Below are positions 1-60,687 of a stretch of DNA of 60,687 nt, in pieces (within the stretch, counting starts at the first letter, position 1; every line of letters begins with the position of its first letter). Below the pieces are notes generated by a model, which saw only the letters and a program-made list of their open reading frames with translations, made no database searches and was not told where the DNA came from. The translations under genes were made by a program, and so were the position numbers. The stretch is from Vicinamibacterales bacterium. Lineage in GTDB: Bacteria; Acidobacteriota; Vicinamibacteria; Vicinamibacterales; CAVVIG01. The DNA is taken from assembly GCA_025450765.1 (NCBI GenBank), contig JANWLS010000132.1, positions 1 to 60,687 on the forward strand, written 5' to 3'.

Positions 1-344
1 CGGCGCAGAGCCGCCATCAGGACGACCGCACCCGAGCTGTAGCCGCCGACGCCAATCACGACGTCCGGCGACCGCCGCGAGATGATCTGCCACGCATCGA
101 CGCCGCTCGCCGGCAAGACCAGGAACCCTCGCGCCCTGGTCGCGAGCGATTTTCCCTTGAGACCGCCGCTCCGCAGCAGGTCGAGTGCGAAGCCTTCCCG
201 CGGAATCACGCGCGCCTCGATGCCTCGGGCCGTGCCCGCAAACGTGACGGTGGCTCGCGGATCGCGCGCGACGATCTCGCGCGCCACCGCAATCCCCGGA
301 TAGAGGTGCCCTCCGGTGCCGCCGCCCGCGATGAGGACCTTCAC
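1..344 (-). CDS. murG: MurG (lipid I GlcNAc transferase), N-terminal part only. The gene runs off the left edge of the window.
   Basis: My own translation of the minus strand from GTG at 344 gives VKVLIAGGGTGGHLYPGIAVAREI (GGTGGH signature). GTGA start/stop overlap with ftsW. Expected dcw position. Not in the ORF track because no stop lies in the window. Confidence 0.85.
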   Translation of the reverse strand, partial: MKVLIAGGGTGGHLYPGIAVAREIVARDPRATVTFAGTARGIEARVIPREGFALDLLRSGGLKGKSLATRARGFLVLPASGVDAWQIISRRSPDVVIGVGGYSSGAVVLMAALR

Positions 345-1441
345 ACCTTGCTCGTTGCATGCTGCGACACGTTGAGCAGGATGCCCATTCCCAGCAGGTT
401 CATGATCAACGACGATCCACCGAAGCTCACGAACGGCAGGGGAATCCCCTTGGTCGGCATCAGGCCGATCACCACGCTGATGTTCACGAACGCCTGGACC
501 GCCAGCATGGTGGTCAGGCCCAGCGCGAGCAGCGCGCCAAATTGATCGGGCGCCCGAAACGCGATCCGGAGCCCCCGCCACGCGATCACGCAGAAACAGA
601 TCAGGACGGCGGTGGTGCCGATGAGCCCAAGCTCCTCGCCGATCACGGCGTAAATGAAATCCGTGTGCGGCTCGGGCAGGTAGAACAGCTTCTGCACGCC
701 GCCCATGATGCCGCGCCCGAACACACCGCCCGTGCCGACGGCGATGAGCGACTGGATGATCTGGAAGCCGTCGCCGAGCGGATCGCGCCAGGGATTGAGA
801 AACGCGAACAGCCGGCGGCGGCGGTACGCGGCACCCATGAGCACGACGTACACCACGGGCAGACTGACCAGCATCGCGCCGAGGATGTAGCGCCAGCTCA
901 GGCCGGCGGCTACGACCATCACGACCACGATGATCACGAGCGCCATCGCCGTCCCGAAATCCGGCTCCAGCAGGATCAGGAAGACGAGCCCGAGGACGAC
1001 CAGGCCGATCGGCAGCAGCGCGTACGACAACTCGTTGATGCGATGCATGCGCCGCTCGAGAAGGGCGGCGATGAAGAAGATCGCCGCCAGCTTCGCCAGC
1101 TCCGATGGCTGCACGCCGATCCCGCCGATCCCGAACCAGCGCCGCGCGCTGTTGACGGGCGCTCGAAAGAGTACGGCGACGAGCGCGAGGCCGACGACCG
1201 CGAGCACGGTCCAGATCAGGACCGGCTCCCTGTACAGGCGGTAGTCGACGCGCATGATCACGCCCAGCACGGCCATGCCGAGCGCCACCCACATGATCTG
1301 CTTCACCAGGAACCGGTAGGGATCGCCATACTGCTCCATGGCGACGACGGCCGAGGCACTGTAGACCATGACGACACTGACCGAAATAAGGAGCAGGGTC
1401 GCCAGAAAGAGCACCTTGTCGGATTTCAGCGTGCGCGCCAT
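341..1441 (-). CDS. ftsW: FtsW/RodA/SpoVE (SEDS) family cell-division protein
   Basis: 366-aa polytopic membrane protein with a SEDS-like C-terminus (PTKGIPLPFVSFGGSS). Lies between murD and murG in the dcw cluster. Confidence 0.9.
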   Translation of the reverse strand: MARTLKSDKVLFLATLLLISVSVVMVYSASAVVAMEQYGDPYRFLVKQIMWVALGMAVLGVIMRVDYRLYREPVLIWTVLAVVGLALVAVLFRAPVNSARRWFGIGGIGVQPSELAKLAAIFFIAALLERRMHRINELSYALLPIGLVVLGLVFLILLEPDFGTAMALVIIVVVMVVAAGLSWRYILGAMLVSLPVVYVVLMGAAYRRRRLFAFLNPWRDPLGDGFQIIQSLIAVGTGGVFGRGIMGGVQKLFYLPEPHTDFIYAVIGEELGLIGTTAVLICFCVIAWRGLRIAFRAPDQFGALLALGLTTMLAVQAFVNISVVIGLMPTKGIPLPFVSFGGSSLIMNLLGMGILLNVSQHATSKV

Positions 1442-1495
1442 GATCTCCGTTCCGTCGCCCTAAAGCCTGAAGCCCGTCCATCCGAAAGATCGTGA

Positions 1496-1523
1496 GCAGT
1501 CAGCAGTCATCAGTCGACCGTGG
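1496..1523. repeat. Tandem heptads GCAGTCA GCAGTCA TCAGTCG ACCGTGG in the murD-ftsW spacer
   Basis: Read directly. Part of the left arm of a long-range inverted repeat with 1590-1610. Confidence 0.7.
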
Positions 1524-1619
1524 GTGAAGACACCCGCTTCGCAGGCCGGGGCAGCCTGCGTTCCCAGCAGCCGGCTCCTCACCGCGCCAGGCCGACCGAT
1601 GACTGCTCACCGCTCACGG

Positions 1620-2978
1620 CTACCGCCGCGTCGTGAGCTGCTTGACCGCCGCCTTGAACCGTCTCCCTCGATCCGCGTAATCCACGAACATGTCGAAGCT
1701 GGCGCACGCCGGCGCCAGGAGCACGACGCCGCGCGGACGCGCCGCCGCGAACGCCTGCGTGACCGCGTCTTCCATCGAGGTCGCGTCACGCACCGGCACC
1801 AGGTCCGACAGCGACTCTCGAATGAGGGGGCGCGCATCACCGATGGCGACGACGGCCGCCACGCGGCCGGAGACGGCTTCGCGCAGATCGCGAAAGCTTC
1901 CGCCCTTGAATCGCCCGCCCAGGATCACGACCACGCGATCGTCGAAGCTCTCAATCGCACGCCGCGCGGCTTCGATGTTCGTCGCCTTCGAGTCGTTGAT
2001 GAACCGGACGCCGTCGACCGCGCCGACCGACTCCATCGCGTGCTCGAGGCCACGAAAGCTTTCAACCGCCGTGACCAAGGCCGGCGACGCCACGCCGGCA
2101 ATCGATCCCACCGCCGCCGCCGCCATCACGTCCGCCAGCAGGTGCCGCCCTGGCAGCTGCACGGCCGACACCGGCACGAGCGGGGTCTGCCGTCCATTCA
2201 CGGTTCGCACGATCGTGTCGCCCACGAGGGACACGCCCTCGGCCATCGCCCGGTCCATCGCGAACGGCAGCCGCCGGGCCGCCGATCGATCGGCGAGCGC
2301 GAGCACCGCCGGGTCGTCGGCGTTGACCACTGTCCAGTCATCCGCGGCCTGGTTGGCAAAGATGCGCGCCTTGGCCGCCGCGTACGCCTCGCGCGTGCCG
2401 TGACGATCGAGATGGTCCGCCGACAGGTTCAGGAGCACGGCGATCCACGGATGAAACGTGTCCGTCTCTTCGAGCTGGAAGCTGCTCACCTCGACGACGT
2501 GCAGGGTCTCGGGCGTGGAGGCGTCCACCTGCGCGCTGAGCGGCAGCCCGATATTGCCGCCGACGATCGCGCGCCGGCCGCCGGCCTGCAGCACCCGCCC
2601 CGTCAGAGTCGTCGTGGTCGACTTCCCCTTCGTCCCCGTGATGGCGATCACCTTTCCTTTGAGCCAGCGCGACGCCAGCTCGATCTCGCCCATGACCGGC
2701 ACGCCGCGCTGTCGTGCGTCGGCGATGAGCGGCTGACTGCCCGGCACGCCCGGGCTGAGCACAATCAGGTCCGCGCGCTCGAACACACCCGATGGGTGCC
2801 CGCCGAGCGCCAGTTCGACGCCCGCGTTCCGCAACCCCTCAGCCGCATCGATCTCCGGCCGCAGGTCGGTCAGGGTGACCTGCGCGCCGCGCCGCGCCAG
2901 CAGTGCTGCCGCCGCGACCCCGCTTCTCGCCGCTCCGACCACGGTCACCCGCTTCGCCGCGACGGAGAATGACTGCAT
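1620..2978 (-). CDS. murD: UDP-N-acetylmuramoylalanine--D-glutamate ligase
   Basis: Mur ligase motifs AITGTKGKSTTTTL and N-terminal VVGAARSG Rossmann-like fold. dcw order. Start placed at ATG 2978; GTG 2993 is an alternative. Confidence 0.9.
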   Translation of the reverse strand: MQSFSVAAKRVTVVGAARSGVAAAALLARRGAQVTLTDLRPEIDAAEGLRNAGVELALGGHPSGVFERADLIVLSPGVPGSQPLIADARQRGVPVMGEIELASRWLKGKVIAITGTKGKSTTTTLTGRVLQAGGRRAIVGGNIGLPLSAQVDASTPETLHVVEVSSFQLEETDTFHPWIAVLLNLSADHLDRHGTREAYAAAKARIFANQAADDWTVVNADDPAVLALADRSAARRLPFAMDRAMAEGVSLVGDTIVRTVNGRQTPLVPVSAVQLPGRHLLADVMAAAAVGSIAGVASPALVTAVESFRGLEHAMESVGAVDGVRFINDSKATNIEAARRAIESFDDRVVVILGGRFKGGSFRDLREAVSGRVAAVVAIGDARPLIRESLSDLVPVRDATSMEDAVTQAFAAARPRGVVLLAPACASFDMFVDYADRGRRFKAAVKQLTTRR

Positions 2979-3014
2979 CCACGTGCCCCACACTGCCCTG
3001 GACGACGCGCGCGC

Positions 3015-4100
3015 TCACCGCAGCTTCAGCGTCGTCAGGCTGAACAGCGCGAAGATCACGGCGACGATGACGAACCGGATGAACACTTTCGGCTCGCTCC
3101 ACCCGAGCAGCTCGAAGTGATGATGGAGCGGTGCCATCCGGAACACGCGCTTGCCGGTCATCTTGAACGACGCCACCTGGATGATGTCCGACAGCGCCTC
3201 GATGACGAAGACGCCACCGACGATCACCAGCAGGACTTCCTGTTTGATGAGAATCGCGACCGTGCCGAGCGCGGCGCCGAGCGCCAGCGACCCGACGTCG
3301 CCCATGAAGATCTCCGCCGGGTACGAGTTGTACCAGAGGAAACCGAGCGACGCGCCGACCAGCGAGCCGCAGAAGATCGTCAGCTCCGCGGCTGCCGGAA
3401 ACCGGACGATGAGCAGGTACTCGGCGAGGACGCGGTTGCCCGTCACGTAGGCGAGCGCGGTGAACACCGCCGCGGCGATCGCAAATGTGCTGATGGCGAG
3501 GCCGTCGAGGCCGTCGGTGAGGTTCACGGCGTTCGACGCTCCGACGAGCACGAGCACCGTGAACGCCAGGTAGCCCCAGCCGAGATCGGGAATCAGGCGC
3601 TTGAAGAACGGGAAGATGAGCCGCGTCGTGTACAGGTTCTGGTGCGCGAGCGCCAGCAGCACGAGGCCGACCGCCACGGCCACGACCACCTGCGCGGCCA
3701 TCTTGTAGCGCGGCCGCAGGCCATGGTGCGACCGCCGGACGATTTTCAGATAGTCGTCCGCGAACCCGATCGCGCCGAAGGCTGCCGTGGTGAGGACCGC
3801 AATCCATATATCGATGTTCCCGAGGTCCGCCCAGATCAACGTCGGTACCAGCGCCGCCGCCAGGATCAAGAGGCCGCCCATCGTCGGCGTCCCCGCCTTC
3901 GGGTGGTGCGAGGCCGGCCCTTCGCGGCGGATCACCTGCCCGATCTGGAACTTCCGCAGCTCGCGAATGAGCCATGGCCCGAGCAGCAGACTGATAGCGA
4001 GCGCCGTCAGGCTCGCCGCGGCCGTCCGAAACGTGATGTACCGGACAACATTGAAGACGCCGCTGGTATCGCGAAACCTGAAGAGCAGCTCATACAGCAT
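3015..4100 (-). CDS. mraY: Phospho-N-acetylmuramoyl-pentapeptide transferase
   Basis: MLYELLFRF... N-terminus and RMAPLHHHFELLGW motif. ATGA overlap with the murF stop at 4100. The ORF-track extension to 4352 is an Arg/Gly-rich artefact. Confidence 0.92.
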   Translation of the reverse strand: MLYELLFRFRDTSGVFNVVRYITFRTAAASLTALAISLLLGPWLIRELRKFQIGQVIRREGPASHHPKAGTPTMGGLLILAAALVPTLIWADLGNIDIWIAVLTTAAFGAIGFADDYLKIVRRSHHGLRPRYKMAAQVVVAVAVGLVLLALAHQNLYTTRLIFPFFKRLIPDLGWGYLAFTVLVLVGASNAVNLTDGLDGLAISTFAIAAAVFTALAYVTGNRVLAEYLLIVRFPAAAELTIFCGSLVGASLGFLWYNSYPAEIFMGDVGSLALGAALGTVAILIKQEVLLVIVGGVFVIEALSDIIQVASFKMTGKRVFRMAPLHHHFELLGWSEPKVFIRFVIVAVIFALFSLTTLKLR

Positions 4101-5497
4101 CAGGCGAACTCCGCCTGAAGCCGCTTCACCACCTGCTCGGTCCCAATCCCCCGCGAGCCCTTCACCAGCACGAGGTCGCCCGGCCGTGTGAGGGCGGCGA
4201 CCACGTCGGCCGCCTCGGCGCTCGTCGCCGCATACGTCACGTCGTGCGGCGGCATGCCGGCCGCGATCGCGGCTCCGGCCAGGGCCCGCGCCGGCTCGCC
4301 GCCGACGGCCACCAGGCGCGACAGCTGAGAGGCCGCCGCCGCACGGCCGCACCGCTCGTGCAGCGGCACCGCCTGCTCACCAAGCTCCAGCATTTCGCCG
4401 AGCACGGCGATCCGCCGCGCGGACCTGGACTCGTGGGCGAGCACCGCAAGCGCCTGCTGCACCGCGGTCGGATTCGCGTTGTAGCTGTCGTCCACGATCG
4501 TGACGCCGCCCGCCAGCCGATGAATCTGCCCGCGATGCGATGCCGGCCGCAGCGCCGCGATCCGGGGGCGCATCTCCGCGAGCGGCACCCCGAAGTGCAG
4601 GCCGACGGCCATCGCGGCGAGCGCGTTCTCCAGGTTGCCGCGTCCCGGGAGCGGCACCTGCACCTCGGCTTCGTCAAGCCCCGCTCGAACCTGCGCGACG
4701 CTGCCATCGAGGCCGAGCTCGCGGACCGCTCGCGCCGACACGTCAGCCGGCTTGTCGATCGCGAAGGTGAGCACCCGTCCTGGAAACCGTGCGGCACGGG
4801 CCATCACGCGGGGGTCACCGGCATTCGCCACCAGCACGCTCTGACGGTCCGCGCCCTCCATCACTTCGGCCTTCGCGTCCGCGATCGCCTCGACGGACGA
4901 GAAGAACCCGAGGTGCGCGTCGCCGACGTTGGTCCAGACACGAACATCCGGATGGGCGAGCCCGACGAGCGTCCGGATTTCTCCTGCGTGGTTCATCGCC
5001 AGTTCGACCACCGCGACGTCCGGCCCGCGTCGCAGCTCGAGCAGCGAGAGCGGCAGGCCGATATGGTTGTTCAGGTTCCCCCGACTCCGGAACACCCGGT
5101 AACGCGCCTCGAGCACGTCGGCCGCGGCTTCCTTCGTCGTCGTCTTTCCGGCGCTCCCGGTGATCGCCACCACCTGTGCGCCGGATGCGCGCCGGACGTG
5201 GGCAGCAAGCGCCTGAAGGGCGGCCACCACGTCGCTCACGACGATCGCGAGTGCGCCGCGCGCCCGCGCCGCCGGCATGCTGGTGTCGGCCACGATGCCA
5301 CAGGCACCCGCCGCCAGCGCGGCTTCCGCGAACCTCGTCCCGTCGAACCGCTCGCCCCTGATGGCGAAGAACAGGTCGCCGGCCTGCAGCGTGCGCGTGT
5401 CGATCGAGAAGCCGTCGATCCGCGCGTCGGCGTCGCCTGATTCCAGCCGGCCGCCGGTGGCCTGCGCAACGATGCCGGCGGTGAGCGTCACCTCCAC
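4100..5497 (-). CDS. murF: UDP-MurNAc-tripeptide--D-alanyl-D-alanine ligase
   Basis: ITGSAGKTTTKE P-loop and Mur ligase C-terminal domain. Start taken as GTG 5497 (VEVTLTAGIVAQATGG), 10 nt after the murE stop. GTG 5491 is possible. Confidence 0.9.
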   Translation of the reverse strand: MEVTLTAGIVAQATGGRLESGDADARIDGFSIDTRTLQAGDLFFAIRGERFDGTRFAEAALAAGACGIVADTSMPAARARGALAIVVSDVVAALQALAAHVRRASGAQVVAITGSAGKTTTKEAAADVLEARYRVFRSRGNLNNHIGLPLSLLELRRGPDVAVVELAMNHAGEIRTLVGLAHPDVRVWTNVGDAHLGFFSSVEAIADAKAEVMEGADRQSVLVANAGDPRVMARAARFPGRVLTFAIDKPADVSARAVRELGLDGSVAQVRAGLDEAEVQVPLPGRGNLENALAAMAVGLHFGVPLAEMRPRIAALRPASHRGQIHRLAGGVTIVDDSYNANPTAVQQALAVLAHESRSARRIAVLGEMLELGEQAVPLHERCGRAAAASQLSRLVAVGGEPARALAGAAIAAGMPPHDVTYAATSAEAADVVAALTRPGDLVLVKGSRGIGTEQVVKRLQAEFA

Positions 5498-5507
5498 GAT
5501 GGGCCGC

Positions 5508-7055
5508 CTACCGCCGTTCCGCCGGCGCGCGGCGAGCGACACCGCCGGCGCCACGGCGTCCCGCGAGCGCTTCCGTCGCGACCGCCACGTCATCGAACGG
5601 CAGCGCGCGATCGCCAATCACCTGGGTCTTCTCATGACCCTTGCCGGCCACGAGCACCAGGTCGCCGGCACGCGCGAGTTGCACGGCCTTGAGGATCGCC
5701 GCGCGTCGATCGACGATAGCGAGCTGCGCAGCCGGCTCACGCTTCGGGTCGCGCGCCGCACCCGCGGCGAGCCCTCGCTGAATCTCTTCGATAATCCGCT
5801 GGGGGTCTTCGCTGCGCGGATTGTCGGAGGTGACGATCACGACATCGCTCAGCCGCGCGGCGACCGCGCCCATCAGCGGCCGCTTGCTGCGATCCCGATC
5901 GCCTCCGCAGCCGAACACGGTAATCAGGCGTCCGGCCGAGAGCGGTCGCGCGGTTTCCAGGAGGTTGCGCAACGCGTCATCGGTATGCGCATAGTCGACA
6001 AGGACGGTGATCTCGTCGGCCGCGTCGGAGACGACCTGGAAGCGCCCCGGCACGCGCGCCAGTGACGCGACGCCGCGTTCGATCTCGGCGAAGGGGATGT
6101 CGAGTGCTGTCGCGGCGCCGACCGCCGCGAGGATGTTGTAGACGTTCGGGCGTCCCACGAGCGGCGAGGCGACGTTCAGCGAGCCGCGCGGCGTGCGGAT
6201 CTCGAACCGGAGCCCCTCGAGGCTGAAGGAGAGCGGCCCCGGCATGATGTCGGCTCGACGATCGATGCCGTAGGTCACCGGCTGGGAGACACTGGCGGCG
6301 AGCTCGGGGCCACGCGGATCGTCCAGGTTGACCACGGCGGGTACGCCGGGCTCGAGCATGTCGAACAGCCGCCGCTTGGCCGCGAAGTAGCGGTCCATGT
6401 CGTGGTGGTAGTCGAGATGCTCGCGCGTGAGATTGGTGAAGATGGCCGCGGCAAACCGGATGTCGTCCACGCGGTGGAGCGCCAGTGCGTGCGACGAGGC
6501 CTCCATCACCGCGGCGCCGCACCCTGCGTCGGCCATCTCACGGAGCATCCGCTGCACGTCCGGCGCTTCCGGCGTCGTCCGCGTGGCTTCGCGCTCCTGT
6601 TTCCCGATTCGATAGGCCACCGTCCCGAGCAGGCCGCAGGACGCGCCGGCCGCTTCGAAGATGGCGGCCATCAGGTATGCCGTGGTCGTCTTGCCGTTGG
6701 TGCCGGTGATCCCGACCACCTGCATCTGGCGGCTGGGATGGCCGTACCAGGCTGCGGCCGCGGCGGCGAGCGTGCGGCGGGCATCGCGCACGATCAGCCA
6801 GGGCCGCTCCAATGCCGGCGCCGGCATGGACTCCGCGACAATCAAGGATGCGCCCCGGGCCACGGCCTGTCCCGCGAAGCTCGCACCGTCCGCGTGCTCC
6901 CCTCTCAAGCCGAAAAAGACGCCGTGCGAGACGACCTGGCGCGAGTCGTAGGCGATTCCCCCGAGCCGCTGCGCATCCAGATCGGTCGACCAGCCGATCG
7001 CCTGCACGTCGGGATCGACCGCGGCGATGAGCCCGCGAAGCTGGCCGCCGGTCAT
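5508..7055 (-). CDS. murE: UDP-MurNAc-L-Ala-D-Glu--2,6-diaminopimelate ligase
   Basis: GITGTNGKTTTAY P-loop and DNPR motif (TSDNPRSEDP), which points to meso-DAP type. ATG 7055 forms an ATGA overlap with the ftsI stop. The 1160-aa ORF in the track is an upstream read-through over ftsI. Confidence 0.92.
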   Translation of the reverse strand: MTGGQLRGLIAAVDPDVQAIGWSTDLDAQRLGGIAYDSRQVVSHGVFFGLRGEHADGASFAGQAVARGASLIVAESMPAPALERPWLIVRDARRTLAAAAAAWYGHPSRQMQVVGITGTNGKTTTAYLMAAIFEAAGASCGLLGTVAYRIGKQEREATRTTPEAPDVQRMLREMADAGCGAAVMEASSHALALHRVDDIRFAAAIFTNLTREHLDYHHDMDRYFAAKRRLFDMLEPGVPAVVNLDDPRGPELAASVSQPVTYGIDRRADIMPGPLSFSLEGLRFEIRTPRGSLNVASPLVGRPNVYNILAAVGAATALDIPFAEIERGVASLARVPGRFQVVSDAADEITVLVDYAHTDDALRNLLETARPLSAGRLITVFGCGGDRDRSKRPLMGAVAARLSDVVIVTSDNPRSEDPQRIIEEIQRGLAAGAARDPKREPAAQLAIVDRRAAILKAVQLARAGDLVLVAGKGHEKTQVIGDRALPFDDVAVATEALAGRRGAGGVARRAPAERR

Positions 7056-9058
7056 CGTTGCCCTCCCGATGCCTGGCGATCGACGGCGGTCCCCTTTGGC
7101 AGGCGCTTCAGCGTGAGGCGACAGACCGCACCAGGTTCGATGGCGACGCCTGGCGCCGGATCCTGCGCGACGACCGTTCCATCTCCCGAGAGCTGCGCCG
7201 TCATGCCGAGGTGCGCGAGTGCCTGCATCGCGTCGCGGGCGCTGAGGCCGGTCAGGTCCGGAAGGCCCGATCCGGTCGAGGAGACATCCACCACCTGCGG
7301 CCGGACGGGAGCTGGAGACGACGGCGCCGACGTCGTCACGATCACCGGCGGACGCGGATCGATCGTCGGCCCGACCCCGAGGTACTGCAGCGCCGCTTCG
7401 GCGATCTGCTTGAACACGGGCGCCGAGACCGAACCGCCGTAATAACCGTGGCCGTGCGGTGAATCGATGACCACCAGGATGGCCAGTGCCGGGTTTCGCG
7501 AGGGGAGGAAACCGACGAACGAGGCGTTGTAGTCGCTCTTGGAATAATGACCGTTGACCAGCTTGGCGGCCGTCCCGGTCTTGCCCGCGATCGTGTACCC
7601 GGGAATCTGTGCGGCTTTCGCGGTGCCGCGATCGACCACGCCCTCCATGATCGGCACGAGCGTCGCCGCGGTCTGCGCCGAGATCGCCCGACGCACCACG
7701 TGATGCGGCACCAGCAGCCAGCGTCCGTTGGCGTAGAAGGCGCGCACCACGCGCGGCTCCATCAGGAGGCCGCCGTTCGCCACCACGCTCGCCGCCGTAA
7801 TCATCTGCAGCGGCGTCACGCCGATCTGGTAGCCCATCGACACCGACGCGAGCGCGCTGTCGGTCCAGTTGTCCGGGTTCCACACGATCCCGGCGCTCTG
7901 CCCGGCGAAATCCGGCGAGAGCTCCTGCCCGAACCCGAACCGCTTGACGAACTCGCCGAGCCGATCCGCGCCCAGCTTCATCCCGATCTTGATCGCCGCG
8001 ACGTTGCTCGACTCGATCAGGAACTCCGGGAAGGTGAGCACGCCGTGATCGGCGGTGTCGTGGACGATGCGCGAGCCGATGCGGATCGTTCCCGGCCGCG
8101 TGTCGATGATGTCGTTCACCGACCAGACGTGATCTTCGAGCGCCGCCGACGCCGTGACGATCTTGAACGTCGACCCGGGCTCGTACACATCCTGCACGGC
8201 GCGGTCGCGGCGAGCCACCGGACTGGCCTCCTGAAACGTGTTCGGGTTGAAGGTCGGCTCGTTGGCGAGCGCCAGGATCTCGCCGGTGCGGGGATCCATG
8301 ATGATCGCCGTGCCGCCTTCGGCGTTGTTGTCGACCACGCCGCGGTGGAGCTCGCGCTCGGCGATGTGCTGCAGGTACTCGTCGATCGTCAGCTCGACGG
8401 TGGCCCCGGTGGTGGGCGGCCGCTCGAGGCGGCTGAACGCGTGCCGCCGCGCATCCGTCTGGATGAGGACCATGCCGGCACGGCCGCGGATCTTCGAATC
8501 GTAGACGGCCTCGATGCCGCCGAGACCGACATTGTCGATGCCGACGTACCCGACCACGTGCGCGGCGAGCTGGCGATTCGGATAGAACCGCCGGCTCTCC
8601 TGGAGGAACCCGACGCCTTCCAGGTTGAGCGCCTCGACGCGGCGTACGACCTCGGGAGAGACCAGGCGGCGCACGTAGGTGAAGGCGCGCGGCTGACTCA
8701 GCCGGTCGACGAGCGATTTCAGATCCTCCGGTGTGCAGTCGCCCAGCGCGCCGCACAAATCGCGCGCGACGGATTTCGGCCGGGAGATTTCGTTCGGAAC
8801 CGCGTAGAGCGACTCCGCCTCGACGCTGACGGCGAGCACGCGTCCATTGCGATCGAGGATGTCGCCGCGCTCGGCCGGCGCGGGCTGCGTCCGGAGCTGC
8901 TGCCGCTCGGCGCGCGCCTGGAGATCGGTGTGCTCGACGACCTGCAGCACGACGAGACGGGCTTCGATGCCGACCGCCCAGCACGCCCACAGGACGGCAA
9001 GCAGCACCATCCGGCGCTTGAGCGTCCGTCGCCAGTCTGTGCGGGCCTCTTCAGCCAT
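7052..9058 (-). CDS. ftsI: Class B penicillin-binding protein / peptidoglycan D,D-transpeptidase with C-terminal PASTA-like domain
   Basis: SxxK (GSTFK), SxN (SSN) and KTG (KTGT) motifs, plus an N-terminal TM anchor. dcw position. Confidence 0.92.
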   Translation of the reverse strand: MAEEARTDWRRTLKRRMVLLAVLWACWAVGIEARLVVLQVVEHTDLQARAERQQLRTQPAPAERGDILDRNGRVLAVSVEAESLYAVPNEISRPKSVARDLCGALGDCTPEDLKSLVDRLSQPRAFTYVRRLVSPEVVRRVEALNLEGVGFLQESRRFYPNRQLAAHVVGYVGIDNVGLGGIEAVYDSKIRGRAGMVLIQTDARRHAFSRLERPPTTGATVELTIDEYLQHIAERELHRGVVDNNAEGGTAIIMDPRTGEILALANEPTFNPNTFQEASPVARRDRAVQDVYEPGSTFKIVTASAALEDHVWSVNDIIDTRPGTIRIGSRIVHDTADHGVLTFPEFLIESSNVAAIKIGMKLGADRLGEFVKRFGFGQELSPDFAGQSAGIVWNPDNWTDSALASVSMGYQIGVTPLQMITAASVVANGGLLMEPRVVRAFYANGRWLLVPHHVVRRAISAQTAATLVPIMEGVVDRGTAKAAQIPGYTIAGKTGTAAKLVNGHYSKSDYNASFVGFLPSRNPALAILVVIDSPHGHGYYGGSVSAPVFKQIAEAALQYLGVGPTIDPRPPVIVTTSAPSSPAPVRPQVVDVSSTGSGLPDLTGLSARDAMQALAHLGMTAQLSGDGTVVAQDPAPGVAIEPGAVCRLTLKRLPKGTAVDRQASGGQR

Positions 9059-9066
9059 CGGAGTCC

Positions 9067-9101
9067 CCGGTCTCCCGTCCTCGGTCCACGGTCTACGGTC
9101 G
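9067..9101. repeat. Five tandem heptads CCGGTCT CCCGTCC TCGGTCC ACGGTCT ACGGTCG in the ftsL-ftsI spacer
   Basis: Read directly. The core CRGTC is the same as in the murD-ftsW spacer heptads and sits on the same strand. Confidence 0.7.
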
Positions 9102-9128
9102 ATGTGCCGCTATTGCGTCTCCGCGTGA

Positions 9129-9515
9129 TCAGCGCAGCGCGACAATCGTCTTGGCCGGCGGCGCCGGCGGCACCACGCGCTCGATCACCGTCGCGTCGTG
9201 CAGGCCCGGTTCGGCCATGTGAAGCCGCTCCGTCGCGATCGCCTCGATGCGCGCCGGCGATTGAAGCGTCTCGATTTCCAGGTGAAGACGACGGTTGAGC
9301 GCCTGCTCCGCCGCGAACGTCTTCTGCAACTGCTCGACGCGATAGCCGTGGCGAATCAATTGAAAGTGCTGCCACGCCGAAAACAGGACGACGGCCACGA
9401 GCAGGACCGCGATGCCGGCTGACCGCCAGAGCTCCCGCTGCCGCGCCCGATCGATCTCGCGAACGATCGGGTTGTTCCGCACATCCTTCTTGATCGCGTA
9501 CTCGAATGGTTCCAT
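9129..9515 (-). CDS. ftsL: FtsL-like cell-division protein (single TM plus coiled coil)
   Basis: 128 aa starting from ATG 9515 (MEPFEYAIKKD...). One TM (AGIAVLLVAVVLFSAW) followed by a heptad-like helix. Lies between rsmH and ftsI. Confidence 0.6.
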   Translation of the reverse strand: MEPFEYAIKKDVRNNPIVREIDRARQRELWRSAGIAVLLVAVVLFSAWQHFQLIRHGYRVEQLQKTFAAEQALNRRLHLEIETLQSPARIEAIATERLHMAEPGLHDATVIERVVPPAPPAKTIVALR

Positions 9516-9519
9516 GGTG

Positions 9520-10407
9520 TTAAGCCAGCCGTTCAACGGCCCGCAGTTTCGCACTGCGCGCCCGTCGATTGATCGCGAGCTCCGCCTCGCCGGGGACGAC
9601 CGGCTTGCGCGTCATCAGCCGCACCAGCGCGGGCTCCCGCTGGGCCAGAGCGCGAAACGTGTGCTTGACGATGCGATCCTCGAGCGAGTGAAACGCGATC
9701 ACCGCCAGGCGCGCGCCGGCGCGCAGGCGGCCGATCGCCTGCTCGAGAAACTGATCCAGCCCGTCGAGCTCCCGGTTCACCCAGATCCGCAGCGCCTGGA
9801 AGGTGCGCGTCGCGGGATCGATCCGGCTGAAGCCGCGGTGCGGCACCGAGCGCCGCACGAGCGCCGCCAGCTGGCCGGTCGTTTCGACACCACCGTGCCG
9901 CGCGGCCGCCACCAGTGTGCGGGCGATACGGCGGGAGTACCGCTCTTCGCCAAGGGTGAAGATCACGTTCGCCAGCTCCGTCTCGTCCGCCGATCGCAGC
10001 TTGTCGGCGGCCGTTTCGCCGCGGCTCCGATCCATGCGCATGTCGAGCGGTTCGTCGCGCTGGAAGCTGAATCCGCGTCCTTCCGCGTCGAGCGGCATCG
10101 AGGAGACGCCGAGATCGGCGAGCGCGCCGTCGATCGCCGCAATGCCTCGCGCATCGAGCACCTGCGGCAGGTCGCGGTAGTCGGCGTGCACGAGCTCGAC
10201 CCGATCACGCCACGCCGACAAGGTCTCGGCGGCCTGCGCCAGCGCGTCTGCGTCCCGGTCGAGGCCGAGCAGCCGCGAGGCGCCGCCTTCGAGCAGCGCC
10301 CGGGCGTGCCCGCCAAGGCCTACCGTGCAGTCGACGAACAGGCCGCCGCGCGCGGGCTCGAGCAGCGCCAGCGATTCGTCGAGGAGCACCGGGAGATGCG
10401 TAGGCAT
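9520..10407 (-). CDS. rsmH: 16S rRNA (cytosine1402-N4)-methyltransferase
   Basis: MPTHLPVLLDESL... N-terminus and SAM motif VDCTVGLGGHA. Sits 4 nt after the mraZ stop. The upstream ORF-track extension was discarded. Confidence 0.9.
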   Translation of the reverse strand: MPTHLPVLLDESLALLEPARGGLFVDCTVGLGGHARALLEGGASRLLGLDRDADALAQAAETLSAWRDRVELVHADYRDLPQVLDARGIAAIDGALADLGVSSMPLDAEGRGFSFQRDEPLDMRMDRSRGETAADKLRSADETELANVIFTLGEERYSRRIARTLVAAARHGGVETTGQLAALVRRSVPHRGFSRIDPATRTFQALRIWVNRELDGLDQFLEQAIGRLRAGARLAVIAFHSLEDRIVKHTFRALAQREPALVRLMTRKPVVPGEAELAINRRARSAKLRAVERLA

Positions 10408-10411
10408 GGCC

Positions 10412-10852
10412 TTAAATCCCGAACTCCGACAGGGCGCGCGCGTCGTCGTCGGTGAACGGATCGCGCTGCAGCTTCGCCAGGAACCGATCGTGGTTCCAGA
10501 TTTCGAGGTAGTTGTATTGCCCGAACACATCCACCTCGCCGGCCATCGAGGCCGATTCGCGCAGGCGTCCCGGAATCAGGACGCGCCCCTGCGTGTCGAG
10601 CTCCGCGGTCTGTCCGTAGTAATTCACCCGGTCGAGAAATCTGAGCTTCGACGGGTGCGTCGACGGCATCCGGGACAGCTTCTGCTCGATGTCGTTCCAC
10701 ACCGGCATGGGATACAGGCGGACGTACTCCCCCGTCAGGCTGGTGATGAACAGCTCGCGACCATGCGCCTCCTCGAGCGCCGCGCGGAAGCCGTTCGGCA
10801 CTTTCAGCCGCCCTTTGTCGTCAATGCGAGCCGGGGCGTTCCCCCTGAACAC
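10412..10852 (-). CDS. mraZ: Transcriptional regulator MraZ
   Basis: Two SpoVT/AbrB-like halves (FRGNAPARIDDKGRLKVP...; TAELDTQGRVLIP). Start placed at GTG 10852 (M-FRGN, the typical MraZ N-terminus). GTG 10867 is an alternative. Confidence 0.85.
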   Translation of the reverse strand: MFRGNAPARIDDKGRLKVPNGFRAALEEAHGRELFITSLTGEYVRLYPMPVWNDIEQKLSRMPSTHPSKLRFLDRVNYYGQTAELDTQGRVLIPGRLRESASMAGEVDVFGQYNYLEIWNHDRFLAKLQRDPFTDDDARALSEFGI

Positions 10853-10892
10853 CGTTAATTGGTCCACTTTGCTCCAAAAAAATCCACCGTGG

Positions 10893-10921
10893 ATAGTAGA
10901 AGAGGTGTCCCTGGTTGTCAA
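10893..10921 (-). promoter_or_regulatory. Sigma70-type promoter upstream of mraZ (Pmra-like): -35 TTGACA (10921-10916), 17-nt spacer, -10 TACTAT (10898-10893)
   Basis: Read directly on the minus strand as TTGACAaccagggacacctcttcTACTAT. The position matches the known promoter location of dcw clusters. It lies in one of the few AT-richer stretches of the window. Confidence 0.55.
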
Positions 10922-11042
10922 GCCGCAAAATCCATCATCTCAGTAAGTTACGTCTTATTTTCGCCCTTTCTCCGCCTCAGCCGTGAAGCCGCCCGGGCGC
11001 GACTCTGCCGGACGTGCTACGATTCCGGGTTTTGGGAGTGAC

Positions 11043-12149
11043 ATGCTTCGCGCGGGATTGATCGGGTTCGGGTCGAGCGGGAAAACCACCCTCTTTCAGC
11101 TGATGACCAGCGCGCGCGACGCGCCGCGCAGCGTCGGCCGCGGCGAGGCGGCGGTCGGCATCTCCAAGGTGCCCGACGCGCGGCTCGATCGGCTCACCGC
11201 GATGTACAACCCACGCAAGCGCGTGGCCGCGACGGTGGAGTTCAGCGATATCGCGGCCCCGCCGCAGGGCGGCGGCGCGAGCGCCTTGGTGGACGTCGCC
11301 GCCTACAAGAACGCCGACGCGCTCGTGCACGTCGTCCGGGCCTTCCGCGATCCGTCCGTTCCGCATCCGTCCGGCTCGATCGATCCCGGGCGAGACGCGC
11401 GGGCCATGGAAGACGAGCTGATCCTCGCGGACCTTGGCGTGACCGAGCGGCGGCTCGAACGGATCGAGAAGGATCTGAAGAAGGGGCGTTCCGCGGAGCT
11501 GGAACGCGAGCGCGACGTGCTGACCGCCTGCCGGACGGCGCTCGAAGAAGGCCGCCCACTGCGCGCGCTCGGGCTCGCCGGCGATGATTTGAAGCGGCTC
11601 CGCGGCTTTCAGCTGCTCTCGGCCAAACCGCTGCTCGTCGTCATCAACCTGGACGAAGCGAACCTTGGCGATCCGAAGGCCAGCGACGCGGCACCTGCCG
11701 CCGAACGGGCCGGCCTCACGTCGTTTCTCGCCGACGCCGGCGGATCAACCGCCGTGGCCGCCGTCTGCGCGAAAATCGAGCTCGAGATCGCCCAGCTCGA
11801 CGCCGGCGATGCCTCGGCGTTCCTCGCCGATCTCGGGCTCACCGAATCCGGCCTCGATCGGGTGATCCGCGCCAGCTACGACCTGCTCGGGTACATTTCC
11901 TTTTTCACGGTCGGCGAGGACGAGTGCCGCGCCTGGTCGATCCCGCGCCAGACGCCGGCGCAACTCGCCGCCGGTGAGATCCACAGCGATATCGCCCGCG
12001 GATTCATCCGCGCCGAGGTGGTCAGCTCTGATGCGCTCATCACCCGCGGGTCGATGGCTGCGTGCCGTGACCACGGCGAAGTCCGCCTCGAAGGCAAGGA
12101 CTACATCGTGCAGGACGGCGACATCGTGAACTTCCGCTTCGCGACCTAA
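11043..12149 (+). CDS. ychF: YchF/OLA1-type ribosome-binding ATPase (GTP-binding protein family)
   Basis: P-loop GFGSSGKTTLF and C-terminal EGKDYIVQDGDIVNFRF (YchF TGS-like end). ATG 11043 is preceded by GGGAG. Confidence 0.85.
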   Translation: MLRAGLIGFGSSGKTTLFQLMTSARDAPRSVGRGEAAVGISKVPDARLDRLTAMYNPRKRVAATVEFSDIAAPPQGGGASALVDVAAYKNADALVHVVRAFRDPSVPHPSGSIDPGRDARAMEDELILADLGVTERRLERIEKDLKKGRSAELERERDVLTACRTALEEGRPLRALGLAGDDLKRLRGFQLLSAKPLLVVINLDEANLGDPKASDAAPAAERAGLTSFLADAGGSTAVAAVCAKIELEIAQLDAGDASAFLADLGLTESGLDRVIRASYDLLGYISFFTVGEDECRAWSIPRQTPAQLAAGEIHSDIARGFIRAEVVSSDALITRGSMAACRDHGEVRLEGKDYIVQDGDIVNFRFAT

Positions 12150-12173
12150 CCTGGCCTCGACCGATCCGTTCGC

Positions 12174-13034
12174 ATGGCGCAGCCTGCCGAGACGTCCATC
12201 GTCATTCCCGCCTACAACGAAGCGGCGTCCATCGGTCCACTCGTCGCCGAGTTGCTCGGCGCCGCCCCGTGGCGGGAGATCCTCGTCGTCGATGACGGAT
12301 CCCGCGACGGCACGGCGGCCGCGGCGACGGCAGCCGGCGCCCGCGTGATCGCGCATCCGTACAACATGGGGAACGGGGCCGCCGTGAAATCCGGCATTCG
12401 CGAGGCCGCCGGCGAGTACGTGTTGATCGTCGATGCGGACGGCCAGCACCGCCCGGCCGATGCGATGCGGCTCATTTCGCGGCTTGGCGAATACGACCTC
12501 GTGATCGGCGCGCGCTCGTCGGCCACCCAGGCGACCGCCACACGGCGCATCGGCAATGCCCTGCTGAACGGACTGGCCGGCTACCTCACCGGCCGCCCGA
12601 TTCCAGACCTCACCTCCGGATTCCGCGGCGCCCGGCGTGCGTGCCTGCTGGAGTTTCTCCATCTGTTGCCGAACGGCTTCTCGACGCCCACCACGACCAC
12701 GCTGACCTTCATCAAGGCGGGCTACAGCGTCTGCTTCGAGCCGATCGAGGCGGCGCAGCGCGTCGGGCAGTCGAAGATCCGCCTCGGGCCGGATGGCTTC
12801 AAATTCACGCTGATCCTCCTGAAAATCATCACGATCTTCAGTCCGCTGCGGGTGTTCGTCCCCATCAGCCTCGTCACGTTCGCCGGCGGGCTGGCCTACG
12901 GCCTGTGGACGGTCGTCACGCAGTCACACCTGACGAACCTGTCGGTCCTGCTGATCTTCCTGGGCGTGGTGATCTTTCTCTTCGGCCTGGTTTCCGAGCA
13001 GATCGCGGCCCTGCGGCTGGAAGGCCGCCGCTGA
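12174..13034 (+). CDS. Family 2 glycosyltransferase with two C-terminal TM helices (polyprenyl-phosphate sugar transferase-like)
   Basis: SIVIPAYNEA..., VVDDGSRDGT and IVDADGQH (DxD region) motifs. GtrB/DPM1-like architecture. Confidence 0.8.
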   Translation: MAQPAETSIVIPAYNEAASIGPLVAELLGAAPWREILVVDDGSRDGTAAAATAAGARVIAHPYNMGNGAAVKSGIREAAGEYVLIVDADGQHRPADAMRLISRLGEYDLVIGARSSATQATATRRIGNALLNGLAGYLTGRPIPDLTSGFRGARRACLLEFLHLLPNGFSTPTTTTLTFIKAGYSVCFEPIEAAQRVGQSKIRLGPDGFKFTLILLKIITIFSPLRVFVPISLVTFAGGLAYGLWTVVTQSHLTNLSVLLIFLGVVIFLFGLVSEQIAALRLEGRR

Positions 13035-13072
13035 CCCCTCATCGGGTGTAAACTGGGCTCATCCGTATTCTA

Positions 13073-13699
13073 ATGGCTCGTCCAGCTGCCCTCCTGCTCG
13101 GCGTGTTCCTCACGTTCTCGGGCGCGCTTCGCGCCGACGCCGGCACCGTGTCGCTTTCGCTGCACAACGGCCTGGTGACGATCAGCGCCACCGATGCCAG
13201 CGTGCGGCAGATCCTCACGGAGTGGCAGCGGGTCGGACACACCGTGTTCGTGAATGCCGACGGCCTCACCGGACCGCCCATCACGGTGCAGCTATCGAAC
13301 GTCCCCGAGCGGCAGGCCCTGGATCTCATCCTGAAGTCTGCGGCGGGGTACATGGCCGCCCCGCGAAGCAGCCGGCTGGCAGGTGCCTCGGCGTTCGATC
13401 TCGTCTTCGTACTCGCGACGAGCGCTGCCCCGGCACCACCGCCAACGCCGGCCCGGCGCGAACCTGAGATCTTCTATCCGTCCGGGCGTCCCGGCCAGCC
13501 GCCGCGCGTGCCGATCTTCAGGCCGAGCTTCCCACGCCCGTCTCCCGGGCCACCTGGACAAGCCGACGACTCAGCTGGCGACGAACCCACCCAGCAAGCG
13601 CCGCCGGCCTCCACGGTCATCACGGCACCCGTTGTCTCGCCGCAGCCTGGCCTGGTCGTGATCCCCCCCAGGAAGAAGCCCGACGGCGGCGGCCGATAA
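13073..13699 (+). CDS. Secreted hypothetical protein with a Pro-rich C-terminal half
   Basis: Signal peptide MARPAALLLGVFLTFSGALRADA. The N-terminal domain loosely resembles an STN (secretin/TonB N-terminal) fold, but that is weak. Codon usage is typical of the window. Confidence 0.55.
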   Translation: MARPAALLLGVFLTFSGALRADAGTVSLSLHNGLVTISATDASVRQILTEWQRVGHTVFVNADGLTGPPITVQLSNVPERQALDLILKSAAGYMAAPRSSRLAGASAFDLVFVLATSAAPAPPPTPARREPEIFYPSGRPGQPPRVPIFRPSFPRPSPGPPGQADDSAGDEPTQQAPPASTVITAPVVSPQPGLVVIPPRKKPDGGGR

Positions 13700-13723
13700 T
13701 CTCGCGTAAAATATCCGATCACG

Positions 13724-14179
13724 ATGTCGCTCCAGGATGACGTGAACGCCGCGCTCACGCGCGCGATGAAGGCACAGGACCAGCTGACGCTCGGTCCGTT
13801 GCGGATGTTGAAGTCGGCGCTCGTGAATCGCGCAGTCGAGAAGGGCCGCGATCTCACCGAGGCGGAAGCGCAGCAGGTCATCACGACGCTCGTGAAGCAG
13901 CGCCGGGACGCCATCGAGCAGTTCGAAAAGGGCGGCCGTCAGGATCTCGCCTCGAAGGAAGCCGCGGAAATTCCTGTGCTGCAGGCCTACCTGCCGCCGG
14001 CGGCGAGCGACGACGAGATCGATCGCGCGGTGACGGCTGCCCTCGTCGAAACCGCGGCCACATCGCCGAGCGACATGGGCCGGGTGATGGCCTCCGTCAT
14101 GGCCAAGCTGGCTGGGCGCTCGGCCGATGGTCGCACGGTGAGCACGCTGGTCAAGCGCCGGCTCGCTGGGGAATCGTAA
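13724..14179 (+). CDS. yqeY: GatB/YqeY domain protein
   Basis: MSLQDDVNAALTRAMKAQD...LRMLKSAL...QRRDAIEQFEKGGRQDLASKE is the typical YqeY pattern. Confidence 0.8.
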   Translation: MSLQDDVNAALTRAMKAQDQLTLGPLRMLKSALVNRAVEKGRDLTEAEAQQVITTLVKQRRDAIEQFEKGGRQDLASKEAAEIPVLQAYLPPAASDDEIDRAVTAALVETAATSPSDMGRVMASVMAKLAGRSADGRTVSTLVKRRLAGES

Positions 14180-14212
14180 CGGTAAACTTTTCGTCAACTT
14201 CGGACGTCTAAC

Positions 14213-15448
14213 ATGATGAGACGGCAATCAGGGCCTCTCATCCATCCTCCTTTTCGCCCTCGCGCGAGCGAGGGCTTTTTTGTCGCTCCCACCATTTACG
14301 TTCTGGCCGGCATCCACTTCGTCGTGGACAGCTACGGCAATATCTACGCCCCGCTGCTGCCGCTGCTCCTCCCGCACCTCGGGATGTCGCTCGCCGTCGC
14401 GGGCACGCTGACGATGGTGTACCAGATGGCGGCGTCGATGTCGCAGCTTGGCTTCGGCCATCTGGCCGACCGCTGGCGTCCGCGCCTGCAGCTGGTGGCC
14501 GGTCCGGTGCTCGGCGTCGTCGTGCTCAGCCTGATCGGTCTGCCGCGGACAGTGTGGCAACTCGGCCTCGTGCTGGTCGTCGGCGGGCTCGGGGGCGCGG
14601 CGTTCCATCCGCCGGGTGCGGCGCTGGTCGGACGTCTCGGGGGCGAACGGCGCGGGATGGCGATGGCGCTGCACATCGCGGCCGGTTCGGCGGGGGTCGC
14701 ATTCGGCCCGTTGCTCGCCGCCCCGCTCATCGGACATCTCGGGCTCGCGTGGACGCCCGTCCTGGCCATCCCCGGTTGCATCGCCGTCGCGCCGCTGCTG
14801 ATGCGGGTGCCGCCCATCGTCGTCGAACGGAACGAGGCGGCCCATGAGGGAATCGCGGTGCTCAAGCCGTATGCGCGTCCGCTCTCGCGGCTCTACGTGA
14901 TCGTGGCGCTGCGCACGCTGGTGTGGTTGAGCTTCCTTACATTTCTCCCGGTGCTGCTCACCGAACGCGGTGAGTCGGTGAGCCTGGCCGGCGTCACGAT
15001 CGCGATCTTCCTCGCATCGGCTTGTGTCGGAGGATTGATCGGCGGCGCGATGGCCGATCGCTTCGGTCCGCGCACGGTCATCCTGACCACACTGCTCGGC
15101 GCCGTGCCGCTGCTCACGGCCTTGCCGCTCGCGGGCCATTGGGAACTGCTGCCGATGCTGTTCCTCGGTGGGATGCTCCTGCAGGCGACGCTGCCGGTCA
15201 CCGTGACGTTCGCGCAGACGATCGCGCCGGTCCGAACGGCGACCGTCTCTTCGCTGATGATGGGATTCGGCTGGGGGCTCGGTGCGCTGCTCGTTCCACT
15301 GGTCGGCGTGCTCGGCGATCGGATCGGAATCGCCCCCACACTGGCCGTGGTCGCAGGCGTCCTGCCGCTCGCCGCACTGTTCGCGCTGGGGCTTCCGCGC
15401 GGCGTTCTGCCGAGCGTTCCCCGCGGGCAGGTGTGGTACGATCGATAG
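14213..15448 (+). CDS. MFS transporter (Fsr/fosmidomycin-resistance-like)
   Basis: 12-TM profile. The TM1 motif IHFVVDSYGNIYAPLLPLL resembles the Fsr HLLND motif. The true start is uncertain: codons 1-30 have atypically low GC3 and contain a terminator hairpin. Confidence 0.75.
   Translation: MMRRQSGPLIHPPFRPRASEGFFVAPTIYVLAGIHFVVDSYGNIYAPLLPLLLPHLGMSLAVAGTLTMVYQMAASMSQLGFGHLADRWRPRLQLVAGPVLGVVVLSLIGLPRTVWQLGLVLVVGGLGGAAFHPPGAALVGRLGGERRGMAMALHIAAGSAGVAFGPLLAAPLIGHLGLAWTPVLAIPGCIAVAPLLMRVPPIVVERNEAAHEGIAVLKPYARPLSRLYVIVALRTLVWLSFLTFLPVLLTERGESVSLAGVTIAIFLASACVGGLIGGAMADRFGPRTVILTTLLGAVPLLTALPLAGHWELLPMLFLGGMLLQATLPVTVTFAQTIAPVRTATVSSLMMGFGWGLGALLVPLVGVLGDRIGIAPTLAVVAGVLPLAALFALGLPRGVLPSVPRGQVWYDR
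14256..14281 (+). terminator. Canonical intrinsic terminator: 8-bp GC stem (GCCCTCGC/GCGAGGGC), GCGA tetraloop, T6
   Basis: Read directly as gccctcgc-gcga-gcgagggc-tttttt. Sits 77 nt after the yqeY stop, but inside the first 25 codons of the MFS ORF as drawn in the ORF track. Confidence 0.6.
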
Positions 15449-15451
15449 CAG

Positions 15452-16213
15452 ATGCCGCCGCCTCGCCGATCGTCATACGCATCAGCGCTGCAGGCCTTCA
15501 ACCCCGGGCCATGGACGCGCGCGGTCAAGTGGCTGATCTGCGCGTGCGCCGGGGTGTACGTCCTCGAACTGATCGGATTCCGGGGGCTCATCGAGCAGTA
15601 TCTCGGGCTGGTGCCGGGCCTGGTCATCGACCGGTTCTACGTCTGGCAGCCGGTCACCTACCTGTTCGTCCACGCCGGTTTCTTTCACATCCTCTTCAAC
15701 ATGTTCGTCCTGTGGATGTTCGGCGTCGAGCTCGAACGTCTGTGGGGTACGCGCTTTTTCCTGAAGTTCTACTTCATCTGCGGAATCGGTGCGGCGGCCG
15801 CCACGCTGCTGATTTCGGTGCTGCCGTTCAGCTTCGCGGTCCCGATCTACTACTCGGACACGATCGGTGCGTCGGGCGCCCTCTACGGGCTGCTGGTCGC
15901 CTACGCGCTCTATTTCCCCGAGCAGCCGGTCTACATGTACTTCCTCTTCCCGATCAAGATGAAGTACTTCGTGCTCATCATTGGCGCCATTGCGTTCTTC
16001 TCGTCGTTCTCGACGGCGGGCGGCGGCATCGCGAACGTGGCGCACCTCGGCGGGCTGCTGGTCGGGTATCTCTACCTGTCGTATCTGAAGGGTGGCGGCT
16101 TTCACCCGCTCGGCGAGCTCAAGTACCGGTATCTGAAGTGGAAGATGAATCGGCTGCGGCGGAAGTTCGACGTCTACTCAGGCGGCCAGCCGAAAGATTG
16201 GGATCGGCATTAA
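15452..16213 (+). CDS. Rhomboid family intramembrane serine protease
   Basis: GASGALYGLL (GxSG catalytic Ser) and AHLGGLLVG (catalytic His) motifs, with six or more TM segments. Confidence 0.85.
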   Translation: MPPPRRSSYASALQAFNPGPWTRAVKWLICACAGVYVLELIGFRGLIEQYLGLVPGLVIDRFYVWQPVTYLFVHAGFFHILFNMFVLWMFGVELERLWGTRFFLKFYFICGIGAAAATLLISVLPFSFAVPIYYSDTIGASGALYGLLVAYALYFPEQPVYMYFLFPIKMKYFVLIIGAIAFFSSFSTAGGGIANVAHLGGLLVGYLYLSYLKGGGFHPLGELKYRYLKWKMNRLRRKFDVYSGGQPKDWDRH

Positions 16214-16306
16214 GGGGGTCAGATCTTGTTTCTTGCACGACTGTCCACATCTCGACACAAGCCACAAGGTGACAGTCGCGCAAGAAACAAGATCTGACCC
16301 CCCTTA
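16211..16306. repeat. Long imperfect palindrome (about 35-bp arms, 25-nt loop) between convergent rhomboid and htpX genes. Likely a bidirectional terminator or REP-like element.
   Basis: Arm 1 (16211-16245) is taagggggtcagatcttgtttcttgcacgactgtc. Arm 2 (16271-16306) is its reverse complement with 1 mismatch and 1 extra C. Both TAA stop codons lie at the stem base. Confidence 0.8.
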
Positions 16307-17272
16307 CTTTTGATAGGCCATCGCTTTCAGGCGGGCGATCCGCTGCGCCATGGGCGGATGCGTGGCGAACAGATCCGCCACCGAGTGCTCGCTTGCGCCC
16401 ATCATGTGCCCCACCGGGTCTGCGATGCACAGATGAGCCGTGCCGCGGTTGATCGACTTGGTCGGCTCGACCGCCTCGTCGATCGCTTCGAGCGCGCGCG
16501 CGAGCCCCAGCGGGTTGCGCGTGAGCTCGGCGCCTGACGCATCCGCCAGGTATTCGCGCCGACGCGAGACCATCATCGCCAGCATCTGACCGACAATCGG
16601 CGCCAGGATGATGCCGATCAGCCACACGACCAACATCAGCGCGCCGGCGGCTCCATTCCCCTCGTTATCGTCACGCCGGCGGGTACCGCCCCACCACAGG
16701 CTGCGCGAGGCCCAGTCCGAGAGCAGGATCACCGCGCCGACGAGCGCGGCAATCACGGTCATCAGCCGCACGTCGTAATTGCGGATGTGGCTCATCTCGT
16801 GAGCCACCACCCCCTGCAACTCCTCGCGATCCAGCGTGTCGAGCAGGCCGCGCGTGACCGCGAGCGAAGCGTGTGCGGGGTCGCGTCCCGTGGCGAACGC
16901 GTTCGGATCCGGATCGGGAACGACGTACACCTTAGGCCGCGGCAGGCCCGCGGCGATGGCCATTTCATCGACCACGTTGTCGAGTTGCTGCAGCTTGAGC
17001 CGATCGGCCTCCGTGGCGGAGGCCTTCAGCTGATCGAGCGGCATGGCGTGCGTCGACAAGAGCACCGCGCGATCGCCGGCGAAGTAGCTGAAGAGGGCCG
17101 ACCCGCTGCCGACCGCCAGGGCGACGATCGATCCGATCGGCACGCCGCCGAAGGGCGTGCCGACGATGTACCAGTCGAATCCGGTGCCGATAAGGAACAG
17201 GAAGGCGATGAAGACCAGCATCACCAGCCAGGTGCGCCGGCGATTCGAGGCCTGTTGCTCGAGGATGTTCAT
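16304..17272 (-). CDS. htpX: M48 family zinc metalloprotease HtpX
   Basis: HEMSHI zinc motif, N-terminal TM helices, and HtpX-like C-terminal motif (ATHPPMAQRI). Confidence 0.88.
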   Translation of the reverse strand: MNILEQQASNRRRTWLVMLVFIAFLFLIGTGFDWYIVGTPFGGVPIGSIVALAVGSGSALFSYFAGDRAVLLSTHAMPLDQLKASATEADRLKLQQLDNVVDEMAIAAGLPRPKVYVVPDPDPNAFATGRDPAHASLAVTRGLLDTLDREELQGVVAHEMSHIRNYDVRLMTVIAALVGAVILLSDWASRSLWWGGTRRRDDNEGNGAAGALMLVVWLIGIILAPIVGQMLAMMVSRRREYLADASGAELTRNPLGLARALEAIDEAVEPTKSINRGTAHLCIADPVGHMMGASEHSVADLFATHPPMAQRIARLKAMAYQK

Positions 17273-17287
17273 CGGGGCTCCGCCCCG

Positions 17288-17854
17288 CTACTTCTTGAAC
17301 GACAGGTCGACCGTCGGCACCTCGCGCTCGGCGGGCGCCGTGATCTCGAAGAGCTCGGACGGCGTGAACCCGAAGCTCGAGGCGACCAGGTTCGACGGGA
17401 ACGTCTGCTGCGCCGTATTGAACTTCGTCGCGATGTCGTTGTAGAACTGCCGCGCGAAGCCGATCTTGTTCTCGGTCGCCGTCAGCTCTTCCTGCAGCGC
17501 CTTGACGTTCTCGTTCGCCTTGAGCGTGGGATAGTTCTCGGCCAGCCCGAACAGACGGCCAAGGGCCTGCGTCAGTTCGCCTTCCTTTTTCGCCGCGTCG
17601 GCCGGCCCGGTGGCGGTCACCGCCTTGGCCCGTGCCTCGACGACCTGCGTCAGCGTGTCGCGTTCGAACTCCATCTCGCCGCGCACGGTGTTGACGAGAT
17701 TGGGAATCAGGTCGTGCCGCCGCTTGAGCTGCACATCGATCTGTTTCCACCCGTTCTGCGTCTGGTTCCGCAATCCGATCAGCCGGTTGTACGTGCCGAT
17801 CGCCCAGAGCCCCAGCAGGACGATGACGCCGATGATGACGTAAAGGGCAATCAT
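17288..17854 (-). CDS. lemA: LemA family protein
   Basis: N-terminal TM plus YNRLIGLRNQTQNGWKQIDVQLKRRHDLIPNLV, the classic LemA pattern. GGAGG RBS 4 nt upstream. Confidence 0.88.
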   Translation of the reverse strand: MIALYVIIGVIVLLGLWAIGTYNRLIGLRNQTQNGWKQIDVQLKRRHDLIPNLVNTVRGEMEFERDTLTQVVEARAKAVTATGPADAAKKEGELTQALGRLFGLAENYPTLKANENVKALQEELTATENKIGFARQFYNDIATKFNTAQQTFPSNLVASSFGFTPSELFEITAPAEREVPTVDLSFKK

Positions 17855-17892
17855 AGAGATCCTCCAAGACCTCAGGCCACAGGCTTCAGGCC

Positions 17893-18684
17893 CTACATCA
17901 TTCCTTTGACGAATCCCCCATCGACTTGGATCGTGGTCCCCGTGATGTAGCTGCTGCGCGCCGACGCCAGGAAGGCGATCAGGTCGCCGAGCTCGCGCGG
18001 CTCGCCCAGGCGGCCGAGCGGCACGTGCTGCACCAACCGCGCTTCCACGGCCTCCGCCGTCGTCTGCTCGCGTGCGGCGGTCGCGGCTGCGAGCTCGGTG
18101 ACGCGATCGGTGCGCGTGTAGCCGGGCGCAACGCAGTTCACCAGGATGCCGTCGCCCGCCAGCTCGGTCGCGAGCGTCTTCGAGAAGCCGACGACGGCGG
18201 CGCGCAGCGCGTTCGACAGCATCAGGCCGTCGATCGGCTGCTTCACCGACACCGACGTGATGTTGATGATGCGTCCGCCGCCGCGCCGCCGGAGATGCGG
18301 CACCGATTCCATGCAGAGGCGGACCACGCTCATCAGGACGAGGTCGATCGCGGCACGCCAGTCGTCTTCGCCGATCGTGTCGAACAGGCCGGAGGGCGGA
18401 CCCCCGGCATTGGTGACCAGGACGTCCAGGCCGCCGAAGTGGCGAACGGTTGTTTCAACGAGGCGGGCGACATCGGCGCGGCGGGTGAGGTCGGCGGTGA
18501 CGGGGAGGATCTCGCTGCCCGTTTCGGCGGCCAGGTCGGCGGCGACGCGCTGCAGTGCGGCCTGGTCGCGCGCGCAGATGACCACGCGGCAGCCTTCGCC
18601 GGCGAGGGCGCGGGCGGCGGCGCGCCCCAGCCCCCTGCTGGCGGCGCACACGAGCGCAACCTGGCCCTGCAGATCTGTCTGCAT
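17893..18684 (-). CDS. SDR family oxidoreductase
   Basis: Start at ATG 18684 (MQTDLQGQVALVCAASRGLG), with an ATGA overlap on the cupin stop. NAGGPP motif and C-terminal YITGTTIQVDGG. Confidence 0.8.
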   Translation of the reverse strand: MQTDLQGQVALVCAASRGLGRAAARALAGEGCRVVICARDQAALQRVAADLAAETGSEILPVTADLTRRADVARLVETTVRHFGGLDVLVTNAGGPPSGLFDTIGEDDWRAAIDLVLMSVVRLCMESVPHLRRRGGGRIINITSVSVKQPIDGLMLSNALRAAVVGFSKTLATELAGDGILVNCVAPGYTRTDRVTELAAATAAREQTTAEAVEARLVQHVPLGRLGEPRELGDLIAFLASARSSYITGTTIQVDGGFVKGMM

Positions 18685-19046
18685 CACTTGTGAAAATAGT
18701 CGTCGGTGCCGTCGAGCCAATCCTTGCGGATCGGGCTGAAGAAGTCGAGCTCGAAGGTGTCTTCGAGCGCTTCCGCCTGGTGCTCCACCCACGAGGGGAT
18801 GTGCAGCAGCTCGCCTTCGCGGACGGTCACTTCCTCGCTCCCGAGCACGAACTTGAGCGCGCCCTGCAGGACATAGGTCATCTGCTCGCTCTCGTGCGAG
18901 TGGCGGGGCACCAGCGTGCCGCGCTTGAGATAGATCTGTGCGACCATTTCGCGCTCACCGGAGATCACCTTGCGCGAGAGCATCTCGGTGACCTTTTCGT
19001 GCGCGATTTCGTCCCAGCGATACAGGCGAACGGTGTCAGTGCTCAT
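18684..19046 (-). CDS. Cupin domain protein
   Basis: Cupin motifs PRHSHESEQMTYVLQG and GELLHIPSWVEH. Start placed at ATG 19046 (MSTDTVRLY). No obvious SD. Confidence 0.7.
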   Translation of the reverse strand: MSTDTVRLYRWDEIAHEKVTEMLSRKVISGEREMVAQIYLKRGTLVPRHSHESEQMTYVLQGALKFVLGSEEVTVREGELLHIPSWVEHQAEALEDTFELDFFSPIRKDWLDGTDDYFHK

Positions 19047-19201
19047 CGTAAGAGGGTATTTCGCCGCCGGCGAAAACACCATAGAAAATTCGGAACGGGG
19101 AGGTGCGTAGTACAATCACCTGTTCTATATTGGGAGAGGGCCGTCCGTGGGCAGCGCCTGGCCCCACGGGCCCGCATGACACGCTGCCAAGAGGGTGAGG
19201 G

Positions 19202-21358
19202 ATGAAAGCAGGAGTAGCGGAGACCAGCGGCGTCGAGACCCGGACGAAACTTCGGACGAACGGCACCTCGAAGCACGAAGGGCTCTCGCGCGAGCAGCTG
19301 CTCCAGGCCTATCGGCGCATGGTGCTGTCGCGCAAGCTGGACGACAAGGAAATTCAGCTCAAGAACCAGAGCCAGATCTTCTTCCAGATCAGCGGAGCCG
19401 GCCACGAAGCGGTGCTCATCGCCGCCGGCATGGCGCTCAAGCCATCCTACGACTGGTTCTATCCCTACTATCGCGATCGCGCGCTCTGCCTGCAGCTGGG
19501 GATGACCCCCTACGAGATGCTGCTCGAGGGCGTCGGCGCCGCCGACGATCCCAACTCCGGCGGACGGCAGATGCCCTCGCACTGGGGTCACAAGGCCCTG
19601 AACATCGTCTCGCAGTCGAGCCCCACCGGTACGCAGAGCCTGCAGGCCGTCGGTTGCGCCGAAGCCGGCCGGCTGTACGAGCGGATCGCGCAGATTCCGG
19701 ATCGCGACGAGCGGTTCAAGGCCGACGAAGTCGTGTACATGTCGATCGGCGATGGTGCGACGAGCGAGGGCGAGTTCTGGGAGGCGGTGAACGCCGCCTG
19801 CACGCGCCAGCTGCCGGTGCTGTTCCTCGTCGAAGACAACGGCTACGCGATCTCGGTGCCGGTCGAGGTGCAGACGGCAGGCGGCGATATCTCGGCGCTC
19901 GTGCGGAGCTTCCCCGGGCTGCACGTCACCTCGGTCGACGGGACCGACTTCCTGCAAAGCCTGCGCACGATGCGCGAAGCGGTGGCGTACTGCCGCGCCC
20001 GCAAGGGCCCGTCGTTCGTGCGGGCGACGGTCGTCCGCCCGTACTCCCATTCGCTGTCGGACGATGAGCGGCTGTACAAGACGAAGGACGAACGGGCCGC
20101 GGAAGCGCTGCGCGATCCGATCCGCCGGTTCGGCGACTTCCTCAAGACCGACGGTCTCGCCACCGACGAGGAGCTCGCGGCGTTGACGAAAGAGGCCGAG
20201 CTGGAGGCGGCGTCGGCCGCCGAGCAGGCGCTCCAGGCGGCCAAGCCCACCAGGGACACGGCGACGCTCTGGGTGTACTCGCCGGACGTGGATCCCACAT
20301 CGGCCGACTTCGACACGCCGGCGGCGCCCGAGGGCAAGCCGGACACGATGGTTTCGGCGATCAACCGGACGCTCAAGGACGAGATGGCGCGGAATCCGCG
20401 CATCGTGATCTTTGGCGAGGACGTCGCCGACGCCACGCGCGAGGAAGCGCTCACCGAGGTGCAGGGCAAGGGCGGCGTCTTCAAGCTGACGCACGGCCTG
20501 CAGCGCGCCTACGGCAGCGAGCGGGTGTTCAACTCGCCGCTCGCCGAGGCGGGCATCATCGGCCGCGGCGTCGGCATGGCCACGCGCGGCATCAAGCCGG
20601 TCGTCGAGATTCAGTTCTTCGACTACATCTGGCCGGCCATGATGCAGCTGCGCGACGAGATGGCGATGATGCGCTATCGCTCGGGCAACAACTTCGCCTG
20701 CCCGATGGTCGTTCGCGTGCCGATCGGCGGCTACCTGCGCGGCGGCGGCCCGTATCACAGCCAGTCAGGGGAGAGCATCTTCGCGCACTGCCCGGGGATT
20801 CGCATCGCGTTCCCCTCGAACGCGGTCGATGCCGCCGGCCTCCTGCGCACCGCGATCCGTTGCGACGATCCGGTGATGTTCCTCGAGCACAAACACCTCT
20901 ACCGCCAGACCTACAACAAGGGCGAGTATCCCGGCTCCGAGTACATGATCCCGTTCGGCAAGGCTTCGCTGCGCCGCGAAGGCACCGACATGGTGATCGT
21001 CACCTGGGGCGCCCTCGTGCAGCGCTCGCTGCTCGCCGCGCAGCAGGCAGAGAAAGACGGCCTGAGCGTGGCCGTGCTCGACATGCGGACAATCATGCCG
21101 TTCGATTTCGACGCCATCGCCGAGCAGGTGCGGAAGACGAGCCGCGTCATCGTCGCGCACGAAGACGCGCTCACGTGCGGCTTCGGCGCCGAACTGGCCG
21201 CACGGATTGCCGACGAGCTCTTCGAATATCTCGATGCGCCAGTGAGGCGGATCGGGGCGCTCGACGCGCCGGTTGCCTACTGCCCGGATCTCGAGGAAGC
21301 CATCCTCCCGAGCTGGACGACGGTGCTCAACGGGATCAAGGACCTGGCCGCGTACTGA
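19202..21358 (+). CDS. 2-oxoacid (branched-chain/pyruvate family) dehydrogenase E1 component, fused alpha-beta subunits
   Basis: 718 aa. The alpha part carries the TPP motif [13 protein letters not shown]...EDNGYAIS. The beta part is [10 protein letters not shown]...GGVFKLT...[10 protein letters not shown]. No E2 or E3 lies adjacent. Confidence 0.85.
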
Positions 21359-21405
21359 ACACGGCTGTCTCCAGACTGCAGACTCCGGGCAACGGGCCCT
21401 GACAA

Positions 21406-21428
21406 GCGGCGGGCGCAGCGCCCGCCGC
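21406..21428 (+). terminator. GC hairpin after the E1 gene (10-bp stem gcggcgggcg/cgcccgccgc, loop cag). Weak U tract.
   Basis: Read directly, 48 nt after the E1 stop. The trailing sequence tcgcatgttg has few T, so the terminator call is tentative. Confidence 0.4.
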
Positions 21429-21443
21429 TCGCATGTTGCGGCG

Positions 21444-22508
21444 ATGACACGGCGCGCGCTGCTCCGGCTGGTTCTGGCGTGCGGGGTCCCTCCCCTGTCG
21501 GGCCCCTCCGCGTTCTCCGCGCCTCCGCGTGGTGCTAATCCTGTAACCTCCGCGCCTCCGCGTAGCGCCTCTCCGCGTGAGACGCTCCAGGCCGCCGGGA
21601 GTCTCCCCCCATTCATCTCCGGCGCCTTCCCCGACGCGCAGGCGTTCGCGCGGATCGCCGACGGATCCTTCTACATCTTCGATCCCCGCCAGCATGCCGT
21701 GTACGCCGTCGACGCCGCCATGCGCCGCAGCCATCGCATCGTCCAGATCGGCACGGAGCGCGGACAGATCCTGCTGCCGACGGCCTTCGCCAGCGAGCCC
21801 GACGGCACGTTTGCCGTCGCCGATACGCCCAATCGCGAGCGGATCCAGGTCTTCGCCAGCGACGGCACCTTTCTCAGTGGCTTCTTCCCGGCGGGTGCGC
21901 CCGCGTTCTCGGTGGTGCTCGATGGCCTCGCGATCGGCGGCGTCGGGTCGCTGCAGTACGACGGTCAGACGATCCTGATCAGCGAACCGGCTGGCAGCGC
22001 GCTGGTATCGGAGTATTCCGCGTCGGGCACACCGATCCGGAGCTTCGGCACCCTCCGGCCCGTCGCCTCACTCGGGCCGGACGTTGTCACGCTGCTCAAC
22101 ATCGGCCTGCCGCTGTTCGATCCGCACGGCGGATACGCGTTCGTCTTCCAGACCGGCGTCCCGCTGTTCCGCCGCTACGACAAGGACGGCCGCTTCCTGT
22201 TCGAGCGGCACATCGAGGGTCCAGAAATCGACCCGCTCGTGAACAACCTGCCGACCATCTGGCCCAGCCGCCCCCCCGGCAGTCGCGAAATCCCCGTGCA
22301 GCACCCGATCGTCCGCGCCGCGGCCTTCGATCGTCAGGGCAACCTGTGGGTCGCGTTCGTGCTGCCCGTCATCTACGTCTACAACCCGCAGGGCGAGAAG
22401 CTCCGGACCGTGCAATTGCAGACGCCGTCCGGCGTGGTCGCGGCCACGAGCTTGTTCTTCGACGGGCGGGGCCAGCTCCTCGTCACCCCCGGCTGCTACA
22501 TCTTCTAG
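21444..22508 (+). CDS. Secreted NHL/beta-propeller-repeat-like protein
   Basis: Signal-like N-terminus MTRRALLRLVLACG. Repeated blades of the type ERIQVFASDGTFLSGF and RRYDKDGRFLFE. Start chosen at ATG 21444. Confidence 0.55.
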   Translation: MTRRALLRLVLACGVPPLSGPSAFSAPPRGANPVTSAPPRSASPRETLQAAGSLPPFISGAFPDAQAFARIADGSFYIFDPRQHAVYAVDAAMRRSHRIVQIGTERGQILLPTAFASEPDGTFAVADTPNRERIQVFASDGTFLSGFFPAGAPAFSVVLDGLAIGGVGSLQYDGQTILISEPAGSALVSEYSASGTPIRSFGTLRPVASLGPDVVTLLNIGLPLFDPHGGYAFVFQTGVPLFRRYDKDGRFLFERHIEGPEIDPLVNNLPTIWPSRPPGSREIPVQHPIVRAAAFDRQGNLWVAFVLPVIYVYNPQGEKLRTVQLQTPSGVVAATSLFFDGRGQLLVTPGCYIF

Positions 22509-22539
22509 GGGTCAGATCTTGTTTCTTGCGCGGCTGTCC
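22506..22539 (+). repeat. Third (single-arm) copy of the GGGGTCAGATCTTGTTTCTTGCGCGRCTGTCC repeat, starting at the stop codon of the NHL-like gene
   Basis: taggggtcagatcttgtttcttgcgcggctgtcc matches the arms at 16211-16245 and 16271-16306. I found no complementary arm nearby. Confidence 0.75.
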
Positions 22540-22575
22540 TTCAGCGAGGACGACGCGCGATGTAAGATCATCCGG

Positions 22576-24828
22576 ATGGCTGCCGCCCAGATCCTTCATC
22601 CTTTCCGCTCTGTTGCCGTGCTCGGTGCCGGGACGATGGGAGCGCAGATTGCCGCGCATGTGGCAAACGCGGGCGTTCCAGTCCTGCTGCTCGACATCGA
22701 CGCGAAGACCGCACGCGAAGGCCTGAACCGGGCGCGCCGGCTGAAGCCGGACCCGTTCTTCACGGCCGACACGGCCGCGCTCATCGAAACGGGCGGCTTC
22801 GACACGCACCTGGCCCGACTCTCGTCCTGCGACTGGATCGTCGAAGCGGTGGTCGAGCGCCTCGACGTGAAGCGCGACCTGCTCGCGCGCGTCGACGCGC
22901 ATCGCGCAGCTGGCGCCACCATCAGCTCCAACACATCGGGCATTCCGCTCGCGGCCATTGCGGAGGGGCGATCGGACAACTTCCGCCGCTGCTGGGTGGG
23001 AGCGCATTTCTTCAATCCACCGCGATACCTGAAGCTGCTCGAAATCATCCCGACTGCAGAGACCAATTCCGCCGTTGTGGCGCGCCTCGGGGATTTCGCC
23101 GACCACTTCCTCGGCAAGGGGGTGGTCGTCGCGCGCGACACCCCGAACTTCATCGCAAATCGGATCGGCCTGTACGGCTTGATGCGCATCTTCGATGTGC
23201 TCGCCAGCGGGCGCTATACCATCGAGGAGATCGACGCGATCACCGGGCCTGCGCTCGGGCGGCCGAAGAGCGCCACCTTCCGCACGGTCGACATCACCGG
23301 CGTCGACATCGTCGGCCACGTGGCCGACAACCTGGTCGAGCGCCTCGCGGATGAGACAGAGCGTCGGGCGTTCGAGGTCCCTGCCCTGGTGCGCGACATG
23401 ATCGCGCGCGGCTGGCTCGGCGAAAAATCAGGACAGGGATTTTACAAGCGCGACCGGAAGCCGGACGGCAGCTCCGAGATCTTCACCCTCGATCCCGCTT
23501 CAATGACGTATCGCGAGCGACAGTCGCCGAAGCTGCCGGAGTTGGAGGCCGCACGGTCCATCACGAACGTGGGCGAGCGCGTGAGAGCTCTTTTTGCCGG
23601 CCGTGGACGTGTCGGCGAATTCCTGCGCGAGACGCTCGCCCCGACGCTGCTGTACACGACGGTCGTCGCGCCCTCGATTGCAAGTTCGATCGACGATGTC
23701 GATCACGCGATGCAGTGGGGCTTCGGCTGGGAACTTGGCCCGTTCGAAACCTGCGATGCGATCGGCTTTCCGGAGGGACACGGCCGCTTCCGCGAGCATC
23801 CGCTTCCACCCGCCGGGCCCGAGCTGCAGATCCTGCGTACAGCACGCGAGACCTCGCGCATCGTTCGGGCGAATGCGGCCGCCAGCCTGGTGGACCTCGG
23901 CGATGGCGTCCTCGCCGTCGATCTGCATTCCAAGATGAACGTGATCGGCGCCGACGTCGTGCAGATGTTGCAGGCGGGCGTCGAGGAGGCTGAACGCAAT
24001 TTCGCGGCACTCCTGGTCGGCACCGAGGCGGCGAACTTCTCGGCCGGTGCGAACCTCATGCTGCTGCTCCTCGAGGCCGAGGAAGGCAACTGGGACGAGA
24101 TCGACCTCATGGTCCGCACCTTCCAGCAGACGACCGCGTCGCTGCGGTACGCCCAGGTGCCGGTCATGGTCTGTCCGGCGGGGCTTGCGCTCGGCGGCGG
24201 CTGCGAGCTGGCACTGCATGCGGCGCGCGTGCAGGCGGCCGCGGAGACGTACATCGGGCTCGTCGAGGTCGGGGTCGGCCTCATCCCGGCCGGCGGCGGC
24301 ACAACCGCCATGCTGGCTCGAGCCACCGAGCACCTCACGCCCGAGCAGCAGCGAAACCTGATCAACGTCGTCAAGCCGGTGTTCGAGACGATGGCGCTCG
24401 GCAAGGTGTCGACGAGTGGACCTGACGCACGTCGCCTGGGTTATCTGAGCGAGGCGGATGGGATCACGATGAACCGCGACCGCCTGATGGCCGACGCAAA
24501 ACGGACGGCGCTCGCACTCGCCGCGGACGGTTATCATCCGCCGGCCCGGTGGACCAACATTCGCGTGGGTGGCGACGATGTGCGCGCGGCACTGACGATC
24601 GGTATCCACCTCGCATGGCGAGCCGGGCAGGCCACCGACCACGACGCAGTCATCGCGCGAGCGCTGGCGGGCATCCTGGCGGGCGGCGCGCTGCCACACG
24701 CGACGACGGTCGACGAAACGTATCTGCTCGACCTCGAGCGGGAGGCGTTCCTGCGCCTGTGCGGCGAGGCGAAAACGCGCGACCGGATCCGTTACACGCT
24801 GAAGACCGGAAAGACGCTGAGAAACTGA
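22576..24828 (+). CDS. fadN: Bifunctional 3-hydroxyacyl-CoA dehydrogenase (N-terminal) / enoyl-CoA hydratase-like (C-terminal), FadN-type
   Basis: VAVLGAGTMGAQIAAH Rossmann fold and 3HCDH domain, followed by a crotonase-like region (FSAGANLMLL...ALGGGCELAL). Start at ATG 22576; the track start at 22519 lies inside the repeat. Confidence 0.85.
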   Translation: MAAAQILHPFRSVAVLGAGTMGAQIAAHVANAGVPVLLLDIDAKTAREGLNRARRLKPDPFFTADTAALIETGGFDTHLARLSSCDWIVEAVVERLDVKRDLLARVDAHRAAGATISSNTSGIPLAAIAEGRSDNFRRCWVGAHFFNPPRYLKLLEIIPTAETNSAVVARLGDFADHFLGKGVVVARDTPNFIANRIGLYGLMRIFDVLASGRYTIEEIDAITGPALGRPKSATFRTVDITGVDIVGHVADNLVERLADETERRAFEVPALVRDMIARGWLGEKSGQGFYKRDRKPDGSSEIFTLDPASMTYRERQSPKLPELEAARSITNVGERVRALFAGRGRVGEFLRETLAPTLLYTTVVAPSIASSIDDVDHAMQWGFGWELGPFETCDAIGFPEGHGRFREHPLPPAGPELQILRTARETSRIVRANAAASLVDLGDGVLAVDLHSKMNVIGADVVQMLQAGVEEAERNFAALLVGTEAANFSAGANLMLLLLEAEEGNWDEIDLMVRTFQQTTASLRYAQVPVMVCPAGLALGGGCELALHAARVQAAAETYIGLVEVGVGLIPAGGGTTAMLARATEHLTPEQQRNLINVVKPVFETMALGKVSTSGPDARRLGYLSEADGITMNRDRLMADAKRTALALAADGYHPPARWTNIRVGGDDVRAALTIGIHLAWRAGQATDHDAVIARALAGILAGGALPHATTVDETYLLDLEREAFLRLCGEAKTRDRIRYTLKTGKTLRN

Positions 24829-24865
24829 GCCCGTGGTGGCCTAACGGGAATTCACCGAATCCCCC

Positions 24866-25516
24866 ATGTCCGATCGCATCCATCAAATCACCGGCTCCGC
24901 CGGTCCCCTCGAAGTGCTGCTCGACGAACCGGTGGGTCGTGAGCCCGGCCAGGCGCCGCGCGCCGCGGTCGTCCTCGGCCATCCACATCCGCTGTATGGC
25001 GGGACGATGCACACGAAGGGGTTGTACCAAGCGGCGAAGGGACTGAGCCGGATTGGCTGTGCGGTGCTGCGATTCAATTTCCGCGGCGTTGGCAAGAGTG
25101 CCGGCACCTTCGACAACGGCCCGGGCGAGATGGACGACTTCCGGTCCGGCCTCGAGCTCATGTCGAACCGTTATCCCGGCGCGCCGCTCTGGGCTGGTGG
25201 ATTTTCGTTCGGCTCGTGGATCGGCCTCACCGTCGGCGCGGCCGACGATCGCGTCTCGGCGCTCATCGGCATCGCCCCACCGCTCGAGAAATACGACTTC
25301 TCGGCGCTCAAGGACAGCGCGAAGCCGAAGTTCTTCATCCAGGGCGAGCGCGACGAGATCTGCCCGCTGAAGGTGCTGCGGCAGTTCTACGGCCAGCTGC
25401 TCGAGCCGAAGGAGATGGTCGTCATCGATGGGGCCAATCACCTGTTCGACGGCCAGGCGAGCCAGGTCGGAGATGCGATCGAGGAACTGCTGAGCGACTA
25501 CCCCTCGGGTGCCTGA
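24866..25516 (+). CDS. Alpha/beta hydrolase (COG2945-like)
   Basis: HPHPLYGGTMHTKG, nucleophile elbow GFSFGS, and C-terminal ANHLFDG. Confidence 0.75.
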   Translation: MSDRIHQITGSAGPLEVLLDEPVGREPGQAPRAAVVLGHPHPLYGGTMHTKGLYQAAKGLSRIGCAVLRFNFRGVGKSAGTFDNGPGEMDDFRSGLELMSNRYPGAPLWAGGFSFGSWIGLTVGAADDRVSALIGIAPPLEKYDFSALKDSAKPKFFIQGERDEICPLKVLRQFYGQLLEPKEMVVIDGANHLFDGQASQVGDAIEELLSDYPSGA

Positions 25517-25648
25517 CGCCCGGTTCAGCGCATCGCACGCGGCGCTGGACGCCGACCGGCTGGCGGACATATCATCCGCGCCGAGAGGTGCCCGACCCGC
25601 TTCCACAGCTTTGCGCATCTTGAACAATCTCACAGAGGCAACCAGCGC

Positions 25649-26638
25649 ATGAATCGCAGACAGTTCGTCCAGGGCTCGGCGGCCGCGTTCATCGCCTCCC
25701 GCCTGCCGCATCTCGCCGCCCAGACCTCGGCGGCGCCCCAGGTGAAGATGATTCGGACGCAGGTGCTCGAGATCGGCTATCACGAGTACGGCGATCCGTC
25801 AGGCTTCCCCGTCATCCTGCTGCACGGATTCCCGGACGACGCGCATGCGTACGATGGCGTCGGCCCGGCGCTCGCGAAGGCTGGTTACCGCGCGCTGGCC
25901 GTATACCTCCGCGGATACGGACCGACGCGATTTCTGGATCCGGCCGCGCCGCGCACGGCGGAACAGGCGGCGATTGGACAGGACGTCATCGACCTCGCCG
26001 ACGCGTTGCACCTGGAGCGATTCGCCGTCTCCGGCTTCGATTGGGGCGGCCGCGCCGCCTGCATCGCCGCCGCGCTCCATCCCGATCGCGTGCGAGCCGC
26101 CGTGCTGGTGGGCGGCTATTCGATTCAGGACACCATCGATCCGCCCCGCGCGATGCCGCCGGAAGCCGCGCGCCGGTCCTGGTATCAGTGGTACTTCAAC
26201 ACCGAGGCCGGGCAAATCGGTCTGGAGCAGACACGCCGGCCGCTGTGCGAGTTGCTGTGGCGGGAATGGTCGCCGACCTGGCATTTCAGCGAGGAGATGT
26301 ACAGCCTCACGGCCGCATCCTTCGAGAATCCCGACTTCGTCGGCTGCGTCATCCACTCCTATCGCCATCGGCATCGGAACGCGCCCGGCGAGCCGCGGTT
26401 CCTGGAAACGGAGCGGCAACTCGCCAGGCGGCCGCCGATCACCGTACCGACGATCGTCCTCCACGGCGGAGACGACGCATTCGGGCATCCGGCGGCGGAG
26501 ATCACGGCCGGGGATCGCAAAACCTTTCCGCACCTCGTCGACAAGCGCATCGTCGATGGCGCGGGGCATTTCGTGCCGCACGAAAAACCCGAGGCGGTGA
26601 CGACGGCGATCATCGACGTGCTGGGCGCCACGAAGTAA
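25649..26638 (+). CDS. Tat-exported alpha/beta hydrolase, epoxide hydrolase/haloacid dehalogenase-like (Asp nucleophile)
   Basis: Twin-arginine signal MNRRQFVQGSAAAF. HGFPDD oxyanion motif, GFDWGG nucleophile, and C-terminal GAGHFVPHE. Confidence 0.75.
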   Translation: MNRRQFVQGSAAAFIASRLPHLAAQTSAAPQVKMIRTQVLEIGYHEYGDPSGFPVILLHGFPDDAHAYDGVGPALAKAGYRALAVYLRGYGPTRFLDPAAPRTAEQAAIGQDVIDLADALHLERFAVSGFDWGGRAACIAAALHPDRVRAAVLVGGYSIQDTIDPPRAMPPEAARRSWYQWYFNTEAGQIGLEQTRRPLCELLWREWSPTWHFSEEMYSLTAASFENPDFVGCVIHSYRHRHRNAPGEPRFLETERQLARRPPITVPTIVLHGGDDAFGHPAAEITAGDRKTFPHLVDKRIVDGAGHFVPHEKPEAVTTAIIDVLGATK

Positions 26639-26718
26639 GTCGCGCGGCTTCGAACGCGTCTGAGCTTGACAGCATGCGGCGTCGGCATCATGCTGCTCGG
26701 ATTCAAAGGGAGCGTCCG

Positions 26719-27324
26719 ATGGCAGATAGTCCAGCAGTCGGTCAGTTACTAGCGCAGGCGGCGGTCGATCGGGGGGTGGCGGCGCGCCTGATCGAGAACC
26801 CTCGGGCGCAGTTGTCCCAGGCCGGCGTCGATCTACCGTCGACGATCGCCGTGCACGTGTACAAGAACGACGCGACGACCATGCACGCCGTGCTGCCGGT
26901 GGAGATGCCGGGCGAGCTCGACGCGGCACGCCGGGTGAATCCGACGGCCGCCAAGGTCTTCGAGCGTGCGTGGCGAGACGCGGCGTTCAAGAGCCGTCTC
27001 ATGGCGTCGCCGCGGCAGGCCTTCGTCGAAACCACCGGCCTCACGCCTCCCTCGTCGCTGAAACTCGTCGCACACGAGAACACGCCGACGTCGATCAACC
27101 TGGTCATTCCGTACATTCCGACGAGCGAGTTGAGTGACGCGGATCTCGAGCGGGTCGCCGGCGGCAAGGGCGACAGCGGCTGCAGCACAAGCGTACAGGT
27201 GGGCTACTCGCTGGTGGGCGCAGCGCCGGAAGTCGCCGCGGCGAACCTGGGAGTCGGCGGTGCCGTAGGGGCCGTGGGGGCGTTGACGATGCTCGGCGGC
27301 GGCCTCGCGTCTGCCTTCAAATAG
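26719..27324 (+). CDS. RiPP-like precursor with two tandem NHLP (nitrile-hydratase-alpha-like) leader domains, a VAGG double-glycine site and a 52-aa Gly/Ala-rich core
   Basis: The NHLP pattern ERAWRDAAFKSRLMASPRQAF...LKLVAHENTPTSINLVIP...ELSDADLERVAGG is preceded by a second, similar copy. AAAGGGA lies 7 nt before the ATG. The 427-aa track ORF is an upstream artefact. Confidence 0.75.
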   Translation: MADSPAVGQLLAQAAVDRGVAARLIENPRAQLSQAGVDLPSTIAVHVYKNDATTMHAVLPVEMPGELDAARRVNPTAAKVFERAWRDAAFKSRLMASPRQAFVETTGLTPPSSLKLVAHENTPTSINLVIPYIPTSELSDADLERVAGGKGDSGCSTSVQVGYSLVGAAPEVAAANLGVGGAVGAVGALTMLGGGLASAFK

Positions 27325-27333
27325 GGCTCGACC

Positions 27334-28041
27334 ATGGATCTGAAGAGTGCAAAGGTGCTGGTGACTGGTGGCAGCTCCGGGATCGGGCTCGCCACCGCCC
27401 AGCACTTCACGACGTTGGGCGCACGGGTTGCCATCTGCGGCCGCAAGGGCGACAGGCTGAACGCAGCGGCGAAGGCGACCGGCGCGGTCCCGATTGTCGC
27501 CGACGTGAGCCAGGAAGCGGATGTCGTACGGTTGATCGAAACGGCCGTTCGCGAGCTCGGCGGGTACGACACGCTGATCAACAACGCCGGTTTCGGCCGC
27601 TTCGCGCCGCTTCTCGAGATGAGCGCCGACGACTTCCGGCGCGTGTGGGAAACGAATGTGCTCGGCGCCATGCTCGTCGCGCGCGAGTCGGCGCGCCATT
27701 TCGTGAGCCAGCGCCGCGGCAACATTGTCAACGTCGCCTCGACGACGTCGCAGCGCGCTGGCGCGACCAGCTCCGCGTATGCCTCCAGCAAGTTCGCGCT
27801 CGCAGGACTCACGCAGGTGTGGCGGGCCGAGTTGCGCCAGCACAACGTGCGCGTGATGCAGATCAACCCGAGTGAAGTGCTCACCGGGTTCCGCGCCAAC
27901 TCCGGCCGGCCATCACACGCGGAGAATCCGACAAAGCTCCACGCGGACGATATCGCGCAGGTGATCGCGAGCATGCTCGCGCTCGACGACCGCGGGTTCA
28001 TCACCGACGCCACGGTGTGGGCGACCAACCCCAGCGATTGA
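27334..28041 (+). CDS. Classical SDR family oxidoreductase
   Basis: TGGSSGIG, NNAG and YASSK motifs. Starts 9 nt after the precursor stop. Confidence 0.85.
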   Translation: MDLKSAKVLVTGGSSGIGLATAQHFTTLGARVAICGRKGDRLNAAAKATGAVPIVADVSQEADVVRLIETAVRELGGYDTLINNAGFGRFAPLLEMSADDFRRVWETNVLGAMLVARESARHFVSQRRGNIVNVASTTSQRAGATSSAYASSKFALAGLTQVWRAELRQHNVRVMQINPSEVLTGFRANSGRPSHAENPTKLHADDIAQVIASMLALDDRGFITDATVWATNPSD

Positions 28042-28046
28042 GACCG
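28008..28046 (+). repeat. Direct repeat copy 1 (39 bp): the last 10 codons plus stop of the SDR gene, plus 5 nt
   Basis: cgccacggtgtgggcgaccaaccccagcgattgagaccg. Matches 30448-30486 at 38 of 39 positions. Confidence 0.9.
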
Positions 28047-28182
28047 TCAGCGTGCCGCCTCGATCTCCTGCCGGGTGATCGGGCCGACGGTCCGTTCGAT
28101 GATGTCTCGCGGCCCGGTTCCTCCTCAGTTGATCGGCGGCTCGGAGTTGACTCGAGAGCGATAACGATAACGGAGGCGCGCC

Positions 28183-29547
28183 ATGGATGCTGCACAGCTG
28201 CGAGGACGTTTTCGGGGAGAGATCGTCGAACCGGGCGACGCCGGATACGATGACGCGCGAAAGGTGTACAACGCGATGATCGACCGGCGTCCGCGCCTCA
28301 TCGCGCGATGCCGCGACGCGGGAGACGTCATGACGGCCGTCAATTTCGGGCGTGAGCACACGCTGCTCACGGCGATTCGCGGCGGCGGGCACAACGGCGG
28401 CGGCCTGGGGATCTGCGACGACGGCCTCGTCATCGATCTCTCGGGGATGAAGGGGATCCGTGTCGACCCTGCCGCGCGCACCGTGCGTGTCGAGGGCGGC
28501 TGCACGGGCGGCGAGATGGATCACGCGACGCATGCCTTCGGCATGGCAACGCCGGGCGGCACCGTGTCGACGACGGGCGTGGCCGGCCTGACGCTGGGCG
28601 GTGGCATCGGGCACCTGACGCGACCCTGCGGCCTGGCCATCGACAACCTGCTCGAGGTGGACGTCGTACTCGCCGACGGCCGGTTCGTGACGGCCAACGC
28701 GCAGGAACATGCCGACCTGTTCTGGGCAGTCCGAGGCGGCGGCGGCAACTTCGGCGTCGTCACCTCCTTCCTCTTCCGCCTGCACCCGGTCGCCACGGTG
28801 AGCGCGGGACCGACCTTCTGGCCGATCGAGCAAACGCCAGAGGTCCTGAGCGCCTATCAGACGTTCATCCTCGAAGCGCCCGAGGACGTCAGCGGCTTCT
28901 TCGCGTTCCTGACGATCCCGCCTGTGCCGCTCTTCCCGCCGGAGCTCCACGGCCGGAACGTGTGCGCGGTGATCTGGTGCTCGACGGCCGCGCCGGAGAG
29001 AGCGGACCAGGCGACACGAAAGATGCGGTCGGTCGGCACGCCGCTCCTCGATCACGTCGGACCGATGCCGTTTCCGGTGCTCCAGAGCCTCTTCGATCCG
29101 CTGCTGCCACCTGGCCTGCAATGGTACTGGCGCGCGGACTTCGTGAAGTCGTTCAGCGCCGAAGCCATCCGCACGCATCTGGAGCAGGCCTCGAAGGCGC
29201 CCGCCGGCGCGTCACAGGCTCACATCTATCCGATCAACGGAGCTGTGCACCGCGTGGGGGCGACCGACACGGCGTTCAGCTACCGCGATGCCAATTTCGC
29301 ACTCGTGATCGTCGGCGTGGATCCGGATCCTTCCAACAGGGAGACGATTACGAAGTGGTGCAAGGACTACTTCGACGCCGTGCATCCATATTCCGCGGGC
29401 GGCGCTTACGTGAATTTCATGATGGAGGAAGGCCAGCCGCGCGTGAAGGCGGCCTTCCGGGACAACTACGACCGCCTCGCACGCGTGAAGAAGACGTACG
29501 ATCCGACGAACTTCTTCCGCGTGAATCAGAACATCCAGCCGGCGTAA
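28183..29547 (+). CDS. FAD-linked oxidase with BBE-like C-terminus
   Basis: FAD_binding_4 pattern (AIRGGGHNGGG, IDLSGMKGIRVD) and BBE end YVNFMMEE...YDPTNFFRVNQNIQP. ACGGAGG RBS. Confidence 0.85.
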   Translation: MDAAQLRGRFRGEIVEPGDAGYDDARKVYNAMIDRRPRLIARCRDAGDVMTAVNFGREHTLLTAIRGGGHNGGGLGICDDGLVIDLSGMKGIRVDPAARTVRVEGGCTGGEMDHATHAFGMATPGGTVSTTGVAGLTLGGGIGHLTRPCGLAIDNLLEVDVVLADGRFVTANAQEHADLFWAVRGGGGNFGVVTSFLFRLHPVATVSAGPTFWPIEQTPEVLSAYQTFILEAPEDVSGFFAFLTIPPVPLFPPELHGRNVCAVIWCSTAAPERADQATRKMRSVGTPLLDHVGPMPFPVLQSLFDPLLPPGLQWYWRADFVKSFSAEAIRTHLEQASKAPAGASQAHIYPINGAVHRVGATDTAFSYRDANFALVIVGVDPDPSNRETITKWCKDYFDAVHPYSAGGAYVNFMMEEGQPRVKAAFRDNYDRLARVKKTYDPTNFFRVNQNIQPA

Positions 29548-29659
29548 GCCGTCCTGCGCCGCGCGCGTCGTGCCGGCCCGGGCCGTGGCTGGGACCACGG
29601 ATTAAACGTCGAACGTCCTGCAGGGGTCCAAGAGAACAGATTCACTTTTGGAGGCCTGC

Positions 29660-30154
29660 ATGAAAACGATGGGACGATCGGGGCGCATACCGGTGTTGGT
29701 AGCCATTTTCGCGATGCTCGCGCTGGTGCCAGTGGCCTGGGCGCAAGGGCCGGGCGGGCGCAGGGGGCAAGGCGTCGGGCCGGGTCTGATGGCGATGGCA
29801 CCCGGCGTGTTCCTGCCGCTCAGGGCTGCCCAGCTGACCAACGTGCAGCAGCAGCAGGTGCAATCGTTGATGAGCCAGTTCCGGAAAACGTGGCAGCCAC
29901 AGCTTCAGCCGGCGATGCGGGCGCTTGCCGATGCGATCAAAGCGACGCCGGCTGATGCAGACACCATCCGCGCGCGCAGCGCCGACCTGGCCGCCATTCA
30001 GGCGAACGCCGCGGTCGCCGGTGCGGACTTGCGCGCGCAGATTCTCGCGCTCCTCACGCCCGACCAGCAGCAGCGTGTGCTGCAGTTCGAGGCACAAATG
30101 GAACAGCGGCGCGCCTCGCGCCATCCGTCGAACGGACCGGGCGGCGGCCGCTGA
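29660..30154 (+). CDS. Periplasmic LTXXQ-motif (Spy/CpxP family-like) protein
   Basis: Signal peptide ...AMLALVPVAWAQ and two LTxxQ motifs (LTNVQQQQV, LTPDQQQRV). GGAGG lies 5 nt before ATG 29660. Confidence 0.7.
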   Translation: MKTMGRSGRIPVLVAIFAMLALVPVAWAQGPGGRRGQGVGPGLMAMAPGVFLPLRAAQLTNVQQQQVQSLMSQFRKTWQPQLQPAMRALADAIKATPADADTIRARSADLAAIQANAAVAGADLRAQILALLTPDQQQRVLQFEAQMEQRRASRHPSNGPGGGR

Positions 30155-30160
30155 GCTTCT

Positions 30161-30370
30161 TCACTTCTTCCGGCTGGACGAGCGTTTCTTCGTCGACCGC
30201 TTGCGAGGCACTTTCGCGCCGGCCTTTCTCGCTTCAGAAAGGCCGATCGCGATCGCCTGCTTGCGGCTGGTGACGCGCTGGCCAGACCGGCCGCTCTTGA
30301 GCGTGCCATGCTTTCGCTCGCGCATGGCACGCGCCACTTTCTTCTGCGCCTTCTTTCCGTACTTAGCCAT
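30161..30370 (-). CDS. Small, highly basic protein (DUF6496-like)
   Basis: 69 aa: MAKYGKKAQKKVARAMRERKHGTLKSG...RKQAIAIGLSEARKAGAKVP, with a Lys/Arg/Ser tail. Start at ATG 30370. Confidence 0.6.
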   Translation of the reverse strand: MAKYGKKAQKKVARAMRERKHGTLKSGRSGQRVTSRKQAIAIGLSEARKAGAKVPRKRSTKKRSSSRKK

Positions 30371-30447
30371 GGTTCCGCGCAGGTGCAAAACGTGCGCCAC
30401 GCCGCTGCGCTTCAGGTGATGCGCGCCACGGCCACCAGGCGCACATC

Positions 30448-30486
30448 CGCCACGGTGTGGGCGACCAATCCCAGCGATTGAGACCG
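30448..30486 (+). repeat. Direct repeat copy 2: an orphan duplicate of the SDR 3' end (would encode ...ATVWATNPSD-stop), 4 nt from the patatin-like gene stop
   Basis: cgccacggtgtgggcgaccaatcccagcgattgagaccg. One C/T difference from copy 1. Confidence 0.9.
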
Positions 30487-30490
30487 CCTC

Positions 30491-33187
30491 TCAGGCTTGC
30501 ACCGCAGCGGATCGTGACCATCGCCTGAAGAACGCGGACAGATCGCCATCCACGGCGTACGAGGCGGCCATCTCGTGCACCGAGTGCAGGCCGAGCATCC
30601 GGTAGCTCTCGAACTGCGCCTCATCGAACCATTGGTTCGCCGTCGATTCGTGCGGAAACGCTGGGTGGCTCTTGCCGTAGTTGATCACGTCGATCGGTTC
30701 CCGCCCGCAGAGTGTCGCCTTCAGGTAGATGAGGACCCCGTCCTCCGCCTCGGGACCATCCACCTCGCGATACAAAATCCTGGCAGCCGCGGCGTGCGGG
30801 TTTCCGTTCCCCTGATGCGCCGCATCGATCGGGCAGCCATCGTCGAACACAATCGGGATGCCCAGGTCGATGCGGATCTGCCGAATGGCCGTCGCGAGAT
30901 CGTCGAACGTGTAGGAGGGATCGCAGCTCGCGTCACTCACGAGCACGTACCGGCATCGCCGGAGCACCATCTGATACAGCCCGAGGTTCTCGAAATGCCC
31001 GCCGTCGGACAGGTAGACGTAGGGGCTCCTGTCGGTCGTCAGGCCGAGCATCTCGCGCAGGATCGGCGCCGCGTCGAGTCTCGGCTCGGTGCTCCGCCAG
31101 GTGCGCCTTCCGGCCGTGCCCGGATTTCCCAGCCAGATCCCCAGCCGCGCATTGAACAGCGTCAGTAGAAACGTCAGCGCGGGCGTCGAAAACGCACCCA
31201 TGTTCGGGCTGGCCGCGGCGCCTGAAATCGTGATCGCCGTCCCGAGCGAGAGGCCGCCGCCCCCGGCGCGGCGGGCCGCCGCGTACTCGTCGGCCGGTCG
31301 GTAGCCGAGTCCGTCCGACGCCGAACCCACATGGAGCGGAGTCGCGGTGAACGACTCCGCCTTGCGGTGCAGGCGCCCGTGCGCGGCCTGGGCGATCTTG
31401 TCGAGCGTCATATTGACCACCAGAAATGGCCGCGCAATGACCTTCAACTCAGCCAGGCTCACGTCGTCGGCGGGATCGAAACCCGTGAACGGGTTCGGAT
31501 GCCGGCGGCGACCGGGACGCGAGGCGCCGAGGAAGCTTCGGATCAGCCGGTTCCGGTACATGCCGTGGAGCGAGAACTTGTTCACGGGGACGAACACGCC
31601 CATCAGCATGCCAAACACGAGGTAGACGGCGGCCAGGAGGCTCGCCTCGCGAAGGATGCTGTCGCTGCCGCAGGCGGCGACAGCCGACAGACCGGCGCTG
31701 GCAAAGCCACCATGAATTCGCGCGATCGCCCACTCGTTGAGCCAGGAGAGCGACGATAACAACAGCACCGCGAACGCCGGCGCCGCCAGCCCAAAGGCGA
31801 GGCGCCGCCCAACCGGCGCGCGGCCTTCTCCGACACGCCCGATCGATCGCCCGAGGACCGCGGCCGCGGCTCCGAGCACCGACGTGATGACCGGAATCGC
31901 GGCGGCGGCATGCCCCGGTGTCAGACCAAGGACATCCCGCAGCACGCCTCGTATCATCCGGAGCAACACCGGCCCCTGAAAGACGACCAGTCCGATGAGC
32001 AGCCAGACGACGCCGACCATGAGGAACCAGGCGACGCTGCGGCTCCACCACTCGAGATCCGCGTCATCCATGTCGCTGCCGGCGACGCCCATGAAGACGA
32101 ACGCGCCCGCCATCAGGACGGCCACGAAGAGAGGAAAGGCGGTCGTCACGTAGATCGGTCGGCAGGCGGCGCCCTTCAGCAGCACCGCGAGCCACGTCAG
32201 TCCTGCCATGGCCACGGCACCGGAAATCACGCCGGCCAGAATGGTCTGTGGACGCCACCGGCGTTGGCCGGATAACGGGCCCGCCAACGTCCAGAGTGCA
32301 CCGTGCATCAGTGCCCCCAGCAGGACCAAGTCGATCACACGGTTCCCGCCGGCGCGGCTGGCGGCGACGAGGACCGTCAATCCGATAAGGCTCGCGCAGA
32401 ACGGAAGCAGGTTGAACAGCAGCACCTTATGGGGGCCCGACTGCCGGTCGCCATAGCTGGGGAGGTTGAGCAGCGCGAACAGCGTGCCTCCGAGCAACAA
32501 GGCTGCGCTGACGGAAAAGATGATCGATGCCGGATCCCCGAGGCGATCGGTCGCACCGATCGCGAGCGGCTGATAGAGATCCTGCACGACGCCGAAATAG
32601 ATCACCGGGAGGAGCAGTCCGGCGGCGACGAGCGGCAGAAGGACGAGCCAGTTGAGAAACAGGTTTCGGGCGACGATCGCCACGAGCGTCCAGACGTCCG
32701 CCGAAAGGAAACCGGTCGCCGGGCTCATGAAGCGGCTGCAGGCGCGGAAGCTGGCGACAGGCTCCGGCTCCGGTGGTCCGTCTGCGCAGGGATCGCGGCG
32801 CAGCTCGTCGAACGGCGATGGCACCTCGGGATCGCGCGTCGCCTGGTGCAGCCAGCCAGTCAGCCACCCACCGGTGTAACCGCCGCCCGACACGGTCGAA
32901 AGATAGTCGAATCCGCGCAGGAGATCGTGGCGAGCCAGGCCCTGAATGACGCCGAGCGCGAAGCTGGCGCTTCGAATGCCTCCGCCCGACAGGCAGAGTG
33001 CCGCGTAGGCATTCCGATGTCGCTCGGCAATATGGGCGCGTTGCCGCGCCTCCGCGCCGACGGTCGTCTCCGGTGCGGCGCCTGCGACCGGTGTCGCGAT
33101 GCCGCGCATCTGTCGGTGCTCGGCTTCGAGTACGTCCAGCAGCGAGAGCGGCGGCTCGTCGTCCGGCCGGGATGTCGTGAGTGGCAC
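30491..33187 (-). CDS. Patatin/cPLA2-like lipase with a large polytopic membrane insertion between the catalytic Ser and Asp
   Basis: 898 aa, GTG start. Oxyanion motif SGGGIRS (aa 67-73), nucleophile STVSGGGY (Ser100), about ten hydrophobic helices (aa ~150-545), LSDGGHFENLG (Asp728), and C-terminal FPHESTANQWFDEAQFESYRMLG. Confidence 0.8.
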   Translation of the reverse strand: MPLTTSRPDDEPPLSLLDVLEAEHRQMRGIATPVAGAAPETTVGAEARQRAHIAERHRNAYAALCLSGGGIRSASFALGVIQGLARHDLLRGFDYLSTVSGGGYTGGWLTGWLHQATRDPEVPSPFDELRRDPCADGPPEPEPVASFRACSRFMSPATGFLSADVWTLVAIVARNLFLNWLVLLPLVAAGLLLPVIYFGVVQDLYQPLAIGATDRLGDPASIIFSVSAALLLGGTLFALLNLPSYGDRQSGPHKVLLFNLLPFCASLIGLTVLVAASRAGGNRVIDLVLLGALMHGALWTLAGPLSGQRRWRPQTILAGVISGAVAMAGLTWLAVLLKGAACRPIYVTTAFPLFVAVLMAGAFVFMGVAGSDMDDADLEWWSRSVAWFLMVGVVWLLIGLVVFQGPVLLRMIRGVLRDVLGLTPGHAAAAIPVITSVLGAAAAVLGRSIGRVGEGRAPVGRRLAFGLAAPAFAVLLLSSLSWLNEWAIARIHGGFASAGLSAVAACGSDSILREASLLAAVYLVFGMLMGVFVPVNKFSLHGMYRNRLIRSFLGASRPGRRRHPNPFTGFDPADDVSLAELKVIARPFLVVNMTLDKIAQAAHGRLHRKAESFTATPLHVGSASDGLGYRPADEYAAARRAGGGGLSLGTAITISGAAASPNMGAFSTPALTFLLTLFNARLGIWLGNPGTAGRRTWRSTEPRLDAAPILREMLGLTTDRSPYVYLSDGGHFENLGLYQMVLRRCRYVLVSDASCDPSYTFDDLATAIRQIRIDLGIPIVFDDGCPIDAAHQGNGNPHAAAARILYREVDGPEAEDGVLIYLKATLCGREPIDVINYGKSHPAFPHESTANQWFDEAQFESYRMLGLHSVHEMAASYAVDGDLSAFFRRWSRSAAVQA

Positions 33188-33313
33188 GATGCGTCCGATG
33201 TGCCCTCACTATAAGCCAATTCGGGCGCACTGAACGGCCCGCCGGCTCCGGCTTCCTTCTGACCATCTGAATCCGCGAGCTCGAGATCGCGCTCGAGCGC
33301 CCGCCGCTCGCTC

Positions 33314-33841
33314 TCAGCGCCTGGGATTGTCTCTGGCGTACACGTCCAGACGGTAGGTCTTGAAAAGGAAGGGCTCTGGCTGCTTCTGCTCGCCCAGTCG
33401 CAGGGCCACCGCTGCCGAGCGTGTGTTGTCCGGATGGATGATGCTGATCGCCCGCGGCCAGCGCAGCACGGTAAAGGCATACTCCATCGCCGCCGCGGCG
33501 GCCTCGGTCGCGTACCCCTTTCCCCACGCGTCGCGAGCCAGCGCCCACCCGATCTCATGATCGGGCCAGCCTTCCGGATAGTTCGGGCCCACGCGGCCGA
33601 TGAAGCGGCCGCTCGTCTTCTCGACGACGGCCCACATCCCGAAGCCGCGCATCAGCCAATGGCCCATGGCATAGGCCATGGTGCGCCAGGCGTCCATCCG
33701 GTCCTGCGCCTTCTGATCCAGCGTGATGAAACGGGCGACCTCGGGATCGGCCATCATCGCCGCAAAGGCGTCGAAGTCGGCCGGTTCCATCGCTCTCAGG
33801 AGCAGGCGCGGCGTTTCAAGAGGCGGAGCATCCATGTGCAT
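33314..33841 (-). CDS. GNAT family N-acetyltransferase (RimJ/RimL-like)
   Basis: ETPRLLLRAMEPADFDAF..., HEIGWALARDAWGKGYATEAA and ISIIHPDNTRS motifs. Confidence 0.8.
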   Translation of the reverse strand: MHMDAPPLETPRLLLRAMEPADFDAFAAMMADPEVARFITLDQKAQDRMDAWRTMAYAMGHWLMRGFGMWAVVEKTSGRFIGRVGPNYPEGWPDHEIGWALARDAWGKGYATEAAAAAMEYAFTVLRWPRAISIIHPDNTRSAAVALRLGEQKQPEPFLFKTYRLDVYARDNPRR

Positions 33842-34355
33842 CGAGTATCATTTTGGCATGCCGCTGCTGCTGATGCTGCTCACGATTGCGATCGGCGCCG
33901 CCGGTCCACCATCGACAACAACGGTGGTGCTGGTGCGCCATGCCGAGCGGCAGGGGACGATGACGGCCGATCCGCCGCTCTCGCCTGCGGGCCTGGCGCG
34001 GGCGCAGCGGCTCGCGGCGCTCTTCGGCGAGACGCACGGCAACGGGCGAATCGATACCATCTATGTCACCGACACGCGCCGTACCCAGCAGACGGCGGCG
34101 CCGCTCGCGGCCGATCTCCACGAGCGTCCGATCGTCATGCCCGCCGGCGACGTCGCCGGCCTGGCCTCGCGGGTGCTACGCGACAACCGCGGCCAGCACG
34201 TCCTCATCGTCGGCCACAGCAACACGGTGCCCGAGCTCGTGCATGCGCTGAGCGGCCTCACCGTCGATCCGATCAGCGACGGGGACTACGAGAACATCTA
34301 CATCGTGACGATCCCGTCGAACGGACCCGCGACGCTGCTGCACCTGCGGTATTGA
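33834..34355 (+). CDS. Histidine phosphatase (phosphoglycerate mutase/SixA-like) family protein with N-terminal signal or anchor
   Basis: VVLVRHAERQG (RHG-type motif) and LIVGHSNTVPEL. Start is ATG 33834 or ATG 33858. The track start at 33723 overlaps the GNAT gene. Confidence 0.7.
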   Translation: MCIEYHFGMPLLLMLLTIAIGAAGPPSTTTVVLVRHAERQGTMTADPPLSPAGLARAQRLAALFGETHGNGRIDTIYVTDTRRTQQTAAPLAADLHERPIVMPAGDVAGLASRVLRDNRGQHVLIVGHSNTVPELVHALSGLTVDPISDGDYENIYIVTIPSNGPATLLHLRY

Positions 34356-34388
34356 GCCGCCTCACCGTTCGAGCCGGACGCGTCGTCT

Positions 34389-35999
34389 CTACTCGCCAAC
34401 GACCGGCTGCTCGTAGTGTGGCTTCTTCATAATCCAGACGAACGGAATCGCCGCGGCCAGCAGCGCCGCCATCACGCGGAATCCATCCAGGTAGCTCATC
34501 GCCACCGCTTCGCGGACGACTTCACCATAGATGCCCGCGAAGGCCTCGGTGCCCGCGTGCGTGAGGGCCTGGCCCTGCGCCGCGAGGTAATGCTGCAGCT
34601 CCGCGACCGCCTGTGAAAAGAGGCGCGGGTGCAGACCCATGTCGCCGACGAGCTGGACCTGGTGGAACTGGGCGCGACGGTCGACGAACGCCGTGAAGAG
34701 CGAAATGCCGAAGCCCGCGCCGAGGTTGCGGGCCAACCCGATCAGGCTCGTCGCATAGCCCATTTCGTGCTGCGGAATGGGATCGACCGTAATGGTGGCC
34801 AGCGGTACGAACAAGAAGGACAGGCCGGCGCCCATGATCAGCTGGGGCCACAGGAAGCTCCATGGGCCCGCGTTCAGATCCAGGAACGAGAACATATAGG
34901 CGCCGATCGCCCCGACCAGCAGGCCGCCGCTCAGGAGCGCGCGCATGTCCCAGCGCCGCCCGATCAGGAACCCGGCGATCGGCATGAAGATGAGCGTGGC
35001 GATGCCGCGCGGAGAATTCCAGATGCCTGCCGTCACAGCCGGGAAGCCCAGCAGCGTCTGCATGAAGAGCGGCAGCAGCACGATGCTGCCGTACAACGCG
35101 AAGAACAGCGCCATCGACAGTGATGTCCCCGTCGCGAACGTGCGGTGGCGGAGCAGGTCGAAATGCACGACCGGGTCGCGTGTGCGCAGCTCCCACCAGA
35201 TGAAGGCGACGAGCCCCACCGCCGCGATGATGCTCATCGCCACGATGAAATGCGAGCCGAACCAGTCGTCCTCCTGCCCCTTGTCGAACACCACCTGCAG
35301 GGAGGCGATGCCGATCGCGAGCAGCCCCATGCCCCAGTAATCGATGTGTCCGGTGCCGCGCCGAATATATGGCGGATCGAAGACGAAGGTCTGGACGAGG
35401 AACAACGCGGCCAGGCTGACGGGGATGTTGATGAAGAAGATCCATCGCCAGGAGTAGTCGGTCGTCAACCAGCCGCCGAGAATGGGCGCGACGATCGGGG
35501 CGACGACGATGCCGACGCCCCAGAGCGCCATCGCATGGCCTCGCTCCTCGCGCGGAAACGTCTCGAGCATGATCGCGCGTGTGGTCGGCTGCAGCGACCC
35601 GCCGGCCGTGCCCTGCAGGACGCGGAAGAAGACGAGCATCGGCAGGTTGGGCGCAATCCCACAGAGCACGCTGGCCGAGGCGAACCCCACGACGGCCATC
35701 ATCAACAGCCGCTTGCGCCCGAAATAATTCGCGAGCCACCCGGAGAGCGGCAGGATGACCGCGTTCGCGACGAGGTACGACGTGAGCACCCAGGTCGCTT
35801 CATCCACGGATGCGGAAAGGTTTCCCGCGATGTAGGGCAGGCTGACGTTGACGGCCGAGGTATCCACCAGCTCCATCACCGCGCTCATCATCACGGCCGC
35901 GGCGATCAGCCAGCGCATCGTCTTGTCGGCCACGCCGACATCGAAGGCGGCCGCGGCGGGGTTCGGCGGTGGATGCTGGGGGGAGTCAGCGGAAGGCAC
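34389..35999 (-). CDS. DHA2 (EmrB/QacA) family MFS drug:H+ antiporter, 14 TM
   Basis: LVDTSAVNVSLPYIAGNL, GWLANYFGRKR and many TM helices. Start uncertain: GTG 35999, GTG 35933 and ATG 35918 are all in frame, and none has a clear SD. Confidence 0.85.
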   Translation of the reverse strand: MPSADSPQHPPPNPAAAAFDVGVADKTMRWLIAAAVMMSAVMELVDTSAVNVSLPYIAGNLSASVDEATWVLTSYLVANAVILPLSGWLANYFGRKRLLMMAVVGFASASVLCGIAPNLPMLVFFRVLQGTAGGSLQPTTRAIMLETFPREERGHAMALWGVGIVVAPIVAPILGGWLTTDYSWRWIFFINIPVSLAALFLVQTFVFDPPYIRRGTGHIDYWGMGLLAIGIASLQVVFDKGQEDDWFGSHFIVAMSIIAAVGLVAFIWWELRTRDPVVHFDLLRHRTFATGTSLSMALFFALYGSIVLLPLFMQTLLGFPAVTAGIWNSPRGIATLIFMPIAGFLIGRRWDMRALLSGGLLVGAIGAYMFSFLDLNAGPWSFLWPQLIMGAGLSFLFVPLATITVDPIPQHEMGYATSLIGLARNLGAGFGISLFTAFVDRRAQFHQVQLVGDMGLHPRLFSQAVAELQHYLAAQGQALTHAGTEAFAGIYGEVVREAVAMSYLDGFRVMAALLAAAIPFVWIMKKPHYEQPVVGE

Positions 36000-36076
36000 G
36001 AAGACTGATCTTACGCCACGTCGCCCGATCCAGCCCGTCAACGGCCGTTCGTGCACAATGGATGCAGGAATCTCGT

Positions 36077-37705
36077 ATGGGTGACACGCGGCTGCGGCGG
36101 GACATCGGCGTCGTCGGTCTGTTGTTCGCGGCGGTCGGATCGATCATCGGATCGGGCTGGCTCTTTGGCGCACTCGTCGCGGCTCAGATCGCCGGACCGG
36201 CCGCCATCATCGCCTGGCTGATCGGCGGGGTGATGATCGTGCTCATCGGCCTCTGCTACGCCGAACTCGGGACCATGTTCCCGGTCGCCGGCGGCGTGGT
36301 TCGCTACCCCCACTTCAGCTTCGGATCGCTCGCCAGCTATACGCTCGGCTGGATCACCTGGCTCGCGGTCGCCTCCACGACGTCGATCGAAGTCGAAGCC
36401 GCGCTGCAGTACGCCACCGCGTACCTGCCGTGGCTCCAGCATCTCCGGGGCGGCGTCCCTGTGCTGACCGGCCGCGGGTTCGCCGTCGCGGCGGCGCTGC
36501 TGACGATTTTCAGCCTGGTCAACGTGATTGGAATCCGGTGGTTCGCCCGGCTGAACACCGCCCTCGTCTGGTGGAAGCTCACGATCATCAGCCTGGTCAT
36601 CGTCGCCTTTCTGGTCACCGTGTTTCACACGGCGAACTTCAACCATCCGGCGGCGGGCGGCTTCATGCCCGCAGGCTGGAAAGGCGTCTTCTCCTCCATC
36701 GCCACGGCAGGCATCGTCTTTTCCTATCTCGGGTTCCGGCAGGGCGTGGAACTGGCGGGCGAGACGGACAATCCGCAGCGCAACGTGCCCATTGCCATCA
36801 TCGGTTCCGTCCTCATCACCGCCGTGCTCTACATCGTCCTCCAGGTGGCGTTCGTGGGCGCGCTGCCCGTCGGCGCCCTGCGGAACGGCTGGGCGGCGAT
36901 CGGCACGAGCTTCACCGGGTCGATGAGCGGCGTCGCCGCCACGTATGGTCCGCTCGCGGCGCTCGCCGGCGTCATGGGCATGACCTGGTTGGCCATTCTG
37001 CTCTACGTCGACGCCTTCATCTCACCCGCCGACACGAGCCTCATTTACACGACGGTGACGGCGCGCATCTCGTACGCGATGGGGCGAAACGGCAACGCGC
37101 CTCGCACCCTCGCGAACGTGAGCGCGCGCGGCGTGCCGTGGGTGAGCGTCATCGTCACGTTCGTCGCCGGCTTGATCTTTTTCCTCCCGTTCCCCGGGTG
37201 GCAAACGCTCGTGGGGTTTGTGACCTCCGCGACGGTGCTTTCCTTCGGATCGGGCCCGCTCGTGCTGCTCGCCATGCGCCGCCAGCTCCCGAACCAGGCG
37301 CGACCGTTCCGGCTGCCGGCAGCCCACCTGCTTGCGTATTTGGCGTTCCTGTCGTCCAATCTAATCGTGTATTGGTCGGGCTGGGCGACCGACTGGAAGT
37401 TGTTCGTGGCCGTGCTGCTCGGGTACATCGTGCTCGCCGCATACGAGGCACGGCACCACGAGATGACGCCGCCGCTCGATGGGCGGTCCGGGGCGTGGGT
37501 CATCCTCTGGCTGGCGGGACTCGCGGTGATCAGTTGGATCGGCTCCTACCCGGTCGCATCGGCGCACGCGGGCAATCTCGGCCTGCTCGGCTTCGGACAA
37601 GCGCTGCCCGTGCTGGCCGTCTTTTCGGCGCTCATCCTGTGGATGGCGACCGCGTGGCGGCTGCCGGACGACCGAGTCGCAGCCTACCTTCGGGACGAAG
37701 GGTAG
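36077..37705 (+). CDS. APC superfamily amino acid/polyamine permease
   Basis: IGVVGLLFAAVGSIIGSGWLF signature and about 12-13 TM helices. Start is ATG 36077 or ATG 36062. Confidence 0.8.
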   Translation: MGDTRLRRDIGVVGLLFAAVGSIIGSGWLFGALVAAQIAGPAAIIAWLIGGVMIVLIGLCYAELGTMFPVAGGVVRYPHFSFGSLASYTLGWITWLAVASTTSIEVEAALQYATAYLPWLQHLRGGVPVLTGRGFAVAAALLTIFSLVNVIGIRWFARLNTALVWWKLTIISLVIVAFLVTVFHTANFNHPAAGGFMPAGWKGVFSSIATAGIVFSYLGFRQGVELAGETDNPQRNVPIAIIGSVLITAVLYIVLQVAFVGALPVGALRNGWAAIGTSFTGSMSGVAATYGPLAALAGVMGMTWLAILLYVDAFISPADTSLIYTTVTARISYAMGRNGNAPRTLANVSARGVPWVSVIVTFVAGLIFFLPFPGWQTLVGFVTSATVLSFGSGPLVLLAMRRQLPNQARPFRLPAAHLLAYLAFLSSNLIVYWSGWATDWKLFVAVLLGYIVLAAYEARHHEMTPPLDGRSGAWVILWLAGLAVISWIGSYPVASAHAGNLGLLGFGQALPVLAVFSALILWMATAWRLPDDRVAAYLRDEG

Positions 37706-37723
37706 CTGGCGGAGGCAAATCGA

Positions 37724-38899
<1,176 letters not shown>

Positions 38900-38921
38900 G
38901 CCGGCGAGAGATAATAGAGGC

Positions 38922-40726
<1,805 letters not shown>

Positions 40727-40730
<4 letters not shown>

Positions 40731-41365
40731 CGAGAGCGCTGATTGGCCTCGTGCTCGGGGCGGCCCTGGTCGGCCTGTGTGGCTGCGCCAGTGAACCCAC
40801 CGACAGCCCGAGCCGCTACGTGAGGCAGATCCAGGCGGATCGGGCGGCCAAGGACGCCGCCTTCCGCACCGAGAGCCATTCGCCGATTCCGGCGACCAAG
40901 CGGAACGTGCTGTTGCCGCTCAACTACTACCCGCCCGACCCGAGCTACCGCGTCCCCGCGGTGCTGAAGCCGGACCCGCAGAACGTGGTGATCGAGGTAC
41001 CTACGTCTACGGGAAAGCCTCGCCGAGAGCAGGTCTATGGCACTTTGGAATTTTTGTTGAAGGGCCAAACGGTCAAACTGACCGCCTTTGTTGAGGAAGG
41101 ATCAGTGAATGCGGATCGGCTCTTCGTACCGTTTCGCGATCCGACTAACGGAACGGAGACTTACGGAGGCGGACGTTATCTGGATCTCGAACGGACGCCG
41201 ACCGGCCTTTACGTCATCGACTTCAACGAAGCCTACAATCCATATTGCGCCTACAGTCCTACTTGGGAATGCCCATTTCCCCCGCCAGAGAATCGGCTGC
41301 CGGTTCCAATCAAAGCGGGGGAAAAGCTTCCCAAATCCGAGATCGCCAGCCACGGCAGCCGCTAA
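40727..41365 (+). CDS. DUF1684 family lipoprotein
   Basis: Lipobox LVGLCGC. Conserved C-terminal core YGGGRYLDLE...NPYCAYSPTWECPFPPPENRL. ATGA overlap with the fadE stop. Confidence 0.75.
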
Positions 41366-42735
41366 ACAGTCACTCCGGCCAATTCTTCATAGAAGTACGC
41401 GGACGCGATGATCCCGTTGTAGAAGTTCCCGAGATCGATCCGCTCGTTCGGCGCGTGCGCGTTCTCGTCGGGGAGCCCCACGCCGAAGAGGACCGACGGC
41501 AGGCCGAGCTCCTCCTGGAACGTCGAGACGACGGGGATCGAGCCACCTTCGCGCGTGAACACCGGCGACTTGCCGAAGCCGCGCTCGATCGCCCGCCCGG
41601 CCGCCTGCACGAAGGCGTTATCGAAGCTCGTCATCCAGGGCTTCCCGCCGTGCATCCGCGTGAACTTCAGCTCCATGGTCTTCGGCGCGATCTTCCAGAC
41701 CCACTTTTCGAACTGGTCGGCGATCTTCGCGGGATCCTGGTCCGGGACGAGGCGCATGCTGATCTTCGCCATCGCGACGGCGGGAATGACCGTCTTGGCG
41801 CCGTCACCGGTGAAGCCCGAGAGCAGCCCGTTCACCTCGAGCGTCGGCCGGCCCCACACCCGTTCGAGCGTGCTGTAGCCGGTTTCGCCCATCAGCTTGG
41901 GCGCGCCGAGATCCTTCCGGAAGCGCGTCTCGTTGAACGGCAGCTTCTTGAACTCCTCCCGCTCGGCGTCCGTGAGCGCCCGGACATCGTCGTAGAAGCC
42001 CGGCACCTTGATCCGCCCGCCGCGGTCCTTCATCTGGGCGATCATCTGCGCCAGCACGAACGCGGGATTCGCGACCGCGCCGCCGAAGGACCCGGAGTGC
42101 AGGTCCGATTTCGTCCCACGCAGATCGATCTGGAAATAGGCGAGCCCGCGCAGGCCGTAGCAGATGGACGGCACGCCGCGGTCGAACATCGGCGAGTCGG
42201 AGATCACCACGACGTCGGCGGCGAGCTCGCGCTTGTGCGTCCGCACGAACTCGTCGAGGTTGTCGCTGCCGACCTCCTCTTCGCCTTCGATGATCAACTT
42301 CACGTTGATCGGCAGCCGCCCGTTCTGGCGCAGCCACGCCTCCAGGGCCTTGAAGTGCATGAACACCTGGCCCTTGTCGTCGGCGCTGCCTCGCGCGTAG
42401 AGCTCGCCGTCGCGGACGGTGCCCTCGAATGGCGGGCTCTCCCACAAGTCCAGCGGGTCCACCGGCTGCACGTCGTAATGCCCGTAGAACAACATGGTCG
42501 GGGCACCGGGGGCGCCGAGCCAGTCGCCGTACACGACCGGGTTTCCGGCGGTCTCGTGGAGCTGGACGTTCTGCAGCCCGATCCGGCGCATCTCGTCGGC
42601 CACCCACTCGGCGCAGCGCCGCACGTCGGGCGCATGCACCGGGAGCGCGCTCACGCTCGGAATGGCGAGCAGCGCCTTCAGCTCCTCGAGGTAGCGGTCC
42701 CGGTTCATGTTGATGAAGTCGACCACGTTGTCCAT
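41362..42735 (-). CDS. M20 family dipeptidase/deacylase
   Basis: YGHYDVQP, RGSADDKGQ, EGEEEVGS and PNERI motifs. Confidence 0.85.
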   Translation of the reverse strand: MDNVVDFINMNRDRYLEELKALLAIPSVSALPVHAPDVRRCAEWVADEMRRIGLQNVQLHETAGNPVVYGDWLGAPGAPTMLFYGHYDVQPVDPLDLWESPPFEGTVRDGELYARGSADDKGQVFMHFKALEAWLRQNGRLPINVKLIIEGEEEVGSDNLDEFVRTHKRELAADVVVISDSPMFDRGVPSICYGLRGLAYFQIDLRGTKSDLHSGSFGGAVANPAFVLAQMIAQMKDRGGRIKVPGFYDDVRALTDAEREEFKKLPFNETRFRKDLGAPKLMGETGYSTLERVWGRPTLEVNGLLSGFTGDGAKTVIPAVAMAKISMRLVPDQDPAKIADQFEKWVWKIAPKTMELKFTRMHGGKPWMTSFDNAFVQAAGRAIERGFGKSPVFTREGGSIPVVSTFQEELGLPSVLFGVGLPDENAHAPNERIDLGNFYNGIIASAYFYEELAGVTV

Positions 42736-42750
42736 CGAAGCCTCGCTTTG

Positions 42751-43551
42751 TCAGATTTTGGCGAACCGATCGCCATTGCGCGCCACGCGACCTTCCTGCT
42801 CGAGCTTGGCGAGGTGCGCGCGCACACTCTCGGCGGCCATCCGGCGCAGCGGCGACTGCAGCTCCGGATAGATACTCGCCACCATATCATCCACCGTGTC
42901 CTTCCCACGGTCGAGCGCCTGCAGCACCTGCTGTTCGCGTTCCTCACGGTGAACGATGTAGGAGGTGAGCAGGGCGCGCGGGTCGTCGATTTCCGCCCCG
43001 TGCGCGGGAAGAATGCGGATGGGGTTGAGGTCCAGCACCAGCTGCAGGGATTGCAGGTAGTCTCCCACGCTGCCGCCCTGGCTCCAGAGGATGACGACCG
43101 TGCTGCCGAGGACGGCCAGGTCGCCGCCGTAGACCGTGCGGGAGCTCTCATCCCAGAACACCAGATGGTCTGGCGCGTGCCCCGGCGTGTGGATGGCGGT
43201 GAGGAATCCATCGCCGGCGGCGATCCGCTCATCGGCGGCAATCGGCTGCCATGGCACCGGATACCTGGCGTCGCGCTCAGGCGACGGGTACTTGAAGAAC
43301 TCCACCCGCGGCCAGCGGCGGGCGATGGCCTCCGCGCCGGAGGCGTGGTCGCCATGGGCATGCGTGACGAGGACCGCCTCCAGCGTCGCGCCGTGCTCCT
43401 CGAGCGCGCGGGCGAGCGCGTCGAGGTGCCGATCGTCGCCGACGCCGGCATCGATCAAGACGGTCCGCCGCCCCGGAATGAGGTAGGTGTTGTTACCCGC
43501 GCCGGTCATCGGACCGGGATTGAACGCATGAAGCAGGACTGGGTGCAGCAT
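42751..43551 (-). CDS. MBL-fold metallo-hydrolase (LACTB2-like) with C-terminal winged-helix-like tail
   Basis: THAHGDH (HxHxDH) and TPGHAPDH motifs. Confidence 0.8.
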   Translation of the reverse strand: MLHPVLLHAFNPGPMTGAGNNTYLIPGRRTVLIDAGVGDDRHLDALARALEEHGATLEAVLVTHAHGDHASGAEAIARRWPRVEFFKYPSPERDARYPVPWQPIAADERIAAGDGFLTAIHTPGHAPDHLVFWDESSRTVYGGDLAVLGSTVVILWSQGGSVGDYLQSLQLVLDLNPIRILPAHGAEIDDPRALLTSYIVHREEREQQVLQALDRGKDTVDDMVASIYPELQSPLRRMAAESVRAHLAKLEQEGRVARNGDRFAKI

Positions 43552-43562
43552 CGCGGATCTGA

Positions 43563-43988
43563 TCAGCGGCCCGCCGGCGTGAGCCGCGCCTGCTCGAGCC
43601 GCGCGCGCATGTCGTCGGGAATCGGAACCGAGCGGCCCGCCGAGTAATCGTACGCGACGATCACCGTTCGCGCCGTGGCGACGACCCGCTCATCCGTCAG
43701 CCGCACGATCTCGTAATCGAGCATGAAGCTGGATCGGCCGATCTCGCTCACCCAGAGCCGGACATCGATGGGATCGCCCATCAGAATCGGGGCGCGGAAG
43801 TCGCACTCGACCCGCGCGATGATGATCCCGGCGCCGGGTCCGGGTGTGTTGTGCGAGACCGCACGCCAGTAGGCGAAGCGCGCCTGTTCGAGGTACGTCA
43901 GGAACACGGCGTGATTCACGTGTCCCATCGGATCGCAATCACGAAACCGGACTTCGATCGCATGCGAGAACACTCGGTCGCTGCCCAT
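43563..43988 (-). CDS. 4HBT-fold acyl-CoA thioesterase (YbgC-like)
   Basis: VRFRDCDPMGHVNHAVFLTYLEQAR hot-dog motif. Start at ATG 43988. Confidence 0.8.
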   Translation of the reverse strand: MGSDRVFSHAIEVRFRDCDPMGHVNHAVFLTYLEQARFAYWRAVSHNTPGPGAGIIIARVECDFRAPILMGDPIDVRLWVSEIGRSSFMLDYEIVRLTDERVVATARTVIVAYDYSAGRSVPIPDDMRARLEQARLTPAGR

Positions 43989-43995
43989 CTGCTTT

Positions 43996-44001
43996 AGTAT
44001 A
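43996..44001 (-). promoter_or_regulatory. -10-like TATACT box 7 nt upstream of the thioesterase ATG (leaderless geometry). The opposite strand reads TAGTAT 6 nt before the GTG of the ThyX-like gene.
   Basis: The 18-bp divergent spacer ctgctttagtatagctgc was read on both strands. No SD is present for either gene. Confidence 0.4.
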
Positions 44002-44006
44002 GCTGC

Positions 44007-45626
44007 GTGACCCACGTCCTCTTCGCCGCCGACCAGTTCACCCCGGACGAGCAGCGCGCCCTGGCGCCCTGGTTCACCAACACGGACCGGCCGATCTTCG
44101 CGCTGACCAACCTGCCCGAAACGGTGAAGGGGGCACTCTTCGCGCGCTACTCGCGGTCTGCGAAGTCACTGCGACGGCTGTTCCTGGACGAATTCCTGGG
44201 AGAAGTCGGGCGGGCAGCCGACGCGCCCCAGGCCTCGGTCGGCTCGGCTCGCGCCGAGCGGCTGTACACCAAGGTGTTCGCCGAGTACGGAGACGACTCG
44301 GTGGCGCAGTTGGGCGGCGCGCATCTCGCGTGCGAAGGCGTCTCGAACGTCCTCACGAAGGTGCTCGAGTGGGGACGGCTGATGGCCTACCTCGAGCAAT
44401 CGACCCGGTACGTCCCCTACACAGACCGGCCGCACGGCCGCTGGAAGTACGTGATTCCCGCCGAGCTCGACGGCTCGCCGCTGCGCGAGCAGTACATTGA
44501 CACCCTCGATCGAGCCTTCGAGACCTACGCACGATGGATCGAGCCGATGGAAGCACACTTCCGGCGGCAGTATCCCAGGAGCCCGACGGACAGCGACGGC
44601 GTGTATCGCGCGGCCATCCGCGCGAAGGCGCTCGACACCCTGCGCGGCCTGCTCCCCGCCGCGACGCGTTCGAACGTGGGCCTCTTCGGCACCGGGCAGG
44701 CCTACGAAGCCCTCCTGCTCCGCATGCGCGCCCACGCGCTCGCCGAAGTGCGTGAATGCGCCGACGCCATGCTGGCCGAGCTGCGCCAGGTGATCCCGGC
44801 ATTCCTCACGCGCGTCGATCAGCCCGACCGCGGGGGCCGATGGTCCGAATACCTCGCCGACACACAGAAGCGGACGGAGGACATCACCCGTCATCTGCTC
44901 GCCGGCATCACCTCGGAGACCCAGGAGGAAGTGGTCCTCACCGACTTCGATCCCGATGGCGAGACCAAAGTGGTGGCCGCGGCGCTCTATGCCGCGTCGG
45001 ACCTGCCGGACTCACAACTGCAACACGTGGCCAGCCAGCTCACGGCGGAAGACCGCGCGGCGGTGCTCGGCGCCTACGTCGGCCATCGCGCCAACCGCCG
45101 GCACAAGCCCGGGCGCGCGTTCGAGCGGACGTCGTATCGTTTCGATGTCCTCACGGACTACGGCGCGTTCAGGGACCTGCAGCGCCATCGCCTGCTCACG
45201 CTCGAGTGGCAGCCGCTCACGACGCGATACGGCTACACCGAGCCGGCGGCACTCGAGGACGCCGGCGCGCTCGCCGACTGGCGAACGGCGATGGGCGAAT
45301 CGGCGGCGCTCGAAGAGGCCATGCGCCGCGAAGGGCTGACGGCTTCGGCGCCGTACGCCGTGTCGATGGCGTACCGCGTCCGGTTTTACGTGGAGATGAA
45401 CGCGCGAGAAGCGATGCACCTCATCGAACTGAGGACAGCGCCGCAGGGCCACCCGGCCTACCGCCGCGTCTGCCAAACGATGCACCGGCTGATCGCGGAC
45501 CAGGCCGGCCACCGCGCGATCGCGGCCGCGATGGTCTTCGCGGATCATTCACAGGTGGAGCTTGAGCGGCTGCAGGCGGAACGGGCGGCGGAAAGAAAAC
45601 GAAAAGGCAGCGACCCTCGTCCCTGA
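44007..45626 (+). CDS. Tandem-domain ThyX-like (FAD-dependent thymidylate synthase family) protein
   Basis: 539 aa with two Thy1-like halves. The N half carries YLEQSTRYV but lacks RHR. The C half carries LQRHRLLTLEWQPLTTRYGY and MHLIELRTAPQGHPAYRRV. GTG start. Confidence 0.65.
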   Translation: MTHVLFAADQFTPDEQRALAPWFTNTDRPIFALTNLPETVKGALFARYSRSAKSLRRLFLDEFLGEVGRAADAPQASVGSARAERLYTKVFAEYGDDSVAQLGGAHLACEGVSNVLTKVLEWGRLMAYLEQSTRYVPYTDRPHGRWKYVIPAELDGSPLREQYIDTLDRAFETYARWIEPMEAHFRRQYPRSPTDSDGVYRAAIRAKALDTLRGLLPAATRSNVGLFGTGQAYEALLLRMRAHALAEVRECADAMLAELRQVIPAFLTRVDQPDRGGRWSEYLADTQKRTEDITRHLLAGITSETQEEVVLTDFDPDGETKVVAAALYAASDLPDSQLQHVASQLTAEDRAAVLGAYVGHRANRRHKPGRAFERTSYRFDVLTDYGAFRDLQRHRLLTLEWQPLTTRYGYTEPAALEDAGALADWRTAMGESAALEEAMRREGLTASAPYAVSMAYRVRFYVEMNAREAMHLIELRTAPQGHPAYRRVCQTMHRLIADQAGHRAIAAAMVFADHSQVELERLQAERAAERKRKGSDPRP

Positions 45627-46160
45627 TCAGTCTTCCCGATCCCTCGCCCAGTATTTCCCGTACTCATCGAGGAACGTCAGCGTCTCCATCGACGTCATGC
45701 GATCGAGGAACAGCACGCCATCGAGGTGGTCGTACTCGTGCTGGACGACGCGCGCCGGATAGTCGCGCAGCTTGACGTCGATCGGCTCGCCATGGCGATC
45801 GAATCCGCGGAGCCGCACGTCGCGGGATCGCGGGACGCGCCCCCGGATGTTGGCGACGCTGAGGCAACCCTCCCAGTCCTCGACGGTCTCCCCGCTGATC
45901 TTGATGTCCGGATTGACGACCGCGAGCGGCCGCAGCACCGTCTCACGCTCGTCGCCTTCCTCGACGACGGCGAGAAACAGCCGAAGGCCCTCGTGCACCT
46001 GCGGCGCCGCCAATCCGATCCCGTGATACTCGTGCATCGTCTCGATCATGTCGTCGATGAGACGCTGGATCTTCGGGCTCTTGATGTCGCGTCGATCGAT
46101 GGCCTGGGCGCGCGTCCGCAGCACGGGATGGCCCATCTGCGCCACTTTCAGAATCGCCAT
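45627..46160 (-). CDS. def: Peptide deformylase
   Basis: GIGLAAPQV, EGCLS and HEYDHLDG motifs. Confidence 0.92.
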   Translation of the reverse strand: MAILKVAQMGHPVLRTRAQAIDRRDIKSPKIQRLIDDMIETMHEYHGIGLAAPQVHEGLRLFLAVVEEGDERETVLRPLAVVNPDIKISGETVEDWEGCLSVANIRGRVPRSRDVRLRGFDRHGEPIDVKLRDYPARVVQHEYDHLDGVLFLDRMTSMETLTFLDEYGKYWARDRED

Positions 46161-46168
46161 ACAACAGA

Positions 46169-46174
46169 ATTATA
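46169..46174 (-). promoter_or_regulatory. Perfect TATAAT -10 box 8 nt upstream of the def ATG (leaderless or near-leaderless geometry)
   Basis: The minus strand reads aacgTATAATtctgttgtATG. The whole def/Nudix divergent spacer is only 32 bp and has no SD. Confidence 0.45.
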
Positions 46175-46192
46175 CGTTGCGGTACACTGAGA

Positions 46193-46741
46193 ATGGTGAC
46201 CGACCACCCTCACGAGCCGGCTGATGTCTTCCGCTTCTGTCCGCGCTGTGGCGGACGCCTGGCGCCGCGCCGGCTGAAGACGACCGAGCCCGAGCGGCTC
46301 GTATGCGAGGCCTGCCAGTTCGTCTTCTATCTCGATCCCAAGATCGCGGTCGGCACGATCATCCGCCGCCACTCGGACCGCCTCGTGCTCGTCCGGCGCG
46401 CCATCGAGCCCGGCTACGGCAAGTGGGTCTTTCCGGGCGGCTACGTGGATCGCGGCGAGGCGCTCGAGGCGGCGGCCGTGCGCGAGGCGCGCGAAGAATG
46501 CGGCCTCGAGGTCCGTCTCGACGCCCTCGTGAACATCTATTCCTATGCGGGACGTACGCCCGTGATCGTGGTGTACGCCGCGACCGCCGTCGGCGGCGAG
46601 CTCTGCGTCGACGATGAGTGCCTCGAGGTCGCGGAGCTCAGTCCATCGGCACTGCCATGGGACGAACTGGCGTTTCGCAGCACGCGCCAGGGATTACGCG
46701 ATTACCTGGCCGGCCTCCGTCATCCGATCGGCGAGCCTTAA
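46193..46741 (+). CDS. Nudix hydrolase with N-terminal zinc ribbon
   Basis: CPRCGG...CEAC zinc ribbon. Nudix box GGYVDRGEALEAAAVREAREECGL. Confidence 0.85.
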   Translation: MVTDHPHEPADVFRFCPRCGGRLAPRRLKTTEPERLVCEACQFVFYLDPKIAVGTIIRRHSDRLVLVRRAIEPGYGKWVFPGGYVDRGEALEAAAVREAREECGLEVRLDALVNIYSYAGRTPVIVVYAATAVGGELCVDDECLEVAELSPSALPWDELAFRSTRQGLRDYLAGLRHPIGEP

Positions 46742-46848
46742 GGGCTTCTCCGTATTTTTCGGCGCGCGCGGCTTTTTCCCTCCACACGCATGAGCGGTTG
46801 AGGCACCATGACATTTCCCCGGTGCTTCAGATCAGGAGAAAGTGTTTC

Positions 46849-47319
46849 ATGCGTGCTTCACGTTTGACCCGCGGCGTTGTGCTCGCCGCCCTTCCGCTCG
46901 CCTTGTCGCTCGCCGCCTGCTCGTTCTCGAGCAAGAGCTCGCCCACGACGCCCGATACGGCCATCGTCACGTTGTTGATGGGGAGCTGGACCTCCAGCGG
47001 CACGACGTCGGTCGGCGCCGCGAGCTCCTGCGGCGGTTTTCAGTGGCAGGTCACCAGCCAGAACGGCGATACGGTGACGGGCACGTTCTCCGCCACCTGT
47101 GGCAGCGGCGTCACGCTGGACGGGTCGGCGACGGGCGTCTCGAACGATAACCAGGTGACCTGGAACGCCAGCGGCACGGCGCACATTCCGAACCAGGCGG
47201 ATTGCCCGTTCACGCTGAACGGCGTCGCCACGGTGAATGGCGATACGGCGACGCTGCCCTATTCGGGCTCGTCCTGCATGGGTGCGGTGAGCGGCACCGA
47301 GACGCTCACCAAGCACTAG
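46849..47319 (+). CDS. Small lipoprotein, function unknown
   Basis: Lipobox ALSLAAC. Ser/Thr/Gly-rich, beta-type sequence with 4 further Cys. AGGAGA RBS before ATG 46849. Confidence 0.6.
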   Translation: MRASRLTRGVVLAALPLALSLAACSFSSKSSPTTPDTAIVTLLMGSWTSSGTTSVGAASSCGGFQWQVTSQNGDTVTGTFSATCGSGVTLDGSATGVSNDNQVTWNASGTAHIPNQADCPFTLNGVATVNGDTATLPYSGSSCMGAVSGTETLTKH

Positions 47320-49916
47320 AACATCAGCATCGTTCCGAGCTCGATCTGCCGGGCCGCGCGCGCTGACGTCGGTTCTCCGAAGAACGGCGACGTGAGGGTG
47401 CCGCGGTACCCGGTGTAATTCACCGTGTTCAGGACGTTCGTCGCCCGGACGTAGAGCTCCACGAGCGCGCGGTGCTGGCTGCGCCAGTCGGCGCCGCGTC
47501 CCGGGCCACCTCGTCCGCGCTGTGGCCCCCCGGCGCCCGCACCGGGCGCGCCCATCCCCAATCGCCACGACAGTCGCAGATCCAGCCTGAACTGGCCGCT
47601 CGCTCGCGCCGAGTTGCGACCCACGCCGGCCGGCCGATCGTTGAACACCGTGTCCCCGTTGTCATCCGTGCCCGTGGTGATCGTGTAGGGCGGCGCCGAC
47701 TGCGCCCGCAGCGTGAAGCCCGCCTGCACCGACTTCAACACGTCCGCCACCCCGAACAGCGACAGCTCATGCCGGACATCATCGGACGAGGGGCCCCATT
47801 CGTCCGGCTGTTCGTTGTCGGCCGGCAGCGACGTCGCACCATCCCCGTCATCGAACGACTGGCCATACGTGTAGCGCACCGACAGGAATGCGTGGCGCCA
47901 CGGTAACTGACCGCCAAGACTCGCACGCAGCTGATCGTCCTGCATGCGGCCGATGGATTCGATCTCGATGATGTTGCCAACCGACGGATCCGGCCGGATG
48001 CCGTCCGGCCCCGGCGCGTTCAGGTTGCGACCGCGCATCAGGTTGTCGCCCGTGCGGTGAATGTACGTGGCGTCGGCGCGCAGGCCGCGGCCAATGCGGC
48101 GCTCCAGCCCGATCGACGACTGGCGAATCGTCGGCATCTCGAGGTCGGCCGACGCGACGATGCGGCCCGATGGCAGGACGAGCGCCTGGCCGCCGACGAA
48201 CGGGTCGGGATAGCCGGGATCCTCGATCGTCACATCCTGGCCGCGCGTCCCGTCGGTCTGCAGCGTGTCTTCATAGGTCGACGCGTCGTACCAGTCGTGG
48301 AACACGCCATAGCCGCCGCGGATGGTCGTGCGCCCGCTCGTGAAGGGCGCCCACGTGACGCCCAGCCTTGGTGCGGGATTCCACGTCCCCTGCAGCTGCG
48401 ATTGCCACTCGTTGCGCAGCCCAAGGCCGATCATCAGGTTCTTGCGAAGCTGGAGGTCGTCCTGCACGAACCACGCACCCTCGAATGCCGAGAAGTCGAC
48501 CGCCGGATTACCCAGCCATTGGGTGTAGGTGTTCGGCTGGCCAGCTTCGTAGTCGGCGAGCGTCGAGAAGGTGAAGGTGCCGTTGCCGTTGTCGATCTGA
48601 TCGGAGTTGTACCGGTTCCAATCGAGCTCGCCACCGACGCTGATCGCCTGCTGGCCGCGGGTGTAATCGAGCTTCTCCTGCAGGCTCGCCGAGCGGCCCG
48701 ACTGTAATCCCTGCTGCGTCGCCCCGCCGGTGGTCATCGTGTCCAGCACAACGACGGCCGGACCGCTCGTCACCGGAGTCGCCGTGGAGCCCGTCCATCC
48801 CACCAGCAGGCCGAGCGTGTTGTAGGTGTGGCCACCGAGGGCCCCTTCATCGCTCACGCGCACGCGCCGGTTCGTGTCGAGCGAGGTGTAGCCGTGCTCC
48901 GGCAGGTTGAAGTCGCCGACGCCCTGGTTTTCCTGCTGATCCCGGTTGTCGCGGAAGTCGAAGCGGAGCATGTTGCCGCGGGCGAGCGCCTGCTGCAGGT
49001 TCACCGACACGTTGTGACTGCCTTCGGGCTGTTTCACCAGGCCGTTGAACAGCCCGTCGGGCGTGGCGGCGCGAATCGTGGAGGAGTCGTAGGCGGAGAG
49101 CCCGCGGACGAAGAGCGCGACGGAGGTGCGGCCCTTCACGAGCGGCCCCTGGATCGAGAGGCGCCCCTGGTCCTGCCGCTCGGGCGGACGCGTCTCCGCG
49201 AACGCATTCCGCGCGTTCAGCGCATCGTCGCGAAAGCCGTAGCTGAGCATCGAGCGCCATTGATCTGTACCCGGGCGCGTGACGATCTCGATGCGCGATC
49301 CGCCGCGGCCGTGCCGGTCGGCCGAAAACACGTCGCGTCGGATGCGAATCTGCTGAATCTGGGACTTCGGCGGCATCGTTCCGCCGACCAGGCCGTCGAC
49401 CGTCACTTCGGCATCCGAGCCCGCCAGTTCACTCAAGGTCTGCTGCAGATCGGTCTCGTCCTCGGGCAGCGCGTCGAGCGCGTCCTGGCCGAGTGTGGTC
49501 GTCATGCTGTCGCCATTCGGGTTGATGGCGGCGGCCTGTGCGTCGGGCGCCACGGTGACCGACGTGGAGAGGGCCGCAATTTCGAGCGTGACGTTGATCC
49601 GGTTGGCGCCCGGCTTCAACGCCAGCTTCGGCGCCACGAATTCGCGGAAGCCGTCGAGGAGGACGTGAACCGCGTACACGCCTGGCTGGAGGTTGTTGAT
49701 CAGCGCCTCACCGCGCGCATCCGTGGGCAACGTCCGCAGGACCGTCGTCGCGCCAGCGTGAGCGACGTTCACCGTGGCGCCGACGATCGAGAGTCCGGTG
49801 GCATCGACGACCGACACGCGCAGCGTCGCGGCACGTCGCGAAGACTGGGCGAAAACACGTTGTGGAGCGAGCATCAGGCAAAGACAGGCGCCGAACGCGA
49901 CGAGCCGACGAGACAT
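47316..49916 (-). CDS. TonB-dependent-receptor-like outer membrane beta-barrel with N-terminal carboxypeptidase-regulatory-like domain
   Basis: Signal peptide ...APQRVFAQ. CarbopepD_reg-like LRVSVVDATGLSIVGATVNV. Long beta-strand-rich body with a terminal ...LGTMLMF (C-terminal Phe). Confidence 0.75.
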   Translation of the reverse strand: MSRRLVAFGACLCLMLAPQRVFAQSSRRAATLRVSVVDATGLSIVGATVNVAHAGATTVLRTLPTDARGEALINNLQPGVYAVHVLLDGFREFVAPKLALKPGANRINVTLEIAALSTSVTVAPDAQAAAINPNGDSMTTTLGQDALDALPEDETDLQQTLSELAGSDAEVTVDGLVGGTMPPKSQIQQIRIRRDVFSADRHGRGGSRIEIVTRPGTDQWRSMLSYGFRDDALNARNAFAETRPPERQDQGRLSIQGPLVKGRTSVALFVRGLSAYDSSTIRAATPDGLFNGLVKQPEGSHNVSVNLQQALARGNMLRFDFRDNRDQQENQGVGDFNLPEHGYTSLDTNRRVRVSDEGALGGHTYNTLGLLVGWTGSTATPVTSGPAVVVLDTMTTGGATQQGLQSGRSASLQEKLDYTRGQQAISVGGELDWNRYNSDQIDNGNGTFTFSTLADYEAGQPNTYTQWLGNPAVDFSAFEGAWFVQDDLQLRKNLMIGLGLRNEWQSQLQGTWNPAPRLGVTWAPFTSGRTTIRGGYGVFHDWYDASTYEDTLQTDGTRGQDVTIEDPGYPDPFVGGQALVLPSGRIVASADLEMPTIRQSSIGLERRIGRGLRADATYIHRTGDNLMRGRNLNAPGPDGIRPDPSVGNIIEIESIGRMQDDQLRASLGGQLPWRHAFLSVRYTYGQSFDDGDGATSLPADNEQPDEWGPSSDDVRHELSLFGVADVLKSVQAGFTLRAQSAPPYTITTGTDDNGDTVFNDRPAGVGRNSARASGQFRLDLRLSWRLGMGAPGAGAGGPQRGRGGPGRGADWRSQHRALVELYVRATNVLNTVNYTGYRGTLTSPFFGEPTSARAARQIELGTMLMF

Positions 49917-49935
49917 GCAACCTCCGTGAGGTTGC
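49917..49935 (-). promoter_or_regulatory. 8-bp hairpin that pairs the GGAGG Shine-Dalgarno of the receptor gene and ends at its AUG
   Basis: The mRNA sense strand reads GCAACCUC-acg-GAGGUUGC-AUG. Confidence 0.35.
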
Positions 49936-49978
49936 TATGATGACGCGGGAAATATTGGCGGCGCCAGCAAAAAATCCC

Positions 49979-51196
49979 TCACTCCCGCAGCCATTGGCGA
50001 ACCGGGCGCGAGAGGAATTCGTGCACCGGGATCCCCTCGCCGCCAACGAGGAGCGTGCGCGAGGGCTTGAACGCGCGCTGGAAAGCGGCGAGGCCCGCCA
50101 GCATTCCGGGCGCCCGCGCGCTCTTCACCTCGATGGCCACGACGCGCTTTCCGCTTCTCACGACGAAATCGACCTCCTGATTGCGATCGCGCCAGTAGAA
50201 CAGGTCGCACTCTCCTGCGGCCGCGGCGTTCGCCAGGTGCGCGCCAACCGCCGACTCGATCAGGCGGCCGCGGAACTCGTGGTCGGCTCGCGCCTCCCGC
50301 GGTGAGAGCCCCGACAGCGCGGTCAGGAGCGCCGTGTTCAGCGCCTGCAGCTTGGGCATCGCGGCGCGCTGCCGGATGACCCGGCCCGCATACTTCTGCA
50401 GGCCCACCAGGAGCCCGGCCGCCGACAGCAAGTCGAGATAGTGCGAGAGCGTCGTGGTATTCCCCGCATCCTGGAGATGACCGAGCATCTTGGTGTACGA
50501 GACCACCTGGCCCGAGTACCGGCATCCCACCTCGAACAGGCGCCTGAGCAGCGCCGGCCGATCGACCCTCGTCATCAGGAGCACATCGCGCGCGATGGTC
50601 GTCTCGATGAGCGAATCCAGCAGGTAACGCCGCCAGCGCGGAACCTCGCCGCTCAGGGAGGCGGATCCCGGATATCCGCCAAAGAACAGATAGTCCTCGA
50701 ACGAGAAGCCGAAGGCGGCGGACATCTCCGGCAGGGACCAGTGGGGCACGTGCAGGACCTCGAAACGCCCGGCCAGGCTCTCGGTGAGCCCGTGCTGCAT
50801 GAGGAGTGGCGCCGATCCGAGGAGCACGACCTTGAGGGGGCGGCGCGCCCGGGTGTCTTCGTCCCAGAGCCGCTTCACGGTCTCCGACCATCCGGGAATC
50901 TTGTGAACCTCGTCGAGCGCGAGCACCGCACCGGGAGCTCCCGCCTTCGCGGCGGCGGCGCGGCCGTGCTCCCACTGCACACCGATCCACGCCGTATCCC
51001 GCAACGAGGGCTCGTCGGCCGACGCGAAGATGCTCGGTGCGCGCAGCCGTGCGAGCACCTGCTCGACCACGGTCGTCTTGCCGACCTGCCGCGGCCCGGT
51101 CAGCGCCTGCATGAACCGGCGGGGCTCGCGCAGGCGGCCCGCCAGCACGGCCACGTGGGCGCGGGCGAACGGCGCGGTCGACGCATTACTCATCAT
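49979..51196 (-). CDS. AAA+ ATPase of the AAA_14/DUF4143 family
   Basis: P-loop LTGPRQVGKTT and Walker B-like VLALDEVH. The C-terminal DUF4143-like region ends in a nuclease-like tail (FYWRDRNQEVDFVV...VAIEVK). Confidence 0.8.
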   Translation of the reverse strand: MMSNASTAPFARAHVAVLAGRLREPRRFMQALTGPRQVGKTTVVEQVLARLRAPSIFASADEPSLRDTAWIGVQWEHGRAAAAKAGAPGAVLALDEVHKIPGWSETVKRLWDEDTRARRPLKVVLLGSAPLLMQHGLTESLAGRFEVLHVPHWSLPEMSAAFGFSFEDYLFFGGYPGSASLSGEVPRWRRYLLDSLIETTIARDVLLMTRVDRPALLRRLFEVGCRYSGQVVSYTKMLGHLQDAGNTTTLSHYLDLLSAAGLLVGLQKYAGRVIRQRAAMPKLQALNTALLTALSGLSPREARADHEFRGRLIESAVGAHLANAAAAGECDLFYWRDRNQEVDFVVRSGKRVVAIEVKSARAPGMLAGLAAFQRAFKPSRTLLVGGEGIPVHEFLSRPVRQWLRE

Positions 51197-51230
51197 GTTG
51201 AGTAATTTTACTCAATACACTGAGTAATTT
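51185..51230. promoter_or_regulatory. Tandem 22-bp palindromic operator-like array (TTACTCA-n6-TGAGTAA, two copies) overlapping the ATPase start codon and a TAAAAT -10 box
   Basis: Half-sites at 51186-92, 51199-205, 51208-14 and 51221-27, all exact 7-mers. This is the most AT-rich stretch I noticed in the window. Confidence 0.6.
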
Positions 51231-51393
51231 GTAGATCGAACGGATAATGGCCGGAATTCGCGGATTGTGACGAGGGCGCCGCCGCGTGCGACACCCGAAC
51301 AGGGGTTCGGGTGTAGGATCCCGGGGTCGCGGTGCCGCCCGTCCCGGCAGCGCCGCACGCGTGCGACCGCGACCGCAACCAAGGAGCTCGCCC

Positions 51394-53295
51394 ATGATCA
51401 CTCGTTGTCCGCGCCGCCTGGCGCTGATCACCGCCGCTGCCGCGCTCGCCGCCGCGCCGGGTGTGTTCGCGCAGGCGCCCGCGCCCGCGGCCGCCGCGCC
51501 GATCACCGTCGCCGTCGATGCGACGCAGGCCCCCACGAAGATCGTCCGCTCGCACGAGGTCATCCCCGTGCATCCGGGCCCGCTGACGCTGTACTATCCG
51601 AAGTGGATCCCGGGCGAGCATGCCCCGGACGGCCCGATCAACAACCTCACGGATCTGAAGTTCACGGCGAACGGCCAGGCCGTCCGCTGGACGCGTGACC
51701 TCCTCGACGTCTTCACGTTTCACGTCACCGTGCCCGAAGGGGCGACGAGCCTGACGGCGGATTTCGAATACATCGAGCCGACGGCCGGCGGCGCCTACTC
51801 GGAGAGCGCGTCGGCCACCGACAAACTTCTCGATCTGAGCTGGAACCAGATGGTGCTCTATCCGGCGGGATTCACCTCGAACCAGCTCACCTACGACGCC
51901 AGCCTGACGCTGCCGGATGGCTGGAAGTTCGGCACGGCCCTTCCCATCGACCATCAGTCGGGCCAGCAGATCACGTTCAAGCCGATCTCGCTCACGCTGC
52001 TCGTCGACTCGCCCGTCATCACCGGCCAGTACTACCGCGCCGTCGACATCACGCCGCCCGGTGAACCGATCCACCACGAGCTCGACATCGTCGCCGACAG
52101 CCAGGCGGCGCTCGGCATCAGCCAGGATGCGATCACGGGCATGACGAATCTCGTGGCGGAATCGGGCAGGCTTTTCGGGACACGTCACTATCGCGACTAT
52201 CACTTCCTGCTCACGCTCAGCGATCACGTGGCCCACTTCGGCCTCGAGCATCATGAATCGGACGACAGCCGGCTGCCGGAGCGCGCGCTCATCAGCCCGA
52301 ATGCGACGATGTCGCTCGGGAGCCTGCTGGCGCACGAGTTCGTGCACTCGTGGAACGGAAAGTTCCGCCGGCCAGCCGACCTGAGCACGCCGGAATACGA
52401 AACGCCGATGAAGACGGATCTGCTGTGGGTCTACGAAGGGCTCACGGATTATCTCGGGCCGATGCTCGCCGCGAGGAGCGGCCTGTGGAAGCCGGCCGAG
52501 TATCGGCAGTATCTCGCGGATATCTCCGCCGAGCTCGGCCCTGGCCGGCCCGGCCGCACGTGGCGCGATCTGTCGGACACCGCCGTCGGCGAGCCCGGCC
52601 TCGGCGGCGGCCGCGGCTGGCTCAATTGGCGCCGCGACACGGACTACTACGATGAAGGCGATCTGCTCTGGCTGGAAGTGGCGACGATCATCCACGACCA
52701 GACGCACGGCCAGAAATCGATCGACGACTTCTGCCACCTCTTTCACGGTGGACCGAACGACGGTCCCGAGCTGAAGACCTATACGTTCGACCAGCTCGTG
52801 ACGGCGTTGAACCAGGTCGCCCCATACGACTGGGCCGGCTTCTTCCACGAGCGGCTGACCTCACTCTCACCGAAGGCGCCAACCGGCGGCATCGAGAACG
52901 GCGGCTGGGAAGTAGTGTTCGACGACCAGCCGATCGAGCGGCGCGAGCGGCGTGGGAACGGCGGCGACGAGTACACGATCGGCCTCGAGCTCGGGCAGAA
53001 CGGCCAGGTCATCGACTCCATCGTCGGGGGCGCGGCCTTCAAGGCGGGGGTCACGTCGGGCATGCGGGTGATCGCGGTCAACGGGCGGGCCTACACGCAC
53101 GACCTGCTCGAAGACGCGATCAAGGCGTCGAAGGCGAACACCGGACCGATCGCGCTGCTCGTCGAGAACAACGATTACTTCATCACGTGCAACGTGGATT
53201 ACCACGACGGGGAGCGCTACCCGCACCTGCAGCGCGTCGAGAGCAAGCCGGATTATCTCGACGAGCTGATCAAGCCGCGCGCTGGCGGGCAATAG
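51394..53295 (+). CDS. M61 glycyl aminopeptidase family protein with C-terminal PDZ domain
   Basis: Signal peptide ...AAAPGVFAQ and HEFVHSWNGK zinc motif. PDZ-like IDSIVGGAAFKAGVTSGMRVIAVNG. AAGGAG RBS before ATG 51394. Confidence 0.8.
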   Translation: MITRCPRRLALITAAAALAAAPGVFAQAPAPAAAAPITVAVDATQAPTKIVRSHEVIPVHPGPLTLYYPKWIPGEHAPDGPINNLTDLKFTANGQAVRWTRDLLDVFTFHVTVPEGATSLTADFEYIEPTAGGAYSESASATDKLLDLSWNQMVLYPAGFTSNQLTYDASLTLPDGWKFGTALPIDHQSGQQITFKPISLTLLVDSPVITGQYYRAVDITPPGEPIHHELDIVADSQAALGISQDAITGMTNLVAESGRLFGTRHYRDYHFLLTLSDHVAHFGLEHHESDDSRLPERALISPNATMSLGSLLAHEFVHSWNGKFRRPADLSTPEYETPMKTDLLWVYEGLTDYLGPMLAARSGLWKPAEYRQYLADISAELGPGRPGRTWRDLSDTAVGEPGLGGGRGWLNWRRDTDYYDEGDLLWLEVATIIHDQTHGQKSIDDFCHLFHGGPNDGPELKTYTFDQLVTALNQVAPYDWAGFFHERLTSLSPKAPTGGIENGGWEVVFDDQPIERRERRGNGGDEYTIGLELGQNGQVIDSIVGGAAFKAGVTSGMRVIAVNGRAYTHDLLEDAIKASKANTGPIALLVENNDYFITCNVDYHDGERYPHLQRVESKPDYLDELIKPRAGGQ

Positions 53296-53300
53296 CGGCC

Positions 53301-54464
53301 TTGACGGGCGATCGTGCTCAGCTCTGGTGGCTGCTGGTCTTCCGCGGGACGCGGAGCATTTCAGCCGGCCTGATCGCGATCGCCTTTCCCTATCTCGTCC
53401 TCGAGCAGGCGGGGTACGGCGCCTGGCAGCTCGGCCTGATCTACACGGCGGCCGCGCTCGCCACGGCGGCGATGGGCCTCGCCGCCGGCTTCCTCGCCGA
53501 TCTCTGGGGCCGCAAGGCCACGCTGCTCCTCATCGGCACGATGCTGCCCGTCAGCTCCTTCATTGCATGGAGCGGGCATTCGCTGCTCTGGCTGTTCCTG
53601 GCCGCCATCATCGGCGGGTACTCCGCCACCGGTTCGCTCATGAGCGGCGGCGTGGGCGGCGCCGTGCAGCCGATCCAGAGCGCCATCATCGCCTCGCTCG
53701 CCAATGTCGAGCGCCGCACGTTCTACTTTTCGCTCTTCTCCTTTCTCGGTGGAATGCTGGCGGCCGGCGGCGCGCTGCTCGGCCGGGTGCTCAGCGTCGA
53801 AACAGCCTTCCTCGCGGCCACCGCCATTTCGCTCGTGGGCCTGGTGGCGATCTGGCCGCTCCGGGTCAACGTGAGGCGGGGGCGCATGTCGCACCTGCCG
53901 AGCCTGAAGGTGATCGGCCAGTTCTCGCTCACGGGCGCCCTCAACGGCTTCTCGCAGGGCCTCGTCATGCCGTTCCTGATCCCGTTCTTCGTCCTGGTGT
54001 ATCACCTGCCGCAGGCGCGCATGGCCACCTACGCCTTCATCGGCGGCGCGCTGGCCTCCTGCGCCCTCTTCGCCGCCCCGGTTCTCGAGCGCCGCTTCGG
54101 GTTCGTCCGCGCCATCGCGCTCACGCGCGGCATCGGCGCTGTGCTGATCCTGGTGCTCCCGCTGTGGCACAACCTGGCGCTCGCGCTGGCGATTTACGTG
54201 CTGGCGCCGGCGCTCCGGATCGCCGCCATCCCGGCACAGCAGACGGCGCTCACTGAATTGGTTTCGCAGGAAGAGCGGGGGCGTGCGCTGGGGCTCAACC
54301 AGGTGACGCGGCTCACGGCATCGGCGGGCGCGGTGAGCCTCACGGGCTACAGCTTTTCGGCGAGCGACTTCGCGCTCCCCTTCGAGCTGTACGCGGTGCT
54401 CATCGCGATCAACATCGGGCTCTACTTCCGGTTCTTCGGCGACCTCGGGCGCTTCACCAATTGA
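53301..54464 (+). CDS. MFS transporter
   Basis: 12-TM-like profile and ADLWGRKATLL motif. Start provisionally at TTG 53301, just after the M61 stop. The track start at 53187 overlaps the M61 gene. Confidence 0.7.
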   Translation: MTGDRAQLWWLLVFRGTRSISAGLIAIAFPYLVLEQAGYGAWQLGLIYTAAALATAAMGLAAGFLADLWGRKATLLLIGTMLPVSSFIAWSGHSLLWLFLAAIIGGYSATGSLMSGGVGGAVQPIQSAIIASLANVERRTFYFSLFSFLGGMLAAGGALLGRVLSVETAFLAATAISLVGLVAIWPLRVNVRRGRMSHLPSLKVIGQFSLTGALNGFSQGLVMPFLIPFFVLVYHLPQARMATYAFIGGALASCALFAAPVLERRFGFVRAIALTRGIGAVLILVLPLWHNLALALAIYVLAPALRIAAIPAQQTALTELVSQEERGRALGLNQVTRLTASAGAVSLTGYSFSASDFALPFELYAVLIAINIGLYFRFFGDLGRFTN

Positions 54465-54552
54465 GCGGGGCTCTGCCCCGAACCCCGGCTCACGTCGCTT
54501 CGCTCGCGCTCCGTCGCTCGCTCCGCTTCGTTCGCAGGCGCGCCGTGCGCGC

Positions 54553-56241
54553 CTAGAGCGCCATCGCTCCCGGAAATACGAGGTAGAAGAGCAGCGAGAT
54601 CAAAATCAGATAGCCGAGCATGATGAACGTCCAGCCCATGTTGTGCCGGATCACCTGGCCTTCGCTGCGGACGAACCGGCTGGTGGCCACGCCGATGCTC
54701 GCCGTCTGCGGCGCAATCGGCTTCCCGACTTCGGCGCCGACCGAGTTGAACGACGGCAGCAGCAGCACGGGCAGCTTCAGCAGTCCTCCGGTGACGGCCT
54801 GCACCGGCCCGAACATCGCGTTGGTCGACGTATTGCTGCCCGACAGCGCGACGCCGATCCAGCCAAGGATCGGGGCGAGCACGACAAACCACGGCCCGAT
54901 CTTCGACAGCGCATACGCGAGCGAGTTCGCCATCCCGGCGTAGACGAAGACATACGCGACGCCGAAGATGAAGAAGCCGACGAGGAGCGCGCCCCACATC
55001 TGGTGGAACGTCTTCGCGAAGACCGTCTGGATGTCACGCGCCGAGGGCCGGAGCATCAGCAGGATGAGCAGCCACGACGCGAGGATCGATGTCCCGCCGC
55101 TGAGGGGCGTGAAATTGAACGTCGAGCTCGAGATCTGATGCGTCACCGAGGAGATCGCGCCGACCTGCAGCTTCAGCATGCTGATCCCCGGCAGATGCGA
55201 CCACGGACCGGTCCACGCAACGACCACCGCAATGAGGACGATGTAAGGCAGCCAGACCTTCAGCCCTTCTCCGGCCACCGGCGGCGCCACGGCCACCGAC
55301 GCCGCACTCCGACCGCCCACGGGCGCGTCGGGCATCCCGCCGTTCATGAGGACCGCCCCACCGCCTCCCGCACCAGCAGCCGCGAGCGGTGCTCCACCAA
55401 ACCCGCGAATGGTCGCCGGCTTCCAGTACTTCACGAAGACGAAGAGCACCCAGAACGAGACGAGCGCGCCGCTCAGGTCCGGAAGGTACGGGCCGAGATA
55501 CTGCGCCACCGGCCACTGACCGGCAATGTACGACGCGGAGGCGACGATCGCGAGCGGCCAGGCTTCGATCATGCCTTGCCAATCGGTGACGAGATAAATC
55601 AGCACCCAGGGTGGCAGGATCGCGAGAACCGCAACGATGTGGCCGACCGACGCCGAGAGCGCCATCAGCGGAAGGCCCGTCACCGCGGCGAGGGCGATGA
55701 TCGGCGCGCCGAGGGCACCGTAGGAGACCGGCGCGTTGTTCGCCAGGGCGGCCACGCGGATGGCGTCGAGGTCGACGATGCCGAGGCCAACCAGGATCGG
55801 TACCACCACCGCCCATGGATATCCGAAACCAACCAGCCCTTCGAGCAGCGCACCGAAGGCCCACGCGAGCATGATCGTCTGGATCCGCACGTCGGCCGTC
55901 GCCTGCCGCACCATCCACTGCTTGAACCGCTCGAAGTCGCCGGTGACGACGAGCGTGTTGAAGATGATCAGGCCCCAGAAGGTAATCCAGTCGATCGACC
56001 AGACGCCTTGCAGGCCGCCATAGAGATAGGCATGCAGGGTCCCGTTGGTGGGCGATCCCCAGACGAAGATCGCCAGCGGGATGGAAATGGCGCTGACGAT
56101 GAGCGTGGCCAGCCAGGCGCTGGTCCGCAGGGCCGCCAGCAGGAAGAGCAGCGCGGCCAGGGGCACGAGCGCCCAGAGCATGATGACGAGCAGACTGCCG
56201 CCAGGGACGAGGGTCTGGGTGAACACGGCGGCATGATACAC
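54553..56241 (-). CDS. lctP: L-lactate permease (LctP family)
   Basis: About 560-aa polytopic protein with LctP-like segments (NNAPVSYGALGAPI, TSTNAMFGPVQ). Start at GTG 56241 or 56226. The upstream track extension is an artefact. Confidence 0.8.
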   Translation of the reverse strand: MYHAAVFTQTLVPGGSLLVIMLWALVPLAALLFLLAALRTSAWLATLIVSAISIPLAIFVWGSPTNGTLHAYLYGGLQGVWSIDWITFWGLIIFNTLVVTGDFERFKQWMVRQATADVRIQTIMLAWAFGALLEGLVGFGYPWAVVVPILVGLGIVDLDAIRVAALANNAPVSYGALGAPIIALAAVTGLPLMALSASVGHIVAVLAILPPWVLIYLVTDWQGMIEAWPLAIVASASYIAGQWPVAQYLGPYLPDLSGALVSFWVLFVFVKYWKPATIRGFGGAPLAAAGAGGGGAVLMNGGMPDAPVGGRSAASVAVAPPVAGEGLKVWLPYIVLIAVVVAWTGPWSHLPGISMLKLQVGAISSVTHQISSSTFNFTPLSGGTSILASWLLILLMLRPSARDIQTVFAKTFHQMWGALLVGFFIFGVAYVFVYAGMANSLAYALSKIGPWFVVLAPILGWIGVALSGSNTSTNAMFGPVQAVTGGLLKLPVLLLPSFNSVGAEVGKPIAPQTASIGVATSRFVRSEGQVIRHNMGWTFIMLGYLILISLLFYLVFPGAMAL

Positions 56242-56326
56242 GGGCTTCGGGCCGCAGGCTATAGGCTTTGAGCCAGCGGCCGCGTCGGGCCACGGGCTGC
56301 CGGCTCCGGGCCTGAACGACGGTCCG

Positions 56327-57487
56327 TCAGGGAAATCGATAATCTTCCGTTTCCACCGTTTCGACCGCCGTCCGAACCATGTCCGCGATGGACAGATCGG
56401 CCTCGGCGGCCTCCACGTCCCTGAGACGGGCGCGGGTGGCCGGATGCTTCGGCGTGAACAGCTGGCAGCAGTCCTGGTCGGGGATGATCGAAATCGGATA
56501 CGTGCCGATCCGCTCGGCCTCGGCGGAGATCTCATCCTTGTCCATGCCGATGAGGGGCCGGAAAATCGGCAGCGACGCCACATCCCCAATCACGCGAAGG
56601 TTCTCGAGTGTCTGCGAGGCGACCTGCCCGACCACCTCGCCGGTGACGAGCGCCTGCGCCCGCGCGCGGCGAGCGAGATCCTCGGCGATGCGCATCATCA
56701 GCCGGCGGTACAGGACGACGCGCAGCGGCTGCGGCGCGGAGAGCACCACCTGGCGCTGAATATCGCCAAAGGCCACCAGTTGCAGCCGGCTCCGCTGCTG
56801 ATACTGCGTGAGGAGCGTCGCCAGCTCCTTCACCTTGTCGATCGACGCCCGCGAGAGGATGGGATAACTGTGGAAGTGAATGAGCTGCACGGAACAGCCG
56901 CGGCGCATCATGCGGAACGCCGCGACGGGCGAGTCGATGCCGCCCGAGAGCAGGCACGCCACCCGGCCGCTCACGCCGGTGGGGAGACCGCCGGCGCCCG
57001 GCTCCTTCCCGAAAAAATAGAACGCCTCGCCCGGCAGCATCTCGAGGTAGATGGTGAGCCCGGGCTCGTCGAGGTCCACGCGCCAGCCCTTGATCTCCTT
57101 GATACGGCCGCCGACTTCACGCTCGATCTGCGGCGAGGTCAGGGGAAATCGCTTATCGGCGCGCCGGGCGGAAACCCGGAACGAGTCCGTCGTCCGATCA
57201 CCCAGGTCCTCGAGAATCGCGGCCGCAATCCCGTCGATGTCGAGCGGGGCGCGGTTGGCAAACGAAAAGTTGGCGACGCCGAAGACGCGCGCCACCCGCT
57301 CGCGGACGGCGTCCCAATCGGCGCCGGGCCGCAGCACGATTTCGATACGGCCCATGAGCGACTGCACACGCTCGCCGCCGACGTCCGCTGTCGCCGTGCG
57401 AAGGGCTCGCACCAGCCGCGTGATGAACCACGGGCGATTGCGGCCCTTCAGCGCAATCTCCTTGTAGTGCACGATCACTGAGCGCAT
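56327..57487 (-). CDS. thiI: tRNA 4-thiouridine(8) synthase / thiamine biosynthesis protein ThiI
   Basis: N-terminal THUMP-type HYKEIALKGRNRPWF and PP-loop LLSGGIDSPVAAF. Confidence 0.9.
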   Translation of the reverse strand: MRSVIVHYKEIALKGRNRPWFITRLVRALRTATADVGGERVQSLMGRIEIVLRPGADWDAVRERVARVFGVANFSFANRAPLDIDGIAAAILEDLGDRTTDSFRVSARRADKRFPLTSPQIEREVGGRIKEIKGWRVDLDEPGLTIYLEMLPGEAFYFFGKEPGAGGLPTGVSGRVACLLSGGIDSPVAAFRMMRRGCSVQLIHFHSYPILSRASIDKVKELATLLTQYQQRSRLQLVAFGDIQRQVVLSAPQPLRVVLYRRLMMRIAEDLARRARAQALVTGEVVGQVASQTLENLRVIGDVASLPIFRPLIGMDKDEISAEAERIGTYPISIIPDQDCCQLFTPKHPATRARLRDVEAAEADLSIADMVRTAVETVETEDYRFP

Positions 57488-58830
57488 GGCAGCTCCCGTG
57501 CGGCCGCCGCCGCGGCGTGCCCGCTGACCACGGCGCTCTCGATCGTGCCGGGCAGTCCGGTGGCGATCCAGTCGCCGGCCAGCAGCAGTCCGCGTACGGG
57601 CGTCCTGGTTGCCGGCCGTGGCGGCTCGCCTGGCGCGAGCGAGAAGGTGGCTCGCTTCTCCCGTACGACTGTCGTTCGCGTGACCTTCGCGGCGGCCGCC
57701 GCGGGAATGGCCTGGCGGATCTCATCGAGGGCAAGGGCCGCAATCTCGTCGTTCGTTTTCGCCACGATCGAAGCGGCGCCGCTCGACACCAGGGAGAGAT
57801 GGGAGGCCTGCTCGCCGAAGATGAAGCGCTTGTCGAACACCCACTGCATCGCGCGGCCGGGCAGCCCGAGAAATGGCACGTCGAGAACGACCCGATCGAA
57901 CCAGAGATTCACCGTGACGATCGGCGAAGAGCCCAGGCGTCCGGCCGCCTCCACGAGCGGTTCGAGCGCGGCATCCGCGTCAGGCAGGGTGTCCGCGATC
58001 GCAAACCAGGGGACCGCGACGATGACGATCGGCGCCTCGAGTCGATCCTGGCGAACGGTGACGTGCGAAAGACGTCCGCGGTCGACGTGCACGCGGGCCG
58101 GTGCCTGCGTTCGTACGGAGCCGCCGCGGGCCTCGACGAAACAGCGCGCCGGTTGCGCATACAGGCGATCGAGCGGCGCGGAGGGAAGGGCAATGGCCGC
58201 CGCGTTCGCCTCCTTGCCGAACATCTCGGCCAGCACCCGCACGAACGTCGCGGCCGCCGCCTCCTGCGGAGGCTGGTTGAGCGCCGCGAGCGCCAGCGGT
58301 TCCCACAACATCTCGCGCACACGCGCGTTCTGCCCGTGAGCGATCAGCCATTCCTCCACGGTTTGCGATCCGGTCAATCCGTCGACCGACGCACCGAGCG
58401 CCAGGCGCCGGCGTGCGCCATCGATCGCCGGTCCAATCCGCAGCGCCGCGAGGCGATCGCCGATCCGCAACGCGTCCCATCCGAGGAGGCCGACGATGAG
58501 ATGCCACGGAGCCGGGAGCTTCGGGCATTTCAACCTCGTCCGCCGGCCGCCGAGATCGATCATGTCGAGCGCCAGTTGCGGCTGGATTTTGACGTCGCCG
58601 GCCGTGCCGACACGCCGAAGGAACGCGAACGTCTCGCGATAGCAGCCGAGGAGCACATGCTGGCCGTTGTCGACGGCCTCGCCGGTCGCGGGATCGGTGA
58701 ACGCGGTGGCGCGGCCGCCAAGGCCCGGCCTGGCCTCGAGCACGAGCACGCGTGCGCCCTGCTCGGATAATGCCGTCGCCGCGCTCAGGCCGGCGAAGCC
58801 GGCGCCGACGACGATGACGTCCGGCGTCAT
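57475..58830 (-). CDS. hpnE: Hydroxysqualene dehydroxylase HpnE (FAD-dependent amine-oxidase fold)
   Basis: VIVVGAGFAGLSAA dinucleotide fold and C-terminal LLLAGDW. Immediately follows hpnC-hpnD. Confidence 0.8.
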   Translation of the reverse strand: MTPDVIVVGAGFAGLSAATALSEQGARVLVLEARPGLGGRATAFTDPATGEAVDNGQHVLLGCYRETFAFLRRVGTAGDVKIQPQLALDMIDLGGRRTRLKCPKLPAPWHLIVGLLGWDALRIGDRLAALRIGPAIDGARRRLALGASVDGLTGSQTVEEWLIAHGQNARVREMLWEPLALAALNQPPQEAAAATFVRVLAEMFGKEANAAAIALPSAPLDRLYAQPARCFVEARGGSVRTQAPARVHVDRGRLSHVTVRQDRLEAPIVIVAVPWFAIADTLPDADAALEPLVEAAGRLGSSPIVTVNLWFDRVVLDVPFLGLPGRAMQWVFDKRFIFGEQASHLSLVSSGAASIVAKTNDEIAALALDEIRQAIPAAAAAKVTRTTVVREKRATFSLAPGEPPRPATRTPVRGLLLAGDWIATGLPGTIESAVVSGHAAAAAARELPCAQ

Positions 58831-59660
58831 CGCCCGGCCATCGTGGCGGCCCAGGTCCTGGCGGCAATCAGCGCCTGGTGTGGGCGCGACAAGCGCGCGC
58901 GGGCCGAGAAGACGTCGTAGCCGTGGCGCTCAATCTGACGCAGGATTTCGAAATAGATGGCGCGCATGATCTCGGCGGCCACCAGGTGGCGAGCGTCCTC
59001 CCTCGGGCGTCCTCGCATGGCGCGGTCGTAGTAGGCGCGGGCACGCGCGCACTCGTGCTCCAACAGGGCGCGCACGGGGGGCGTGAGCGTGCCGGATTCG
59101 AGCTCGCCGCGCGTGCAGCCGAACCGCTCCAGGTCGTCCAGCGGCAGATACAGCCGACCGCGCTCGAGATCGACCGTGATGTCGCGGATGATATTGGTCA
59201 ACTGCAGCGCAACGCCGAGGTCGACGGCGTACGCGCGCGTCGCGGGATCGCGATAGCCGAACACCTCGATGCAGATCAGGCCGACCGCGGAGGCCACGCG
59301 CCGGCAATACTCGAACAACTCATCGAAGTTGGCGTACGTCGGCGGATGCACGTCCATCTCGACGCCGTCGATGACATCGTCGAACGGCTGTCGCGGCAGC
59401 GAAAATTCGCCAACGAACGGCTGGAGGCTGCGGCCCTGTTCCGTCGAGGGCGTCCGCCCGTCGAAGCACCGCGCCAGCTCCTCGCGCCAGCCGGCGAGCG
59501 CCGACTGCACCAGGGCATCACGGCCGGGCGTCCCCTCCGCCGGCGCCTCATCCACCGCATCGTCCACGGCGCGGCAGAAGTCCCACACGGCGATGATCGC
59601 GTCGCGCTTGCGCGGCGGCAGGCAGAGGAACGCGTAATAGAAATTTGTCGGGCGAGACAT
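58827..59660 (-). CDS. hpnD: Presqualene diphosphate synthase HpnD
   Basis: Squalene/phytoene synthase family: FYYAFLCLP..., AVDDAVDE, and a second Asp-rich region DDVIDG. Confidence 0.85.
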   Translation of the reverse strand: MSRPTNFYYAFLCLPPRKRDAIIAVWDFCRAVDDAVDEAPAEGTPGRDALVQSALAGWREELARCFDGRTPSTEQGRSLQPFVGEFSLPRQPFDDVIDGVEMDVHPPTYANFDELFEYCRRVASAVGLICIEVFGYRDPATRAYAVDLGVALQLTNIIRDITVDLERGRLYLPLDDLERFGCTRGELESGTLTPPVRALLEHECARARAYYDRAMRGRPREDARHLVAAEIMRAIYFEILRQIERHGYDVFSARARLSRPHQALIAARTWAATMAGR

Positions 59661-59748
59661 TATTTAAGTTTGCGCTGGGGCCCCACCCCCAGCGCCTGTA
59701 CCTCGCGCACAGAACGCGCTCGGCATCGTCGCGGCATCTCGGCTGCGT

Positions 59749-60627
59749 TCACACATTCCAAGCGAGGGCACGTGCGAGGAGCCATGCGGCATCCCCAGCG
59801 CCCAGCGCCGGGCGGTTGATCAGGCCGCGATCGTCGGCGCGCGCCACACGTTCGAGGATCCGCGTGCCGCCGAGCCAGGTGAAGCGCAGCTCGTGACGGA
59901 GCCGGCCGCGGACGCCGTCGCAGACGACGCGGCCCGCCGCGAACAGATCGCGCGTGCGGCCGATCGCGGTATCCATCACCGCACGCCATTCGGGCGTGAG
60001 CCGGCCCGCTTCGAGGTCGGCCTCCGATGCGCCCGCCGCCGCGCAGTCGTCGAGGGGCACGTACAAACGACCGGCGCGGAAGTCGCGCCCGAAGTCCTGC
60101 CAGAAGTTCGCCAATTGCAGCGCGGTACACAGCGCGTCCGACGACTGATCCAGCTCCGCCTCACGATAACCGGCAATCCGGAGCACCAGCCGGCCGACGG
60201 GGTTCGCCGACCGACGGCAGTAATCGAGCACGTCGGCCCAGGTGCGGTAGCGCCGCGTCTCCACATCCTGCCGGAAGGCGCTCAGGAGATCTTCGAAGAG
60301 GCTCACGGGAAGGTCGCGTGCGCGGATCGAGTCGGCGACGGCGAGAAAGATCAGATCGTCGCGCTGGTCCCCAGGGGACGGCGAGCCATGGCCGTTGGTG
60401 CAGGCGCGCAACCGCGCCAGCCAGCCGTCCAGCAGCCGGTACCGCTCCGCGACGGGCCGGCTCCCCTCGTCGGCGAAGTCGTCGGCCACGCGCGCGAACG
60501 CATACACCGCGGCGATATGCGGCCGCATCGCAGCCGGCAGCAGCATCGACGCGACCGGAAAATTCTCGTAGTGGCTCCGTGCCATCGCCTCGCAGGTCGC
60601 ATAGGCGCGGGCAAGTTGGGTTACCAT
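59749..60627 (-). CDS. hpnC: Hydroxysqualene synthase HpnC
   Basis: HYENFPVAS..., RVADDFADE and ALQLANFWQD are typical of the HpnC subgroup. Confidence 0.85.
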   Translation of the reverse strand: MVTQLARAYATCEAMARSHYENFPVASMLLPAAMRPHIAAVYAFARVADDFADEGSRPVAERYRLLDGWLARLRACTNGHGSPSPGDQRDDLIFLAVADSIRARDLPVSLFEDLLSAFRQDVETRRYRTWADVLDYCRRSANPVGRLVLRIAGYREAELDQSSDALCTALQLANFWQDFGRDFRAGRLYVPLDDCAAAGASEADLEAGRLTPEWRAVMDTAIGRTRDLFAAGRVVCDGVRGRLRHELRFTWLGGTRILERVARADDRGLINRPALGAGDAAWLLARALAWNV

Positions 60628-60687
60628 GCCACCTCGGCCGCGCCCGCGCGATGGTTCACCGCGCGTGCGAGGACGAAGAGGAAGTCC
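60621..60687 (-). CDS. 3' end of an unidentified upstream gene (partial, runs off the right edge)
   Basis: My own translation gives ...DFLFVLARAVNHRAGAAEVAW-stop, with high GC3. The TAA (60623-60621) overlaps the hpnC ATG region. Too short to identify. Confidence 0.3.
   Translation of the reverse strand, partial: DFLFVLARAVNHRAGAAEVAW

Follow-up and report, generated by a model that had tools for sequence, protein, structure and literature searches.

A duplicated gene end in a small genomic island of a soil acidobacterium: a possible scar of stepwise, recombinase-independent growth

The island and its repeat pair

The stretch of DNA analysed here (60.7 kb of a Vicinamibacterales genome, referred to below as the window) carries a lineage-specific island which splits a conserved beta-oxidation gene cluster (FadB-like/abhydrolase/thiolase/acyl-CoA dehydrogenase). 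Two other loci, L181 and L182, are syntenic with positions 14213-25516 and 37724-43551 of the window (57-88% amino acid identity), and in both of them abh1 is followed directly by the thiolase gene (with a gap of 48 nt in L182). The island genes encode abh2, an NHLP precursor, a short-chain dehydrogenase (SDR), a FAD oxidase, an LTXXQ protein, a DUF6496 protein, a patatin-like protein, a GNAT protein, a histidine phosphatase (HisPhos), an MFS transporter and an amino-acid permease; no repeats were found at the outer edges of the island. The features considered below are the following.

25517-37723, no strand: lineage-specific island, 12.2 kb, 11 genes
27334-28041, plus strand: SDR gene, xenolog
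27934-28041, plus strand: recombinant SDR 3' tract, 108 nt, containing copy 1
28008-28046, plus strand: copy 1 (R1), the last base of a codon, 10 codons, the TGA stop (28039-28041) and 5 nt; functional SDR 3' end
28047-30447, no strand: segment A, 2.4 kb, between copy 1 and copy 2
28183-29547, plus strand: FAD/BBE oxidase (Pfam FAD_binding_4+BBE), segment A
29660-30154, plus strand: LTXXQ protein (Pfam Metal_resist/LTXXQ), segment A
30161-30370, minus strand: small basic protein (Pfam DUF6496), segment A
30448-30490, plus strand: copy 2 (R2), orphan SDR 3' end of 39 nt (30448-30486) followed by CCTC
30491-34350, no strand: segment B, 3.9 kb, with the patatin-like, GNAT and histidine phosphatase genes
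30491-33187, minus strand: patatin-like protein, 898 aa, segment B
33314-33841, minus strand: GNAT, segment B
33834-34355, plus strand: histidine phosphatase, segment B
34351-34363, plus strand: R3, possible third partial copy, 13 nt (ATTGAG-CCGCCTC), overlapping the HisPhos stop and lying 33 nt before the MFS stop
34389-35999, minus strand: MFS transporter gene (Pfam MFS_1), counterpart of the convergent SDR neighbour in L183

Copies 1 and 2 are direct repeats of 39 nt, identical at 38 positions, and correspond to the last 10 codons of the SDR gene, its stop and 5 further nt. This description, given already in the first-pass annotation, holds in the window and in contigs of the same population, and the Pfam assignments bear out the three genes that it had named between the copies. 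The single mismatch (C at 28029, T at 30469) distinguishes AAC from AAT, both Asn codons. Its polarity is ambiguous: T, as in copy 2, occurs in L183 and the aligned Gemmatimonadaceae loci, and C, as in copy 1, in L184 and in several of the more distant SDR orthologs (L013, L016, L017 and L018). With up to three mismatches allowed, the two copies are the sole matches in the window, and the chance expectation for a 39-nt repeat is 0 (100 dinucleotide shuffles). The repeat lengthens to 39/41 if one more mismatch is accepted. Its edges are sharp, with local alignment scores of the flanks on both sides not exceeding those of shuffles. Copy 2 lies within no credible gene; it occupies part of the 120-nt spacer that runs from the patatin stop to the DUF6496 start, and only CCTC separates it from the stop codon of the convergent patatin gene (30491-30493), as had been noted from the outset.

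The junction between the SDR and FAD oxidase genes was found in nine further contigs of the population (a tenth contig with the SDR gene, L006, stops 20 nt beyond the FAD oxidase start codon), and the junction DUF6496-copy 2-patatin in three; copy 2 is present and identical in L011, L098 and L099. The junction contigs are about 99.9% identical and retain both copies, the C/T difference included, and the repeat is fixed in all 13 independent contigs of this population. Since these junctions recur in contigs from different samples, an assembly artefact can be dismissed as the source of the 39-nt repeat.

Two other accounts were rejected: that the 38/39 match stems from the SDR 3' end being generally conserved in its nucleotides (as a conservation window, this end ranks 115 of 226), and that copy 2 is the tail of a longer, degenerate SDR pseudogene, since alignment scores upstream of it stay at the level of shuffles. 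A peptide-like reading frame following copy 1 (28047-28121) has no match in any locus retrieved. The window contains no other long, high-identity direct repeats bracketing genes; the only other repeat of comparable kind is an unrelated 32-nt hairpin element. These data support the view that copy 2 is what remains of an SDR 3' end and marks a junction at which the region downstream of the SDR gene gained DNA. The repeat is a neutral scar without a function of its own, rather than a functional element.

Origin of the SDR gene and the earlier gene order

The SDR protein is 83-86% identical (amino acids) to those of Gemmatimonadaceae, L183 and L184, and only about 55% identical to the SDR homolog of a Vicinamibacterales locus (L037). 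In Gemmatimonadaceae the gene has a conserved context, downstream of DinB_2 and convergent with NIF3, and DNA homology to these loci is confined to the region from about the ATG to about 10 nt beyond the SDR stop. No window neighbour was found near any SDR ortholog of species-level relatives, which shows the gene to be a cross-phylum xenolog, acquired from a Gemmatimonadaceae-like source. Its close homologs (83-86%) occur in at least four contexts (beside NIF3, MFS, an unrelated plus-strand gene and the FAD oxidase). A gene that remains constant beside varying neighbours fits the need of a homology anchor.

The 3' end of the SDR gene is a recombinant tract: identity to L184 is 98% over the last 108 nt, vs 82% over the first 600 nt. 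The breakpoint is placed at gene position 600 (maximum chi-square 18.2, permutation p = 0.002), and mismatches to L184 at third codon positions number 2/36 in the tract vs 65/200 elsewhere (P = 1.2e-4). No relative other than L184 shows this pattern. The tract reaches to within 5 nt of segment A. It could nevertheless reflect an unrelated gene conversion, or a transfer in the opposite direction, because the gene downstream of the SDR gene in L184 differs from that of the window.

The one informative relative is L183, the only one that shares two genes of this neighbourhood. There, the SDR and MFS genes are convergent, with 4 nt from stop to stop, and the product of the downstream gene shows 77-78% amino acid identity to the C-terminal 190 residues of the window MFS protein. 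In the window the two genes are 6.3 kb apart, with MFS downstream, and segment B is absent between them in L183. The adjacency in L183 shows that the SDR and MFS genes once stood tail to tail, an order that this relative has kept, and that 6.3 kb were added in the window as two segments, A and B. The first-pass annotation had proposed that the SDR and patatin genes were once directly convergent; since the SDR partner in L183 is MFS and not patatin, such a junction was at most an intermediate. Its proposal of an insertion at the SDR 3' end stands in so far as DNA was added downstream and copy 2 marks the joint, but it has to be extended from one module to two segments. The empty site that it recommended seeking was absent from JGI metagenome contigs, where the exact pattern (left flank of copy 1-repeat-right flank of copy 2) had 0 matches; L183 is an empty-site-like arrangement, with MFS in place of patatin and at a greater distance than the population.

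The three genes of segment A cannot be regarded as one conserved module, contrary to the initial interpretation: at none of 80 FAD-oxidase homolog loci is an LTXXQ, DUF6496, patatin or SDR ortholog adjacent, and the three SDR-family matches near these homologs are only 22-27% identical. The best homologs of the patatin-like protein are only 66% identical and have a different gene context. A foreign composition of segment A, segment B or the island was rejected on GC, GC3, codon usage and tetranucleotides. The comparison of GC3 and codon usage with the flanks, suggested in the first-pass annotation, revealed no anomaly in segment A, which resembles the core in these respects as well as in tetranucleotides. 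A plasmid or phage origin was also rejected; the FAD oxidase gene alone has DNA matches of 65-70%, on megaplasmids.

A possible trace of the second joint is R3. The last 14 nt of 30448-30490 (ATTGAGACCGCCTC) are common to R2 and R3, and the exact 13-mer of R3 is unique in the window. The local alignment of R3 with the region of copy 2 scores 23, which was reached by 16 of 5000 shuffles (p about 0.003) and by 16 of 3192 genomic tiles, the true copies included. It is suggestive, though not proven, that R3 is a third copy marking the joint between segment B and the MFS gene. The island is a patchwork, to which A and B were added as two segments, with copy 2 marking the joint between them.

Two further explanations may be weighed against these data. 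A local rearrangement could have produced the repeat by tandem duplication over the SDR end and the module, with subsequent loss of most of the second copy; in a variant, an SDR gene next to patatin gave rise to a copy 2.4 kb upstream, after which all but 39 nt of the original were deleted. Tandem duplications and their decay are common, the native-like composition of segment A fits an origin within the genome, and the SDR gene is clearly a relocated gene in this lineage. However, two or three events with coincident end points would be required, the DNA upstream of copy 2 contains nothing else derived from the SDR gene, and the SDR/MFS adjacency in L183, the R3 remnant and the recombinant 3' tract would all be left unexplained. 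We therefore consider the two variants, even taken together, improbable. We attach equally little probability to an ectopic short patch (SPDIR), according to which the present gene order predates the repeat and is unrelated to it. As outlined in a preprint, SPDIR involves the integration of ectopic single strands at microhomologies, which yields microindels that vary widely in size and sequence (bioRxiv 10.1101/2023.11.22.568220). One such event would leave sharp edges and require no recombinase, but the patch would have had to hit a segment boundary precisely and by coincidence, at a distance of 4 nt from a stop and in the orientation and register of an old junction between the SDR gene and its neighbour. 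There is also no clear microhomology at the edges (by eye), and R3 and L183 are not accounted for.

Proposed growth of the island by homology-facilitated illegitimate recombination

With a confidence just short of even, we propose that the 39-nt repeat is a junction scar of the stepwise, recombinase-independent growth of a small genomic island, in a manner resembling homology-facilitated illegitimate recombination (HFIR), a term in use for such recombination during the uptake of foreign DNA (e.g. PMC8116780, PMC6382021). Donor DNA from a relative would have contained an SDR allele closely resembling the resident one, with other genes downstream of it. Homologous recombination would have occurred inside the resident SDR gene, at about gene position 600, while an illegitimate joint would have linked the far end of the donor DNA to the resident chromosome at a point 34 nt ahead of the SDR stop. 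The product would comprise, in this order, the 5' part of the resident SDR gene, the donor SDR 3' tract with copy 1, segment A, the last 39 nt of the resident gene (copy 2) and the previous downstream DNA. An illegitimate joint placed inside the anchor gene would thus duplicate the gene end and keep the SDR gene intact. A second event of this kind, before or after the first, may have brought in segment B, with the 13-14-nt overlap (R2/R3) as its trace.

A crossover tract in the anchor, adjoining the insert, is provided by the last 108 nt of the SDR gene, which points to homologous recombination anchored in this gene together with an illegitimate joint. A single HFIR event would account for both the crossover tract and the separate 39-nt duplication. 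The small size of the segments, their ordinary genes and their native-like composition also argue for HFIR-like growth, unequal duplications (39 and about 14 nt) are as expected for illegitimate joints, and the position of a lineage-specific island within a syntenic core is consistent with stepwise addition. HFIR products typically have a few nt of microhomology at the illegitimate joint, which here would be recognisable from the donor sequence; homology at the joint does not extend past 39 nt.

Several observations count against this reading. The donor order SDR-FAD oxidase-LTXXQ-DUF6496 was not found outside the population in a limited sample of 80 FAD-oxidase and about 30 SDR loci. Copies 1 and 2 differ at one of 39 positions, where about 3-4 differences would be expected if the alleles had diverged like the rest of the gene (P(<=1) about 0.13, a rough estimate). 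We know of no natural transformation or other route of DNA entry in Vicinamibacterales. R3 is short. Finally, two insertions within a few nt of each other are also expected of a site-specific system.

In such a system, A and B would be decayed or trans-mobilised integrative elements (CIME-like), integrated successively at an att site over the SDR stop, with R1, R2 and R3 as attL, internal att and attR, and with the recombinase located elsewhere or lost. We regard this as doubtful, although the direct repeats at both ends, of which R1 is the SDR 3' end, have the form expected of an integrative element, and all three junctions have ATTGAG(A)CCG in common as a core at the SDR stop. Integration at a gene 3' end by elements that bring a replacement end with them is classic, as are tandem arrays with repeats of that end as boundaries, and some such arrays lack integration genes (PMC5704250; PMC3146451). 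Here, however, no cognate tyrosine or serine recombinase, transposase, integrase, excisionase or relaxase, nor any remnant of integration or transfer functions, was found in the island or among the genes of the 60-kb window scanned or annotated, and the contig annotations contain none of these recombinase and mobility gene families; this agrees with the absence of recombinases and terminal inverted repeats reported in the first-pass annotation. The segments measure just 2.4 and 3.9 kb and contain ordinary genes that are unlinked elsewhere, the target is an accessory xenolog and not a conserved gene, and the repeats are unequal in length (39 vs about 14 nt). None of 21 SDR ortholog loci carries a second copy of its own 3' end, which, together with the lack of an empty-site allele in the JGI contigs, gives no sign of recurrent use of the site in related genomes. 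Moreover, the 108-nt recombinant tract would be unexplained, because copy 2 keeps only 39 nt. Nothing thus speaks for the integrase-driven att mechanism originally favoured; the outcome that the first-pass annotation had named as refuting it (no empty site, and the repeat absent from relatives) is what is seen at the population level. It is very unlikely, too, that a recombinase elsewhere in Vicinamibacterales genomes recognises the SDR-stop core (ATTGAGACCG) and repeatedly loads small recombinase-free modules. If true, this would represent trans-acting module accretion at an accessory gene 3' end, unlike integrons (no attC) and classical islands (no resident integrase).

Transposons are recognised by a transposase, terminal inverted repeats and a target-site duplication of 2-14 bp. 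A transposon or insertion sequence was rejected here: there is no transposase, the segment ends carry no inverted repeats, and the 39-nt duplication is far longer than those generated by transposases. An integron cassette array was likewise rejected. The attC sites of integrons, which follow each cassette, are imperfect hairpins, about 60-120 nt long and bearing R''/R' core sites, and CALINs are clusters of attC sites without an integrase. No attC-like hairpins were detected; the island spacers fold no better than shuffles (z-scores from -1.05 to +1.78), and the 39-mer contains no GTTRRRY/RYYYAAC pair at attC spacing (by eye).

Significance and comparison with known systems

The locus is a natural record of a small genomic island built stepwise in an uncultured soil acidobacterium. 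The SDR xenolog seems to have acted as a portable anchor of homology, and two successive additions at its stop codon left scars from which the steps can be reconstructed. The locus is a neat instance, from nature, of a known process, most likely one in which ordinary recombination rather than a dedicated mobile element was at work. HFIR is well established in the laboratory; we are not aware of a documented case in wild genomes in which the anchor tract and the joint are both visible. If the HFIR reading is right, the locus offers a useful worked example; if the site-specific one is, it points to an undescribed system with a recombinase acting in trans.

Among known systems, integron cassettes and CALINs resemble the locus in their tightly packed, gene-sized units without a recombinase within the units, but differ from it in their attC hairpins; here, moreover, the repeat falls within coding sequence, and gene orientations are mixed. 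The locus is also similar to arrays in which integrative elements and cis-mobilizable elements (CIMEs) accrete in tandem at a target gene's 3' end (PMC5704250), for example the tandem ssrA genomic islands of Dehalococcoides, where 20-bp repeats of that gene's 3' end form the boundaries (PMC3146451): direct repeats of a gene 3' end bound successive downstream segments, the gene stays intact, and some segments lack integration genes. In contrast to these arrays, the present locus has neither an integrase nor mobility remnants, its target is an accessory protein-coding xenolog, its repeats are unequal, its site is not used in related genomes and its segments are far smaller than typical islands.

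HFIR was reportedly shown experimentally in Acinetobacter baylyi and Streptococcus pneumoniae, by de Vries and Wackernagel (2002) and Prudhomme et al. (2002). Unlike these cases, the present one is natural, with an unsampled donor; the joint lies inside the anchor gene, so that the last 39 nt were duplicated instead of recipient DNA being deleted, and this seemingly happened twice at the same gene end. What the locus shares with HFIR is the combination of one homologous anchor (the SDR gene, with its tract of about 108 nt) and one illegitimate joint, formed without a recombinase, and inserts that are small and composed of ordinary genes.

The 39-nt repeat and the added segments

We confirmed that the 39-nt direct repeat is not an artefact. 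The features in question, in forward-strand coordinates, are as follows.

27334-28041, SDR gene (adh_short, E = 5e-52)
28008-28046, copy 1 (R1): 3' end of the SDR gene, its stop and 5 nt
28047-30447, segment A: FAD oxidase, LTXXQ and DUF6496 genes
30161-30370, minus strand, DUF6496 gene (segment A)
30448-30486, copy 2 (R2): in the 120-nt spacer from the patatin-like stop to the DUF6496 start
30491-33187, minus strand, patatin-like gene (segment B)
30491-34350, segment B: patatin, GNAT and HisPhos genes
34389-35999, minus strand, MFS transporter gene (partner of the SDR gene in locus L183)

The two copies are identical at 38/39 positions; at up to three mismatches the window contains no further match (0 expected by chance), and alignment of both sides revealed homology above chance beyond the repeat in neither flank. 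The SDR-FAD oxidase junction was assembled independently in nine further contigs of the same population from other samples, as was the junction at copy 2 in three (~99.9% identity in each case); the C/T difference between the copies is fixed across all of them. Nucleotide conservation of the SDR 3' end is nothing unusual (rank 115/226 windows), which rules it out as the source of the 38/39 identity. The copies therefore share a recent common origin. As a scar of insertion, the repeat is genuine and neutral. The alignment and the independent assemblies thus uphold the two copies described in the first-pass annotation, which was also correct in placing the end of copy 2 4 nt before the patatin stop and in listing a FAD/BBE oxidase (FAD_binding_4/BBE), an LTXXQ (Metal_resist) protein and a small basic protein, identified here as DUF6496, between the copies.

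Segments A and B of the added DNA meet at copy 2. The idea that the genes of segment A form a conserved module was rejected, as none of the 80 loci of FAD-oxidase homologs (58-80% identity) carried an LTXXQ, DUF6496 or patatin gene or an SDR ortholog nearby; the three SDR-family matches near them are only 22-27% identical. The best patatin homolog (66% identical) lies in an unrelated context.

Two other observations were made within segment A. The region 29551-29952, covering the spacer between the FAD oxidase and LTXXQ genes and the LTXXQ signal-peptide region, is a divergence hot spot at the population level (21 differences, including a 6-nt indel, in ~400 bp, versus ~0.05% elsewhere). It occurs as two haplotypes among contigs of the same population, which suggests local recombination import. 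Directly after copy 1, the minus strand of 28047-28121 reads GGTGPRDIIERTVGPITRQEIEAAR-stop (GC3 ~0.88, hand count); this frame, with no matches in the loci compared, may be a relic 3' end of a convergent gene brought with segment A.

The 12.2-kb island

Two relatives with long contigs (L181 and L182) are syntenic with 14213-25516 and 37724-43551 of the window (57-88% amino-acid identity). In both, the thiolase gene directly follows the abhydrolase gene abh1 (with a gap of 48 nt in L182); in the window they are separated by 12.2 kb carrying 11 genes (25517-37723). The cluster of FadB-like, abhydrolase, thiolase and acyl-CoA dehydrogenase genes (22519-24828 and 37724-40730), contiguous in these contigs, is thus split here. 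Near their FadB-like gene they also carry TetR and an additional abhydrolase, and their acyl-CoA dehydrogenase is followed by DUF1684-HAD-transglutaminase genes; the window has none of these.

Outside the island, the window consists of core chromosome, with a dcw cluster and beta-oxidation genes among its contents. No repeats were found at the outer edges of the island. As the first-pass annotation had noted, no integrase or transposase is visible, whether in the island or in the remainder of the window genes that were scanned or annotated. Its suggestion of comparing composition with the flanks disclosed no anomaly: GC3 in the island is 0.79-0.88 (~0.85 in the core), with tetranucleotide distances inside the null range. 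Except for the FAD oxidase gene taken by itself, nothing in the stretch is related to plasmids or phages.

Between two convergent genes, the 32-nt element GGGGTCAGATCTTGTTTCTTGCRCGRCTGTCC is present as a hairpin pair of 97% complementarity (16214-16245 and 16271-16302). A third copy (22508-22539) lies immediately upstream of the FadB-like gene start; the element resembles a dispersed repeat of the REP/MITE type. An NHLP-family (nitrile-hydratase-leader) RiPP precursor gene (26719-27324) ends 9 nt upstream of the SDR start. It looks orphaned or served in trans, since the other island genes contain no Pfam families typical of RiPP maturation.

Origin and likely older arrangement of the SDR gene

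The proteins of a sister MAG (GCA_036554065.1) are named Vicinamibacterales at NCBI, and the nearest named relatives of the FadB-like and patatin genes are Acidobacteriota or Vicinamibacterales. The SDR, in turn, is 83-86% identical to those of several Gemmatimonadaceae MAGs, where its context is conserved (DinB_2-SDR-> <-NIF3 <-hybrid kinase), and just ~55% identical to its homolog in a Vicinamibacterales locus (L037). None of the window genes flank SDR orthologs in species representatives, and DNA homology to the Gemmatimonadaceae loci covers the ORF alone (~ATG to ~10 nt past the stop). Together these data make it a cross-phylum xenolog. The 83-86% identical SDRs (L183, 1371-2085; L184, 360-1130; L092-L097) have at least four unrelated gene contexts between them, and the homology extends no more than ~10-20 nt beyond the ORF on either side. 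Among soil Gemmatimonadaceae-like and Vicinamibacterales genomes, this one gene appears to move, or to be swapped, as a unit.

The two closest non-identical SDRs are found on short Logan contigs, L183 and L184. In L183 (SDR 85% identical in amino acids), the stop of a convergent gene lies 4 nt after the SDR stop; the last 190 residues of its product are 77-78% identical to the window MFS transporter, and the C-termini are of equal length. The corresponding stops are 6.3 kb apart in the window; most parsimoniously, SDR-> <-MFS came first and 28047 to ~34350 is a later addition. The original partner of the SDR gene would thus be the MFS gene and not, as first proposed, the patatin gene; the empty junction SDR-R-patatin predicted by that proposal was absent from JGI metagenome contigs.

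At the joint of segment B and the MFS gene, overlapping the HisPhos stop, lies ATTGAG-CCGCCTC (R3, 34351-34363), a 13-mer unique in the window, which matches the end of copy 2 and the next four bases (ATTGAGACCGCCTC, 30477-30490). Its local alignment score was reached by just 16/5000 shuffles, and R3 is probably a third partial copy. The resulting pattern, R1 = [a b], R2 = [a b c] and R3 = [b c], would be expected if a single ancestral SDR terminus had received two insertions in succession and part of it had been duplicated each time. The core idea of an insertion at the SDR 3' end that duplicated this end holds; in place of a single module, the setting is a 12-kb mosaic island with at least two additions.

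Mechanism of insertion

Comparison with L184 (86% amino-acid identity) revealed that nt 1-600 of the window SDR gene are 82% identical and nt 601-708 are 98% identical, with 2 mismatches and the last 63 bases the same (breakpoint test, p = 0.002). Third-codon-position mismatches number 2/36 in the tract versus 65/200 elsewhere (P = 1.2e-4). The last 108 nt, which contain copy 1 and abut segment A, thus have a history other than that of the rest of the gene. The homology with L184 ends at the stop codon, and no other relative has a similar tract.

We favour homology-anchored illegitimate insertion, resembling homology-facilitated illegitimate recombination (HFIR). Incoming DNA in which a similar SDR allele preceded segment A would have crossed over homologously near SDR position 600, and an illegitimate joint would have linked its far end to the resident chromosome, 34 nt short of the SDR stop. 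The outcome of this single event would be an intact SDR gene with a donor-like 3' tract, then segment A, then the last 39 nt of the resident gene, orphaned. Such an origin agrees with the missing recombinase, the ordinary nature of the cargo, the duplications of unequal length (39 versus ~14 nt) and the non-recurrence elsewhere. With four or more different neighbours among close relatives, the SDR is a plausible shared anchor. The HFIR-like reading has its weak points: the donor arrangement (a similar SDR, then segment A) was found in none of the loci sampled, the downstream gene of L184 differs, copy 2 is nearer to copy 1 than two diverged alleles should be (estimated probability ~0.13) and R3 is short.

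Local duplication followed by deletion, or an ectopic patch of the SPDIR type, would call for additional events or coincidences, and neither accounts for L183 or R3. The main rival, site-specific tandem accretion of CIME-like (cis-mobilizable) elements (as defined in PMC5704250) at an att core located on the SDR stop, accounts for the core common to the three joints, but has no positive evidence for a recombinase or recurrence, and gives no reason for a recombinant tract (108 nt) that exceeds the duplicated end (39 nt) in length. A second copy of the gene's own 3' end was present at 0/21 SDR ortholog loci, and the island spacers contain no attC-like hairpins. The evidence leans towards recombinase-independent recombination rather than the att-like integration first envisaged. 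The closest analogues for site-specific accretion are the ssrA islands of Dehalococcoides (PMC3146451). As a whole, the locus neatly illustrates a process of a kind already known.
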